Shown: positions 1 through 32,000 of the stretch, piece after piece
How positions within the stretch are numbered: position 1 is the first letter of the stretch
Layout of the letters: the number at the start of each line of letters is the position of its first letter
NCBI GenBank assembly: GCA_964551375.1
Contig: CAZKBG010000001.1
Coordinates: 807,329 to 839,328 of the forward strand
Length of the DNA stretch: 32,000 nucleotides
Reading direction: 5' to 3'
From: an uncultured archaeon
GTDB taxonomy: Archaea > Iainarchaeota > Iainarchaeia > Iainarchaeales > JAAZKV01
The notes under the pieces: model-generated
Told to the model about the DNA's origin: nothing
What the model saw: only the letters and a program-made list of their open reading frames with translations
Databases searched by the model: none
Made by a program: the position numbers and the translations under genes

Positions 1-372
1 GAGCTTTTTACAAACTACGGGCTTGCGCCTGGATTATTGTTTGGAAAAACACAGATAATTGAATGGCTTTCCTATGCAACAATTGAACTTTCAAAAGTAA
101 TGGGACTTGAAAAACACTTAATTAATTCCCAAAAACTGGGAAGAAGAGCAAAGTACGGCGTTAAAGAAGAACTTTTGATGCTTGTTGAGCTGAAGGGAAT
201 TGGAAGAGTTAGAGCAAGAAAATTATTTTCTGCTGGAATAAAGAAGCCAAGCGAAGCAAAGGCTAATATTGCCAAAGTTGAAGCAATTTTAGGCAAAAAA
301 GTGGCTGATTCAATCAAAGCCCAGCTTAAATTTGAAGCCGAAGGCGCAAAAACCTCCCAAAATACGCTTTAA
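1..372 (+). CDS. hel308: Ski2-like/Hel308-type helicase, C-terminal fragment (5' end lies outside the window)
   Basis: Frame 1 is open from base 1 to the TAA at 370-372. The M at 37 in the ORF track is a TTG inside a longer frame. The helix-hairpin-helix tail EELLMLVELKGIGRVRARKLFSAGIKK is typical of the last domain of archaeal Hel308/Hjm helicases. Confidence 0.65.
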   Translation, partial: ELFTNYGLAPGLLFGKTQIIEWLSYATIELSKVMGLEKHLINSQKLGRRAKYGVKEELLMLVELKGIGRVRARKLFSAGIKKPSEAKANIAKVEAILGKKVADSIKAQLKFEAEGAKTSQNTL

Positions 373-378
373 TTTTTT
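373..378 (+). terminator. Oligo-T run directly after the helicase stop codon (archaeal-type terminator signal)
   Basis: TAA at 370-372 is followed immediately by TTTTTT. Archaeal RNA polymerase terminates at oligo-T tracts. Confidence 0.4.
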
Positions 379-515
379 CAACTAACTCAGCTCGCTTAAC
401 TTAACTTGCAAAAAGCCAAAAACAGCCAAGGCAGGAAGCAAATTTTGGTTTAAAGTAAGCTTTATTAAGAACAATTCACTTATTTTTCCAACAAGCTAGG
501 GCAATTTGTGGTTGG

Positions 516-3500
516 ATGGATTTATCTGCAATAACAGAACCTTTCAAGAATTTCTATTACAAACTTGAAGACAAATGGTACGACTTTCTTGACTATTTGA
601 GCAACTATGTTCCAGTATACAAAGTAATTGACCCAATTGACAGCGTAGTGCCAAGCTTTGTAGTATTTTTGCTCGTTATATTATTTTTGATAGTGCTTGG
701 AGCATACTTGATGCAGTTTGGCTCAAATTATGAAATTGAATTCCACACAGTTGATTCAAAAACAAGCGCTGATTTAAGCGATGTTACAATTTACGGCGAA
801 ATAAACGCGGCTAATTTTGACGAAGTCACTGATGCTGAAGGAATGGCAATAGTCCGTCTTGACAGCGGAAGCAAGAACCTCTTTGACCAGATAGGTGAAA
901 TGATTTTCGGGGCAGAACCAGTCGAGTTTTATGCAATTGTTTCAGCGGAAAAAGCAGGATACAACAGCATTGCAGATAAAGAAGTTGACATTTCCACAAA
1001 AAGAGCAACAATCTCAATGGTGAAAAAAGATAGCACAGGCCCAAATGACCCAATACATCTTGAAGACGATTATCCAAACAGCACAAGAGTGACTTTAGTT
1101 GATTCGCTTACTGATGATCCAATAGTTGATAATACCGGAAGCGCATATGTAAGATTTAACTGCGCGAACAAAGCAACAGGCGCAAAAACCGCAAAAGATA
1201 TTGATGACGGCGACCTTGACGGAGTATTTTTGCTTAATTCAGAAAAATGCCAGTTTGTGGTAACAAATGCTTACACTACTGGATACGAGTCTCCAACAAA
1301 CCTTCCAAGAACTCTTCCTACTGCAATAAGCGAGCACAAAATCTCGATGTCAAAAATAAGATCGGCTCCAGGCGGAACAATAAAAGTATATGCTTATGAA
1401 AAAAATTCAAGCCCTGAAAAACCAATCCCAAGAGTTCAGGTAACTTTACTTGACAAATACAATATCAATGCAGGAAGAAAATTGACTGACAACAGCGGAG
1501 TTGCGGTATTTACTGACATTGATTCTGGAACTTACACAATAATTGCGGCAAGCCCCGACAGCAACTATGCATCAATACGCGTTGATGAAAATGTTTCAAT
1601 CACAGCAGTTGCAGGCGCTACAAGAGAAAAGAAAGTATACCTTGAAAGAATTGACCCAACTTTAGTAAGATTTGTTAAAGTACAGCTAAAGGACTCAAAC
1701 ACTTTAAGCATAATAAGAGACGCAAAAGCATTTGTTCAGGAAATAAGAAGATCAGGAAGCACATACTCGCTTGCCCCTCTTGCAGGATGCTTAAATGAAT
1801 GCATAAGCGACTCAAACGGAATAATAAAAGTAACAGGATTAATGAACGACGACGCAAACAAAGTTTTAATGATTGTGAATAAACCAGGGTATGTGATAAA
1901 AATATTCAAACCAATTCTGGTAAAATCAATCGACCCTCCGACAGTAGAATATCTTGAAGAAATTAACTCAACAAATTCAGGACAGGCAAGAGTGACAGTG
2001 AAAAGCTCTTCAAATAACGCTTTAATCGCAGGGGCAAAATCATTTTTGTATGTAAATCTTCTGGACCCAAGAGTTCAAAGAGTGCAGATTTTTGAAGACG
2101 GAATTTTGACTAATTCCGAAGGAATATCCATTTTCAACGGACTTCCAATAGGCGCTGATAAAAACTATGTTGCGAGAGCCACATATGACACGCTTGACTC
2201 AGGATACTCTGCAGGAAAGCAGATTTACGCAGGACAGACAACTGATTTTAATTTATCAATCGCGCTTGACGCTGCATTCATAAGGGTTCTACTGCTTGAC
2301 GCAAACACAAGACAAGTGATACCAACAAGAGCGGACGCAAACGTTGTTTTGTTTCCTGCAAACCGCCCAATGGATGTGCTTCATTATGATTCACAAACAA
2401 CAAGATTCATCAGCGCAATGTATCCAAGAGCAATAAGCTTTGTAGTTGCCGCTGATTTGAATAATTACGCGGGAGCAGTGCTTGAAATCCCCGCAGGAAA
2501 CTTGTCAAACGGAATAAATGACTTTAATGTAAGACTTTACCCGCTAAGCATGCTTGACAAAAATGTAAATATTTTCTTCAACGGATTTTACAGAAACAAT
2601 TACGAACTAATAAGGGGGATAAAAGCAAATTCAATTGAAACCACAAACCAGCATGATGACGGAACTTTCGGATATTATGAACAGATAGATGTTGTCGCAG
2701 GAAAAGATTTGAATTATTCAGATTTGTTTGGGGCGATAAGATTTAGCGACGCAATGAAAATAGTTGGAATTCCATTTAAAACAGGAATAAATTATCTTGA
2801 ATCAGGGTATTATTTATGCAGTCCTCCGATACAAAACCCGGTTAATTCTGATGAATTTTACATACAAACCGACTCAAACTGCCAGCGAAACGAGACAAAT
2901 CCAAACGGGGCAATGGCTGGAATACACTGGCAGCAGGGAATTTCGGCTCAAAGAGGATTAAAGAAAACAGTTTACACAATGGCTGTTAAAACAATTTTTG
3001 GAGATGTTAACGAAGGCACAATATTAAACCTAAAAGGATTTGGAAAAGAAAAACACAACACGCTTTCTTCAGAAGACAGATTTGACATAAGCTACCAATT
3101 AGGAACTCCAATAGGTCCAACAGACAACAATGCTGCAATTTCAATAATTGCTACCATGAACAGCGGGGCAATTACAAGAGATCCTGAAGGATTTATATAT
3201 AATCCAGCAAAAAAAACTTATCTTGAAGTTTCCCCAACTCAAACAAAAATAACCGCTTATCAAAGAAATAATCTTGGGATAAAAGTCAGAAATGACTCAA
3301 ATGTTCCAATTACAAACATAAAACTTTATGTTTACACATACAGCGGAATTATGGAAGAGTTTAATTACGTTCCAAGCGGAGCAATAAGGCTTGATAATGA
3401 AACAACAGGACTAAGGTCAAGATACGTTGCCACAATTTTAAATTTAAACAAAAACGCAATTTCCTCGCCGCAAACAGTTCCATTGTATTCATTAACTCCA

Positions 3501-5990
3501 AATTCAACAACAAAAGTAATCATAGTCGCAGCAGTTGAGGATAAAAATTATTTATTTGTTGCAGACACAAAAACAGTAGCGCTGAATTTGGTTCTTTCAG
3601 GCGCAAGATTCATGGCTGATGTTCAGGACCAGAACTTTGACGCAGAAGTATTCGCAGGAAACGGCAGAACTCCAGTTGCGCTTGAATCAGTTGACTTAAA
3701 AGCAGTGAGAAACTGCTCTAATACGCAAAACAGAGTTGTTGATTACAATAACTTACTTGCAGATATTGACCCAGTTAGGACAAATTACTTTGAAAGAACA
3801 ATACCTGGAATTTACAGAAAAGACGCTGACTGCCTTGTAGTGCACGTAGTTGCAGAAAGCCCTGATTATGATGATTTGACAAAAACAATATATGCTGGAT
3901 ATTCAGTTCTTCAGGACTTGACATTATCATGCGTTGACGCTTCATTCCCCGACGCATTTGGAGACAGCGACCTTGAAGAAATGACTGCTGAATGGGACAG
4001 CGAATTTGATGTAAGAGTAATAAACACCTGCGCAGGACCAATGCAGATAAGCGTTGAATCAGGATTAAACCAAGTATCAAATACATGCAATAATCTTGCC
4101 TCGCTTGCAGAATGCAACGTTAGATTAAAAGCGAGGAATAAATCATACAGCCCTACGGTAAAATACAGCGATATTTTGGGAGTTTTCCCTATTTACATTA
4201 AAGCGCGCGACGCGCAGACATCCAAAAAACTTGCGCTTGCGGATAAATTAAAAATTCACATCTCAAATTCTGCAGAATGCTTCCAAATAATACAAAAAGA
4301 TATTTACGAAGCAAATCCCCAGCCGTTTAAAGGAAGCATGATAATTAACAACAACTGCCAGAACACGCTTGTGGACGATTATTATGTTCCAAAAGAAGTG
4401 CTAAGCCTTGCGGGTGCGGATGTTAACACATTTGCTCCAAAATACCAGTCAGTTGATTTCAATTATGATTTAATAGTAAGGGGCGGAGGATACGATTACG
4501 GCACAACTCCAGTAACACGAATTGCAAATGTATTCTTCCCAGAACAGGGAGTAAATGGAAAACCAGTAATCGGAACAGGACCAAACGGCTACAATAAATA
4601 CGGACAGTTCAGATTCTCAATACCTAATTACAGCGGACAAACTGACTTGTTTTATTTCAGATGGTCGGATAGAAATGACGGCTCGAACAGATACGGCGCA
4701 GTGCTTGACAATACTATTACAGTAAATTATAGAGACGGAACACATCAGACTGTTCAAACAAATGTAGCGACTTTTGATATTAACACTCTTCCAATCGCAT
4801 GCAAATGCTACGGAACAAGATACAGCGGAGCTTCATGCTCTCAGGCAGTTCACACTGATGTAATATTTGGAAACGGAACATTTTCAGGAGAACACTGCAT
4901 GCTAATTTCAAACGATTTAGTAGTCGGTGTGCCTGATGGAGAAGGAATTGGTGGATTAATGTATGTCTACGTTCCAAGAGGAAATGTTGAATCATTTGAT
5001 TTTAATATTTACGGAAACCCAAATGCAACAAACTTGCGAATAAAGGGATACTCTTGGATAAGGTATACTGAAAATTTAACGACTATTACTCCAAACGGAA
5101 GCTCAAGCGCAGCTGTATTAAACAGCGGGGGATTCAGAATATATCCAGTTGAAGGATACACTTACATACTCAAAAACCTTGCAGACACTTCACTAAGCAA
5201 ACAGCTTGAAGAAAGAATACAACTCTGCAAAAAAGTTCAATCAGCAGACGCATGGTATTTCTTAGACCAGCTGTATTGGACAAAAAGATCAATAATGAAC
5301 TTTGATGAAGCAAAAGCATTCTGCTCGACTTCAGCAGGAGCAGGCATTGATTTGACAGGAACAACTCCAAGACTTGCAACCTCGGCTGATGTGAGCGCGC
5401 CAAGAAACCAATTCATAAGCGGCGATCCAAAACTATTATGGAACGCAAGCGACGGACAGGGCGGATGGGTAAACGGCGAAGGGGTAAAAGGATTTTGGCT
5501 TGACAACTGCCAAGGCGAATGGTGCTTCCCGTTAAGAAAACTTGACACAGCATATGCATACGTTGACAATAATGTTCATGCCGACATTGCAGAATATGTT
5601 CCTTTATGCACAGTAGAACTTGACAACACCCGCGAAGTTACATCAGCAATGTGCACAGCTCTTGGAATAACCTGCAACAAAGCATCAGGACAATGCGTAT
5701 TCCCAGATCCATCATCATTCACTTCATTTAACAGCAACGCTTACTTAAAAACTCCAAATCCTTTGGTTGAAGTTGTTATAAAATCAGTTCGCGCAAACGG
5801 AAGAGCGCTTGATCCTTCAACAGTAGTTGTGTGGCTTGAAGGAGGATTATTAAAAGCAAGATTTATCGGAGAGAATTACTCGCCATATGACGACCAGACA
5901 ATTGAATCGGATATTATTGCAAAAGATGTAAAGGGCGACCAGTACGGAACATTAACTGTTATAGATTATGTAAATAATCCGGAGGATTAG
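516..5990 (+). CDS. Giant (1824 aa) signal-anchored envelope protein with carboxypeptidase-regulatory-like beta-sandwich repeats and a Cys-bearing C-terminal half
   Basis: Uninterrupted 5475-nt ORF whose ATG is preceded by GTGG. The first ~46 aa have no signal peptide and are followed by one hydrophobic span, SFVVFLLVILFLIVLGAYLM (nt 654-713). Residues ~72-650 hold repeated modules with signatures such as TDAEGMAIVRL, TDNSGVAVFTDIDSGTYTI, SDSNGIIKVTGL and TNSEGISIFNGLP. I recognised no enzyme motif. Confidence 0.85.
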   Translation: MDLSAITEPFKNFYYKLEDKWYDFLDYLSNYVPVYKVIDPIDSVVPSFVVFLLVILFLIVLGAYLMQFGSNYEIEFHTVDSKTSADLSDVTIYGEINAANFDEVTDAEGMAIVRLDSGSKNLFDQIGEMIFGAEPVEFYAIVSAEKAGYNSIADKEVDISTKRATISMVKKDSTGPNDPIHLEDDYPNSTRVTLVDSLTDDPIVDNTGSAYVRFNCANKATGAKTAKDIDDGDLDGVFLLNSEKCQFVVTNAYTTGYESPTNLPRTLPTAISEHKISMSKIRSAPGGTIKVYAYEKNSSPEKPIPRVQVTLLDKYNINAGRKLTDNSGVAVFTDIDSGTYTIIAASPDSNYASIRVDENVSITAVAGATREKKVYLERIDPTLVRFVKVQLKDSNTLSIIRDAKAFVQEIRRSGSTYSLAPLAGCLNECISDSNGIIKVTGLMNDDANKVLMIVNKPGYVIKIFKPILVKSIDPPTVEYLEEINSTNSGQARVTVKSSSNNALIAGAKSFLYVNLLDPRVQRVQIFEDGILTNSEGISIFNGLPIGADKNYVARATYDTLDSGYSAGKQIYAGQTTDFNLSIALDAAFIRVLLLDANTRQVIPTRADANVVLFPANRPMDVLHYDSQTTRFISAMYPRAISFVVAADLNNYAGAVLEIPAGNLSNGINDFNVRLYPLSMLDKNVNIFFNGFYRNNYELIRGIKANSIETTNQHDDGTFGYYEQIDVVAGKDLNYSDLFGAIRFSDAMKIVGIPFKTGINYLESGYYLCSPPIQNPVNSDEFYIQTDSNCQRNETNPNGAMAGIHWQQGISAQRGLKKTVYTMAVKTIFGDVNEGTILNLKGFGKEKHNTLSSEDRFDISYQLGTPIGPTDNNAAISIIATMNSGAITRDPEGFIYNPAKKTYLEVSPTQTKITAYQRNNLGIKVRNDSNVPITNIKLYVYTYSGIMEEFNYVPSGAIRLDNETTGLRSRYVATILNLNKNAISSPQTVPLYSLTPNSTTKVIIVAAVEDKNYLFVADTKTVALNLVLSGARFMADVQDQNFDAEVFAGNGRTPVALESVDLKAVRNCSNTQNRVVDYNNLLADIDPVRTNYFERTIPGIYRKDADCLVVHVVAESPDYDDLTKTIYAGYSVLQDLTLSCVDASFPDAFGDSDLEEMTAEWDSEFDVRVINTCAGPMQISVESGLNQVSNTCNNLASLAECNVRLKARNKSYSPTVKYSDILGVFPIYIKARDAQTSKKLALADKLKIHISNSAECFQIIQKDIYEANPQPFKGSMIINNNCQNTLVDDYYVPKEVLSLAGADVNTFAPKYQSVDFNYDLIVRGGGYDYGTTPVTRIANVFFPEQGVNGKPVIGTGPNGYNKYGQFRFSIPNYSGQTDLFYFRWSDRNDGSNRYGAVLDNTITVNYRDGTHQTVQTNVATFDINTLPIACKCYGTRYSGASCSQAVHTDVIFGNGTFSGEHCMLISNDLVVGVPDGEGIGGLMYVYVPRGNVESFDFNIYGNPNATNLRIKGYSWIRYTENLTTITPNGSSSAAVLNSGGFRIYPVEGYTYILKNLADTSLSKQLEERIQLCKKVQSADAWYFLDQLYWTKRSIMNFDEAKAFCSTSAGAGIDLTGTTPRLATSADVSAPRNQFISGDPKLLWNASDGQGGWVNGEGVKGFWLDNCQGEWCFPLRKLDTAYAYVDNNVHADIAEYVPLCTVELDNTREVTSAMCTALGITCNKASGQCVFPDPSSFTSFNSNAYLKTPNPLVEVVIKSVRANGRALDPSTVVVWLEGGLLKARFIGENYSPYDDQTIESDIIAKDVKGDQYGTLTVIDYVNNPED

Positions 5991-6056
5991 AAATTTGAGA
6001 TTATTAAGTGATTTTTACTAAAGCAATTAATTAAAAGTAAAAATGTGGTTGTAATT

Positions 6057-7733
6057 ATGATGAAAAAAATAATAGTGCTGCTGTTTTTAGTAATGGCAGT
6101 ATCCTTGGCATTTTCTGCAGAAATTCCCGCAAGCGAAGTAGCGTGGAATGCTGGGCTTATATTAAAACTTGACAAACAAACATTTGCCCAAAACGAGCCA
6201 ATCACAGGCGAAATAACTATTGAAAACCGCGAAAATGCTCCTTTAGTAGGCGCAAAAGTTGTTTTGCAAATAGTTCAAGGAGAATATTTTTACCCTTCGC
6301 AGTACAATAATGCAGAAATTATACTTCACGAACAAGTAATTGATTTTAACTGGATGGTGCAGGGAAACAAAAAAACAATGAAATTCACAATGCCTGCCCA
6401 AAAATCAGGGGATTATAGAGTAGATGCATATGCATGGGCAGTTAAATCAAAAATGATTGGAGCAAGCAATATTTTATTAAATCCAATTTCATCAGTCTTT
6501 AGCATTCCTGGAGAAAAATATAAACGCCCGACAATATTTAGAGAAATTACTGTGTTCAACGGAACTGTTGGTCCTGTCGGATTTCCTGTTAAATCCCAAA
6601 CAGCAATAACAGGAGATGTTGTTCTTTCTGGGCTTTCAAATTTAGGATTTTCAAACCTTAAAGTCGGCGCAGTAATATGCGAATGGGCTACAGCTTTTTG
6701 CGACACTCAAAATGAAGTAAAAGCAGATTTTGGAGCTCCTGACTTAGGCGGCACAGCATACGCAAGATTAAATCTCACAGCTCCAAAAATTCCTTCAGCA
6801 TACGAAATACTATTCAAAGTATATTCAGGGGATGAAGTAATAGGAATGTACAAAAATAGGGCAATTGTAAGCGGACCAACTTCAAAAGCAAGAAAAATCC
6901 TAATAGAAGGGCTTGACAAAAGAAGCTACTCAATAAAGACTTATTTAGTAGGGACTCCAGACCACTTCGCAATGGAAAGCTTCACTGATTTTGACTTGAA
7001 AGTAAATGCTTACAAAGACGGAAACACAGTATTTTCAAAAACCGAAAGAATTCCTGTAATAAATTACGCTGATATATTCACAAAAACATATCCTGTCGGG
7101 AGAATATTCTTTGACAGTGTCTGCGTTACTGTTGAAAAAGACTCAACAGTGTTTGACAAAGAATGCTTTGACGCTCCGATGAAAGAAATACAGGCTGAAT
7201 ATGATTCGCTTTATCCAACCCCAGTAAGCGTTGAATGGAAATATTATCCGGAAAACGACGCGCTTGAAATAATGCTTGCAAAAGACGTGATTAACTCAAA
7301 AATAAGATTATTCTCAACCGACCAGATGTATATTGAAGAAATGGTGAATGAAACAGGATTTTACACAAAGACAATAACCGCTCCAAAAGAAAATATGACG
7401 CTTGCAGTTGATGATATTGACGCAAAACAACAGCAGGTATTCCAAATAAATTTAGGCCCTGCGGGAGACGAATTTGGAAACACTATTGTTGAAACCGGCG
7501 TAAAGCCAATCAGCGAATGCAAAGGACAAATCTGCTCAACAGGACTTGTGTGCAAATCGCAGCCAATTGCTTCAATAGAAGGCGAATGCTGCATGACTCA
7601 ATGCATAAGCGCAGGCGAAGTAACTCCTGAAGAAGGAAAAGAAATAATTCCATTAATAGTTCTAATTGCAATAATACTTGCAATAATTGCATTATTTGTT
7701 TTATACAAAGCGGCAAAGGTGGCGAGAAAATGA
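6057..7733 (+). CDS. Secreted envelope protein with a C-terminal Cys-rich stalk and membrane anchor (~558 aa)
   Basis: ATG ATG lies at 6057/6060, and the GTG at 6045 in the track is an alternative start. Sec-type signal peptide MMKKIIVLLFLVMAVSLAFSA. The C-terminus reads CKGQICSTGLVCKSQPIASIEGECCMTQC, then PEEG, a long hydrophobic span and the basic tail KAAKVARK. The stop codon overlaps the next gene's ATG. Confidence 0.85.
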   Translation: MMKKIIVLLFLVMAVSLAFSAEIPASEVAWNAGLILKLDKQTFAQNEPITGEITIENRENAPLVGAKVVLQIVQGEYFYPSQYNNAEIILHEQVIDFNWMVQGNKKTMKFTMPAQKSGDYRVDAYAWAVKSKMIGASNILLNPISSVFSIPGEKYKRPTIFREITVFNGTVGPVGFPVKSQTAITGDVVLSGLSNLGFSNLKVGAVICEWATAFCDTQNEVKADFGAPDLGGTAYARLNLTAPKIPSAYEILFKVYSGDEVIGMYKNRAIVSGPTSKARKILIEGLDKRSYSIKTYLVGTPDHFAMESFTDFDLKVNAYKDGNTVFSKTERIPVINYADIFTKTYPVGRIFFDSVCVTVEKDSTVFDKECFDAPMKEIQAEYDSLYPTPVSVEWKYYPENDALEIMLAKDVINSKIRLFSTDQMYIEEMVNETGFYTKTITAPKENMTLAVDDIDAKQQQVFQINLGPAGDEFGNTIVETGVKPISECKGQICSTGLVCKSQPIASIEGECCMTQCISAGEVTPEEGKEIIPLIVLIAIILAIIALFVLYKAAKVARK

Positions 7734-10264
7734 ATTCAAAATTATTAATCACCATTGCTTTAGCAATATGCTTACTCATTCCAACTGTATTTGCAGGAAC
7801 AACCCACTGCTGGAGACAAGAAATTGACAGGGGAGTTGGGGCAAATGAATTCATGATAGGGGACGCAAGCTTTGACGCAATATCAGGCGTGTGGATAGCA
7901 ACAATCGGAACAAGAATGGACTTAAACGGATTCGGCTCATTCCAGCTAAATTGCGATGACGGAGCAAGCGGAAGCGGAAAAAACTATGTTGATGTGCTTG
8001 ACGCAACAGACGGAAATATTGTTGCAACAAATGTGACAGGAAATTTAGGCCCTGCGGCAATATCGGGCGGATACTGCATGTATAACGGAAGCATTTGCTA
8101 CAAATACAAAGGCGCATTTTATCCAAGACATGGAGCATGCGATGCAGGAACCGATCCGGCAGTTGGAGCTGGAGAACTAGACGCAATGTCAATAGTGTTT
8201 GATGAAAACAGCGTAGGATATCATGAATATGTTGTGAGATACGGCGCGCTTTCACCAGCAACTGCGGACCCTTACTCGCCAAACTTGTGGATGCAGACAA
8301 TAAAAGTAATAAAAGTATTTGTCGGAATGCCAGGGCTATTAACATTCAACCAGCAGAGATTAAAAAGAATGGGCTATTATGACAAAGACGGCACTGCTGA
8401 AATTGATGTGATATTCACAGTTTTAAATAAATCCCCCTTCACTGCAAGAGTAACTAACTACAATATGGTGTGCAACGGAGAAGTAACTTGCGAACTTCCT
8501 CAAGTGGGCGGGCACCCAGAATATGTTGGATACACAATCAAAACAGACCAGCCGCTTGTAATTCCAGCAAAAGTAAAATTTAATAAAAGAACTACGCTTC
8601 CTGAAGATTTCTTCGCCTCGCTTGAAATGACTTACTCAATTGACGGGCTTGCAAAATGCGACCTTGCAACAGGCGCAGCAACATGCCAGACACGCTCTGC
8701 AGCAATGGAATACAAAATAGGGCTTTTAGACAAGCAGGATTTCCAGATAAATATACTTGGCTCTGAATCGGAAAGAGATTGCGTTGATGCTGAAGGAAAC
8801 CCTGGAAGAACAGGGCCAGAACTTGCGCCAAGAGTGAACTTATCCTTCAATCCTTCCACAGTAAGCTATGATTGTTCAAATATTAATCCAATAACAGGCG
8901 CAGATAATCCAAATTGGGTATACTGTTCTCAAAAAGAATTCTTAGTTCAGTTAAGCAGAAGAATCGGAGAAGGATGGATAAGACTTGGGAATATCAAAAT
9001 TTATGAAAAAGACGGCAACGCAGGCGCAGCGGATGCATTAAGAGTTGAAAATGGAAGAATACTAACATTCAATGCTTACTTAAGAGCGCAGGACATCTCA
9101 CGAGCTCAGGTATCGGCAAATGCTTCTCAATTTGGAACAGGATTATTAACTTCAGTAAATCTTCCAGGAACAGTATTTGATTCAGGCGCAACAGCGGTCG
9201 CAAGAATGAAAAACCTTGTTAATTCAATAAATTTCAAACAATCAATCGGCGGAGTAAGAGTGGATGAAACAATGCTTGAACCCGGAATGTACCAAGTTTC
9301 AATTGACATGAATGACATTGACCTTTCAAGCGCGGCAACTTCAACTTTATTCAAACCTGACGGCTCAATAAACCCTGCCGCAAACATAAAAGTAACTCTT
9401 GAAAAACAAACTCCTCCGGCATTTGACTGGTTCTTCTATTACGATGAAGATTCAGCATCAAGATTTGCGGGAAGCATATACGGAGGAGGCTCAACAGCAA
9501 CTACATTTAACAAAACAAATATACAAGACAGAGGGTTAATTGTTAATTTCACAAAATCAGGCTCATCAATGAGCGGGACTTTATACAAAACAATTGCAAT
9601 TCCTTTAATTGCAAGAATTGCAGACACAAACCTCCCAAGCGTTCCTCCTGCAAAGTTTGACGCACAGGGAAGCGGACTTGGACAGAGCAACTTTACTTAC
9701 TGGACAGGATTTGCAAGCTCACTTCCAGCAGGACCTCAAAGAGGATGCGAAACAATCAGCCTTACTCCTCCGCTTGGAAATAAAGCGCTGCCTTATAGAA
9801 TTGCAGATATAAATGCGGGATTAAACAATATTCAAACTAATATTCATAATTATACAATAGAAGAATTAGTTAACGTTGCGCCAAACAGCGTGATGTATCT
9901 TGAAACAGTTCTATATATGCCAGTGGGCTCGGGATTATGGATACAAGCGCCATTCAAAATATCAACGCTAAACGGAACAACAACAAGCACTCCTCAAAAT
10001 CCGCAGACATTAAATATTTCTCCAAGCGACCAAGCATGGGCAAGCGTGTTTAAGATTGACGGAACAAGCACAAACAACACGCTTGAAAATATATTTGACA
10101 AAATCGCAGACGGAAATGTGTGCGTAATAAGAGACACTTCACAAAGCGCGACAAACTGGAGACTATTCTGGAACCAAACTGCTGTACTTAACGCTCTAAA
10201 TCCAGTTAGAACTTCAATAAGAGATGCTAATTTATGCGCTGCAAGACAGCAATTATCAAGCTAA
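7730..10264 (+). CDS. Secreted 844-aa protein of unknown function, third gene of the envelope operon
   Basis: The ATG at 7730 overlaps the upstream TGA (ATGA at 7730-7733), which indicates translational coupling. Signal peptide MNSKLLITIALAICLLIPTVFA. No other hydrophobic span and no recognisable domain. Confidence 0.85.
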   Translation: MNSKLLITIALAICLLIPTVFAGTTHCWRQEIDRGVGANEFMIGDASFDAISGVWIATIGTRMDLNGFGSFQLNCDDGASGSGKNYVDVLDATDGNIVATNVTGNLGPAAISGGYCMYNGSICYKYKGAFYPRHGACDAGTDPAVGAGELDAMSIVFDENSVGYHEYVVRYGALSPATADPYSPNLWMQTIKVIKVFVGMPGLLTFNQQRLKRMGYYDKDGTAEIDVIFTVLNKSPFTARVTNYNMVCNGEVTCELPQVGGHPEYVGYTIKTDQPLVIPAKVKFNKRTTLPEDFFASLEMTYSIDGLAKCDLATGAATCQTRSAAMEYKIGLLDKQDFQINILGSESERDCVDAEGNPGRTGPELAPRVNLSFNPSTVSYDCSNINPITGADNPNWVYCSQKEFLVQLSRRIGEGWIRLGNIKIYEKDGNAGAADALRVENGRILTFNAYLRAQDISRAQVSANASQFGTGLLTSVNLPGTVFDSGATAVARMKNLVNSINFKQSIGGVRVDETMLEPGMYQVSIDMNDIDLSSAATSTLFKPDGSINPAANIKVTLEKQTPPAFDWFFYYDEDSASRFAGSIYGGGSTATTFNKTNIQDRGLIVNFTKSGSSMSGTLYKTIAIPLIARIADTNLPSVPPAKFDAQGSGLGQSNFTYWTGFASSLPAGPQRGCETISLTPPLGNKALPYRIADINAGLNNIQTNIHNYTIEELVNVAPNSVMYLETVLYMPVGSGLWIQAPFKISTLNGTTTSTPQNPQTLNISPSDQAWASVFKIDGTSTNNTLENIFDKIADGNVCVIRDTSQSATNWRLFWNQTAVLNALNPVRTSIRDANLCAARQQLSS

Positions 10265-10351
10265 AAATCAAGCGCTAAAAACGCCAAAAAAGTACATGAC
10301 TTAACGTGTATTTTTTATAAAAAAAGCTTAATGTAGAAATTTATTTGCTTG

Positions 10352-11146
10352 TTAAGGCAATTTCATCTTAAAATATCCTGCGAGAATCAGAATTACTGCA
10401 AGCGCCATTAATAAAATCAAAAAACCTTTGCTTTCAAAAAAAGAAACGCTTTTTTTCACAATCCCTTTTGAGTTTTTAGCGTCTTTAGAGCCTGAAGAAA
10501 CCGATGCAGCGCCCATCATTATTGCTTCTTTTGAATATTTCAGCCAATTTGAAGGCGTCTTAAGCTCATTAATTGTTTCTCTTGTTACTTCAAGATAGCC
10601 CTTCTCTCTATTTGGCACACCGCTAATACCCTCAATCTTTCCATCAATGGCATTAATTGTAAGCGCGTACTCTTTTCTTCCCGCAATAACAGTTGTCATG
10701 TAAAGAGGGAGAAGAAATTTCTTCGCGCTTGAAACAACAACATTGCTTTTTGGAACATTAAAATACTCCGCGGTTTTTAATTGCAAAATCTCATCCTGTT
10801 CGCGCTTTTCGATATTGCACCACTTTTCATCATACTCGCCTTTAGGAATATCCGAGTGCGATTTTTTCCAGCTGTGCTTAATCAGTTCGACATAATCTTC
10901 CCTCACAACAATTTTGTGCCCATTCACAGCCAAAATTCCGTGGATAGTTTTTTTCACAGTCCGCTTTGAATCAATAGCGTCTTCGACATAGTAGTGATAA
11001 TTAAATAAAAAATAAGGCACTAAGAAGAGCTTCAAAGGCTTGAGCTCATATTCGTGCCAATTTCGTTTTTCAAGTTCTTTCTTAATTAAATCCGTCGCGC
11101 CAGAGGCGGTGATGTTGATAGGCAATAGCGGATTGCCCAAGTACAA
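10352..11146 (-). CDS. Tail-anchored (C-terminal TM) protein of unknown function, coupled to sepF
   Basis: The only start candidates near the 5' end are TTG (11146 or 11140), 5 nt after the sepF stop. There is no signal peptide. A single C-terminal hydrophobic span, FLILLMALAVILILAGYF, is followed by KMKLP. Two similar beta-rich modules are present (IHGILAVNGHKIVV and ALTINAIDGKIEGI). Confidence 0.7.
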   Translation of the reverse strand: MYLGNPLLPINITASGATDLIKKELEKRNWHEYELKPLKLFLVPYFLFNYHYYVEDAIDSKRTVKKTIHGILAVNGHKIVVREDYVELIKHSWKKSHSDIPKGEYDEKWCNIEKREQDEILQLKTAEYFNVPKSNVVVSSAKKFLLPLYMTTVIAGRKEYALTINAIDGKIEGISGVPNREKGYLEVTRETINELKTPSNWLKYSKEAIMMGAASVSSGSKDAKNSKGIVKKSVSFFESKGFLILLMALAVILILAGYFKMKLP

Positions 11147-11151
11147 CTAAC

Positions 11152-11508
11152 TCACTGTCCCTTTTTCTTTATGATTTTAACTTTTGATGGAGTAACTAAA
11201 ACTCTATCTGCGCTAATTCCAGCCATGTCTCCGTCAATAGCTCTAACTTCGTTTTTAATTCTTCCAAGAAGCTCTTTTAATTTTGCTTTGTTTCTCTTAG
11301 TCATATCAGCGATGTTAACAAGAGCAATATTTCCCTGTTTAACTTCTCTAATAATAGCTTCAGCATCAGGATCAGAATTCAAATCCATTGGCTTAACAAG
11401 AGCGTCAGCATTTTCGTAGCTTTCTTCCTGCACTGCGTCCAAGTTGTTCAAAAAGTCTTCTAAATCAACTGAACCTTCTTTTGTCATTACTTTGTTAAAA
11501 AAACCCAA
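11152..11508 (-). CDS. sepF: Cell division protein SepF (FtsZ membrane anchor), 118 aa with a TTG start
   Basis: The core sequence KQGNIALVNIADMTKRNKAKLKELLGRIKNEVRAIDGDMAGISADRVLVTPSKVKI matches the SepF/DUF552 fold pattern. The TTG at 11508 is preceded by GGGGTGG with a 5-nt spacer and gives the N-terminus (M)GFFNKVM, an amphipathic helix. The track start at 11610 adds 34 implausible residues. The ATG at 11487 is the alternative start. Confidence 0.85.
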   Translation of the reverse strand: MGFFNKVMTKEGSVDLEDFLNNLDAVQEESYENADALVKPMDLNSDPDAEAIIREVKQGNIALVNIADMTKRNKAKLKELLGRIKNEVRAIDGDMAGISADRVLVTPSKVKIIKKKGQ

Positions 11509-11558
11509 ACTAACCACCCCGCGTAAAAGCGCGTATATTACCTTTTCTTGAGTAAAAC

Positions 11559-11566
11559 ATTTAAAA
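11559..11566 (-). promoter_or_regulatory. Candidate TATA box for sepF
   Basis: The minus strand reads TTTTAAAT about 50 nt upstream of the TTG at 11508. This would leave a ~25-30 nt leader containing the GGTGG Shine-Dalgarno motif. Confidence 0.3.
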
Positions 11567-11740
11567 GCCCTATGTTTAGCTCGTAAAAGTAAGTAAATTA
11601 ATCTTTTCAAAATTTTTTTGATTTTGTTTAACCGCAGGCAAGTTTTTAGCCAAAGTATAGAATCCGAACAGGGAACTAATTAATGCAAGGTAAGGGGTGT
11701 ATTAGTGGAAGAGAGTGCTGGGAAGTGAGACAGCCAGTAT

Positions 11741-11748
11741 TTTTATAA
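11741..11748 (+). promoter_or_regulatory. Candidate TATA box for cdc6/orc1
   Basis: TTTTATAA lies ~43 nt upstream of the ATG at 11791. Its position rules out the track's TTG start at 11752, which would sit upstream of the expected transcription start. Confidence 0.45.
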
Positions 11749-11790
11749 CTTTTGACTCACAAAATCAATTGGTTAGGGGACGGGGAAAAA

Positions 11791-13002
11791 ATGGATAATA
11801 TTTTTGAAAAACAAATGTCAAAGAACACAGTTTTTCAAAGCAAAGATATAATCTCTCCTCACTACGTTCCTGACAAACTTCCTTTTAGAGAAAAACAAAT
11901 TGAAGAAATCACACAAGGATTATCCGCTGTAATAAATAATTCAAAACCAAATAATCTTTTTGTTTACGGAAAAACAGGAACGGGAAAAACAAGCACAGTA
12001 AAACATGTTCTTGAGCAGCTTGACACATTTGCAAAGAAAAAAGAAATGAGCGCATCCTCCTGCTATGTTAATTGCAGAAGCCACTCATCAAAATACAAAG
12101 TTCTGCTAAAAGCGCTTCGCTCATTCTATCCTGAAAAAGATTTTTTAGGATACAGCGCATCATTTGTTTATGAAAAACTGCTTGAATACGCAAGCCAGAA
12201 AAAAGCTCACTTAATTTTAGTGCTTGACGAGATTGACAAAGTAAAAGATATTGATGATTTAGTGTACTCGCTAAGCAGAGGAAATGACGAGCTTGAAGGC
12301 GGCTCAATTACAATGATAGGAATTTCAAACAACTTAATGTTTAAAGAAAAACTTGACCCAAGAACAAAAAGCTCTCTATGTGAAAGGGAATTAGTATTTA
12401 ATCCATACAACGCAACTGAACTCCGCGAAATACTAACTGAAAGATGCTCAATTTCATTCAAACAAAACGCGGTTGCAGAACCAGCAATACTGCTTGCAAG
12501 CGCAATTGCTGCGCAGGAAAGCGGAGACGCAAGAACCGCAGTAATGCTTATGCAAAGAGCAGGAGAAATAGCGGATGTAGAGCAGGTGATGGTAGTAACT
12601 GATACTCATGTTCAAAAAGCAAAAGCAAGCGTGGAAGAAGAAATAATTATTTCAATGATATCAACACTTCCCCAGCAGCAGCAAATGGTGCTTTATGCAA
12701 TCGCGCAGCTCACCACCCAAAGAAAAGGAATAAAAAAAGTGAACGGAGAAGTGGAAGAAGGAGTGCTTTATTCAGGCGAAATATTTGAGACATACTCTGA
12801 TCTTGCAAAGAAATTTGAAGAACACACAATCACGAGCCGTTGGTATAGACAGTACATAAACGAACTTGAAATGTACGGGTTGATTTTAGTAACCGCAAGC
12901 GGAAAGGGGATCAAAGGACAAACAAGACTCATAAAACTCGGATTTGACGCAAACAAAATCAAAGCAGCGCTTGAGAAAGAACTTTTTAAAACAATGAATT
13001 AA
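11791..13002 (+). CDS. cdc6: Cdc6/Orc1 replication initiator (AAA+ ATPase with C-terminal winged helix)
   Basis: Walker A motif YGKTGTGKTS, Walker B motif LILVLDEID, sensor-2-like SGDARTAV, and the typical N-terminal HYVPDKLPFREKQIEE. The ATG at 11791 is preferred over the TTG at 11752. Confidence 0.92.
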   Translation: MDNIFEKQMSKNTVFQSKDIISPHYVPDKLPFREKQIEEITQGLSAVINNSKPNNLFVYGKTGTGKTSTVKHVLEQLDTFAKKKEMSASSCYVNCRSHSSKYKVLLKALRSFYPEKDFLGYSASFVYEKLLEYASQKKAHLILVLDEIDKVKDIDDLVYSLSRGNDELEGGSITMIGISNNLMFKEKLDPRTKSSLCERELVFNPYNATELREILTERCSISFKQNAVAEPAILLASAIAAQESGDARTAVMLMQRAGEIADVEQVMVVTDTHVQKAKASVEEEIIISMISTLPQQQQMVLYAIAQLTTQRKGIKKVNGEVEEGVLYSGEIFETYSDLAKKFEEHTITSRWYRQYINELEMYGLILVTASGKGIKGQTRLIKLGFDANKIKAALEKELFKTMN

Positions 13003-13041
13003 TACGACTTAGCTATTTTTTTTAAGTTGTTTTAGGAAGTA

Positions 13042-13049
13042 TTTTATTT
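13042..13049 (+). promoter_or_regulatory. Candidate TATA box for the pilin-like adhesin gene (leaderless geometry)
   Basis: TTTTATTT ends 20 nt before the ATG at 13070. The expected transcription start therefore falls at or next to the start codon. No Shine-Dalgarno motif is present. Confidence 0.45.
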
Positions 13050-13069
13050 GAATAAAGCGTGATAGTACT

Positions 13070-14866
13070 ATGCAAAGCTTGAGAAAAAAATCAACTGCCC
13101 AAGGAACAATAGAATACTTAGTAATTATGGCAATAGTAATAGTAATTGCGCTTGTGCTTGTGGGAATATTAAGCGGATTTTTTGGAGGAAGCGGAGAATC
13201 AACTGGGTTTAATGCGGTTGATGTCGGAAACAAAACTAACTCAGGAGTGGCAATACTTGAAACAGTAGCTGATTCAGAAGGAGATTCGCTTGTAAGACTC
13301 ACTAATAATTCAGGGGACACAATTACAATAAACAAAGTGACTACCACAGGCGGAGAAAACAGCTTTAATGAAACACTTCCCGCAAACACTGAAAGAACAT
13401 TTTCTTTAAACGACTTTGATTTAAGCTGCCCATGCGACGGACAAAGTGTCAAAAAAATCTGTGAGTTTACAATTCAATACACTAACCAATACGGGCTTGA
13501 AAAAAGCCAAAATGTGCGAGCAGTAGTTGACTGCGTTAATGACGCCCGCGCAGGAGGAAATACTCCTGTTGCTGGACTTGGAAGCGGAACTCTATCTGAT
13601 CCTTGGATAATAAATTCCTGTGCTGAACTTCAAGACATGAATAACCATTTAGACGGCAACTATGCGCTTGGCGGTAATATTAACTGCGCAGATTCGCTTA
13701 CATGGAACAATGGAGCAGGATTCAGTCCAATAGGATTTACAACAACAAACGGAGCAGGATGTCCGCCAGATTCAGCGCCATTTTGGGACTTATGCCTAAC
13801 TCCTGACACACAATACTTTAACGGAACACTTGACGGAAAAGGATTTACAATAAGCAATTTTTACATAAACCGCCTTGATGAAAATTTTGTAGGACTATTC
13901 AAAGTGCTTGGAGATACTGCGAGAATAACAAATCTAAATTTTACAGGAGCAAATGTAACAGGCGGAAGCGAAGTCGGAACAATTGCGGGAATGAATTACA
14001 GCGGGTATGCTGAAAGAGTAATTGTAAACGGAGATATTAACGGCGGAGCGTATGTCGGAGGATTATTCGGAAGCGCAGCAGTGAATTCAGACACAAACAA
14101 AAGCGCATCAATTTATCTCTCTGGAACAAGCGGAAAAGTCAACGGCGGGTATAGAGTCGGATGCCTTGTAGGAAACGGACACTCTTTCACAATTGATAAA
14201 TCATATTCAACCTGTGATGTAAACGCGGTTGTGGAAGCAGGAGGGCTAGTTGGAACAGTGTGGTATAATACAGTGATTACACGAAGCTATGCGACAGGAA
14301 ATGCAACTGCAGACCAAACATTAGCAGGAGGACTTGCCTCAGCATCAAATGGGACAATCAGAGACTGCTATGCGACAGGAAATGTAATAGCACTATCAGG
14401 AGCTGGCGGATTAATGGGCGGAGGAGGAGCACTAGTAATGAATAGTTATGCTACAGGCACAGTAACTTCACCACGCGCAACAGGAGGGCTAATTGGAGAT
14501 ACAATCGGGGCGATAGTAAATTCATTTGCAACAGGGCGTGTTACGGGAGATGCAAATGTTGGCGGAGTAGCAGGAGTAGTATGGGATGCATGGTGTCAAT
14601 ATGATGAAAATGTAAACTGGTCAACAACTAATACAACAATGCCAGACGCATATGGCGCATGGTATGCAAATCACGCGGGCGGATGCGGAATAAATAATTA
14701 CACACACGCGGTTGGGGTAAATAATCCTGACGGCAATTATGAATACTGGTATAATCCAACAAATACTCCTTTGCAATATTGGGGCGGATTTGGCTCGGAT
14801 AAGAACTGGAATATTTGCTCAGGGCAGGGCTTTCCTTGGCTGTCATGGGAAAACAGAACCTGCTGA
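13070..14866 (+). CDS. Class III signal peptide (archaeal type IV pilin-like) protein fused to a GLUG-repeat beta-helix adhesin domain, 598 aa
   Basis: The N-terminus MQSLRKKSTAQGTIEYLVIMAIVIVIALVLVGIL matches the class III signal pattern (basic n-region, then Q-x-[ST]-x-E-x-x-x-hydrophobic, then a hydrophobic helix). Residues ~170-270, GSGTLSDPWIINSCAELQDMNNHLDGNYAL...FNGTLDGKGFTISNF, form the usual lead-in to GLUG repeats. Residues 273-510 carry about 8-9 GLUG-type repeats. The C-terminus is an aromatic/Asn-rich cap ending GQGFPWLSWE. Confidence 0.85.
   Translation: MQSLRKKSTAQGTIEYLVIMAIVIVIALVLVGILSGFFGGSGESTGFNAVDVGNKTNSGVAILETVADSEGDSLVRLTNNSGDTITINKVTTTGGENSFNETLPANTERTFSLNDFDLSCPCDGQSVKKICEFTIQYTNQYGLEKSQNVRAVVDCVNDARAGGNTPVAGLGSGTLSDPWIINSCAELQDMNNHLDGNYALGGNINCADSLTWNNGAGFSPIGFTTTNGAGCPPDSAPFWDLCLTPDTQYFNGTLDGKGFTISNFYINRLDENFVGLFKVLGDTARITNLNFTGANVTGGSEVGTIAGMNYSGYAERVIVNGDINGGAYVGGLFGSAAVNSDTNKSASIYLSGTSGKVNGGYRVGCLVGNGHSFTIDKSYSTCDVNAVVEAGGLVGTVWYNTVITRSYATGNATADQTLAGGLASASNGTIRDCYATGNVIALSGAGGLMGGGGALVMNSYATGTVTSPRATGGLIGDTIGAIVNSFATGRVTGDANVGGVAGVVWDAWCQYDENVNWSTTNTTMPDAYGAWYANHAGGCGINNYTHAVGVNNPDGNYEYWYNPTNTPLQYWGGFGSDKNWNICSGQGFPWLSWENRTC
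13886..14599 (+). repeat. GLUG-type repeats (about 8-9 units of ~26-30 aa) within the pilin-like adhesin
   Basis: Recurrent units include VGGLFGSAAV..., AGGLVGTVWYNTVITRSYATGNATADQT, LAGGLASASNGTIRDCYATGNVIALSG, AGGLMGGGGALVMNSYATGTVTSPRA, TGGLIGDTIGAIVNSFATGRVTGDAN and VGGVAGV. Confidence 0.8.
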
Positions 14867-14916
14867 AATATTTACCTTGCGAAAGCTAAAAGTATCAAAA
14901 AGCGGATTTAGTGTTT

Positions 14917-15186
14917 TCACTTTTTATAAATCTCTTTAAGCCAAATCTTTTTGAAAAGCGGAAGCGATAATGTTGACAAAACAAAACCTGCTGTGGGCAC
15001 AAGAGCGTTCACAAAAGGATTTGGCAAATTAGCCACAATAAAAAACAAGACAATTACAATGTAAGTCAAAATTGCAATAATTATTTTTCTTGTTTTGCTC
15101 ACTTCCCAAGCCTTGTCAATCTCCACGCGCGCGTTTCTTTCCTTAATTGCTTCAATTTCTTTTTTTGCGCTTCTTGATGCAGCCAT
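14917..15186 (-). CDS. Small (89 aa) two-TM membrane protein of unknown function
   Basis: The ATG is preceded by AAGGTGA with a 4-nt spacer. A charged N-terminal helix (KKEIEAIKERNARVEIDKAWEVSKTRK) is followed by two hydrophobic spans. The gene lies 40 nt downstream of polD DP2 on the same strand. Confidence 0.7.
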   Translation of the reverse strand: MAASRSAKKEIEAIKERNARVEIDKAWEVSKTRKIIIAILTYIVIVLFFIVANLPNPFVNALVPTAGFVLSTLSLPLFKKIWLKEIYKK

Positions 15187-15226
15187 TAATTCACCTTAAG
15201 TATATGCAGTTTAGATAATTAAATAT

Positions 15227-18200
15227 TTATGCAAACTCAAACAAACTCTTCTGCTTCACAGTGTCGCTTTTGAAAACAGAATTAATTTCTTTCTCAATCA
15301 TATTAAGCCTCTGGATTAAATATGGGGAAAGGTTTTCCTGCCGAGCCATGTTCTGCGCAATTTTTAGATACTTTCTAACAGAGCCCTCATGAATTGTCAA
15401 AATAATTGTGCTTTTGCCGCACTTATAGCACTTGCCGCTTAATGGAATTCTTCTATATTTCTCCTGACAAGTGGTGCATCTAAAAGTCTGCCTTGAGAAT
15501 GCTCTTGCGTTTCCAATAATATCAGGAAGGAAGTGAGAACCCATAACCCTCTCAAGAGCATCCTTAGCATTAACCGCCATTATTTTCTTTTGAAGATTAT
15601 TCTGCCTTTGGATTTTCTCATCCATGGACTTAAGCTGAACATATCTTGACATTTTTGGACCCTCGTCAAACTGATTAGTGTCATGAGTGAAGCCAAGCCC
15701 CGAGTACTGCTTTGCTTTACCCAGCCTGTCTTTCACAGTCTCAATAGGCATATTGGGCTCGCAAACAGCCTGCGATTTTTCGTAAAGCTCAAGCGGAAAT
15801 TCCCAGCAGGTTTCCATCTTATGAACTTCATCATCAACTTCGCTTGGATTTATTATAATAGTAAAAACAAGCGGAGCATCCATTCTTCCCCCGCTCTTTG
15901 TTGAAAGATACTTGTGCGAGAAATTAATCAGCGCATCCATTAGAAGCATTACAGAATCCTGATCCCCGTCAACGTTTCTTCTCTTTGCGCAGACAAAGTA
16001 AGGGTGCCCGAATCCGAGTCTTGCCTTAGTATACCCAAGAACTCTTGCATTAACTGCTGCCGAAGTGTGAGGAGCAAGCCCGAGAACTAAATGTCCTATT
16101 AGATCCTCTTTTTTAGTTGCATTGTAAAATCTTGGAAGCTGATAGTATTTTTCAAGAAGCTCGTCAATGAACTGGCTGACATTAACAAGCCAGTCTCCGC
16201 AGGTTTCATTAACTACAACATCCTGCGGAAAAACTTCAATCAACTGGTCAATATTAGTAATTTCGTTTCCATAAATATCGGTTTTATACCCAAGCTCTAT
16301 TACTTTTTCCACAGTGAGATTTAATTCTCTTGGGCGAAAGTGAGTAAGAATTGCGTTTAACAATTCGAATCTTGAAGTTCCGTCACGGAAGATGTGCACA
16401 TTATGCTTTGCCCTAAGTATTCCTTTTTCAAGCGGCTCAATTTCCTTAGTGTCTGAAATCATTCCTTTAACTCCCTTAATCGGGTCAGGAAGAATATTTT
16501 CTTTTAAATTAAGTCTGGCTTTTTCCATGAATGCCCTAATATTAATTTCATGCTCACCAAAGTGAACAGTTTTATTTCCGCACACGCCGCACTGTTCGCC
16601 AGTAACTGATTTTTGGCAATTTTTACAGTAATTCAATCTCACTCCGTCAATTTTGCATGCAGGGCACACATGATGAAGCGAAATCTTTTTGCAGTCAGGG
16701 CAGACATATTCAGCCACTTCAACAGTAGCTTTTCCACTCTCGTTATAATTTTCATCAACAGCTTTATTTATGCTCCTGATATTTCCCCCCTTAAGTCCTA
16801 TAGGGAATAATACATGCGGATTTCCCTTCATCTCTCTTGGCTTTGCCTGTTCAGGCCTCCCCATTCTCCCTCCAATGAATGAGCCCGCTTTGTCTCTAAT
16901 AATTAATCCTGAAATTTCTGATAAATATTCAAGCACAGTTTCTTTTGAACTTTTCTTACTCTGCCCAACGGCAAAAGTTTGGCATACGCTCTCAACATTT
17001 TCATCAATAATAATCTGGGCTGCTTTTGTGGAATGAGGCATTCCAATTTTTTCCAAAAGTTTCTTATACTCGCTGTTGTGCGCAAGAACCAAAACCTTTT
17101 TGCCATTAATTTGCTCAATTTTTCCAGTTTCAATAAAATTGTGAAGCATTATAATTTCTTTTACGTTAAGCGCTTTGTAAAAATTAATATAATTAGGGTG
17201 GAGGGGCAATCCAAGTTCTTTTGAAAGAGAAAGCGCCAAGTTTTCGGGAACTTTTTGAAGCTCTGAAATTGAAGCTTTTAACAAATAGTCCCCGCCAAGA
17301 GCAGAAAGCTTTTCTTTCTTAGCAGGTTCTTCCACAGCTTTTCTAAGCTCAAGCTGCCACCACTCTTCGCAGTACCCTACGGGCACAAGAGGATGAGCGC
17401 TCTTTTTGAAATCTCCAAAAGTCGCAAGCAAATCCCCAAGATAAAGAATCTTATCCAAATTTGCTTTGACATTTTCAGCTTCAGCCACTGAATTAATTTT
17501 TCGCACACTCCCGTCTTTGAGAAGCACAACAGGGCCTTCAATTGTAGTACAAGGGAAAAACTGAGTGGCTTTTCCAGGCCTTTCAATTCTGCCGTGAGTT
17601 CCAACAGCAATAAATTCATCAAGCAAAATCATCGCGGCAGGGTTAATTGCTTTTGCCATTATTCCAGTAGTTCTTCCCCTTCCATATCTTAATCTAAAAC
17701 CGCCCCAGCTGCTTGGGTACGCTAAGATTGGTCTTCCAGCAGCAAGCCTGTCAAGGAAGGCTTTGTTTGGCTTAACTTCAATTTTAGTCTGGGTTTTTTC
17801 AACCTTTACAATTTTTTCCAAAAAATCCCAATTAAGCCCAAGGTCCTTTGCTGTTTTCATTACCCAAAGAGCTTTTAGCGCAAGTCCTTCAGAAACAACT
17901 AATCCCATTCCGCCCCTGATTCTATTTGTTGGAACTCTTGCAAGGTCCCTGTGCGCAGAAACTTCAACTTCTTCAGTCGGCACGCCGTTAATGCAAATAG
18001 GACAACCGTTAATTATTACTCTAATTTCATCATCGCTCATTGTGTACTGTCTTGAAATAACTTCAGTCTGATAAATTCCAATCTCTTCAACATATCTTTC
18101 AACTTCATCCTGAGTCGGCTTATATCTGTCAAGCTTTAAATAAGTCCTTGCAAAATCTCCAAGAATAAGAGGGATAACTGTTGAAGAGCCACCAGCAGCC

Positions 18201-18742
18201 CTAATCGGTCCAGCAAAATAAATGTCAATATATTTTGAGCCGTCCTGATTATTATTAATCTCAACTTTTGGAACGCCGTCAAGCGGAGCAACAACAACCC
18301 CTTCAGTTTCAATCAAAAGACAAGTCTTGATTCCAATCTCCACTCTCTTTTGGTCGTTTTCCATTTTCCACCATCTATCTTCAAGAATCTCGCGGAACAA
18401 CTGGAAGTATGCTTTTCTTCTGTCTTTTGTTTCAATAAATACTTCCCTAAATCTTTTAGCTAAGCCGGGAAGTCCAATGATTGTTTCCGCACGATCTGCC
18501 AAGTCCACTGCAGGAGTAACTTCAACATGCCTTGACAAGTCAAGCCCTTTTTCTTTTGCTTTCTCTGCTGCTTCAAAAGCAAGGAGAGATTTTTTTTGAA
18601 TAATTTTAAAATATTCTTTAATATGCGGCTCTGCTTCAAAAGGAATCTCCTGCGTAATCATTTCAGTCGGAGAAAGCTTCTTTGCCATTATTTGCTTTTT
18701 CTTTTGTTCTTCAGTAAAAGGAGTCTGGAATTTTTCAGCCAT
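15227..18742 (-). CDS. polC: DNA polymerase II (PolD) large catalytic subunit DP2, 1171 aa, intein-free
   Basis: Full-length collinear DP2 architecture with internal Zn clusters CPDCKKISLHHVCPACK and CKNCQKSVTGEQCGVCG and a C-terminal cluster CTTCQEKYRRIPLSGKCYKCG. The start overlaps the DP1 stop by 8 nt. Confidence 0.95.
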   Translation of the reverse strand: MAEKFQTPFTEEQKKKQIMAKKLSPTEMITQEIPFEAEPHIKEYFKIIQKKSLLAFEAAEKAKEKGLDLSRHVEVTPAVDLADRAETIIGLPGLAKRFREVFIETKDRRKAYFQLFREILEDRWWKMENDQKRVEIGIKTCLLIETEGVVVAPLDGVPKVEINNNQDGSKYIDIYFAGPIRAAGGSSTVIPLILGDFARTYLKLDRYKPTQDEVERYVEEIGIYQTEVISRQYTMSDDEIRVIINGCPICINGVPTEEVEVSAHRDLARVPTNRIRGGMGLVVSEGLALKALWVMKTAKDLGLNWDFLEKIVKVEKTQTKIEVKPNKAFLDRLAAGRPILAYPSSWGGFRLRYGRGRTTGIMAKAINPAAMILLDEFIAVGTHGRIERPGKATQFFPCTTIEGPVVLLKDGSVRKINSVAEAENVKANLDKILYLGDLLATFGDFKKSAHPLVPVGYCEEWWQLELRKAVEEPAKKEKLSALGGDYLLKASISELQKVPENLALSLSKELGLPLHPNYINFYKALNVKEIIMLHNFIETGKIEQINGKKVLVLAHNSEYKKLLEKIGMPHSTKAAQIIIDENVESVCQTFAVGQSKKSSKETVLEYLSEISGLIIRDKAGSFIGGRMGRPEQAKPREMKGNPHVLFPIGLKGGNIRSINKAVDENYNESGKATVEVAEYVCPDCKKISLHHVCPACKIDGVRLNYCKNCQKSVTGEQCGVCGNKTVHFGEHEINIRAFMEKARLNLKENILPDPIKGVKGMISDTKEIEPLEKGILRAKHNVHIFRDGTSRFELLNAILTHFRPRELNLTVEKVIELGYKTDIYGNEITNIDQLIEVFPQDVVVNETCGDWLVNVSQFIDELLEKYYQLPRFYNATKKEDLIGHLVLGLAPHTSAAVNARVLGYTKARLGFGHPYFVCAKRRNVDGDQDSVMLLMDALINFSHKYLSTKSGGRMDAPLVFTIIINPSEVDDEVHKMETCWEFPLELYEKSQAVCEPNMPIETVKDRLGKAKQYSGLGFTHDTNQFDEGPKMSRYVQLKSMDEKIQRQNNLQKKIMAVNAKDALERVMGSHFLPDIIGNARAFSRQTFRCTTCQEKYRRIPLSGKCYKCGKSTIILTIHEGSVRKYLKIAQNMARQENLSPYLIQRLNMIEKEINSVFKSDTVKQKSLFEFA

Positions 18743-20300
18743 TATTCACACCTGCGCTGTCGGTTATAGTTGCTTCAACTGTCTGAGTCAAAAATGAAGT
18801 CTGAACAATCTGCCGAGTCTTAAGGCTAATAGTCGGGAAAAAACAAGGAGTCGGAGTGTGCCCGATTTTCTTTTCAAAATCAGTCTGCCCTTCCCAGCAG
18901 CTTGAATTAATTACAGTAGTGCCGCGATAAGTGGAGTAACCCTTGCAGTGCAGATCCCCAAACCAAACAATATCAGGCTCTTCCTTAATTACCATATAAT
19001 CCCTGCCTTCAGGAACATAAGGATTTTTTCCCCCATACTTTGGCATCAAGTCCCTCTTTTTCAAAAGCTCAATCATTGCTTCAGTAGGGCGGGTCATCTC
19101 AAGAAAACTCACACTGCTTATGAGGTCGTGAACACTCGGACCGTGATAAATTAAATTTTTTATTCCTTCAGTCTCCACCCAAGAAGGAGAAGAAATAAAA
19201 TGGAAATTATTTAATTTAGAAAGCCGGGGAACAAACTCCTTATCAATTCCGGGCTGGGGCTCCGCTCTTCTAACCGCATCATGCTGTCCAGGGCAGATGA
19301 AGACATGAATATATTCAGGAATCTGAAGCATTAAATCCTCAAATTTCTGGTACTGTTCATATACATCTTTAATTATGAGGTCATCAAACTGCCCAGGGTA
19401 AACTCCAACCCCGGCAACATTATCTCCAGTGCACATAATGTACTGAATTTTTCCCACTCTCTCCTGCTGTTTTGCAGTGAGTCCTTTTCCATTCAAATAA
19501 TCAAGAAGTCTAGTAAACTGCTCTTCGTAAAATAATTTACTTCCAACGTGCATGTCAGTAATTCCGCCGATTAATACTTCCTCATTAATTGTTCTGCTTG
19601 AGCGAATCGGAAGATCCGGCCAAAAAACATCTTTAATTATTATGAAATCTTTTCCCCATTTAGTTCCTTTAATCCCAACAACATTATCCTCAATAATCCT
19701 CTCGGCTTTTTCCATAGTGGCTTTGTCTTTCTCCATCACAAGCGCAATGCATTTATTTTCCATATCCTCAATCTCAAAAGCAGTGTGCCCCTTTTTTGTA
19801 ATCCATTTTTTATTTACAATTCCAATAACATCAATCTGCTCTTTATCCGGTTTTCCTGCAAGGTTTTTTATTGGAACTGCCGCAAGATTATGCCTTGCTT
19901 TAAGCATTCCTGATAAAATTTCATACTTGCTTCTAAATAATCTCAAAAAATCATCAATCTTTCCTTCAGAAGAACTCTGCCCTGTCACGTCATACTCTTT
20001 CATTACCCTAAAATCAGCCGCCCTGTCTTTCGCCTGCGCGGTAAATGAAGCTTTTCTGACCTCGACTTCAGTAACTACCTGCGAGATTTTAGTTCTTGCG
20101 AGTTTTTTCTCTAAAAGATTAGGCTCAATGAAAAAAACTCCTTCACTGGCAAGCTCGTCAAGAATTTTTTTCCAATTCTCGTTTTGAATAAGAAGGTCAA
20201 TGGATTCGTTTGAAAGAATAAGACCCGCATTTTCTGCAAAAGTAATTATATCGTTTCTAGTTGATTCCGACTGCATCAAACCAAGTGTCCAATCGGCCAA
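18735..20300 (-). CDS. polB: DNA polymerase II (PolD) small subunit DP1 (Mre11-like phosphoesterase/exonuclease)
   Basis: Calcineurin-like phosphoesterase motifs DMHVGS, GDNVAGVGVYPGQ, PGQHD and GDLH. The gene overlaps DP2. The start is a TTG at 20300; an ATG at 20276 is the alternative. Confidence 0.92.
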   Translation of the reverse strand: MADWTLGLMQSESTRNDIITFAENAGLILSNESIDLLIQNENWKKILDELASEGVFFIEPNLLEKKLARTKISQVVTEVEVRKASFTAQAKDRAADFRVMKEYDVTGQSSSEGKIDDFLRLFRSKYEILSGMLKARHNLAAVPIKNLAGKPDKEQIDVIGIVNKKWITKKGHTAFEIEDMENKCIALVMEKDKATMEKAERIIEDNVVGIKGTKWGKDFIIIKDVFWPDLPIRSSRTINEEVLIGGITDMHVGSKLFYEEQFTRLLDYLNGKGLTAKQQERVGKIQYIMCTGDNVAGVGVYPGQFDDLIIKDVYEQYQKFEDLMLQIPEYIHVFICPGQHDAVRRAEPQPGIDKEFVPRLSKLNNFHFISSPSWVETEGIKNLIYHGPSVHDLISSVSFLEMTRPTEAMIELLKKRDLMPKYGGKNPYVPEGRDYMVIKEEPDIVWFGDLHCKGYSTYRGTTVINSSCWEGQTDFEKKIGHTPTPCFFPTISLKTRQIVQTSFLTQTVEATITDSAGVNNG

Positions 20301-20330
20301 ACGTATTCTATTTTTGAAATACTCGCTTGT

Positions 20331-20573
20331 TCACTTCATCTTTTCCTTATTCGCTTCAATCAGCGAGATTAGGTGCCAGATGTCTGTTCTTGTATGATCA
20401 GGCATGTTGACGTCATTACTAATATCGTCAAGTAAATAAATCGCTTCGCTAAGCGAAGTGACATTTGCCTGCTTTACTTTAAAAACAGCTTCTTCTATTT
20501 TTGCCCTGATGTTACGCGGAACGGCTCTGTCTGCAACGATTTCATTCATTATTGCGAGAATTTCGTCGTTCAT
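20331..20573 (-). CDS. UPF0147 family small protein (80 aa)
   Basis: DRAVPRNIRAKIEEA...LLDDISNDVNMPDHTRTDIWHLISLIE matches the UPF0147 signature. The ATG at 20573 is preceded by GGTGAT with a 5-nt spacer. The track start at 20609 adds 12 Cys/Leu-rich residues with no ribosome-binding site. Confidence 0.8.
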   Translation of the reverse strand: MNDEILAIMNEIVADRAVPRNIRAKIEEAVFKVKQANVTSLSEAIYLLDDISNDVNMPDHTRTDIWHLISLIEANKEKMK

Positions 20574-20789
20574 TAATATCACCAAAAGGCACGAGTGCGA
20601 ACAATTCAATTAAGATTCGCCAGCCAATAATACAAAATAAGTGAGATGGCTTTTTAAACGCAACTCGGGGGCAAAAGAAGGGTGCTAAAATATGCTAAAT
20701 TATAAACAAATTAAGTAGCGCGTGGTAAATTAAACTGCTTTATTCTTAATTAAAATAATTATCCGCTTAATTAGAATAAATTGAAAAGT

Positions 20790-21776
20790 TTAGTAAAGCT
20801 TGAAGTTCTTATCAAGAAGCAAATCTTTTAGAGTGGTTAAGTCTTTTCCTTCCACAACCATTTCATACCCTTCAAAAGCTTTTTTTGCATTAGCAACCTG
20901 CTCTTCGTTTGAAACATCAGACTTGGTTATTGCAATTAAGAATTTGTGCTTTGTGAAAAGCTTCTTAATTTCTGCAAACAAATTCTTTTGATTTGTTAAA
21001 TCATCAGTAGGGTCTACTACAAAAACAATTAATCCCTTCAAATGCTGAAGCGCTGTAATTGCTTTAAGCTCAATATCATTTCTTTCGTGCAATGGTCTGT
21101 CAAGAAGTCCAGGAGTGTCAATAACTTGAATTGGAATGTATCTCTTTTTGAAAACTCCAACATTAAGCCCTTTAGTTGTGAAAGGATAATTTGCAATCTC
21201 CGGTTTTGATTCAGTAAGTTTCTTTAACAGAGTGCTTTTTCCAACATTTGGAAAACCCGCAAGCATAATACAGTCCTCCTGAGTCCTAATTGAAGGCATT
21301 TCGCGAAGCTTTCTTGCAGTTTCGTTGTAAAAAGTAATTTTAGTTTTTAGTCCGTTGATTAAAGAAGCAACTCTTCCCACATAAGCCCTTCCAATATTCT
21401 TCGCTTCAGCTTCCGCGCCTCTTGTGTATTTTAATTCCTTAATTCTAATCAGCGCGTCTCTTCTCAATTTTTTTATTAATCTTGCAACTGAAGAAATGCT
21501 TGAAATGTGTTTTCTTAATTCATTAGTGTCAACAACGCATTCGTAAAGATCAGCGTAGAAAGGGTCAAGGTTATTGAAACTTGGCATTGCCTGAGTCGCT
21601 CTAAATAAAGCTTCTTCAAGGTAAGATGCAGAAACTTCGATTTTAGCAATCTCCGCTCCCTTAATAGTGTAAAACATAGTCTTTTGCTTTGGATAGCTTG
21701 AGCCAATTTTTCTTGCTCTTGAAAGCGAAGCGTCAAGAAGGTTTTCAGGCGTCTGCATGAAAGGGATGTCCATCAT
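20790..21776 (-). CDS. NOG1-family GTP-binding protein (ribosome biogenesis GTPase)
   Basis: G1 motif GFPNVGKSTLL, G3 motif DTPGLLDRP and G4 motif TKSD. The N-terminal helical NOG1-type domain begins FMQTPENLLDASLSRARK. Confidence 0.88.
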   Translation of the reverse strand: MMDIPFMQTPENLLDASLSRARKIGSSYPKQKTMFYTIKGAEIAKIEVSASYLEEALFRATQAMPSFNNLDPFYADLYECVVDTNELRKHISSISSVARLIKKLRRDALIRIKELKYTRGAEAEAKNIGRAYVGRVASLINGLKTKITFYNETARKLREMPSIRTQEDCIMLAGFPNVGKSTLLKKLTESKPEIANYPFTTKGLNVGVFKKRYIPIQVIDTPGLLDRPLHERNDIELKAITALQHLKGLIVFVVDPTDDLTNQKNLFAEIKKLFTKHKFLIAITKSDVSNEEQVANAKKAFEGYEMVVEGKDLTTLKDLLLDKNFKLY

Positions 21777-21942
21777 AAATAATCAATTCTAACAAATTTT
21801 TGGTCTTTAGCGCAGCTATGCAATATATTTAGGGAAAAGCAGGTTTTTAATTGATTGGAATTGATTTTTTTGGAGAAAAAAGCGGCAATTACGACCCTTT
21901 TTAATTCTTTTGAATTTAGGTAAATACATAGTGGTGCAAAAA

Positions 21943-22995
21943 ATGGAAGACGTTTACAAGCACAGATACAAAAAAATAATGATGATTCCGCTGATTTTGT
22001 TTATTCCTTTACTAATCATTACACTTGTTTACCCCGGAATATCTCAGGGAATTGATATGGCTGGAGGAAATGTAATAATTATCCGCTCAGAAAAAATGAT
22101 CACAGAAGCACAGCTTGTTTCTGTATTAAAAGAAAATTTTGAGCTTCACGAACTAAAAGTTACAACAATGACTTCACCCACTGGATTTGGGGCATGGATA
22201 CAATACTCAAAAGATCCAAAAATTGAGGAAGTTGAACAAATCCTTAGCAGAGCATCAGCGGCTGTGGATAATGACGCTGAATCAATTGTATTTTCAAACC
22301 AAGCGCTTGCAGCTCTTGGCAAACCCCCTTCTACTTCATTAAACGGAAAAACTGCCCTGCTTGAAGCAGAAACCGCTTTATCGGCTTATAATGAAGATTT
22401 TGCTAAAAAACTTGAAAGCACAATCACAGAAAAACTTGGATTAGGACAAAATGCTGAATTTCAAAGAAGAGAAGTATCTGCAACTTTAGGAGCAGCTTCG
22501 CTTCAATCATCATTTTTTATAGCGATAGTTGGAATAATATTAATTACAGTAGTTGTATTCATTGCATTTCGACAATTAGTTCCATCCTTAGCAATAATAC
22601 AAGCAATGATATTTGATGTGCTAATGGGAATGTTTGGAATGGTTGTATTAAATATTCCGTTATCCCTTACTACACTCCCTGCGTTATTATTGTTAATCGG
22701 TTATTCAATTGACACTGATATTATGTTAACTTCAAGACTTTTAAAAGTAAAAGACGGAAACCACGGGAAGCACGCAACAGACGCAATGATTACTGGGATA
22801 ACAATGATTGCGACAACCCTTGTGGCACTAGTTGTGATGCTTGCAGTATCCTACTTCTACCAAATAGAAGTAATTTACCAAATCTCAGCAATTTTATTCT
22901 TTGGATTAATCGGAGACTTAATCGCAACATGGATGATGAATGCTCCAATATTAATATGGTTCCTTGAAAAGAAGGAAGCGAAGAGACATTTTTAG
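21943..22995 (+). CDS. secF: Protein-export membrane protein SecF
   Basis: The ATG at 21943 is preceded by GGTG with a 6-nt spacer. An N-terminal TM and a periplasmic domain are followed by a C-terminal TM bundle carrying GYSIDTDIMLTSR, the SecF-type GYSxxDxIV motif. The gene lies immediately upstream of secD. Confidence 0.85.
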   Translation: MEDVYKHRYKKIMMIPLILFIPLLIITLVYPGISQGIDMAGGNVIIIRSEKMITEAQLVSVLKENFELHELKVTTMTSPTGFGAWIQYSKDPKIEEVEQILSRASAAVDNDAESIVFSNQALAALGKPPSTSLNGKTALLEAETALSAYNEDFAKKLESTITEKLGLGQNAEFQRREVSATLGAASLQSSFFIAIVGIILITVVVFIAFRQLVPSLAIIQAMIFDVLMGMFGMVVLNIPLSLTTLPALLLLIGYSIDTDIMLTSRLLKVKDGNHGKHATDAMITGITMIATTLVALVVMLAVSYFYQIEVIYQISAILFFGLIGDLIATWMMNAPILIWFLEKKEAKRHF

Positions 22996-23006
22996 GTGTG
23001 TAAAAG

Positions 23007-24641
23007 ATGGCAAACCCTTTGATTAAAAATTGGCAGATTACTTTGCTTGCAATATTCTTGATATTATCGGTTATTGCAATATTATTCAGCGGAATAAGGC
23101 TTGGAATGGATTTTAAGGGCGGAACACTTTACCAAGTTGAACTTCAAAAAGAAGTAAGCTCGGATGAGATTGCAAGAATATCAAACATTATTGCACAGAG
23201 AGTGGACCCTTCAGGACTAAAGGATGCTACTGTTTATCCAGTTGGAAAACAATTTATTGTTGTACAGCTCACGGAAACTAATCCGGTAGAGCTTGAAAAA
23301 GTTGAGTCGCGAATAAGACAGCAGGGAAAGTTTGAAGCAACGCTTGACGGAAATGTTGTTTTCACAGGGGATGAAATAAGAAAAGTAATGAGAGGAGATG
23401 CGTCTTACGGAGTAGGGAGAATCGGGGCAAATGCTTACGAATGGAGCCTGCCGTTTATTCTTAACGAAGCGGCTACAAAGCGATTTAAGGAAATGACTTT
23501 CCACAAATGCACCGCAGTTGGGTTTGGAACAAGCGGAAACCCCACTTACGAATGCGAAAAAACTGTCTTTTTCTTGGACAAGCCTTCAGCTTTAGTAGTT
23601 ACAACAGAAGAACAATACTCTCTTGATGCTGATTTATTATCAACAGGAGACAGATTCCAAAATATTCCTGAAGGAACTGATATTACTGAAATAATAAGTG
23701 ATTCCCAAGTTACAGTGCTAATAGTTGATGCAAATAAATCGCTTGACAAAACAGCTGCAAGAGCGGCATTTGGAAAAATAAGAGACGCGATAGTATCTCC
23801 TGACGTGAGCGAATCAGTAAAAAATGATTTAAACGCAATCGGATACACTGTGACAGTTGCGCAAGTAGTTGAAGGCAAGCCATGGGTTTGGGGCGTTCTT
23901 GGCGCAAGGCAGATAATTAATCTTACTGAAGGAATCACAAACGAAGATGTGCCTGATATTTCACAGGCAAAAGAATTTTCATCACTAAGAATCTCAGGAC
24001 AAAGAGCGGATTTTAAAGAAGCTCAAACAGACCTTGAAGACTTGGCAATACTGCTTGAAAGCGGCTCGCTTCCAACTCCAGTGAAGAGCATTTCAAAAGA
24101 AACAGTATCAGCTTCACTAGGTGAATCATTCTTAACAAATATAATAATCATGGGAATACTTGCAGCAATAACAGTAGCAATAGTAATTGTAGTAAGATAC
24201 AGAGTTCCAAAATTAGTAATACCAATTTTCTTAACTGGACTGAGCGAAATAGTAATCCTAATGGGATTTTTAGCAATAACGCAAAGACCGCTTGATTTAG
24301 CAGCATTTGCGGGGTTGATTGCAGCAATTGGAACAGGAGTAGATTCAGAAATTGTAATTACTGATGAAATACTCGGCAAATCACACGAACACCACGAATC
24401 GCTTGTTCACAGAGCAAAAACAGCGCTCTTCATTATCGCAACAAGCGCATTCACAATGATTGCAGTGATGGGACCAATAGTATTATTCTCAAGAAACTTG
24501 CCTGGGCTTGATAAGTTGTACGGATTTGCGGTAGTAGCAATCGTTGGAGCGCTAATTGGAATCTTAATCACAAGACCAGCATTCACAAAAATAGTTGGAA
24601 TGATAGTGCAGTCAAAAGAAGAACACGAACGCCACAACTAA
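23007..24641 (+). CDS. secD: Protein-export membrane protein SecD
   Basis: The ATG is preceded by AGGTG. An N-terminal TM is followed by a large ~360-aa extracytoplasmic domain and a C-terminal TM bundle carrying GTGVDSEIVITDE, the SecD-type motif. Confidence 0.88.
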   Translation: MANPLIKNWQITLLAIFLILSVIAILFSGIRLGMDFKGGTLYQVELQKEVSSDEIARISNIIAQRVDPSGLKDATVYPVGKQFIVVQLTETNPVELEKVESRIRQQGKFEATLDGNVVFTGDEIRKVMRGDASYGVGRIGANAYEWSLPFILNEAATKRFKEMTFHKCTAVGFGTSGNPTYECEKTVFFLDKPSALVVTTEEQYSLDADLLSTGDRFQNIPEGTDITEIISDSQVTVLIVDANKSLDKTAARAAFGKIRDAIVSPDVSESVKNDLNAIGYTVTVAQVVEGKPWVWGVLGARQIINLTEGITNEDVPDISQAKEFSSLRISGQRADFKEAQTDLEDLAILLESGSLPTPVKSISKETVSASLGESFLTNIIIMGILAAITVAIVIVVRYRVPKLVIPIFLTGLSEIVILMGFLAITQRPLDLAAFAGLIAAIGTGVDSEIVITDEILGKSHEHHESLVHRAKTALFIIATSAFTMIAVMGPIVLFSRNLPGLDKLYGFAVVAIVGALIGILITRPAFTKIVGMIVQSKEEHERHN

Positions 24642-24679
24642 TCACAAATAAAATATCCTTCTGTTAAAACTTATTAAGC

Positions 24680-24705
24680 GGCAAGTACTTAGTTTCTTAC
24701 TTGCC
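24680..24705. terminator. Perfect 8-bp stem / 10-nt loop hairpin between the convergent secD and archaeosortase-like genes
   Basis: The sequence is GGCAAGTA-cttagtttct-TACTTGCC, followed by the T-rich stretch AAGTATTTATTTTG. It sits in the 122-nt convergent spacer. Confidence 0.45.
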
Positions 24706-24763
24706 AAGTATTTATTTTGTGTAAGTAAGTGTTGAAGTGGATTTTGGAGTGAATTTGCTGGGG

Positions 24764-25312
24764 TTAAATTAATTCTCTAAACTCTTCAACTTTTTCCATT
24801 CTCTTTGTTCCATAATACCAGATGATTAGAACAATACCGCTCATAATAAACCAAGTAATTTCATGAACTAATTCAGCGTTAAAACCGATTTTGGCTGCTA
24901 AGAGAACAAGCATAACTCTTGGAATATTAACTAAGAGAATAATTATTGTCCCAAGAAGGAAAAGGGCAAGCTTTTTCTCTAACTTCGGCCTTCTTAATGA
25001 GAAAATAATTGCTCCCAAAATACTTGCGCTTACTAAGCCAGTGCATAGGTTAGAAACAACAAAAGAGTTTTCCCCAATAGTAATTTCAGTTCCATTTCTC
25101 TCTAAATTCAAAGCGCTTGCGCTAATATAGGCAATTGAGTTGTTTAAAGGCGCAAGAGGAGCAAACTCAATTAAAATTTGGGCTACTGCAAAGATTACAA
25201 AGAACTTGATTAAAAAGACAAGTATTTTTTTTGAGTGAGAAGTCGTGCTGCTATTATTACTTTTTTTAATTTTTTGATGAATTTTACTATGGCTCCGCTT
25301 TGTTTTTGCCAT
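24764..25312 (-). CDS. Miniature exosortase/archaeosortase-family membrane protein (182 aa)
   Basis: Polytopic membrane protein carrying, in the family's order, Cys90 in SNLCTGL (codon at 25043-25045), Arg132 in VNIPRV and His150 in ELVHE. Its GGTGAT Shine-Dalgarno motif overlaps the carS stop codon. Confidence 0.65.
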   Translation of the reverse strand: MAKTKRSHSKIHQKIKKSNNSSTTSHSKKILVFLIKFFVIFAVAQILIEFAPLAPLNNSIAYISASALNLERNGTEITIGENSFVVSNLCTGLVSASILGAIIFSLRRPKLEKKLALFLLGTIIILLVNIPRVMLVLLAAKIGFNAELVHEITWFIMSGIVLIIWYYGTKRMEKVEEFRELI

Positions 25313-25319
25313 TTTATTA

Positions 25320-25865
25320 TCACCAAGGAACCTTTTTCAGCTTCCAAATATAAGCAAGCCAGTTAGTGAACCTATGAATAAAGAAAGTCGCAATCAAAAG
25401 AACAATCACAATCCAATACGCAGGAAGCACCACAATACAGGACAATACCAAACCGCCCAAAATAAAGTCAAGCTGGTCAGCAAGATCCCACTTCTCTCCG
25501 CTTTTGATTCCAAATCTTCTCTTAAAGAAACTCTTAACCAAATCCCCCAAAATTGCTCCAAGAGAAAGGTAAAACGCAAGCTCAATATAATTAGGAATCA
25601 AAGTTAAAAGATGAGGCGAAACTAAAACAAGAATTGCCGCGATTAAAGTTCCGCTCGTAATTCCAGCAAGAGTGCCGATAATTGTTTTTCCTTTCCCAAA
25701 AAGAGGCTTTTCCCAGAGTTTTTTATTCAAATCAAGAGGAGTTTTGCCATGAATTACAACAGGAATTGAATTAGCAACATAAAGAGGAATTGCATAAAGC
25801 AAAATAAGCGTGATTGGATTGATAAGGCTAACAAGAGTTGGAATAATCAGGTCAATTGAACTCAT
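25320..25865 (-). CDS. carS: CDP-archaeol synthase (CDP-2,3-bis-O-geranylgeranyl-sn-glycerol synthase, DUF46)
   Basis: IPLYVANSIPVVIHGKTPLDLNKKLWEKPLFGKGKTIIGTLAG is the characteristic CarS N-terminal motif block, and the protein is about 180 aa with multiple TM spans. The ATG at 25865 is preceded by GTGG; the GTG at 25874 is the alternative start. Confidence 0.85.
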   Translation of the reverse strand: MSSIDLIIPTLVSLINPITLILLYAIPLYVANSIPVVIHGKTPLDLNKKLWEKPLFGKGKTIIGTLAGITSGTLIAAILVLVSPHLLTLIPNYIELAFYLSLGAILGDLVKSFFKRRFGIKSGEKWDLADQLDFILGGLVLSCIVVLPAYWIVIVLLIATFFIHRFTNWLAYIWKLKKVPW

Positions 25866-25893
25866 CAAAACCACTTTACAGAACTAAACTTAG

Positions 25894-26595
25894 TCAGATT
25901 AATAAGCCAAGCAGTATGCAAAAAACGGCTCCAGCAGTAGAGCCGATTAAATTAACCTGTGTTTTATCAAGCAAGTGCTTTGTTTCAAACAACCCGCCGA
26001 AAATTGAATCAACATTTGAGCCAACTAATCCCGCAAGAAGAACTACAATAGTTCCCCAAATATTTTGATAAGCAAAAAAGTAAATAAATGCAATTACAAT
26101 TCCGCCAAAGAGAGCTGCTCCTTCCCCCAGCATTGTAACTCCGCCATCAGTGCCTTTAGGGCACGGCTTAAGAGTAGTAATCATCACAGGCTTCTTCTTT
26201 GAATAATAACCGATTTCTGAAGACAAAGTATCAGCTAAAGCTGCTGAGATTGCCCCAAAGAACCCAAGCTCAAGAAGCACGGCATAATCCGGAAAGATTA
26301 AAATTAGTATAAGCATTGCAAGCGCGGGAAGAGAATTCCCAATAACATTCATAATATTTCTCTGCTCGTGCTTTTTTCTTGGGAAATTACTTGCAATTTC
26401 TCCAATCACAAAAAAAACAACAACAGAGCCAAGGTCAATTAGTGGATTAGGGCCAAAAGTAATCGCCGCAAGTCCCACAGCATTTGCGATTAAAACTCCC
26501 TCAAAATCAAGGAGCTTTTTTCTATAAGAAAAGAGCGAAAAAACAAAGAGGAAAACAAGAATAATCCCTAACTGAAAAGGATCATTAATTGCCAT
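25894..26595 (-). CDS. DUF92/TMEM19-family integral membrane protein (TIGR00297-like)
   Basis: GAISAALADTLSSEIG and PCPKGTDGGVTMLGEGAALFGG match the conserved DUF92 blocks (ADT..SE.G and GT.GG.S..G). The protein has about 7 hydrophobic spans. Confidence 0.8.
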   Translation of the reverse strand: MAINDPFQLGIILVFLFVFSLFSYRKKLLDFEGVLIANAVGLAAITFGPNPLIDLGSVVVFFVIGEIASNFPRKKHEQRNIMNVIGNSLPALAMLILILIFPDYAVLLELGFFGAISAALADTLSSEIGYYSKKKPVMITTLKPCPKGTDGGVTMLGEGAALFGGIVIAFIYFFAYQNIWGTIVVLLAGLVGSNVDSIFGGLFETKHLLDKTQVNLIGSTAGAVFCILLGLLI

Positions 26596-26611
26596 ACCAT
26601 TCCTTCGCTAA

Positions 26612-27208
26612 TTATTTAGATCCAAAGAAAGTAGATTTAGCCACAATAACTTTCTTTACAGGGCAAATCTTTGAAGCCTTCTTGAATAATTCGTTTGAAA
26701 AATTTCCTAGTAAAAGTTCCTGGACAACAAGTTCAAAATCTCTTCCCTTAAGAACAGCTAAAGAATCATCAATCATTTTTCTAATGATTGTCTTCTGAGC
26801 ATTAGTAGCCTTTCTGTCGGTTACAACAACAACAGTAGTCATTGCGTCTCCGCCAATAACAGGAATTCTTTTTACCAAACCAACTTTACTGTTTCTTCTT
26901 CTAACAGTTCTTCCAAGAGTTCCCTTGTTTACTGCGAATTGAGAAACAACCGTAGAAGCGTTCTGCCCCTGAATGTCGTTAACCTTGAATGAAATAACAT
27001 AATCTCTCTTTGCTCTCTGTCCAGTAACAGTGTCAAGAGTAGTTTTTAGAGTTCTTCCCATTATGTTCTTTGGCTTTTCTCCGGGAGTATCGCACAAAGG
27101 TCTTCTGTCAAAGATTTTAGAAGCTGAAATAGTGAACCACTTTTTCTTCTTCCACTTATCAACAGTTTTTCTTGCTGCGCTTGCTTTCTGTGCTTTTGTT
27201 TCCGCCAT
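26612..27208 (-). CDS. rps3ae: 30S ribosomal protein S3Ae (eS1)
   Basis: VDKWKKKKWFTISASKIF...MGRTLKTTLDTVTG...ISFKVNDIQGQNASTVVSQF is the collinear S3Ae signature. Confidence 0.92.
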   Translation of the reverse strand: MAETKAQKASAARKTVDKWKKKKWFTISASKIFDRRPLCDTPGEKPKNIMGRTLKTTLDTVTGQRAKRDYVISFKVNDIQGQNASTVVSQFAVNKGTLGRTVRRRNSKVGLVKRIPVIGGDAMTTVVVVTDRKATNAQKTIIRKMIDDSLAVLKGRDFELVVQELLLGNFSNELFKKASKICPVKKVIVAKSTFFGSK

Positions 27209-27212
27209 AATT

Positions 27213-27320
27213 TCACTCTCTTAACAATTCATCAATCTTACTTAAAGATTCAATGCCTTCCCCTTCAAAAACAACTTCCTTGCCTTTTAAGAGTCTGGCT
27301 TTAACTATCAAATCCTTCAC
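27213..27320 (-). CDS. Candidate micro-ORF (35 aa) exactly filling the S15-S3Ae spacer
   Basis: The ORF runs from a GTG at 27320 (or a TTG at 27311 behind AGGTGA) to a TGA at 27213-27215 and encodes VKDLIVKARLLKGKEVVFEGEGIESLSKIDELLRE. It starts 2 nt after the S15 stop and ends 4 nt before the S3Ae ATG. It falls below the ORF-track length cutoff and matches no family I recognise. Confidence 0.35.
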   Translation of the reverse strand: MKDLIVKARLLKGKEVVFEGEGIESLSKIDELLRE

Positions 27321-27322
27321 CT

Positions 27323-27739
27323 TTACTTCACTAGAAGAGCTGCCTGTTCAGGTGAGTATGCCCAACCTGCCGGGATTCTCTCTTTCTTTGAGTAATACTT
27401 AGTTAATCTTCTGATTTTTGAAACAGTTAATTCGTACCCTCTCTTTGCAGAATAATCCTTTTTATTCTTGTTCATGTGATTGTACAAAACAACGCTTCTT
27501 CTGATTAAATTTAACAAATCTTCAGGCATTTCTCCTAATAAGTTGTTTTCCTTTAATACCTGCTGGATTCCTTTACCGCTAGCTTCAACGAAGTTTTTTA
27601 CCCCGTGCTCGTCTCTTAAGATTAAGCCGATTTTACTAGCTGAATGACCTGCATTGGCAAGAGAAACGATTTGTTCCTCAATATCCTTTGAGTCATACTC
27701 CTTAACACTTACTTCCTTAGTTTTCTTTTTAGCCGCCAT
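27323..27739 (-). CDS. rps15: 30S ribosomal protein S15 (uS15, S13e type)
   Basis: HSASKIGLILRDEHGV...PEDLLNLIRRSVVLYNHMNKNKKDYSAKRGYELTVSKIRRLTKYY is the archaeal S15P/S13e signature. Confidence 0.92.
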   Translation of the reverse strand: MAAKKKTKEVSVKEYDSKDIEEQIVSLANAGHSASKIGLILRDEHGVKNFVEASGKGIQQVLKENNLLGEMPEDLLNLIRRSVVLYNHMNKNKKDYSAKRGYELTVSKIRRLTKYYSKKERIPAGWAYSPEQAALLVK

Positions 27740-27943
27740 ATATTTTCAACTCTGAAATTTAACCTTCCCAACCATTCCGGCTTGGGAAAGAACCATAAAA
27801 TCAATACTTAAATTACTAAAAAGAATGTTTATAAAGCTTGAGTTTGGGTTGATTTTCAAACTGCAAAGTTAACCAACCAGGAGATTTTTTGAAAAACTTT
27901 AAAGTTTTGGTTATTTTAAGAAGTTTTTATTTTTTGGGGTGTT

Positions 27944-28603
27944 TTAGTGATATCTCGCTCTCTTTTCAATTGCTTCCATTCTTGCAATCAGCTCTTCATC
28001 AGGGGAATATCCCTTCATTACAAGCGCCCAGCCGTTTTTGATTCCTGAATGAGTTGCGTTAAAAGTTTTTTTGAATACTACTAAGTCAGTTGCTCTGTCT
28101 TCAAGCTTTTTGGAAAAATATCCTAAGCCAAAATCAACAAAAAATAAACTTCCTTTTTCTTCAATGCGTTTGTTTAGTTCCGGATTGTCTGTTTTATCCG
28201 CTGCAATAATATTTGAAGTGGTTAAATCGCCGTGAATAACGCCAATATCATGAATTTTTCTAATGCATTTTCCAGCTTCTATTGCAAGCTCAGGATTTTT
28301 TGAAATAACTAATTTCAAAGCTTTTCCTTCAATAAACTCCATTATAATTTCAGAATCAGTTTCACCAACGCTATACACCTGAGGAGCATTAATTACGCTT
28401 GATACGCTTCGAAGAAGCTTTGACTCGCTTCTTGTTCTCTCTTTTCTAATAGAAGCATCAAGAATAGGGTTTCGATAATTCTTTGGAACTCGCTTTTTTG
28501 ACAATGCTTTCTTTTCTTCAAATAGAATTTCAGTAAGCTCCGCTTCAGCGCCTTTTTTATGAAGCACTTTTGAACTTTTCTCCGCATTTGGGGCTTTTTT
28601 CAT
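27944..28603 (-). CDS. bud32: Bud32/PRPK-type KEOPS kinase, stand-alone (not fused to Kae1)
   Basis: KGAEAELTE..., the catalytic loop IHGDLTTSNII and FVDFGLG are the hallmarks of the small RIO-like Bud32 kinase. The protein is 219 aa. Confidence 0.85.
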   Translation of the reverse strand: MKKAPNAEKSSKVLHKKGAEAELTEILFEEKKALSKKRVPKNYRNPILDASIRKERTRSESKLLRSVSSVINAPQVYSVGETDSEIIMEFIEGKALKLVISKNPELAIEAGKCIRKIHDIGVIHGDLTTSNIIAADKTDNPELNKRIEEKGSLFFVDFGLGYFSKKLEDRATDLVVFKKTFNATHSGIKNGWALVMKGYSPDEELIARMEAIEKRARYH

Positions 28604-28627
28604 GACTAATTAGTGAATGAATTTGTT

Positions 28628-31600
28628 TTAATTCCTTCTTTTTGATAGTAATCCAACAACAATTGCGAGAGCTGCAATTATTACAATTATGCCGTTATCA
28701 GGAACGCTTTTAGTAGGAGTTTCCTGATTGTAATTAATGAACTCAACTTTCTCGCAAACAGTGCAGTTTGGAGCATCAGGCTTAATATTAGCAGTAACTC
28801 TAATCACAGTTCCGTCAACAAAAGGAACAAGAGGAATTAAAGTTGAAGTAATTGGATTAACGTTGCAATCAACTTTTGAATTAGCAGGAGAACTTACTAA
28901 TAACTGAACAGGAATTGCTTCTGAAAAGTTCTCAAACTTCATAGTAGATTTTGCGTACTTTGTGCAAACAAGAGTAACTACAACATTTCCATCAACTATT
29001 TTTGCATCAAGAGAAACAATTGAATTAACATCAGAAGACACCGGCGGATAGCCTTTCTTAAAACAAGCTTTTAGAATTCCATTAGTTGAGCAAGGATAAG
29101 AAGTTTGGTACAAATTAGGGTAAGTAATTCCAGTCGCAAGGCAATTCATATCAAGTTCAGGACAAATCATGTCGCTGACATTAACAAGCACATCATCAGA
29201 GCGAACTTGATAAGCGTCATCATTCACAGTAAGTCTTAATGCTTTGATTCCATTAGCATCAATTCCAAGGCAATAAACTTTTGGAGTTAAAGTAGTTGAA
29301 TCAAATATAGCGCAAGTTGAAGTAGGACTTGGGCTTGGAGTAACAAAGCTCCAATTAATGACAAAAGGAGCAAGTCCGCCGTTAATTATTCCGATTAATG
29401 AAATATTTTGGTCTACAAATCCTGCCGCATCAGGCCCTGCTGAAATTGAAAACGGAGCAATTGTGGGATAAGTTACTACAATATTTACATCATCATTTGC
29501 AAAAGTTCTGCCGTCATTTACAGTAAATCTTACAGTCGCAGTTTTTGGTCCGCTCATGGCTGCGTCAATATCGCACCTAAATGTCGGTGTGAGAGTAGTT
29601 GCATTAGTAAGAGTGCACTTAGGATTAGTTGTGTTAACATCTTTTGTTATTACCCAGTTGTAAGTATAAATTCCTCTTCCTCCAAGCGCGCTTCCGTTTA
29701 AGACTTCATTATATCTTGTCGCAATTGACTTATCAGGTCCTGCGTTAGCTGATAAGTTAATTCTTATATTTGAAGAACAAACCGCGCTTTCACCAGCAAC
29801 ATTTCCAGTAATTAAAACAGAAATATTTCCGTCATTTTTGTGATAAGGGCATCTCATCAAAAATGTTGTTCCAACTGGAGTAGTGTTTCTAAATTCAGCA
29901 TCAATTGTAGTTAGTGAATAACATTTGGAATTAATGTTTGAAGAAGCAACTGGAGCTCCTGCAAAGTAAGAAGCTGTAACATTAAAGTCAATATTTGAGT
30001 CATATGCTGAAGTAATAGTTCCAGCAGGAAGAACTGTGCAGGCAGGACCAAGAACCAAAGTTAAAGTAAAAGCAGTCCAAGCAGATTTTAAGTGAGTGAA
30101 ATTATCTTCAGCCCTTACTCTGAAAGTTTTTGCTCCCGCAGTAGTCCAAGTATAAGTTCCCGTTCCAATAGTTGCGCTTGGAATATAATTAAGCGGAACA
30201 TTCTCATCGGAAATTCCGTCATTGTTCCAATCAACCTGATACTTGATTAAATCCCCTTCAGGATCAACCGAATTAAAATCAAAAGACTGCATACTATTTA
30301 CGCTTGCAGTTCCAGGAGTAGTTCTAACAACAGTAGGCGCGCTGGGAGCAAGATTTGGGTTTAAATTAATTGCGCGGGCAGTGCAAGCTTTTGTTTGAGA
30401 AGAACTTGCAATAGTAGCTCCAACGCTTAAACTTTGAACAGCTGAAACAGTATACGCGCACTGCGCAGTGCACAAACCTGAATAAGGAAGAGTGTTTTGA
30501 TTAACGCAAGTTAAAGGAGCAGTTGTAGCATTACCGCACGAAACCGAATCAACACCCGCAAGAGATGGATCCGCCTGAAAATCATTAAAATCAACAGTTA
30601 TTGTTGAATTCCCGCTAACTCTTCTTGGATTTGGGTTAATTTGAATAACTCTGCAGGTTGGAACAGGAATTGTTCTAACAGTTGCAGTATCTGATGCAGT
30701 TTCGCCAAGCGAATCAGTCACAGTAACTGAAAGAGTGGTGTCAGTGTAAATATTTGAACAACTTATAGTTGGAGTTGCTGTGTTTTGATTTGTTAAAGTA
30801 CAATTTCCAGCATTATTTGTAATAGCCCAATTCCAAGAAGTAATTGTTCCTCCGCCAGCTCTAGTTGCAGTCAAAGTAGTTGGAGTTCCAATAGTGTGAG
30901 TATAAGGTCCCCCCGCATCAACAGAAAGATTGGCAACAATGTTAATCGGACAATTAGCCCAAAGCGCAGAGTATTGTCCTGACTGGGATTGGGACATTAC
31001 TTTAATAGTTTTTGCTCCGACAGTAGTCCAGCTGTGCTGAGCATTAACAGTTGTTCCGCTCGCAACATAACCAGAAGCAGGAAACCATTCTTCAACAGTA
31101 TTTCCGCCATTCCAATTTACCCCATATCTTAAATTTTCATTATCAGTCCCAGTAAAACTAAATGCATAATTATTATTTGCAAGTCCTATTGAAGTGCAGC
31201 TTAAAGTTGGAGTATTGGGATATGGATTTGGCGCAGTAGGATTACAGCAAATTTCACCAGTAGTATAATCACAAATACCAAAAAGGTTTGGAGTTCCAGG
31301 ATAGCATAAATAATCTCCTAGCCCTCCAACCCCATTTACCCAATAAGGATTAATGAAAGGAGTTACAGGAGTGATTTGAGTAGGGAAACCCATTGTGCAA
31401 GTTCCTCCATAAGTAAAGCAAGTCAACTGCTGACCGCAGCAAGATTTTCCTGGAGCGCAAGTTCCGCTTCCAGTGGCATATTGAGGCAATCCCATATTGC
31501 AGGGCATCATATTGCAAGTCTGGCTCATATTTTGAGTGCATGTGTATGTTGCGCCGCAGCATGACTGTCCTATCCCGCATGTTCCGCTGCCATCAGCTCT

Positions 31601-32000
31601 GTTTATATTGCTGCAAGGCCCTCCATAAACACAATCCTGCATTACATTCTGCTCGCAAGTGTATTGCGGACCGCAGCAACTCTGCATTGTAGGACAAGTC
31701 CCATAAGCATCAGGGCGGTTATTTGAAGAACATAATCCTGTTGTGCAAACATTTGAACCGGTGCAGGTGTAAGGAGCGCCACAGCAGGATTGTCCCATTG
31801 CGCATGTTCCGCTGTAATTATCTGGACGGTTATTCATAGAGCAGCTTCCGCTCATGCACGTTCCGCCATAATTAGAGCAGGTATAACTTGGCTGTTCGCA
31901 ACAGCGATAAGATTCATTTGGCCAACTGTCTCCGGGCCCTGCGCAGTTTCCCCAATAACTCCAACCATAAGGACAGGAGTACATGCACTGGTCTCCGCCA
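28628..32000 (-). CDS. Giant C-terminally anchored surface protein (N-terminus outside the window) with six-Cys tandem repeats, PKD-like modules and a P-D-N-G + TM + KRRN tail
   Basis: The frame stays open beyond the track's M at 31984 up to the window edge (upstream codons read GGDQC). More than 1120 aa are visible. The C-terminus is VPDNGIIVIIAALAIVVGLLSKRRN. Confidence 0.88.
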   Translation of the reverse strand, partial: GGDQCMYSCPYGWSYWGNCAGPGDSWPNESYRCCEQPSYTCSNYGGTCMSGSCSMNNRPDNYSGTCAMGQSCCGAPYTCTGSNVCTTGLCSSNNRPDAYGTCPTMQSCCGPQYTCEQNVMQDCVYGGPCSNINRADGSGTCGIGQSCCGATYTCTQNMSQTCNMMPCNMGLPQYATGSGTCAPGKSCCGQQLTCFTYGGTCTMGFPTQITPVTPFINPYWVNGVGGLGDYLCYPGTPNLFGICDYTTGEICCNPTAPNPYPNTPTLSCTSIGLANNNYAFSFTGTDNENLRYGVNWNGGNTVEEWFPASGYVASGTTVNAQHSWTTVGAKTIKVMSQSQSGQYSALWANCPINIVANLSVDAGGPYTHTIGTPTTLTATRAGGGTITSWNWAITNNAGNCTLTNQNTATPTISCSNIYTDTTLSVTVTDSLGETASDTATVRTIPVPTCRVIQINPNPRRVSGNSTITVDFNDFQADPSLAGVDSVSCGNATTAPLTCVNQNTLPYSGLCTAQCAYTVSAVQSLSVGATIASSSQTKACTARAINLNPNLAPSAPTVVRTTPGTASVNSMQSFDFNSVDPEGDLIKYQVDWNNDGISDENVPLNYIPSATIGTGTYTWTTAGAKTFRVRAEDNFTHLKSAWTAFTLTLVLGPACTVLPAGTITSAYDSNIDFNVTASYFAGAPVASSNINSKCYSLTTIDAEFRNTTPVGTTFLMRCPYHKNDGNISVLITGNVAGESAVCSSNIRINLSANAGPDKSIATRYNEVLNGSALGGRGIYTYNWVITKDVNTTNPKCTLTNATTLTPTFRCDIDAAMSGPKTATVRFTVNDGRTFANDDVNIVVTYPTIAPFSISAGPDAAGFVDQNISLIGIINGGLAPFVINWSFVTPSPSPTSTCAIFDSTTLTPKVYCLGIDANGIKALRLTVNDDAYQVRSDDVLVNVSDMICPELDMNCLATGITYPNLYQTSYPCSTNGILKACFKKGYPPVSSDVNSIVSLDAKIVDGNVVVTLVCTKYAKSTMKFENFSEAIPVQLLVSSPANSKVDCNVNPITSTLIPLVPFVDGTVIRVTANIKPDAPNCTVCEKVEFINYNQETPTKSVPDNGIIVIIAALAIVVGLLSKRRN
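29174..31171 (-). other. Array of five PKD-like beta-sandwich modules of two kinds, separated by Cys-containing Ig-like spacers (approximate bounds)
   Basis: Kind 1 is exemplified by FSFTGTDNENLRYGVNWNGG...HSWTTVGAKTIKV and FDFNSVDPEGDLIKYQVDWNNDG...YTWTTAGAKTFRVRAED. Kind 2 is exemplified by LSVDAGGPYTHTIG..., LSANAGPDKSIATRYNEVLNGS...YTYNWVI and ISAGPDAAGFVDQNISL... Confidence 0.7.
31427..31885 (-). repeat. Four complete tandem 36-40 aa six-cysteine repeats, flanked by degenerate copies
   Basis: Each unit fits Y-T-C-x(5-7)-C-x(4-5)-C-x(11-13)-C-x5-C-C-G. Examples are YTCSNYGGTCMSGSCSMNNRPDNYSGTCAMGQSCCG and YTCTGSNVCTTGLCSSNNRPDAYGTCPTMQSCCG. Similarity is also visible at DNA level (shared ...GCATGTTCCGCTG... 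on the plus strand near 31575 and 31805). Confidence 0.85.

What the first reader, a model, noticed from the sequence alone, without database searches (positions are those of the whole stretch)
516..10264. Three-gene operon for a giant envelope assembly with three different membrane topologies
Three co-directional genes encode three distinct topologies. The first is an 1824-aa type II signal-anchored protein: a cytoplasmic ~46-aa N-terminus, one TM, at least 4-5 carboxypeptidase-regulatory-like beta-sandwich repeats, and then ~1100 residues with about 30 cysteines and no domain I recognise. The second is a ~558-aa protein with a Sec signal peptide, a Cys-rich stalk and a C-terminal anchor. The third is an 844-aa soluble secreted protein. 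Genes 2 and 3 overlap by ATGA (7730-7733), and genes 1 and 2 are only ~66 nt apart with no obvious terminator. Two opposite membrane anchors plus a soluble partner, made in coupled fashion, suggest a heteromeric surface structure rather than three independent proteins. It could be an S-layer-like lattice or a cell-cell attachment apparatus. None of the three resembles a characterised S-layer, pilus or secretion component that I can identify by eye.
Basis: partly seen in the sequence, partly recalled or inferred. Interest (0 to 1): 0.7.

Follow-up and report, generated by a model that had tools for sequence, protein, structure and literature searches.

The report
Split giant surface protein operon, Iainarchaeota
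Three tightly packed genes of a tiny uncultured archaeon (Iainarchaeota, DPANN) encode parts of one large membrane-anchored cell-surface structure; two of the parts are a single giant protein in related genomes, and the family, with its conserved intracellular N-terminal tag, matches no curated family in the libraries searched.

Summary
g1 (516-5990, 1824 aa) has one N-terminal anchor. g2 (6057-7733, 558 aa) has a signal peptide and a C-terminal anchor. g3 (7730-10264, 844 aa) has a signal peptide only. g2 and g3 overlap by ATGA.

The window is from an Iainarchaeota (Diapherotrites) genome. The order g1-g2-g3 recurs in about 22 independent loci, twice as a tandem duplicate of the whole triplet. 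g2 was never found alone. The 4-nt g2/g3 overlap is nearly universal, and a BRE/TATA box is conserved upstream of g1.

In other genomes a g1-like N-terminal part and a g3-like C-terminal part form one 2200-2850 aa protein, with exact colinearity. g1 and g3 are therefore halves of a split giant protein.

The most conserved part of g1 is its 45-aa cytoplasmic tail plus the membrane helix. This module starts 823 protein clusters, and Pfam, NCBIfam and PDB sequences have no match to it.

g1 also carries a C-type-lectin-like domain. g2 models as a stalk of beta-sandwich domains. No S-layer, fusogen or secretion family matches.

Best reading: a heteromeric, membrane-tethered coat or adhesion complex. 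Whether it forms a lattice or fibres is unresolved.

The parts
459..468 (+). BRE/TATA-type promoter element GCTTTATTAA, about 50 nt upstream of the g1 ATG
   Evidence: It is the only match in the window. The same AAAGCTTTATTAA-like element lies 40-55 nt upstream of g1 in about 24 of 26 orthologous loci.
516..5990 (+). g1: 1824-aa (201 kDa, pI 4.9) giant type II signal-anchored surface protein
   Evidence: Full-length homologues of 1470-1985 aa share 27-39% identity.
516..725 (+). g1 N-terminal module: 46-aa acidic cytoplasmic tail (motif KNFYYxLEDKWYxLLD...VPVYKVIDPIDxVxPSF) plus a membrane helix (about aa 47-69)
   Evidence: It is the most conserved block of g1 (52% vs 20-40% elsewhere), with 11 invariant residues. 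The profile finds 823 clusters, nearly all (146 of the 150 listed) within the first 35 residues of the protein. There is no Pfam, NCBIfam or PDB match.
729..2585 (+). g1 aa 72-690: stalk of about six beta-sandwich-sized modules
   Evidence: PF24025 at aa 286-359 is above cut-off and PF13620 is below it. hhalign gives s3~s5 95% and s4~s5 54%. The homologous region in P0041-43 meets PF13620, Big_1 and SpaA.
2817..5696 (+). g1 aa 768-1727: Cys-bearing distal region (22 Cys, 9 invariant) with no family match
5238..5615 (+). g1 aa ~1575-1700: C-type-lectin-like domain, a variable insert
   Evidence: The profile of 11 homologues hits CLEC10A at E 3.4e-4, and 23 of the 25 PDB hits are C-type lectin-like domains. 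The region is absent from the g1 homologues of about 1600-1670 aa.
5823..5987 (+). g1 C-terminal conserved motif (WLEGGLLKARFIGENY...YGTLTVIDYV)
   Evidence: It is the second most conserved block. In fused relatives it lies mid-protein, exactly one g3 N-terminal-region length before the g3-like part.
5991..6056 (+). 66-nt g1-g2 spacer with a TATA-like ATTATTAA (6000-6007) and an SD-like GTGGTTG before the ATG
   Evidence: In orthologues the spacer ranges from -4 to 107 nt, with one outlier of 245 nt.
6057..7733 (+). g2: 558-aa protein with a signal peptide (aa 1-20), 4-5 beta-sandwich domains (aa 30-465), a 6-Cys knot (aa 488-516), an invariant Pro532, a membrane helix (aa 533-557) and a basic tail
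   Evidence: AF2 model pLDDT 82.8. Foldseek gives only generic MG/Ig-chain matches with TM 0.15-0.28.
7718..7733 (+). Coupling junction: SD-like GGTGG (7718-7722) and the ATGA overlap of the g2 stop and g3 start (7730-7733)
   Evidence: A -4 overlap occurs in 17 of 27 loci and most others are within a few nt.
7730..10264 (+). g3: 844-aa secreted protein with a signal peptide (aa 1-22), N-terminal beta-sandwich domains (aa 25-332) and a conserved mixed alpha/beta C-terminal region (aa 335-844; motifs WVYCSQKEF, DWFFYYD, FTYWTGFAS, VCV...LFWNQ)
   Evidence: AF2 model pLDDT 73.5. Fold searches return only Ig-like matches.
8732..10261 (+). g3 aa 335-844: region homologous to the C-terminus of single-chain giants of 2170-2890 aa that carry the g1-type N-terminal module
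   Evidence: blastp E 2e-8 to 2e-3. hmmsearch E 1e-12 to 1e-29 in 18 proteins and in many loci.
10311..10316 (.). T6 run in the 87-nt convergent gap between g3 and the next (minus-strand) gene; possible archaeal terminator
   Evidence: Seen in the sequence only and not tested.

Best explanation
The three genes are one conserved expression unit of Iainarchaeota. They encode a heteromeric, membrane-tethered cell-surface complex that is a split version of a single giant surface protein.

g1. g1 is inserted N-in by an uncleaved signal anchor. Its 45-aa cytoplasmic tail is a conserved family tag. A stalk of beta-sandwich modules projects a disulfide-bearing distal region that includes a C-type-lectin-like domain.

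g3. g3 corresponds to the C-terminal ~840 residues of the single-chain relatives. It has gained its own signal peptide. After secretion it most likely re-associates with the conserved C-terminal end of g1 to complete the distal head.

g2. g2 occurs only in the split triplet form and is translationally coupled to g3. It is a second stalk anchored by a C-terminal helix, and it probably holds or spaces the g1/g3 head relative to the membrane.

Function. The complex is the organism's main outward-facing coat or binding structure. The lectin-like domain suggests binding to glycans on particles or other cells.

Shown: gene structure, topology signals, conserved order and coupling, g1+g3 fusion in relatives, positional conservation, domain types.

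Inferred: physical association, which surfaces interact, the role of g2, ligand binding, and abundance.
For: Gene order and coupling.
- The order g1-g2-g3 occurs in about 22 independent loci.
- g2 was never found outside the triplet.
- Whole-triplet tandem duplications occur in L004 and L023.
- The g2/g3 ATGA overlap is conserved, and g1-g2 spacers are 12 nt or less in half of the loci.
- A BRE/TATA element is conserved upstream of g1.

Fusion evidence.
- Single ORFs of 2200-2850 aa hold a g1-like N-terminal part and a g3-like C-terminal part.
- The gap between the g1 C-motif and the g3-like part matches expectation: 344/347, 340/349 and 333/335 residues.
- Two-gene splits without g2 also exist.

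Genomic position.
- The slot between the Hel308-like helicase and unk264/SepF/Orc1/PolD is always occupied by a family member, whatever its architecture.
- Neighbouring genes are 64-84% identical where the triplet is 37-40% identical. This is typical of exposed surface proteins.

Domains and topology.
- Topology signals are present as described.
- Beta-sandwich domains are supported.
- The C-type-lectin-like profile match is.
- Conserved cysteines fit extracellular disulfides.
Against: - There are no expression, proteomic or imaging data, and no multimer prediction was possible.
- g1, g2 and g3 show no detectable similarity to any characterised lattice or adhesin.
- The lectin match is modest (E 3.4e-4). 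It fails Pfam Lectin_C, and the region is absent from many orthologues.
- The g3 model is of only moderate confidence (pLDDT 73.5, pTM 0.49), and its C-terminal fold found no match.
- A TATA-like element in the g1-g2 spacer could allow separate expression of g2-g3.
- The acidic N-terminal tail departs from the positive-inside rule, so the N-in topology rests mainly on the extracellular character of the rest of the protein.
Confidence: 0.62

Rival explanations
1. It is the S-layer of Iainarchaeota. g1/g3 form a two-dimensional paracrystalline canopy and g2 is the membrane stalk, working like SlaA/SlaB of Sulfolobales.
For: - The core-genome slot is occupied in every genome examined, next to Orc1/PolD.
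- A strong-looking promoter is conserved.
- The products are acidic and rich in Asn/Thr/Ser.
- g2 has the SlaB-like layout of signal peptide, beta-sandwiches and a C-terminal helix.
- Archaeal S-layer proteins are often chains of Ig-like domains and lack cross-lineage sequence similarity (general knowledge; S-layer proteins share few primary-structure traits, per bioRxiv 10.1101/2021.04.28.441871).
Against: - No S-layer family, fold or sorting-signal match was found.
- Cys content is 1.4-1.9%, whereas S-layer proteins are typically sulfur-poor.
- I know of no described S-layer protein with an N-terminal anchor bearing a conserved cytoplasmic tail.
- Many paralogues sit in tandem arrays per genome, which looks more like an adhesin repertoire.
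- g2 has no coiled coil.
Confidence: 0.3
2. It is a repertoire-type adhesin or host-contact fibre. Sparse long stalks display variable binding heads for attachment to other cells or substrates, as proposed for giant surface proteins of other DPANN archaea.
For: - The stalk domain types are those of bacterial adhesins (SdrD_B, SpaA, Big_1, CarboxypepD_reg).
- A lectin-like domain sits near the distal end as a variable insert.
- Divergence is fast and paralogue arrays are large.
- Giant proteins of DPANN archaea appear in papers alongside surface terms (the papers were listed, not read).
Against: - Diapherotrites are considered metabolically rich and possibly free-living (bioRxiv 10.1101/728089).
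- The triplet occupies a fixed core position rather than a variable island.
- No known adhesin anchor or secretion signal is present.
Confidence: 0.35
3. The three are independent surface proteins that merely share a neighbourhood because related genomes are colinear.
For: - The flanking genes are also syntenic.
- No similarity was detected among g1, g2 and g3.
Against: - The triplet is duplicated as a unit.
- The triplet persists where flanks differ (for example L032 and L023).
- g1 and g3 are fused in relatives with exact colinearity.
- The g2/g3 start-stop overlap is conserved.
Confidence: 0.05

Closest known systems
SlaA/SlaB two-component S-layer of Sulfolobales
   Same: An operon encodes a large outward-facing subunit plus a smaller stalk subunit with a signal peptide, beta-sandwich domains and a C-terminal membrane helix. 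The products are acidic with potential glycosylation sites, and they evolve fast.
   Different: - No sequence or fold match was found.
- Here the large subunit is itself membrane-anchored, at its N-terminus, with a conserved cytoplasmic tail.
- There is a third subunit.
- The stalk has no coiled coil.
- The products are Cys-rich.
Giant repeat adhesins (bacterial SdrD/SpaA/Big_1/RTX-type; DPANN giant surface proteins such as nanohaloarchaeal SPEARE)
   Same: These are very large proteins with a long extender of Ig-like or prealbumin-like beta-sandwich modules and a distal ligand-binding domain (here lectin-like). They occur as multi-copy families that diverge fast.
   Different: - The anchor is a type II signal anchor with a conserved 45-aa cytoplasmic module, not LPXTG, T1SS or a C-terminal anchor.
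- No protease or nuclease domains are present.
- The protein is split into separately secreted chains, with an added C-anchored partner.
Extended or specialised signal peptides of giant surface proteins (ESPR of autotransporters/TPS; YSIRK-G/S of Gram-positive cocci)
   Same: A conserved sequence block precedes the hydrophobic core and is found specifically on very large surface proteins.
   Different: - There is no sequence relation.
- The block here is acidic and about 45 aa long.
- The following helix looks uncleaved.
- Any targeting role is untested.
Alpha-2-macroglobulin/complement MG-domain chains (best fold matches of g2)
   Same: Consecutive MG/fibronectin-like beta-sandwich domains (Foldseek E 1e-9 to 1e-11).
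   Different: TM-scores are only 0.15-0.28. There is no thioester CGEQ motif, bait region or TED domain, and the protein is 558 aa with a membrane anchor.

Membership tests
Curated archaeal S-layer families (Pfam S_layer_N/S_layer_C, DUF1608; NCBIfam TIGR01564/TIGR01567; PGF-CTERM) | A significant profile match to a curated S-layer or sorting-signal model | tested here: not met
   Pfam and NCBIfam scans of g1, g2 and g3 at E<=1 list no such family.
SlaA/SlaB-type S-layer | Sequence or fold similarity to solved S-layer subunits | tested here: not met
   Profile searches of PDB sequences give no S-layer hit. Foldseek lists only SbsB, at rank 17 with TM 0.11, as a generic Ig match.
SlaA/SlaB-type S-layer | Anchor subunit with a signal peptide, beta-sandwich domains, a coiled-coil stalk and a C-terminal membrane helix | tested here: inconclusive
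   g2 has the signal peptide, the beta-sandwiches and the C-terminal helix. It has no long helix other than the membrane helix, and a 6-Cys knot instead.
SlaA/SlaB-type S-layer | Assembly into a 2D paracrystalline lattice covering the cell | not testable with these tools
   This needs cryo-ET or in vitro assembly.
CarboxypepD_reg / Ig-like beta-sandwich repeat proteins (PF13620, PF24025) | Score at or above the curated gathering threshold | tested here: met
   PF24025 scores 30.5 vs 27.1 bits at g1 aa 286-359. PF13620 scores 25.5 vs 32.3, below threshold, in g1, but 67-91 bits in the homologous stalk of P0041-43.
C-type lectin-like domain | Profile similarity to CTLDs with the conserved Cys/Trp framework | tested here: inconclusive
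   The profile of 11 homologues hits CLEC10A at E 3.4e-4, and 23 of the 25 hits are C-type lectin-like domains. C17, C49, C144 and the GFW motif are invariant. Pfam Lectin_C is not matched.
C-type lectin-like domain | Ca2+/carbohydrate-binding motif (EPN/QPD, WND) | not tested
   No reliable structure-based alignment of the long-loop region was available.
Alpha-2-macroglobulin/complement | Thioester CGEQ motif, bait region and TED domain | tested here: not met
   None of the 10 Cys of g2 lies in a CGEQ context. Fold matches cover MG domains only.
Fusexin / class II fusogen (Fsx1, HAP2) | Three-domain class II fusion fold in the ectodomain | tested here: not met
   No fusogen appears among the top Foldseek matches of g2 against PDB or of g3 against PDB and BFVD.
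Archaeosortase substrates | C-terminal tripartite signal: a recognised motif, a membrane helix and a basic cluster | tested here: inconclusive
   g2 has the invariant Pro532, the helix and a basic tail, and an archaeosortase-family gene lies at 24764-25312. No curated CTERM model matches g2, and the other C-anchored protein in the window shares no motif with it.
Iainarchaeal N-module giant surface proteins (family defined here) | The ~65-aa module (acidic tail with YYxLEDKWYxxLD...IPVYKVIDPID, then a helix) at the very N-terminus of a protein longer than 1000 aa with beta-sandwich domains | tested here: met
   g1 is a founding member. The profile finds 823 clusters (415 at E<=1e-10), at the N-terminus in 146 of the 150 listed. 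Of the 77 genome loci, nearly all are titled Iainarchaeum or Diapherotrites.

The most novel reading that the evidence does not exclude
The conserved 45-aa cytoplasmic tail is not a passive anchor. It is a docking or targeting signal that couples giant surface proteins to a cytoplasmic partner. That partner could be a dedicated insertion factor, or the division/cytoskeletal machinery (SepF and a SepF-linked tail-anchored protein are encoded next door). The tail would then be an archaeal counterpart of septum-directing YSIRK signals or of integrin-like outside-in links. Splitting the giant into g1/g2/g3 would create a modular, exchangeable head on a conserved transmembrane base.
Probability: 0.2. 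Interest if true: 0.8.

Novelty: new variant of a known kind. Interest (0 to 1): 0.55.

Why it matters
Nothing is known about the envelope of Iainarchaeota. The phylum is uncultured, and it sits at the boundary between free-living and symbiotic DPANN archaea.

This locus provides a concrete, positionally conserved candidate for the main surface structure of the phylum. It is also a natural experiment: fused, two-part and three-part versions exist, which shows which pieces must interact. In addition, the intracellular N-terminal module is undescribed and shared by hundreds of giant proteins.

These points yield testable predictions for metaproteomics, cryo-ET, multimer modelling and pull-downs. 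They would help decide how such cells attach to partners or particles.

Tried and rejected
- Fusexin or viral-glycoprotein idea for g2/g3 (signal peptide, Cys-rich region, C-terminal helix). Foldseek against PDB and BFVD returned only generic Ig/MG chains, so it was rejected.
- Alpha-2-macroglobulin membership for g2. There is no thioester motif and TM-scores are low, so it was rejected.
- Homology among g1, g2 and g3. hhalign probabilities were 0.6-1.5%, so none was found.
- g2 as a diverged piece of the fused giants. The g2 HMM gave no hit outside triplets.
- Enzymatic role for the g3 C-terminal region. It has no family hit and no invariant His or catalytic-type constellation.
- Archaeosortase sorting of g2. 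It remains unsupported.
- Sigma-70-type promoter and terminator scans. They found fewer promoter-like sites than shuffled sequence and only slightly more terminator-like sites, and they do not apply to archaea.
- Replication-origin repeats near Orc1. None was convincing.
- Literature searches found no description of this family.

Full report
**1. What is in the sequence**

The window has three co-directional ORFs at the stated coordinates:
- g1 at 516-5990 (1824 aa).
- g2 at 6045-7733. The ATG at 6057 gives 558 aa, the product also called in public assemblies.
- g3 at 7730-10264 (844 aa).

The g2 stop and the g3 start overlap as ATGA at 7730-7733, preceded by an SD-like GGTGG. The g1-g2 spacer is 66 nt, with no terminator-like site on the coding strand.

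Hydropathy shows the following:
- g1 has one hydrophobic stretch, about aa 47-69.
- g2 has one at each end.
- g3 has only an N-terminal one.

g2 and g3 have ordinary cleavage contexts (AFS|AE and VFA|GT). g1 has none after its helix, so it is an uncleaved signal anchor. The products are acidic (pI 4.9-5.2) and contain 26, 10 and 16 Cys.

**2. Organism and neighbourhood**

The neighbours identify an archaeon:
- PolD DP1/DP2, Orc1/Cdc6, SepF and NOG1-type GTPase.
- SecDF, CDP-archaeol synthase and ribosomal proteins S3Ae/S15.
- A small archaeosortase-family protein.

Named homologues and related contigs are almost all Candidatus Iainarchaeum / Diapherotrites, that is phylum Iainarchaeota of the DPANN group.

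**3. Family searches on the three proteins**

Pfam gives g1 a single above-threshold hit, PF24025 (Ig-like) at aa 286-359. Related prealbumin-like families fall below threshold there (CarboxypepD_reg, SdrD_B, SpaA, bMG3). g2 and g3 have no significant hit, and NCBIfam has none for any of them. Profile searches of all PDB sequences find nothing for g2 and g3.

For g1, a profile of aa 1555-1705 built from 11 homologues returns C-type lectin-like domains almost exclusively. CLEC10A scores E 3.4e-4, followed by CLEC4F, CLEC2D, selectins and asialoglycoprotein receptors. The Cys/Trp framework is invariant. Pfam Lectin_C is not matched, so I call the domain lectin-like, not a member of that family. 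The domain is a variable insert, missing from the shorter orthologues.

Internal profile comparison supports repeated beta-sandwich modules in the stalk: aa 286-378 vs 484-582 at 95%, and 380-470 at 54%.

**4. Structure predictions**

g2 models well (mean pLDDT 82.8). It has a signal peptide and four to five beta-sandwich domains. A flexible linker follows, then a small four-strand 6-Cys knot and a C-terminal membrane helix. Foldseek against PDB finds only chains of macroglobulin/Ig-like domains (complement C5, bacterial alpha-2-macroglobulin, CD109, mastigoneme), with TM-scores of 0.15-0.28. That makes g2 a generic stalk.

g3 models moderately (pLDDT 73.5, pTM 0.49). N-terminal beta-sandwich domains are followed by a mixed alpha/beta region. 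The PDB and viral libraries return only Ig-like matches, such as integrin alpha thigh/calf.

**5. Conservation of the triplet**

g2 has 19 homologues (34-71% identity, all 546-581 aa) and g3 has 14. Contexts of three divergent g2 homologues all show the same layout: a Hel308-like helicase, then g1, g2, g3, then a ~270-aa protein and SepF on the opposite strand, then Orc1/Cdc6 and PolD. One contig carries two complete triplets in tandem.

I then scanned one genome per species with the g1 N-terminal profile and searched the ORFs with HMMs of the three proteins. The results were:
- About 22 independent triplet loci, always in the same order and on the same strand.
- A second tandem duplication, in L023.
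- No g2 homologue outside a triplet.

The g2/g3 overlap is -4 nt in 17 of 27 cases. The g1-g2 spacer is 12 nt or less in half of the loci.

An AAAGCTTTATTAA-like BRE/TATA element lies 40-55 nt upstream of g1 in about 24 of 26 loci. In the window it is at 459-468, the only match. One promoter-driven unit is therefore the simplest reading. A TATA-like ATTATTAA at 6000-6007 leaves room for an internal promoter here.

**6. g1 and g3 are two halves of one protein**

Three distant g1 hits (P0041-43, 2171-2797 aa) share g1's N-terminus and end with a region similar to g3. Among the 150 best carriers of the N-terminal module, 18 proteins of 2170-2890 aa combine several features:
- A g1-like first ~870 residues.
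- Fragments of the g1 middle.
- In several, the g1 C-terminal motif located mid-protein.
- A g3-like C-terminal ~500 residues (E 1e-12 to 1e-29).

Where both landmarks are detected, the distance between the g1 C-terminal motif and the start of the g3-like match equals what direct concatenation predicts. The values are 344 vs 347, 340 vs 349 and 333 vs 335 residues.

Genomes also contain two-gene versions, g1-like followed by g3-like without g2. So fused, two-part and three-part forms of one design coexist. g2 is specific to the three-part form. I could not determine whether fission or fusion came first.

**7. The N-terminal module**

The 46-aa cytoplasmic tail and the membrane helix form the most conserved block of g1. 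It is 52% identical to homologues, against 20-40% elsewhere, with 11 invariant positions.

A 65-position profile finds 823 representative clusters at E<=0.001, 415 of them at E<=1e-10. In 146 of the 150 listed the match begins within the first 35 residues of the protein. Full-length carriers are 1200-3250 aa. No Pfam, NCBIfam or PDB sequence matches it.

The tail is acidic, which is unusual for an N-in anchor. The N-in assignment rests on the clearly extracellular character of the rest of the protein: conserved Cys, Ig-like and lectin-like domains. Such conservation on the cytoplasmic side argues for a specific interaction, either targeting/insertion or docking. Which one applies is unknown.

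**8. A fixed genomic slot and fast evolution**

The position just downstream of the Hel308-like helicase and upstream of the unk264/SepF/Orc1/PolD block holds a family member in every locus where it could be examined. It is usually the triplet. In L021, L038, L057, L074, L077 and L078 it is a single or fused giant.

Flanking proteins are 64-84% identical where the triplet proteins are 37-40% identical. Many genomes carry further paralogues in tandem arrays of two or three giants.

**9. Interpretation**

The data support a heteromeric surface complex. g1 supplies the membrane base, the stalk and part of the head. g3 is the detached distal part, which must re-associate after secretion. g2 is a second, C-anchored stalk made together with g3.

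The choice between a lattice-forming coat and sparse adhesive fibres cannot be settled from sequence.

In favour of a coat:
- The fixed core position.
- The conserved promoter.
- The SlaB-like layout of g2.

In favour of an adhesin repertoire:
- The paralogue arrays.
- The variable lectin-like insert.
- Adhesin-type stalk domains.
- The Cys content.

Diapherotrites are regarded as comparatively self-sufficient DPANN, so host attachment is not a given.

I found no description of this family in the searchable literature.

**10. Verdict**

It is a new, lineage-specific variant of a known kind: a giant archaeal surface protein or two-component envelope system. Its undescribed cytoplasmic N-terminal module is the most intriguing element.

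Noticed in passing
window 10352-11146 (-): A 264-aa protein with a C-terminal membrane helix (tail-anchored) and no Pfam or NCBIfam match. It sits directly next to SepF in every related locus, including rearranged ones (L057, L074, L077). It is therefore a candidate SepF-associated membrane partner in cell division.
   Followed up: partly
window 13070-14866 (+): A 598-aa protein that starts with a class III (type IV pilin-like) signal peptide (KSTAQG|TIEYLVIMAIV) and carries GLUG-motif repeats. Weak homologues lie near the triplet in some loci.
   Followed up: no
window 24764-25312 (-): A small (182 aa) exosortase/archaeosortase-family protein. It passes the TIGR04178 signature (36 vs 23 bits) and is nearest to archaeosortase D and pacearchaeosortase. 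It lies next to CDP-archaeol synthase. No cognate sorting motif was identified.
   Followed up: partly
window 28628-31984 (-): A 1118-aa protein with N-terminal Cys-rich repeats (..SCCG..YTC..), a PKD-like domain and a C-terminal helix plus KRRN tail. It has no signal peptide at the called start, so the start may be miscalled or the gene disrupted.
   Followed up: no
L013, L019, L022, L026, L030 (AR10 complete genome), L049, L061, L064, L065: Tandem arrays of two or three giant genes of 2200-2900 aa, all carrying the same N-terminal module. Several have no detectable g3-like end.
   Followed up: partly
L051, L060, L076: Contigs from MAGs titled Chloroflexi/Chloroflexota or Thaumarchaeota carry the family. 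L051 also has Iainarchaeal-type neighbours (Hel308, unk264, SepF). These contigs are probably mis-binned.
   Followed up: no
window 508-515 and 6045-6051: The same SD-like GTGGTTG lies just upstream of the g1 and g2 start codons, and similar GTGGTT/GTGATT strings precede g1 in many orthologues.
   Followed up: no
L011 9426-14198: The g1 orthologue is broken into three consecutive ORFs (916, 528 and 199 aa). This is a frameshifted gene, a pseudogene or an assembly error.
   Followed up: no

What the first reader, a model, noticed from the sequence alone, without database searches (positions are those of the whole stretch)
13070..14866. Type IV pilin-like signal peptide fused to a GLUG-repeat beta-helix adhesin
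The N-terminus MQSLRKKSTA|QGTIEYLVIMAIVIVIAL fits the archaeal class III signal. The Q-x-T-x-E-x-x-x-I stretch corresponds to the Q-x-S-x-E-x-x-x-L pattern of EppA/PibD-processed pilins, with predicted cleavage before Q11. Typical archaeal pilins are ~130-200 aa. This protein is 598 aa. It carries a pilin-like globular part (residues ~40-160), a ~340-aa GLUG-repeat beta-helix of the kind seen in bacterial adhesins and IgA-protease-like proteins, and a Trp/Tyr/Asn-rich cap. That architecture suggests an adhesin incorporated into or displayed on a type IV pilus-like fibre, for example as a tip subunit. No pilus ATPase, platform protein or prepilin peptidase lies in the window. The promoter geometry indicates a leaderless mRNA, unlike the Shine-Dalgarno-led neighbours.
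Basis: partly seen in the sequence, partly recalled or inferred. Interest (0 to 1): 0.7.

Follow-up and report, generated by a model that had tools for sequence, protein, structure and literature searches.

The report
Archaeal modular pilin carrying GLUG beta-helix
This 598-residue surface protein of a small DPANN archaeon (Iainarchaeota-like) joins a genuine type IV pilin module to a GLUG beta-helix; it is one of hundreds of "pilin plus passenger" proteins in this lineage and is probably used to make pili or the cell surface stick to something.

Summary
ORF 13070-14866 (+) encodes 598 aa with these parts:
- a class-III-type signal (leader MQSLRKKSTA, then QGTIEY plus a hydrophobic helix);
- a disordered Ser/Gly linker;
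- a 100-aa Cys-bearing beta-sandwich;
- a complete GLUG beta-helix module, which passes the Pfam cutoff and is modelled by AF2 at pLDDT >90. Its best structural match is the IgA1-protease beta-helix.

The N-module is a real pilin module. Its first 24 mature residues are 83% identical to ~150-aa PF04021 pilins encoded beside T2SSE/T2SSF genes in related genomes. Its globular part is homologous to theirs (HHalign 97%, E 1e-11).

The gene is not a one-off fusion. The N-module heads 727 protein clusters. In Iainarchaeota MAGs it carries GLUG, LamG, RCC1, FG-GAP, SBBP or nothing, with at least 9 copies per ~1-Mb genome.

The syntenic counterpart is only 33% identical, while the flanking genes are 79-87% identical.

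A pilus ATPase sits on a contig of the same length as this gene's source contig. The prepilin peptidase, the cleavage and the incorporation into a filament remain untested.

Verdict: this is an archaeal counterpart of bacterial "modular pilins", a new member of a known kind. It is moderately interesting because of the lineage-wide cassette-like expansion.

The parts
13040..13049 (+). TATA-like box (tattttattt), 21-30 nt upstream of the ATG. This is the candidate promoter of a leaderless or near-leaderless mRNA.
   Evidence: Sequence read. In relatives a TATA-like octamer starts 27-35 nt upstream of the ATG in 34% of family genes against 15% of control genes. No transcription start site data, so this is inferred.
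13070..14866 (+). Whole ORF, 598 aa plus stop codon: archaeal modular pilin-like protein with a GLUG passenger.
13070..13099 (+). Leader peptide, aa 1-10 (MQSLRKKSTA). The predicted cleavage site is after Ala10 and before Gln11.
   Evidence: Sequence. Relatives have [KR]-x0-3-[AG] before an invariant Q. Cleavage is inferred by analogy with PF04021 / EppA-type substrates.
13100..13183 (+). Mature N-terminus QGTIEY plus hydrophobic alpha-helix (aa 11-38). This is the pilin alpha1 segment, with Glu at mature position 5.
   Evidence: AF2 helix at 13-38. Q11, T13, E15, Y16 and L17 are invariant. 20 of 24 residues are identical to the T2SSF-adjacent ~150-aa pilins.
13184..13240 (+). Ser/Gly/Thr-rich linker (aa 39-57), predicted disordered. 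It contains the sequon N54-K-T.
   Evidence: pLDDT <50 at 36-56. Sequons listed.
13241..13540 (+). Seven-stranded beta-sandwich (aa 58-157) with conserved Cys120, 122, 131 and 155. This is the globular part of the pilin module.
   Evidence: AF2 pLDDT 88-97. HHalign against the globular part of the ~150-aa locus-encoded pilins gives prob 97.4%, E 9.6e-12 over 105 columns. Foldseek hit to the Pyrobaculum T4 pilin 6w8u_A has E 4e-4 and TMt 0.49, among generic Ig-like hits. The module heads 727 protein clusters.
13541..13579 (+). Short inter-module linker (aa 158-170).
   Evidence: The boundary is inferred. Homology to N-module-only proteins ends at ~160-172. Sec-dependent GLUG proteins begin with the motif that follows here (G-S-G-T-x-x-D-P-[WY]).
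13580..14584 (+). GLUG passenger (aa 171-505). A helical entry region (aa ~179-215) is followed by a parallel beta-helix (core ~250-505) built from ~26-27-aa turns.
   Evidence: Pfam GLUG 39.8 bits against cutoff 20.5. AF2 pLDDT is mostly >90 across the ~250-505 core. The Foldseek top hits are the G. haemolysans IgA1 protease 7uvl/7uvk (E 7e-6). DNA repeats lie 78-81 nt apart.
14585..14863 (+). Trp/Tyr/Asn-rich C-terminal end of the GLUG module (aa 506-598), with 4 Cys and the closing motif ...NW-x-ICSGQGFPWLSWENRTC.
   Evidence: Sequence and composition. Low confidence at 533-557 and moderate confidence at 580-598. The family consensus is NW...YPxLxWQ, as at the ends of bacterial GLUG proteins such as P0119.
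11752..13002 (+). Upstream neighbour Orc1/Cdc6. It is the conserved left border of the variable slot.
   Evidence: Pfam Cdc6_C and Cdc6_lid. 87% identical to L006 2578-3789.
14917..15186 (-). Downstream neighbour, an 89-aa membrane protein followed by PolD DP2 (15227-18742). It is the conserved right border of the slot.
   Evidence: 71% and 79% identity to the L006 counterparts.

Best explanation
The gene encodes an archaeal modular type IV pilin. The proposed pathway has five steps.

1. The pre-protein is inserted into the membrane through its class III-type signal.
2. An A24 prepilin peptidase (EppA/PibD type) removes the 10-residue leader, so that Gln11 becomes the new N-terminus.
3. The hydrophobic alpha1 helix with Glu at +5, together with the beta-sandwich, forms a pilin module.
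4. The lineage's T2SSE ATPase and its two T2SSF platform proteins can extract this module from the membrane. They would co-assemble it with the ~150-aa major-type pilin, which has almost the same alpha1 helix.
5. The 430-residue GLUG beta-helix passenger hangs from the module by a short linker. It is too bulky for regular packing in the shaft, so it most likely sits at the pilus tip or as a sparse minor subunit. There it would act as a binding (adhesive) surface for a partner cell, host or polymer.

Shown here: the domain architecture, the homology of the pilin module, the presence of the machinery in the lineage, the family expansion and the fast divergence.

Inferred: cleavage, assembly into a filament, tip position and the adhesive role.
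For: Signal:
- The leader has Lys5-Lys6, Ala at -1 and Gln at +1, then about 25 hydrophobic residues.
- Q, T, E, Y and L of QGTIEYL are invariant in 34 homologues.
- 13 of 34 family members hit PF04021 at E<=0.01.
- Relatives with the same motif pass the PF04021 cutoff: L001 pilin 26.7 bits, L007 27.4, L033 28.1, L024 25.4.

Pilin module:
- Mature residues 1-24 are 20/24 identical to ~150-aa pilins encoded directly after T2SSE-T2SSF-T2SSF in Iainarchaeota loci L001, L078 and L080.
- The globular parts alone align at HHalign prob 97.4%, E 9.6e-12.
- Stand-alone versions of the module of 145-190 aa exist.
- The AF2 fold is helix plus Ig-like sandwich, as in solved archaeal pilins (6w8u, 8q30).

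Machinery:
- T2SSE plus 2 T2SSF lie within 4-9 kb of three tandem GLUG paralogues in L001. A GLUG paralogue lies 7.6 kb from the ATPase in L080. An ATPase lies 170 bp from a family member in L044.
- ATPase P0270 (63% identical to the L001 ATPase) is recorded in NCBI and Logan on a single contig of 946,135 bp, exactly as the window protein is.
- A two-platform-gene "system 1" (Epd-like) type IV filament system with a dedicated peptidase is reported for DPANN (preprint 10.64898/2026.04.22.720090). Diapherotrites genomes are reported to have type IV pili (PMC8561730).

Passenger:
- GLUG passes the Pfam cutoff, and the AF2 beta-helix matches the IgA1-protease beta-helix.
- Sec-dependent GLUG proteins start where the passenger starts.

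Modularity:
- The same module carries LamG, RCC1, FG-GAP+Big_7, SBBP, DUF5018 and Fib_succ_major passengers.

Precedent:
- Bacterial modular pilins are polymerised through their pilin module and act as adhesins (PMC8179133). The prepilin+GLUG architecture is listed 6 times in that paper's dataset (that IPR011493 is GLUG rests on my own knowledge).
Against: - This protein itself scores below the PF04021 and Pilin_N cutoffs.
- Its -2 residue is Thr rather than the charged residue that FlaFind-type rules expect (rule recalled from memory). Relatives mostly have K or R there.
- No prepilin peptidase was found in the window or in ~0.93 Mb of related loci. That search was motif-based only. The only GxGD protease found is an SPP/presenilin.
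- Only 2 of 76 related loci have an ATPase within 10 kb. A third such case, L080, turned up when searching outward from the ATPases. Most copies, including this one, are scattered among housekeeping genes.
- Similarity to solved pilin structures is modest and sits among generic Ig-like folds.
- A 20-residue disordered linker separates the helix from the sandwich.
- At least 9 bulky paralogues per ~1-Mb genome is a lot for tip subunits.
- No ligand, binding site or expression data exist.
Confidence: 0.6

Rival explanations
1. The class III signal is used only for export and anchoring. The protein is processed (or not) and stays tethered in the membrane by its hydrophobic helix, or it joins a short bindosome-like surface assembly. 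It would then be a cell-surface adhesin or coat component rather than a subunit of a long pilus. The Ser/Gly linker would serve as a stalk.
For: - There are many paralogues per small genome, scattered among housekeeping genes.
- A disordered 20-residue Ser/Gly-rich linker follows the helix.
- The bulky passengers, up to 1,400 aa, are hard to fit into a filament.
- Precedent recalled from my own knowledge: Sulfolobus sugar-binding proteins carry class III signals and need a type IV pilus-like Bas system. The bindosome is listed among archaeal type IV filament systems in the preprint.
Against: - The invariance of Q+1, T+3, E+5, Y+6 and L+7 and the near-identity of alpha1 to the machinery-linked ~150-aa pilin go beyond what an anchor needs.
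- A conserved, pilin-homologous beta-sandwich is retained in all 727 clusters, whatever the passenger.
- Paralogues cluster next to the pilus locus in L001, L044 and L080.
Confidence: 0.25
2. The N-terminal helix is an ordinary uncleaved signal-anchor. The protein would be a type II membrane protein with an extracellular Ig-like stalk and a beta-helix, unrelated to type IV pilus biology.
For: PF04021 and Pilin_N are below cutoff for this protein. The top Foldseek hits of the N-domain include helix-plus-sandwich membrane proteins such as PmoB and TRAP. No peptidase was located.
Against: - The motif is the same as in relatives that pass the PF04021 cutoff.
- The module is homologous to pilins encoded in T2SSE/T2SSF operons.
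- A polar and acidic QGTIE start, invariant across the family, is not a feature of plain signal-anchors.
Confidence: 0.07
3. The passenger is not an adhesin but an enzyme or enzyme-associated domain. It could be a glycan-degrading beta-helix or a protease accessory domain like the N-terminal region of M26 IgA1 proteases, delivered on the pilin module.
For: The Foldseek top hits are the IgA1 protease 7uvl/7uvk (E 7e-6). There are weak hits to family 28 exopolygalacturonase (2uve/2uvf, prob 0.3-0.7). Peptidase_M26_N and ZmpA give sub-threshold matches. Raynaud et al. note pilin modules carrying peptidase domains.
Against: - There is no catalytic domain. The matches cover only the beta-helix. The protein has only 4 His and no HExxH (sequence).
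- The match to M26_N is 16 bits against a cutoff of 27.7.
- The polygalacturonase matches have TM ~0.2 and 8-9% identity.
- Sister passengers (LamG, RCC1, FG-GAP, SBBP) are binding folds.
Confidence: 0.1

Closest known systems
Bacterial modular type IV pilins (S. sanguinis PilB with vWA and PilC with a ConA-like lectin; Raynaud et al. 2021, PMC8179133), including the catalogued architecture IPR012902 (prepilin N-terminus) - IPR011493 (GLUG)
   Same: An N-terminal class III signal and a small pilin module are joined by a short linker to a bulky module that is not specific to pilus biology. One carrier bears many alternative passengers, and lectin-type (LamG/ConA-like) passengers occur in both. 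A bacterial prepilin+GLUG protein (P0119, GFTLVE signal, PF07963+PF07581) is among the homologues.
   Different: The carrier here is an archaeal pilin module: a Q+1 / PF04021-type signal and an Ig-like beta-sandwich, not the bacterial alpha-beta roll. The machinery is the archaeal T2SSE plus two T2SSF. Nothing has been tested experimentally. The expansion (at least 9 per ~1-Mb genome, 727 clusters) is much denser than in the bacterial examples.
ComZ of Thermus thermophilus, a competence pilin with a large beta-solenoid module proposed to sit at the pilus tip (PMC6561018; cited in PMC8179133)
   Same: A pilin joined to a beta-helix/solenoid domain, with a predicted tip location and a role in ligand capture.
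   Different: In ComZ the solenoid is an insertion in a bacterial pilin fold and the ligand is DNA. Here a GLUG module is appended C-terminally to an archaeal pilin module and the ligand is unknown.
Epd-type ("system 1") archaeal type IV pili of Methanococcus, with EppA-processed Q+1 pilins and PF04021 class III signal proteins
   Same: Gln at +1 and a Q-x-[ST]-x-E-x-x-x-[LI] start. The locus has one ATPase and two platform genes, and this system type is reported in DPANN. [quoted passage not shown] That EppA requires Q at +1 rests on my own knowledge of Szabo et al. 2007.
   Different: The window protein misses the PF04021 cutoff. No EppA-like peptidase was located. The Iainarchaeota family is far larger and mostly dispersed outside the pilus locus.
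Sulfolobus bindosome (class III signal peptides on sugar-binding proteins, Bas system)
   Same: Large non-filament-type proteins use a pilin-type signal and a type IV pilus-like ATPase and platform for surface deployment (own knowledge; the bindosome is listed).
   Different: Bindosome substrates have no conserved pilin globular module. Here every member keeps a pilin-homologous beta-sandwich.
GLUG beta-helix of M26 IgA1 metalloproteases (G. haemolysans, PDB 7uvk/7uvl) and bacterial GLUG adhesins
   Same: GLUG repeats pass the Pfam cutoff. The beta-helix is the best structural match (E 7e-6). The same entry motif (GSGT-x-x-DP[WY]) and closing motif (W...YP-x-L) are present.
   Different: There is no protease domain and no HExxH. 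Export is by a class III signal instead of Sec, T9SS or LPXTG.

Membership tests
Archaeal class III (prepilin-type) signal peptide proteins, PF04021 / EppA-type | Short basic leader, small residue (G/A) at -1, Gln at +1, then Q-x-[ST]-x-E-x-x-x-[LI] and about 20 hydrophobic residues | tested here: met
   The sequence reads MQSLRKKSTA|QGTIEYLVIMAIVIVIALVLVGIL. AF2 places a helix at 13-38. The motif residues are invariant in the family.
Archaeal class III (prepilin-type) signal peptide proteins, PF04021 / EppA-type | Pfam PF04021 gathering score (23.7 bits) | tested here: not met
   This protein scores 13.2 bits, E 0.09. Relatives with the same motif do pass: 26.7, 27.4, 28.1, 25.4, 25.0 and 23.8 bits. 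13 of 34 family members hit at E<=0.01.
Archaeal class III (prepilin-type) signal peptide proteins, PF04021 / EppA-type | Cleavage by an A24 prepilin peptidase encoded in the genome | not testable with these tools
   No peptidase lies in the window or in 0.93 Mb of related loci by a GxGD/TM motif screen. The 946-kb source contig could not be read.
Type IV pilin (filament subunit of an archaeal type IV pilus) | Homology of the helix and the globular domain to pilins encoded in a T2SSE/T2SSF locus | tested here: met
   HHalign of the family N-module against the ~150-aa locus-encoded pilins gives 99.8% (E 4e-29) with the helix and 97.4% (E 9.6e-12, 105 columns) for the globular part alone. 20 of 24 alpha1 residues are identical.
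Type IV pilin (filament subunit of an archaeal type IV pilus) | Assembly ATPase and platform protein in the same genome | tested here: inconclusive
   None lies in the window. T2SSE P0270 is on a single NCBI/Logan contig of 946,135 bp, the same length and sources as the contig of the window protein. Its DNA could not be fetched. Relatives have T2SSE plus 2 T2SSF.
Type IV pilin (filament subunit of an archaeal type IV pilus) | Structural similarity to solved archaeal pilins | tested here: inconclusive
Type IV pilin (filament subunit of an archaeal type IV pilus) | Polymerisation into a filament | not testable with these tools
   This needs microscopy, proteomics or multimer modelling.
Modular pilin (sensu Raynaud et al. 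2021) | N-terminal pilin module linked to an extra domain that also occurs outside pilus biology | tested here: met
   The pilin module spans aa 1-157 and the GLUG module aa 171-598. GLUG modules also occur with Sec or T9SS signals in bacteria and archaea. The same module carries LamG, RCC1, FG-GAP and SBBP passengers.
GLUG-repeat proteins (PF07581) | Pfam gathering score and a beta-helical fold | tested here: met
   39.8 bits against 20.5. 32 of 34 family members hit GLUG. The AF2 beta-helix spans ~250-505 at high confidence, and the best PDB match is the IgA1-protease beta-helix.
M26 IgA1-specific metalloprotease (ZmpA-like) | Peptidase_M26_N above cutoff plus a catalytic M26 domain with HExxH | tested here: not met
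   M26_N scores 16.2 bits against 27.7. ZmpA scores 14.9 bits against 3000. There is no catalytic domain hit and no HExxH in the sequence.

The most novel reading that the evidence does not exclude
Iainarchaeota (DPANN) would run a lineage-wide cassette system. A single, genome-specific pilin carrier module is recombined with interchangeable binding passengers (GLUG, LamG, RCC1, FG-GAP, SBBP and others) at fast-turning-over loci such as the Orc1|PolD slot. This would give each ~1-Mb genome a repertoire of a dozen or so alternative pilus tips that determine which partner, host or substrate the cell attaches to. It would be an archaeal analogue of pilus-mediated host recognition in ultrasmall CPR bacteria.
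Probability: 0.3. Interest if true: 0.65.

Novelty: new member of a known kind. Interest (0 to 1): 0.42.

Why it matters
Modular pilins, in which a pilin carrier bears a grafted adhesive domain, explain how simple type IV filaments gain many functions. So far they have been catalogued only with the bacterial prepilin signature.

This gene shows the same design built on an archaeal pilin module. It also shows that one DPANN lineage has expanded the design massively: 727 clusters and at least 9 copies per ~1-Mb genome. The passengers are swapped, and divergence is very fast at a syntenic site (33% identity against 79-87% for the flanking genes).

DPANN archaea are thought to depend on contact with other cells. 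These proteins are therefore concrete, testable candidates for the molecules that make that contact. In public annotation they are currently labelled only as "GLUG motif-containing" or hypothetical proteins.

Tried and rejected
- PDB sequence search of the protein gave only chance-level hits.
- The Pfam and NCBIfam hits to Peptidase_M26_N and ZmpA are sub-threshold. Without a catalytic domain or HExxH, the protease reading was rejected.
- I searched for a prepilin peptidase in the window and in 77 related loci using GxGD motifs plus a transmembrane-segment count. Only an SPP/presenilin (L030 6198-7154, PF06550) and an MFS transporter turned up. This is a weak negative.
- I tried to reach the rest of the source genome. 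The look-up of encoding contigs returned only an 18.5-kb Logan contig for the window protein and nothing for ATPase P0270.
- A profile search with the ~150-aa pilins listed a member on the syntenic relative's 788-kb contig. None on the 946-kb contig appeared among the 120 of 331 hits shown, so this is unresolved.
- The viral contig scan found no relatives.
- FlaFind and PilFind cannot be run here. I applied the rule from memory only.
- Repeat searches around the gene found no origin-like or regulatory repeats, only the DNA echo of the GLUG turns.
- Literature searches for GLUG + archaea + pilin, modular pilin + archaeal, and DPANN + pilin + adhesin found no description of this family.
Full report

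Yes. ORF 13070-14866 (+) is an uninterrupted ATG-to-stop frame of 598 aa. Its N-terminus reads MQSLRKKSTAQGTIEYLVIMAIVIVIALVLVGIL. In the six-frame translation of the 32-kb window it is the only Q-x-x-x-E-[YF]-L type motif at the start of an ORF.

Pfam results:
- GLUG (PF07581) scores 39.8 bits against a cutoff of 20.5.
- Peptidase_M26_N scores 16 bits against 27.7, below cutoff.
- Pilin_N (residues 23-92) has E 0.07, below cutoff.
- Class_IIIsignal PF04021 (residues 10-30) scores 13.2 bits against 23.7, below cutoff.

The window is archaeal housekeeping DNA at ~38% G+C. It encodes SepF, Orc1/Cdc6, PolD DP2 and DP1, NOG1, SecF/SecD, a small archaeosortase-family protein, CarS, and ribosomal proteins S3Ae and S15. 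It has no T2SSE, T2SSF or A24 peptidase.

**2. Anatomy**

AF2 with a 34-sequence family alignment gave mean pLDDT 81.5 and pTM 0.78. A second model of residues 1-172 gave pLDDT 84. The parts are:
- leader, residues 1-10;
- helix 13-38;
- disordered Ser/Gly linker, about 39-57;
- seven-stranded beta-sandwich 58-157, with Cys120, 122, 131 and 155 conserved in the family;
- short linker;
- a helical entry region, about 179-215;
- a beta-helix, about 250-505, mostly pLDDT >90;
- a Trp/Tyr/Asn-rich end that is partly low confidence.

The protein has 15 Cys and 14 N-x-S/T sequons, against 9.7 expected from composition. That fits an extracellular protein.

Foldseek of the whole model puts the G. haemolysans IgA1 protease (7uvl/7uvk, E 7e-6) on top. 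Solved archaeal pilins (6w8u, 8q30) and FlaF/FlaG appear among weaker hits. The N-domain alone hits the Pyrobaculum pilin 6w8u_A at E 4e-4 and TMt 0.49, but among generic Ig-like and helix-plus-sandwich proteins. The fold is therefore compatible with a pilin but not diagnostic.

**3. Relatives**

The protein search found 2005 homologues. Of the best 120, 46 start with the same [KR]x0-3[AG]|QGT[IV]EYLVI signal, and about ten align over 98-100% of the query. The others are bacterial or archaeal GLUG proteins with Sec or T9SS signals. They begin with the motif that here follows residue ~170 (G-S-G-T-x-x-D-P-[WY]-x-I). This marks the passenger boundary. One bacterial hit, P0119, has a GFTLVE prepilin signal plus GLUG.

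A scan of one genome per species found 129 relatives in 27 assemblies. All are archaeal MAGs, and the named ones are Ca. Iainarchaeum, Ca. ainarchaeum or Ca. Forterrea. One of them, LFW-252_2, is published as Diapherotrites with 1.05 Mb and 40.6% G+C.

A search with residues 1-172 alone against 1.84 billion representatives found 727 clusters at E<=1e-3 and 414 at E<=1e-10. In all of the best 150 the module is N-terminal. Protein lengths run from 145 to 935 aa, so stand-alone pilin-sized versions exist.

In the retrieved loci the same signal plus module carries several passengers:
- RCC1 propellers (1422 aa);
- FG-GAP + Big_7 + GLUG (1233 aa);
- LamG/ConA-like lectin domains;
- SBBP propellers;
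- DUF5018;
- Fib_succ_major.

Up to 9 such genes per genome were seen in the partial sampling alone.

**4. Is the N-module a pilin?**

This is the key test. In Iainarchaeota the pilus locus is conserved. It runs: 4-5 small genes, then T2SSE, T2SSF, T2SSF, sometimes a NeuB-like gene, then one or two ~150-aa PF04021 proteins. This order is seen in L001, L078/L079 and L080/L081.

Those ~150-aa proteins start K[AG]|QGTIEYLVIIAIVVVIALVVVGLL. That is 20 of 24 residues identical to the mature N-terminus of the window protein.

I ran a profile-profile comparison of 80 family N-modules against 118 of the ~150-aa pilins. With the helix included it gives 99.8% probability (E 4e-29). With signal and helix removed it still gives 97.4% (E 9.6e-12, 105 aligned columns). 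The window protein therefore carries a true homologue of the pilin that is encoded with the assembly machinery.

A second class of short proteins (51-117 aa mature) starts QGAIEYLLIIGAAILVVA. These also occur in the loci, and several of them pass the PF04021 cutoff.

**5. Link to machinery**

From the side of the family genes, only 2 of 76 related loci have a T2SSE within 10 kb.
- In L001, three tandem GLUG paralogues lie 4-9 kb from the ATPase, the two T2SSF genes and the pilin.
- In L044, the ATPase is 170 bp from a family member.

From the side of the ATPase, L080 has a 621-aa GLUG protein 7.6 kb away.

Most copies, including the window gene, are dispersed in the genome.

For the window's own genome, the protein is recorded in NCBI and Logan on one contig of 946,135 bp. 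The T2SSE ATPase P0270 (793 aa, 63% identical to the L001 ATPase) is recorded with the same sources, as one contig of the same length. The genome therefore very probably has the ATPase. I could not fetch that DNA. I could not find any A24 peptidase in the sequence available to me.

The literature reports type IV pili in Diapherotrites (PMC8561730). It also reports a two-platform-gene "system 1" (Epd-like, with a dedicated peptidase) in DPANN (preprint 10.64898/2026.04.22.720090).

**6. Synteny and evolution**

Locus L006 (JBAZUY010000001, 788 kb) is collinear with window 7730-24641. Identities to the window are: SepF 82%, Orc1 87%, the 89-aa membrane protein 71%, DP2 79% and DP1 79%.

Between Orc1 and the 89-aa gene, L006 has two class III genes: an RCC1 passenger and a GLUG passenger. 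The window has one. The GLUG counterpart is only 33% identical over 517 aa. The slot is therefore variable and the gene is evolving, or being replaced, far faster than its neighbours.

N-modules are more alike within a genome than between genomes: 45% against 32% identity for the sandwich and 74% against 64% for the helix. The pairs are not independent, so this is only a weak indication. It fits either recent duplication or a carrier kept matched to one machinery.

**7. Promoter**

A TATA-like tattttattt lies at 13040-13049, which is 21-30 nt upstream of the ATG. In relatives a TATA-like octamer starting 27-35 nt upstream of the ATG is found in 34% of family genes against 15% of controls.

Several neighbours have GGTG/AGGTG 7-12 nt upstream of their start codons. 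The target gene has only GTGAT, 9-13 nt upstream of its ATG. A leaderless transcript is plausible but not shown.

**8. Mechanism proposed**

- Shown: the architecture, the homology of the pilin module, the presence of the machinery in the lineage, the modular family and the fast divergence.
- Inferred: membrane insertion, cleavage after Ala10 by an EppA/PibD-type peptidase, extraction by the T2SSE/T2SSF machinery, co-assembly with the ~150-aa pilin through the shared alpha1 helix, display of the GLUG beta-helix at the tip or as a sparse minor subunit, and adhesion.

The main rival is that the signal serves only export and anchoring, in a bindosome-like or membrane-tethered adhesin. The dispersed, numerous and bulky paralogues and the flexible linker speak for it. 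The conserved pilin sandwich and the alpha1 identity speak against it.

A plain signal-anchor and an enzymatic passenger are less likely. There is no HExxH and no catalytic domain, and the sister passengers are binding folds.

**9. Comparison with known systems**

The design matches bacterial modular pilins (PMC8179133). That paper's dataset already lists prepilin+GLUG six times (that IPR011493 is GLUG rests on my own knowledge).

ComZ of Thermus is a pilin with a beta-solenoid proposed to sit at the tip. In archaea, class III signals on non-pilin proteins are known from the bindosome. [quoted passage not shown]

I found no paper describing GLUG or other modular pilins in archaea or this Iainarchaeota expansion. 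NCBI names members only "GLUG motif-containing protein" or hypothetical.

**10. Verdict**

It is a new (archaeal) member of the known modular-pilin kind. The added interest lies in the size, modularity and turnover of the family in a host-dependent lineage. Interest 0.42.

Noticed in passing
L062 6507-8630; P0009, P0037, P0040, P0049, P0054, P0068 (N-termini): Some paralogues have long leaders (25-45 aa) that contain a second, degenerate copy of the cleavage motif without a hydrophobic stretch. An example is MRRAQGTIEEPFLLKQKTLGKKTIA|QGTIEYLV. This could be a duplicated signal fragment, a regulatory leader or a mis-called start.
   Followed up: no
L005 231, 2125 and 3936; L006 8204; L014 9884; L039 19127; L070 1349; L075 9893; L001 9923 (upstream of, and inside, the leader-coding region): There are one to three tandem GC-rich units of about 24-27 nt, such as gcacagggcctgtcctgtgc. 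They are self-complementary (GCACAGG / CCTGTGC) and lie immediately before the QGTIEY codons in otherwise AT-rich DNA. They could be mRNA hairpins or recombination sites. They are absent from the window gene.
   Followed up: no
window 13003-14916 compared with L006 3790-10758: The slot between Orc1/Cdc6 and the 89-aa membrane protein / PolD is variable. The syntenic relative holds two class III genes there (RCC1 passenger of 1422 aa, GLUG passenger of 830 aa), while the window holds one. The flanks are 71-87% identical and the GLUG counterpart is 33% identical.
   Followed up: partly
window 24764-25312 (-): This is a small (182 aa) exosortase/archaeosortase-family protein. It scores 36 bits on TIGR04178 against a cutoff of 23. 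It is closest to ArtD but far below that model's cutoff. It is conserved in L058 at 43% identity.
   Followed up: partly
window 6045-7733 (+), 28628-31984 (-), 10352-11146 (-): These are large secreted or surface proteins that end in a transmembrane helix plus a basic tail (for example ...VPDNGIIVIIAALAIVVGLLSKRRN). The 1118-aa one starts with repeated Cys-rich units. They may be archaeosortase or C-terminal-anchor substrates, which would be a second anchoring route beside the class III route. They have no Pfam or NCBIfam hits.
   Followed up: no
window 516-5990 (+): This is an 1824-aa protein with an N-terminal transmembrane segment and one Ig-like/CarboxypepD_reg-like domain. Distant (25-32% identity) counterparts exist in L014, L052 and L056.
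   Followed up: no
L030 6198-7154 (+): A presenilin-type signal-peptide peptidase (PF06550, 65.8 bits) is encoded directly downstream of a family member. It is not the A24 prepilin peptidase. It could clear signal remnants.
   Followed up: partly
L024 615-803; L058 6953-7126; L007 5473-5850; L048 7058-7843; L066 8983-9903; L060 1190-2527: A second class III subtype starts QGAIEYLLIIGAAILVVA. It occurs on very short proteins (51-117 aa mature) and also on LamG, Fib_succ_major and GLUG passengers. This suggests two parallel pilin carrier types in the same genomes.
   Followed up: partly
L001 5847-9169; L078 6535-9848; L080 6643-9799: Four or five conserved small genes (215-290 aa, mostly without Pfam hits) lie divergently upstream of the T2SSE ATPase. 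One is weakly KaiC/FlaH-like and one weakly CARDB-like. They may be accessory parts of this pilus system.
   Followed up: no

Follow-up and report, generated by a model that had tools for sequence, protein, structure and literature searches.

Gene organization of the locus

The stretch of DNA analysed here (the window, 32,000 nucleotides in length) belongs to a member of the Iainarchaeota (Diapherotrites, DPANN). Three genes encoding membrane proteins follow each other head-to-tail on the minus strand. The first (25894-26595) encodes a 233-aa integral membrane protein of the DUF92/TIGR00297 family (PF01940, 164.8 bits). The second is carS, the gene for CDP-archaeol synthase, which extends over 25320-25874 if translation starts at a GTG codon, or over 25320-25865 if it starts at the ATG retained in the public gene call (181 aa). 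The third (24764-25312) encodes a 182-aa protein of the archaeosortase family. The ORF coordinates bear out the arrangement and spacing given in a preliminary description of this DNA: carS and the sortase gene are separated by 7 nt, and DUF92 and carS by 19 or 28 nt, depending on the carS start. The Shine-Dalgarno motif of the last gene had also been said to overlap the end of carS, and indeed GGTGA lies across the carS TGA stop codon, 8 nt ahead of the sortase ATG. The sortase gene and carS are probably carried on one transcript and translationally coupled.

The minus-strand run, beyond what the preliminary description covered, continues upstream of DUF92 with the gene for ribosomal protein S3Ae (26612-27208; PF01015, 122.2 bits) after a gap of 16 nt, then with S15, and then with Bud32. 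Judged solely by gap sizes, the transcription unit may begin with S3Ae. The genes for SecF (21910-22995) and SecD (23007-24641), both recognized by Pfam and NCBIfam matches, lie on the plus strand and converge with the sortase gene. They are a conserved neighbour, outside the operon.

Two genes for secreted proteins lie elsewhere in the window. On the minus strand, 28628-32000 (ORF to 31984) encodes a Cys-rich surface protein with PKD-like domains (PF22352, 39.1 bits). This gene runs past the window end; it is complete on a public contig identical in sequence (L001:3233-6685), and the 1150-aa product has a signal peptide at its N-terminus. On the plus strand, 6045-7733 encodes a secreted protein of 562 aa whose C-terminal membrane helix is followed by a basic tail.

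The 182-aa protein is a small archaeosortase

The preliminary description had placed the 182-aa protein in the exosortase/archaeosortase family on the basis of three residues, Cys90, Arg132 and His150, which occur in the order of the catalytic core. Profile searches confirmed this placement, as the protein exceeded the curated thresholds of both PF09721 (34.3 bits, cut-off 25.7) and TIGR04178 (36.4 bits, cut-off 23; positions 3-90 of 97). The three residues are found in the motifs SNLC90TGL, NIPR132 and LVH150E. Together with K170, they are invariant across 33 homologues, with sequence identity as low as 39%. In ArtA, Cys173, Arg214 and Arg253 have been tested by experiment (PMC9263693). The spacing from Cys to Arg is 42 residues here (C90-R132) versus 41 between the experimentally critical Cys173 and Arg214 of ArtA (PMC9263693). 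None of the residues tested in ArtA offers a parallel for the part assigned to His150.

The structure of the sortase was modelled with AlphaFold2 (mean pLDDT of 84.9). The protein is predicted to consist of a Lys-rich cytoplasmic N-tail followed by a membrane core of four hydrophobic helices. According to the positive-inside rule, both the N-tail (9 K/R) and the loop 107-114 (5 K/R) would point inward. Therefore C90, R132 and H150 are predicted to lie in the half of the membrane that faces outward.

Among the subfamily models, ArtD (TIGR04175) gave the best score (53.1 bits, cut-off 125, model positions 4-136 of 150). Scores were also below the cut-offs for ArtA (TIGR04125; 19.6 bits, cut-off 75), for pacearchaeosortase (NF033505; 23.3 bits, cut-off 80) and for the bacterial XrtA/XrtC-type exosortase models (17-23 bits, cut-offs 208-300). 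The homologues from loci L076 and L077 scored 36.3 and 26.6 bits with ArtD (cut-off 125), and these two also missed ArtE (cut-off 95) and ArtF (cut-off 150). Since the scores are far under every subfamily cut-off, the name assigned by NCBI is that of a generic family protein only.

With 182 aa and about four helices, the protein is far shorter than ArtA (~300 aa), as had been pointed out. This difference holds, but the size is not in itself unusual. Indeed, NCBIfam already contains short models for ArtD (150 positions), ArtE (153), ArtF (166), pacearchaeosortase (167), XrtM (150), XrtX (168) and XrtY (168); thus small size is not a new property in this family. The protein resembles ArtD, ArtE, ArtF and pacearchaeosortase in this respect (models of 150-167 positions), and the sortases of its own subfamily are 160-190 aa long. 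XrtA and XrtC belong to the same enzyme superfamily, but they are bacterial, their models cover 260-306 positions, and they are linked to exopolysaccharide loci.

Conservation of the carS-sortase junction

Every phospholipid depends on CarS, with or without a sortase, which counts against a specific tie between the two. The CarS encoded in the window scored 161.6 bits with the NF003114 equivalog model (cut-off 148; positions 3-172 of 172) and 118.8 bits with PF01864. Its association with the small sortase is not confined to this genome: carS is located directly upstream of the sortase gene in all 57 non-identical loci holding both genes (from 34 species-level genomes and metagenome contigs, all of one phylum). 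The sortase start codon lies between -7 and +9 nt from the carS stop in 53 of the 57 loci, with a 4-nt overlap in 21, and no insertion was detected at this junction in any of the 57. Other junctions were interrupted: 12 of 46 loci show a break at DUF92|carS, 9 of 52 at Art|SecD and 11 of 29 at Bud32|S15. The S3Ae|DUF92 junction was interrupted in none of 37. DUF92, which had been presented as part of the same module, is thus a loosely attached neighbour that travels with S3Ae and not with carS. The conserved operon link between carS and the sortase gene is new.

A nine-gene block (Bud32-S15-S3Ae-DUF92-carS-Art / SecD-SecF / NOG1) is syntenic throughout the phylum. Because the loci belong to a single phylum in which the whole block is syntenic, the 57 loci do not represent independent events. 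The position behind carS might then reflect only an inherited gene order within a housekeeping and membrane-biogenesis block, the protein being a true archaeosortase that acts on substrates of its own, without a specific mechanistic tie to CarS. We regard this explanation as possible, though rather unlikely. It agrees with the conservation of the entire block from Bud32 to NOG1 in one lineage, from which all examples come, and with the equally unbroken junction between S3Ae and DUF92, which look unrelated. Moreover, haloarchaea do not have artA in a cluster with lipid genes, the gene being unlinked in more than 70 of their genomes (PMC7157517). In the present lineage, by contrast, the carS link is universal. 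Inherited order accounts less well for a junction that stays intact in every locus, with the two genes nearly always a few nucleotides apart or overlapping, when the flanking junctions are repeatedly broken.

Loci in which carS occurs without the sortase argue in the same direction. In two of the four examined, carS is tightly coupled to other lipid enzymes: a pssA-like gene abuts carS with no gap in one, and genes for a lipid kinase and an acyltransferase lie beside carS in the other. No lipid or sortase neighbour was seen in the remaining two. Finally, as the precedent of ArtA and PssA demonstrates, a link of this sort can have a function. In Methanosarcina, artA adjoins pssA and pssD in a cluster of archaeal lipid head-group genes, and ArtA processing requires PssA/PssD (PMC7157517). 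The lipid gene linked to the sortase here, carS, acts one step before pssA.

A conserved C-terminal signal on secreted proteins

Both secreted proteins of the window had been proposed as substrates because of a C-terminal P-[DE]-x-G motif. The protein encoded at 28628-31984 ends in ...SVPDNGIIVIIAALAIVVGLLSKRRN and the protein encoded at 6045-7733 in ...TPEEGKEIIPLIVLIAIILAIIALFVLYKAAKVARK. The motif had to be revised, as Gly was found in 4 of 27 tails and the Glu variant in none. The refined signal has three parts in succession: [IV]-P-D-N-[SNG], a membrane helix and a basic tail. The 28628-31984 protein carries this tripartite signal (VPDNG, IIVIIAALAIVVGLLS and KRRN; 28631-28705, minus strand) and stays a candidate substrate. 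The 6045-7733 protein displays TPEEGKEIIP in place of [IV]PDN and did not match any C-terminal sorting model; its proposed role as a substrate is not supported.

When 1.84 billion representatives were searched, 19 cluster representatives matched up to the C-terminus. All 19 keep [IV]-P-D, the next residue is N in 17, and a helix and a basic tail come after. Information content rises from about 1 bit upstream to 3-4.3 bits at the positions of I/V, P, D and N. The same signal is present on two more families (~400 aa and ~570 aa), largely unrelated except in the tail, giving three surface-protein families in all. All the full-length signal-bearing examples checked in the loci have an N-terminal signal peptide. 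Most examples of the signal share a homologous domain of ~100 aa just ahead of the motif; therefore its conservation is partly due to descent. Within the ORFs of the loci (231,750 residues), [IV]PD[NTY] occurs 19 times, and about half of these occurrences lie directly before a C-terminal helix, where ~0.01 would be expected.

Genes encoding the same type of signal are located just upstream of Bud32 in seven loci (L011, L014, L019, L042, L043, L052 and L057). Some of the [IV]PDN[SNG]-tailed proteins come from Diapherotrites or from contigs bearing the sortase gene. Several are encoded on contigs of 17,234, 66,520 and 985,290 bp, and contigs of equal size carry the sortase gene or carS. Signal-bearing proteins were seen only among the Forterrea-like members of the clade; among the Iainarchaeum-like members, the 6-10 kb around the sortase gene yielded none.

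None of the curated C-terminal sorting models, PGF-CTERM included, passed on the candidate tails, and the PEP-CTERM and VPDSG-CTERM models gave no match to the tested tails at E values up to 10. The motifs of these two bacterial signals begin with [IV]-P-[ED] (VPEP and VPDSG), and such starts resemble the [IV]PDN[SG] found here. The signal recognized by ArtD is PIP-CTERM, which is unlike [IV]PDN[SNG]. The resemblance to the ArtA system lies in the TIGR04178 signature of the enzyme and in the succession of motif, helix and basic tail, carried by substrates in the case of ArtA and by candidates here; the motif is PGF in ArtA substrates. From these sequence comparisons, the [IV]PDN[SNG] tail is a previously uncatalogued putative signal on surface proteins. 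The sortase itself is a new Iainarchaeota-specific subfamily paired with this new signal, within a known kind of system.

These tails also bear on the idea that the sortase-like protein has no protein substrate and serves CarS as an accessory or regulatory partner in lipid metabolism. Tight translational coupling suggests that the two proteins are made in matched amounts, as would suit such partners. Nevertheless, the Cys, Arg and His of the family are retained, and secreted proteins with a matching tripartite tail exist in the same lineage. CarS is active by itself in vitro, and its orthologues elsewhere have no partner of this type. We consider this role extremely improbable.

Proposed pathway for surface-protein anchoring

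Altogether, it appears fairly probable that Iainarchaeota possess specific small archaeosortases, co-transcribed with carS, that cleave [IV]PDN[SNG] tails and anchor surface proteins to lipid. We infer that the signal-bearing proteins are the substrates and that they are cleaved. The Cys-rich surface proteins would leave the cell via Sec and be held in the membrane by their C-terminal helix and basic tail. The sortase would recognize [IV]-P-D-N-[SNG] at the outer end of the helix, and the outward-facing Cys90 would cleave at the motif with the assistance of Arg132 and His150. By analogy with Haloferax ArtA, the new C-terminus might then be passed to an amine-bearing archaeol lipid, the synthesis of which would begin at CDP-archaeol, the product of CarS. 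The same analogy suggests that the carS linkage could serve the anchoring reaction.

The enzyme might instead only cleave, either shedding surface proteins or transferring them to a non-lipid acceptor (a glycan or a second protein, for example). The conserved residues are the proteolytic or transpeptidase ones alone, and neither pssA nor pssD was found within the 32-kb window; both points are in keeping with such an activity. Furthermore, ArtA is the one member of the exosortase/archaeosortase family for which a lipid product has been demonstrated (PMC6098224). On the other hand, the coupling to a lipid-activating enzyme is conserved, and ArtA substrates are lipid-modified (PMC7157517, PMC6098224). 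Cleavage without lipid transfer thus seems very unlikely to us.

How archaeosortases and exosortases work chemically is, to our knowledge, poorly defined, with ArtA alone having been studied; even for ArtA, we know of no direct demonstration of the lipid donor or of the enzyme that makes the bond. The sortase of 160-190 aa, with its sharp signal and invariable carS partner, is a compact candidate for reconstitution. The carS link provides independent genomic support for archaeosortases working with lipid synthesis. The sortase and signal define a pair that current curated models miss, and they give annotators of DPANN genomes a handle on a class of predicted anchored surface proteins. Such proteins probably play a part in contacts between cells in these small archaea.

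A more extreme arrangement can be imagined, a two-gene anchoring machine made up of CarS and the small sortase. The sortase would use lipid that CarS activates locally and would attach [IV]PDN surface proteins to the membrane while bypassing the separate PssA/PssD route of haloarchaea; the translational coupling of the genes would then mirror a partnership of the two proteins, whether physical or kinetic. We find this proposal unlikely. It would, if true, be the smallest known archaeosortase-type lipid-anchoring system amenable to reconstitution, and it would be found in reduced genomes. In such a machine, the lipid would be supplied by a very short head-group pathway, or a CDP-archaeol-derived lipid would be used directly.

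Family assignment and conserved residues of the 182-residue protein

The minus-strand gene at 24764-25312 encodes a 182-residue protein for which membership of the exosortase/archaeosortase family had been proposed from the sequence. HMM searches bear this out: the protein scored 34.3 bits with Pfam Exosortase_EpsH (curated threshold 25.7) and 36.4 bits with the NCBIfam exosortase/archaeosortase signature TIGR04178 (cut-off 23). The subfamily models all stayed below their cut-offs, including the best of them, archaeosortase D (53.1 bits, far under its cut-off of 125), the pacearchaeosortase model (23.3 bits, cut-off 80) and the model of archaeosortase A, ArtA (19.6 bits, cut-off 75). Therefore the protein is a family member outside every curated subfamily, in agreement with the public label of its relatives, "exosortase/archaeosortase family protein".

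Cys90, Arg132 and His150, which had been recognized as following the order of the catalytic core, are all invariant in an alignment of 33 homologues (identity down to 39%), as are T91, G92, S95, N129, W154, W165 and K170. The Cys-to-Arg spacing is 42 residues, compared with 41 in Haloferax ArtA, where Cys173 and Arg214 are experimentally critical (PMC9263693). The AlphaFold2 model is confident (pLDDT 84.9) and shows long helices with a small beta-hairpin ahead of Cys90; structure comparison of this model found no similar solved structure and no relative in the PDB. Judged by hydropathy and the positive-inside rule, the Lys-rich N-terminal tail and the RRPKLEKK loop are cytoplasmic. Cys90, Arg132 and His150 would then probably lie in the outer half of the membrane, at the level expected for a signal carried on the outer end of a substrate helix.

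The preliminary description had stressed that the protein is far shorter than ArtA-type enzymes. NCBIfam already holds several short models of the family, namely ArtD (150 positions), ArtE (153), ArtF (166), pacearchaeosortase (167), and the exosortases XrtM (150), XrtX and XrtY (168 each), next to long ones such as ArtA (271) and ArtC (274). Small size is thus an already known condition within this family.

Candidate substrates

Two large surface proteins of the window had been put forward as substrates, with a motif P-[DE]-x-G drawn from their two tails only (PDNG and PEEG). A screen of all ORFs of the window and of the related loci for C-terminal helices with basic tails yielded ten distinct proteins, encoded at seven further loci, whose C-termini consist of [IV]-P-D-[NTY], a hydrophobic stretch and a Lys/Arg cluster. 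As in the window, each of their genes is located a short way upstream of Bud32. The C-terminal 150 residues of the window protein (gene at 28628-32000, minus strand) were also compared by phmmer with 1.84 billion representatives. Among the 22 proteins matched, 19 matches extend to the C-terminus; all 19 show [IV]-P-D (N next in 17) ahead of a helix with a basic tail. The remaining three lack the motif and match internal repeats only.

Aligning 27 tails (26 genuine; P0268 is an internal-repeat match caught by the motif pattern) gave an information content of 3.2 bits for I/V, 4.1 for P, 4.3 for D, 2.9 for N and 2.7 for S/N/G, against roughly 1 bit in the eight residues that precede the motif. 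Glycine occupies the fifth position in only 4 of the 27 tails and Asp is never replaced by Glu, so that the motif has to be rewritten as [IV]PDN[SNG]. In the 231,750 residues of the locus ORFs, the tetrapeptide [IV]PD[NTY] occurs 19 times, and about half of these occurrences fall at the pre-helix C-terminal position, an enrichment over the expected number of about 0.01. None of the NCBIfam C-terminal sorting-domain models reaches its cut-off on these tails, and the resemblance to Loki-CTERM and Heimdall-CTERM is sub-threshold, of a generic helix-plus-tail kind.

Many tail-bearing proteins have in common a domain of about 100 residues with four Cys, situated before the motif, and are thus partly homologous. 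The same tail is found on a family of about 400 residues (NIPDT) with no detectable similarity to the others outside the tail, and on one of about 570 residues (PVPDY) with only partial similarity. Sec-type signal peptides were predicted at the N-terminus of all full-length tail proteins checked in the loci, including the window protein. The named tail-bearing proteins come from Diapherotrites, and several tail-bearing proteins lie on contigs equal in size to sortase- or carS-bearing contigs. This lineage possesses secreted, Cys-rich surface proteins ending in a sharply conserved tripartite signal, and it is likely that they are the substrates of the sortase. The loci screened from the Iainarchaeum-like half of the clade had no tail-bearing gene close to the sortase.

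Only one of the two proposed window substrates was retained. The protein encoded at 28628-32000 (minus strand) has the motif tail; its gene runs past the window end, and the complete gene, at L001:3233-6685 on a public contig of the same sequence, gives a full protein of 1150 residues with the signal peptide MQKFFGWAFILAIFCITFIPSAMA. The window stops just short of the true start, and the start at 31984 suggested by ORF calling is internal. The other, a 562-residue protein (6045-7733), also ends in a helix and basic tail, but shows TPEEGKEIIP instead of the motif and was not retained. It contains a Cys-rich region ahead of its C-terminal helix.

Linkage of carS and the sortase gene

Three head-to-tail ORFs on the minus strand had been described, and all are present: DUF92 (25894-26595, 233 residues), carS, encoding CDP-archaeol synthase (25320-25874 from GTG, or 25320-25865 from the ATG of the public gene call, 181 residues), and the sortase gene. 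Seven nucleotides separate the carS stop from the sortase ATG, and a GGTGA preceding this ATG overlaps the carS stop. The gene run starts upstream of DUF92, with S3Ae ending 16 nt before it, preceded by a 34-codon ORF, S15, Bud32 and the large surface-protein gene. On its other side the sortase gene faces SecF and SecD, which are convergent with it.

Gene maps were built from public gene calls and tblastn of nine window proteins onto all loci. Throughout the family the order is Bud32, S15, S3Ae, DUF92, carS and sortase, with SecD and SecF on the other strand, then NOG1. The adjacency noted in the window is general: carS lies directly upstream of the sortase gene in 57 of 57 non-identical loci with both genes. 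In 53 of these, a start codon in the sortase frame is found between -7 and +9 nt relative to the carS stop, with a 4-nt overlap in 21. With junctions of more than 300 nt counted as interrupted, carS/sortase (0/57), S3Ae/DUF92 (0/37) and SecD/SecF (0/40) are never broken, and DUF92/carS (12/46), sortase/SecD (9/52) and Bud32/S15 (11/29) are. Two pairs, S3Ae-DUF92 and carS-sortase, thus hold together as stable units, and DUF92, previously counted as part of the module, stays with S3Ae instead. DUF92/COG1836 includes the plant phytyl-phosphate kinase VTE6; here DUF92 could possibly be a polyprenyl-phosphate kinase.

In public gene calls, the break between DUF92 and carS is an antisense Peptidase_S49 gene, plus a second gene in one case. 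These Peptidase_S49/NfeD (SppA-like signal-peptide peptidase) inserts, at L007:3432-4391, L076:3941-4912 and L077:3838-4842, belong to the Iainarchaeum-like half of the clade; the window has no counterpart. They represent a further protein-export function beside SecD, SecF and the sortase.

The controls were four carS genes (37-46% identity) whose surroundings lack the Iainarchaeota block genes; L078 alone among them has a taxon name. Sortase, S3Ae, DUF92 and SecD were absent near all four, indicating that the Bud32-to-NOG1 block is specific to Iainarchaeota. In a Nanoarchaeota MAG (L078:4503-5531), a pssA-like CDP-alcohol transferase directly precedes carS with 0 intervening bases, and at L079:5001-7673 a YegS-type lipid kinase and an acyltransferase come after carS; the other two have unrelated neighbours. 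Thus, where carS has a tight partner elsewhere (2/4), it is a lipid enzyme. L078 and L079 are contigs of other DPANN archaea; the L079 combination is unusual for an archaeal carS and looks bacterial.

A functional tie between carS and the sortase is plausible. It falls short of proof, since the 57 loci share one ancestral arrangement and the seemingly unrelated S3Ae-DUF92 pair is just as stable; frozen synteny is the main rival explanation. We put the chance of a functional link at slightly under even.

Proposed mechanism and relation to known systems

CarS is apparently co-expressed with this archaeosortase-family membrane enzyme and its conserved Cys, Arg and His. In the proposed reaction the sortase would recognize [IV]PDN[SNG] where the substrate helix reaches its outer end, Cys90 would attack, the helix and tail would be released, and the new C-terminus would, as in the model for ArtA, be handed to an amine-bearing archaeol lipid. 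In the ArtA model, archaetidylethanolamine, made from CDP-archaeol by PssA and PssD (archaetidylserine synthase and decarboxylase), is needed for processing (PMC7157517). Coupling to carS would mean that the sortase is made alongside the enzyme producing the activated lipid precursor. Cleavage without lipidation is a minor alternative, as is a role of the sortase-like protein purely in lipid metabolism. The whole picture, from [IV]PDN substrates to lipid transfer and carS coupling, seems somewhat more probable than its alternatives together.

A genomic link between artA and pssA in Methanosarcina was noted by Haft and colleagues and tested in Haloferax (PMC7157517); the NCBIfam model NF038086, "protein sorting system archaetidylserine synthase", embodies such a link. 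Whereas the known linkage is to lipid head-group genes, the Iainarchaeota sortase is linked to carS itself. Short archaeosortases and lineage-specific sortase/signal pairs are also already catalogued (pacearchaeosortase, Loki-CTERM, heimdallarchaeosortase with Heimdall-CTERM). The literature search returned no paper joining archaeosortase with Diapherotrites or Iainarchaeota, and those joining it with CDP-archaeol were ArtA papers or reviews only. As far as this literature shows, the Iainarchaeota-specific sortase subfamily, its candidate [IV]PDN[SNG] signal and the invariant, apparently translationally coupled carS-sortase operon are new. The pair is a modest twist on a known archaeosortase system, not a new kind of system.

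Lineage and other genes of the window

Scanning one genome per species gave 34 loci. The named hosts include Candidatus Iainarchaeum andersonii, archaeon GW2011_AR10 and Candidatus Forterrea sp. (classified in the phylum Candidatus Iainarchaeota), and many others are "Candidatus Iainarchaeum archaeon" MAGs. A profile search yielded 241 clusters, the named ones among the 120 clusters listed all being Iainarchaeota or unclassified archaeal MAGs. The window sortase is nearest to the Forterrea-like part of the clade (54-71% identity).

The remaining window is ordinary archaeal chromosome, with SepF, Cdc6/Orc1, both PolD subunits and NOG1. The genes for cell division and replication, SepF, Cdc6/Orc1, the large (DP2) and the small (DP1) PolD subunit, lie within about 9 kb (11152-20300); a search for origin-type repeats around cdc6 in the window gave nothing convincing. 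An unrelated pilin-like gene sits among them (13070-14866, plus strand); its 598-residue product, possibly a pilin-like adhesin, combines GLUG motifs with a signal peptide of class III (type IV pilin-like). At 516-10264 (plus strand), three successive large secreted or membrane proteins of 1824, 562 and 844 residues have few domain matches, among them an Ig-like domain in the first; the genes of the last two overlap by 4 nt. Finally, the small ORF between S15 and S3Ae (27216-27320, minus strand; L002:2818-2916, L004:3001-3105 and L007:2024-2146 in related loci) has no Pfam match and may code for a small protein that annotation of the ribosomal-protein operon has missed. It is kept across the phylum at 32-40 codons, with invariant A8, G20, E21, E24, L26 and D30.

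Follow-up and report, generated by a model that had tools for sequence, protein, structure and literature searches.

Vertebrate beta-defensins and the C-terminal domain of big defensins (PF00711, PF13841; human beta-defensin-1, hBD-1, 2nlp/1IJV; avian beta-defensin 3, 7lzl) are the closest known counterparts of the archaeal cysteine-rich units described here. They share with these units six cysteines, the order of loop lengths, a terminal CC, a G-x-C before the fourth cysteine and a length of ~35-40 residues, and they resemble the predicted unit structure in having a small antiparallel sheet that bears the CC on its final strand. The differences are also considerable: our units are archaeal and not animal, stand in tandem and tethered in a 1150-residue anchored protein instead of being free processed peptides, have a net charge of -3 to +1 where beta-defensins are strongly cationic, and score under the Pfam cut-off; homology is not established. 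The tick carboxypeptidase inhibitor has two beta-defensin-fold domains in tandem. AvBD11 is described as a double-domain beta-defensin, showing that such units can be concatenated in one chain (PMC9138766). Both are free, soluble animal proteins with two units and without stalk or anchor, whereas the present array has six. Reviews confine both the origin and the evolution of the trans-defensins (alpha-, beta- and big defensins) to animals (PMC7203481), and from bacteria only cis-defensins have been reported (PMC11561630). Our literature search turned up no relevant report of beta-defensin-like domains in archaea or other prokaryotes.

Two further systems bear comparison. EGF-like repeats resemble our units as small six-cysteine modules placed, one at a time or in series, among the Ig-like or PKD-like domains of surface proteins, but they have no terminal CC, are wired 1-3, 2-4, 5-6 and are spaced differently; one unit weakly matches EGF models (E 0.05-0.3), nowhere near threshold. 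The archaeal PKD surface proteins with PGF-CTERM/ArtA-type signals and their relatives (reviewed in PMC6098224) have the same general plan as our protein, with a Sec signal, an Ig-like/PKD stalk and a three-part C-terminal signal. No cysteine-module head has been described for archaeosortase-type PKD surface proteins.

The window, a stretch of 32,000 nucleotides from an uncultured archaeon, contains most of the surface-protein gene (Table 1). The minus-strand frame is open as far as the window edge in the ORF list and translation, and the earlier note had spoken of a giant protein whose array continues past the edge, perhaps with more copies upstream. The genome sequence corrects both points. 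Just 27 codons lie past the edge, MQKFFGWAFILAIFCITFIPSAMA followed by YCV, and encode the signal peptide and the start of the first unit (unit 0). The start codon would be at window coordinate 32080 (L002:4409), and the complete 1150-residue product is present in Logan. The predicted signal-peptide cleavage falls between AMA and YC here, and between VGA and YC or TSA and YC in the orthologues. The NCBI gene call (P0003, 921 residues) begins at the internal Met230 and leaves out the array; the lesson for annotation is that this public call loses the entire array.

Table 1. Features of the surface-protein locus in window coordinates, with the evidence on which each rests.
Feature	Position	Strand	Basis
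Small archaeosortase-family gene, 182 aa, candidate anchor-processing enzyme	24764..25312	(-)	TIGR04178, PF09721
Surface-protein CDS, 1150 aa, running 80 bases beyond the window edge	28628..32000	(-)	ORF list and translation
C-terminal anchor: VPDNG, ~16-residue hydrophobic helix, KRRN	28631..28702	(-)	Sequence
Stalk, PKD-type and other beta-rich domains	28703..31234	(-)	Pfam PF22352 (K319L-like PKD)
Unit 5, six-Cys variant, aa 218-282; C-x6-C-x30-C-x10-C-x7-CC over aa 221-279, 30-residue insert between C2 and C3	31235..31429	(-)	
Unit 4, canonical, aa 178-217, loops 7/4/13/5	31430..31549	(-)	
Unit 3, canonical, aa 139-177, loops 7/5/11/5; modelled unit	31550..31666	(-)	AlphaFold2
Unit 2, canonical, aa 103-138, loops 5/4/11/5	31667..31774	(-)	
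Unit 1, canonical, aa 65-102, loops 6/4/12/5	31775..31888	(-)	Sequence; sub-cut-off PF00711 match
Unit 0, six-Cys variant, aa 25-64 (first three residues beyond edge); C-x5-C-x3-C-x9-C-x13-CC over aa 26-61	31889..32000	(-)	

Two stretches of the stalk match PF22352 above the Pfam cut-off (38.8-39 bits versus 27), and together with the signal peptide and the C-terminal helix and KRRN, both read from the sequence, this identifies a PKD-domain surface protein. The protein is, as predicted from these features, Sec-secreted and C-terminally anchored, and comes from a small-genome (DPANN-type) archaeon. Because the Sec signal is N-terminal and the hydrophobic helix with KRRN is C-terminal, the array would stand at the membrane-distal end of a PKD-rich protein; this topology bears out the tip position proposed for it earlier. 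The stalk of ~870 residues is anchored and conserved together with the array, and the whole CDS compares with its G004 orthologue at pN 0.21 and pS 0.66, values that speak for constraint.

The anchor has the three-part layout of exosortase/archaeosortase sorting signals; in the relatives, VPEIPP, IPDNEP or VPEMPE precedes a helix and a basic tail at the C-terminus. In contrast to the PGF-CTERM/ArtA proteins, the VPDNG / VPEIPP motif fits no CTERM model in the NCBIfam catalogue. Two exo_archaeo genes score above cut-off, and one of them shares its strand with the surface-protein gene at a distance of 3.3 kb. Its 182-residue product reaches 36-38 bits with TIGR04178 exo_archaeo (cut-off 23) and 34.3 bits with PF09721 (cut-off 25.7). 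Its best subtype is archaeosortase D, below the cut-off for that and for every other subtype, and in this the small form differs from ArtA-type systems. The surface protein is predicted to be held by its C-terminus in the membrane, or on lipid after archaeosortase processing.

The array consists of six tandem six-cysteine units directly behind the signal peptide, four canonical and two with altered loops. The canonical units fit C-x5-7-C-x4-5-C-x11-13-C-x5-CC-G (P0002 residues 68-100, 106-136, 142-175 and 181-215). Unit 0 aligns with them cysteine for cysteine, with an 8-residue insert between C4 and C5, and the six cysteines and insert of unit 5 are kept in G004 and P0004. The linkers are short (G-A-P, G-P-Q, G-A-T, G-Q-Q). 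In 20,000 shuffles of the same 258 residues the unit pattern occurred 0.015 times on average and at most twice, against four matches here, which is many more than chance would give. With all 36 cysteines and the unit order conserved in three orthologues, the tandem six-cysteine array recognized earlier is real, and a series of small, presumably disulfide-bonded modules is supported.

No catalogued family in Pfam or NCBIfam claims the array above threshold, as had been supposed; NCBIfam has no model for it, and by this measure the array head is an uncatalogued domain. The spacing does, however, have a name, contrary to the first impression that it matched no nameable family. The beta-defensin framework, given as C-x(4-7)-C-x(3-6)-C-x(8-16)-C-x(5-13)-CC or as C-x(4-8)-C-x(3-5)-C-x(9-13)-C-x(4-7)-CC, accommodates the canonical loops (5-7 / 4-5 / 11-13 / 5 / 0), and the PDB profile and fold matches are all defensins. 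When a 28-unit profile was compared with 177,635 distinct PDB sequences, just three matches appeared at E<=10 (7lzl_A, E 0.028; 6mjv_A, 0.072; 2mn3_A, 2.2). All are defensins, two of them named beta-defensins, and each aligns with its six cysteines and the G-x-C. No knottin, EGF, conotoxin or other six-cysteine family was retrieved from the PDB by this profile, and the narrow four-unit profile A1 found no relevant PDB sequence. Unit 1 matches Pfam PF00711 Defensin_beta at E 0.0096-0.011 and 16.2-16.4 bits (cut-off 21) over profile positions 2-35/36, and Defensin_beta is the top Pfam family for this unit in two orthologues. Only 2 of 28 units match Defensin_beta at all (E 0.011-0.026), the best at 16.4 bits under the curated threshold of 21, and the defensin scores are dominated by the aligned cysteines. 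The resemblance to beta-defensins is thus consistent, with every link sub-threshold.

The suggested likeness to knottin, hevein and carbohydrate-binding modules found no support. None of the 28 units matches Pfam Chitin_bind_1 (hevein/CBM18) or CBM_14 at E<=10, and CBM_1 gives one chance-level match (one unit, E 2.5). Hevein (8 Cys, internal CC) and the inhibitor cystine knot (C-C-CC-C-C) were also rejected, as the CC is terminal in our units and not central, and no profile matches.

The fold prediction is consistent with the sequence, again at a sub-threshold score. Unit 3, modelled by AlphaFold2 from a 15-row unit alignment (A5), reached pLDDT 79.8, with strands at 3-5, 10-14, 27-29 and 34-38 and a short helix at 18-21. 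The Foldseek search that had been recommended for a single repeat model returned human beta-defensin-1 (2nlp_A) as its sole PDB match, at E 6.9 and probability 0.07 (TM 0.40/0.43, rmsd 3.1 Å over 31 columns, 32% identity), and no fold match in BFVD. Since AlphaFold may reproduce a fold learned for such cysteine spacing, the model cannot count as evidence separate from the sequence pattern; a model from the single sequence of residues 28-300 was unusable (pLDDT 35). Cysteine loss bears on the wiring. Six cysteines are complete in 40 of 45 units from 11 proteins, and the only genuinely deficient units, P0006 151-183 and P0008 203-236, each lack C3 and C6 together. This joint loss supports a C3-C6 pair and excludes alpha-defensin wiring; it fits the knottin (1-4, 2-5, 3-6) and beta-defensin (1-5, 2-4, 3-6) patterns equally, and the two units may stem from one ancestral loss.

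Similarity between units had been thought visible in the DNA and hence a mark of recent expansion. We found otherwise. Tandem Repeats Finder detects no tandem repeat at the DNA level, pairwise nucleotide identity between units is 45-54%, and identical amino acids share a codon in 55 of 108 comparisons, versus 56 expected from codon usage alone. Cysteines and unit order are kept in three orthologues, and between units the synonymous sites have been fully randomised; on these comparisons the expansion is judged old and not recent. Loops are well conserved unit by unit within the orthologue trio (e.g. N-N-R-P-D); across relatives they vary widely, and just the cysteines, glycine and one aromatic residue are conserved.

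The module is rare. It was found in 6 of 215 genomes of the phylum, and public data contain five protein clusters with it; every carrier is a secreted archaeal surface protein of several domains. The 40 complete units have modal loops of 7 / 3-4 / 11 / 5 / 0. In other secreted, C-terminally anchored archaeal proteins, PKD and Calx-beta domains flank it as a single copy or as an array; P0005, P0006 and the G150, G141 and G156 ORFs have the single form. Here and in P0004, G004 and P0008 the array follows immediately on the signal peptide and takes the distal end. The narrow A1 profile found three proteins among 1.84 billion representatives, a count that is too low because single-copy modules score about 25-30 bits, which is never significant in a library of that size; the same profile found no match in the collection of genome contigs. 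The metagenome search proposed for the six-cysteine pattern, carried out with the degenerate DNA form of G-T-C-x5-C-C-G-x2-[YF]-T-C, yielded one contig, apparently from the P0004 population.

We favor the reading that this is a Sec-secreted, anchored protein with a disulfide-bonded head on the beta-defensin framework that serves binding or adhesion to a partner cell or surface, and give it a probability of about 0.55. The disulfide bonds, fold and binding role are what we infer from sequence and the predicted model. The head would comprise six mini-domains of 36-65 residues, each most likely folding as a small three-stranded beta-defensin-type sheet and probably containing three disulfides, 18 in total, so that the stalk of PKD-type domains would bear a compact head resistant to proteases. 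A secreted DsbA-like oxidoreductase with its gene at another place in the genome could form the bonds; the candidate is a lipobox-type protein with a CPFC site (G000:C1:240506-240967), for which we found no VKOR or DsbB partner. The P0004 orthologue has a DsbA/Thioredoxin_4 gene at a distance of 2 kb. DsbA-like genes are present in 139 of 215 phylum genomes, too common for co-occurrence with the module to be informative. A dedicated disulfide operon adjoining the surface-protein gene was considered and rejected: the neighbours are Bud32, ribosomal proteins S15 and S3Ae, DUF92, CarS and lipoprotein-like ORFs.

The head might instead be a passive, rigid, disulfide-stapled spacer with no binding specificity of its own, comparable to the EGF-like repeats of animal matrix proteins, with the PKD or other domains doing the binding. 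Single modules between PKD and Calx-beta domains in relatives are typical of linkers, and the wide loop variation outside the conserved framework would suit one. We regard this as unlikely, given the distal placement of the array in all four proteins named above and the unit-by-unit loop conservation of the orthologue trio, which suggests more than a scaffold. A stronger competitor, tentatively held and short of even odds, is that the beta-defensin likeness is convergent and the units are an unrelated, undescribed archaeal mini-domain with another fold or wiring, for example knottin-like. The similarity scores are all sub-threshold and cysteine-driven, the TM-score is just 0.40-0.43, the C3/C6 co-loss suits knottin wiring as well, and trans-defensins are described as exclusive to animals (PMC7203481). 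Against convergence, the PDB profile retrieves only defensins, the sole structural match is another, and the G-x-C before C4 and terminal CC fit the defensin consensus. It seems to us somewhat doubtful that these archaeal units are true trans-defensin-type domains with the beta-defensin fold and 1-5, 2-4, 3-6 wiring. The character of beta-defensins as free, cationic peptides released from a prepropeptide is absent here, the units being acidic or neutral and fused to the anchored stalk, so that membership in the defensin family is not established.

The cysteines could also bind metal (Zn, Fe-S or Cu), making the array an extracellular metal-binding or redox module for anoxic habitats. Cysteines account for 14% of the array, and anoxic water, a setting less favourable to disulfides, is a common habitat of DPANN archaea. 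Fer4 and zinc-finger models each match one unit at chance level (E 0.013-0.04), and we rejected Fe-S or zinc binding on this account. There are no histidine or CxxC motifs, no Fe-S or zinc model fits the spacing better than noise, the cysteine count per unit is even with C3 and C6 lost as a pair, and a gene for a secreted DsbA-like oxidoreductase is present in this genome as well as in 52 of the phylum's 58 high-quality genomes. A metal-binding role is highly improbable. We give even less credence to a polyprotein precursor whose units are cut apart and freed as defensin-like antimicrobial or toxin peptides against competitors or a host. Tandem units of one framework with short linkers do resemble multi-copy peptide precursors, and the framework is that of host-defence peptides. 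Yet defensins are cationic, whereas the units here carry -3 to +1 each (-7 for the whole array; mean -1.3 over 45 units), no dibasic or other recurring cleavage motif separates them, the array is fused to a co-conserved 870-residue anchored stalk, and other large proteins contain the module as a single internal copy. Being neutral to acidic and covalently tethered, the units are not membrane-active antimicrobial peptides and would more likely bind or stiffen than kill.

An archaeal module with a beta-defensin framework that is tethered and acidic would mean either a far older origin of the fold or a clean convergence of the disulfide framework. If the units are genuine beta-defensin-fold domains, a fold held to be animal-only would be far older, or would have been transferred to or from archaea, or would have been invented twice including the G-x-C and CC, and its primordial role would be that of a tethered binding module, not an antimicrobial peptide. 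The module is a small, expressible target for structure and binding studies, and it extends the poorly understood set of surface proteins that are thought to mediate cell contact in small-genome archaea by a domain not yet catalogued.

The minus-strand frame of the surface protein (28628..31999) is open up to the window edge in both the ORF list and the translation. With flanking sequence added from the 1.09-Mb, 93%-complete genome, in which the window spans G000:C1:807329-839328, the complete ORF encodes 1150 residues (P0002), and just 27 of its codons lie past the edge. They encode a typical Sec signal peptide, MQKFFGWAFILAIFCITFIPSAMA, whose cleavage site is of the A-x-A form, and then the opening residues of the first cysteine unit. 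Nothing is missing from the six-cysteine array, which thus starts right behind the signal peptide and comprises six units and 36 cysteines (residues 25–282); it does not continue upstream as the earlier note had supposed. PKD-type domains (PF22352, above cut-off) are found in the remainder of the protein, and the C-terminus carries VPDNG, a hydrophobic helix and KRRN. The order from the N- to the C-terminus is signal peptide, array, PKD stalk and C-terminal anchor. The NCBI-derived gene call of this locus (P0003, 921 residues) starts at the internal Met230 and lacks the signal peptide and nearly the whole array. The 1150-residue form is supported by the Logan call, which includes it in full, and by both orthologues. 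Immediately 5' of the gene lie two small lipobox-like secreted proteins, which match no Pfam family and have a syntenic pair in a related genome (G004).

We found that four units match C-x5-7-C-x4-5-C-x11-13-C-x5-CC-G, against a mean of 0.015 matches in shuffles of the same 258 residues, confirming that the array is real. The two variant units retain all six cysteines: the C4–C5 loop is longer in unit 0, and 30 residues are inserted between C2 and C3 in unit 5. Two orthologues keep every one of the 36 array cysteines and the order of the six units. One comes from the same-genus genome G004 (CAZJAE010000022.1, 'uncultured archaeon isolate binchicken_co115_24') and is 73% identical across the array; the other, of 1162 residues, comes from JGI/ENA metagenome contigs (P0004). 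Between the window protein and the G004 orthologue, pN is 0.21 and pS is 0.66. The G004 protein matches up to and including the first PKD region, array and all, and is divergent in its C-terminal third; it ends at 782 residues, and the hydrophobic anchor is absent from the fetched ORF.

The array is old. Each unit is 79–90% identical to its orthologous unit but only 41–58% identical to its neighbors, and the six-unit order is common to all three orthologues. Nucleotide identity among units within the gene is 45–54%, of 108 comparisons at identical amino acids 55 show the same codon, where codon usage predicts 56, and Tandem Repeats Finder reports no tandem repeat. The units were therefore duplicated before these species arose, and the repeat signal in the DNA is gone, contrary to the earlier proposal of a relatively recent expansion still visible at the DNA level.

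Beta-defensins follow the cysteine spacing C-x(4-8)-C-x(3-5)-C-x(9-13)-C-x(4-7)-CC. The spacing of the units fits this range, so a framework can be named where the earlier note found none. No Pfam family scores above threshold for the units and no NCBIfam model matches the array. The best Pfam match of unit 1, both here and in G004, is Defensin_beta (PF00711), with near-full profile coverage (E 0.0096–0.026; 15–16.4 bits against a cut-off of 21); this family is matched by 2 of 28 units, and the other units of the array have no Pfam match. A profile of 28 units from six genomes, searched against 177,635 distinct PDB sequences, yielded no more than three chains at E<=10, each a defensin in which the six cysteines and G-x-C align: avian beta-defensin 3 (7lzl_A, E 0.028), a human beta-defensin (6mjv_A, E 0.072) and Defensin-BvL (2mn3_A, E 2.2). 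An AlphaFold2 model of one unit, built from a 15-row unit alignment (pLDDT 79.8; strands 3–5, 10–14, 27–29 and 34–38), had a single and weak Foldseek match among 350,542 PDB chains, human beta-defensin-1 (2nlp_A; E 6.9, TM 0.40/0.43, rmsd 3.1 Å over 31 columns, 32% identity), and none in a BFVD fold search. All three routes lead to beta-defensins only, each of them sub-threshold, with similarity scores that are driven by the cysteines and a model that is not independent of the cysteine pattern.

Judged by its sequence, the array has a beta-defensin-like framework. Beta-defensins are cationic free peptides, whereas the archaeal units are neutral to acidic and fused to a stalk, and they score below the family threshold. 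The units thus look or work like a beta-defensin-type disulfide mini-domain that serves as a surface-protein module, while membership of the family is not established. Trans-defensins are reviewed as having arisen exclusively in animals (PMC7203481), and cis-defensins alone among defensins have been reported from bacteria (PMC11561630). A literature search found no description of archaeal beta-defensin-like modules.

All six cysteines are present in 40 of the 45 units of 11 family proteins. The only truly cysteine-deficient units, in two distant family members (P0006, residues 151–183; P0008, residues 203–236), act as natural double mutants: both lack exactly C3 and C6, with Tyr in place of C6. 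This joint loss, which may be one shared ancestral event, supports disulfide pairing and a C3–C6 bond. It excludes alpha-defensin wiring and fits both knottin wiring and that of beta-defensins, which pair 1-5, 2-4 and 3-6 (PMC7203481).

The probable disulfides of the array could be formed by a secreted DsbA-like oxidoreductase, for which the genome encodes a candidate with a CPFC active site; no VKOR was found in the search for such a partner. Across the phylum, DsbA-like genes are widespread, with 52 of 58 high-quality genomes having one. Within the genus, no more than 4 of 22 genomes have a strong match (E<1e-20), and both that encode the array protein are among them, a co-occurrence that is suggestive and drawn from few, related genomes. 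About 2 kb upstream of its cysteine-array gene, the P0004 contig encodes a Thioredoxin_4/DSBA-domain protein of 520 residues (601 residues in the ENA copy).

The C-terminal signal of P0002 matches no CTERM model. An archaeosortase-family gene lies directly beside carS and 3.3 kb from the surface-protein gene, suggesting that the anchor may undergo processing and be attached to a lipid. The closest subtype of the archaeosortase is ArtD, below cut-off. A second archaeosortase-family copy is present in the genome. The window holds further large ORFs, mostly unannotated, and those listed in the table probably encode additional surface proteins. Between these ORFs lie genes for DNA polymerase D subunits, Cdc6/Orc1, a NOG1-like GTPase and SecD/SecF.

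Coordinates of the array gene and of associated features (G000, source genome; L numbers, fetched loci)
Feature	Location	Strand	Basis or remark
Complete surface-protein ORF	L002:957-4409	-	1150 aa
Region dropped by P0003	window 31313-32000 and beyond edge (codons 1-229)	-	gene-call comparison
Small lipobox-like protein	L002 4517-5095	+	
Small lipobox-like protein	L002 5118-5636	-	
Syntenic lipobox-like pair in G004	L008 2501-3076, 3138-3656		
G004 orthologue	L008 55-2403 / L012	-	
Archaeosortase-family gene, 182 aa	window 24764-25312	-	TIGR04178 (exo_archaeo) and PF09721, above cut-off
carS (CDP-archaeol synthase)	window 25320-25874		
DUF92	window 25894-26595		
Second archaeosortase-family copy	G000:C2:51185-51451		
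Large ORFs: 1824 aa with Ig-like domain; 562 aa; 844 aa; 598-aa GLUG-motif protein	window 516-10264, 13070-14866	+	
DsbA-like protein	G000:C1:240506-240967 (L013 1426-2118)	-	lipobox-like signal LLGC, CPFC active site
Thioredoxin_4/DSBA-domain protein, P0004 contig	L010 4174-5736	-	
PIN_2/RHH_12 pair, P0004 contig	L010 1-300		
Elongation factor 2 gene, P0006 contig	L035 3504-7232		intein, LAGLIDADG endonuclease domain
PIN_2/RHH_12 pair, P0006 contig	L035 7248-7884		

The module family is rare, archaeal and uncatalogued. In its own genome the module occurs in the P0002 gene only, and a broad profile detected it in six of 215 species-level genomes of the phylum, all about 1 Mb in size (2 of 22 in the genus and 4 of 23 in a second family of its order). 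Public protein collections yielded P0004, P0005 (VVB98785.1, 'Calx-beta domain protein [uncultured archaeon]'), P0006 and P0008; the exhaustive search among them relied on a narrow profile and therefore undercounts single-copy modules. The host protein is in every case large, secreted and multidomain, with PKD, Calx-beta and Big_7 neighbors, and the C-termini carry a V/I-P-[ED]-x-x-P-like motif followed by a helix and a basic tail. Arrays are N-terminal in P0002, P0004, P0008 and the G004 orthologue; the modules stand singly or in small groups amid other domains in P0005, P0006 and the ORFs of three further genomes (G150, G141 and G156). Contig contexts are archaeal, that of P0006 including RNA polymerase A, L7Ae, S12, S7 and EF-2, the last with an intein. 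The P0006 gene has a PIN_2/RHH_12 toxin–antitoxin pair directly upstream, and on the P0004 contig a pair of the same families is located about 8 kb upstream.

The resemblance to beta-defensins raises the reading that the units are released as antimicrobial peptides. This is less favored, because the units are neutral to acidic (net charge -7 for the array; family mean -1.3 per unit), the linkers between them are without cleavage motifs, and the stalk to which the array is fused is conserved. These features argue instead for a tethered head: the array would act in binding or adhesion, or at least as a rigid, stabilized tip. Tempered by the sub-threshold statistics, the array is of interest to defensin evolution and to DPANN surface biology.
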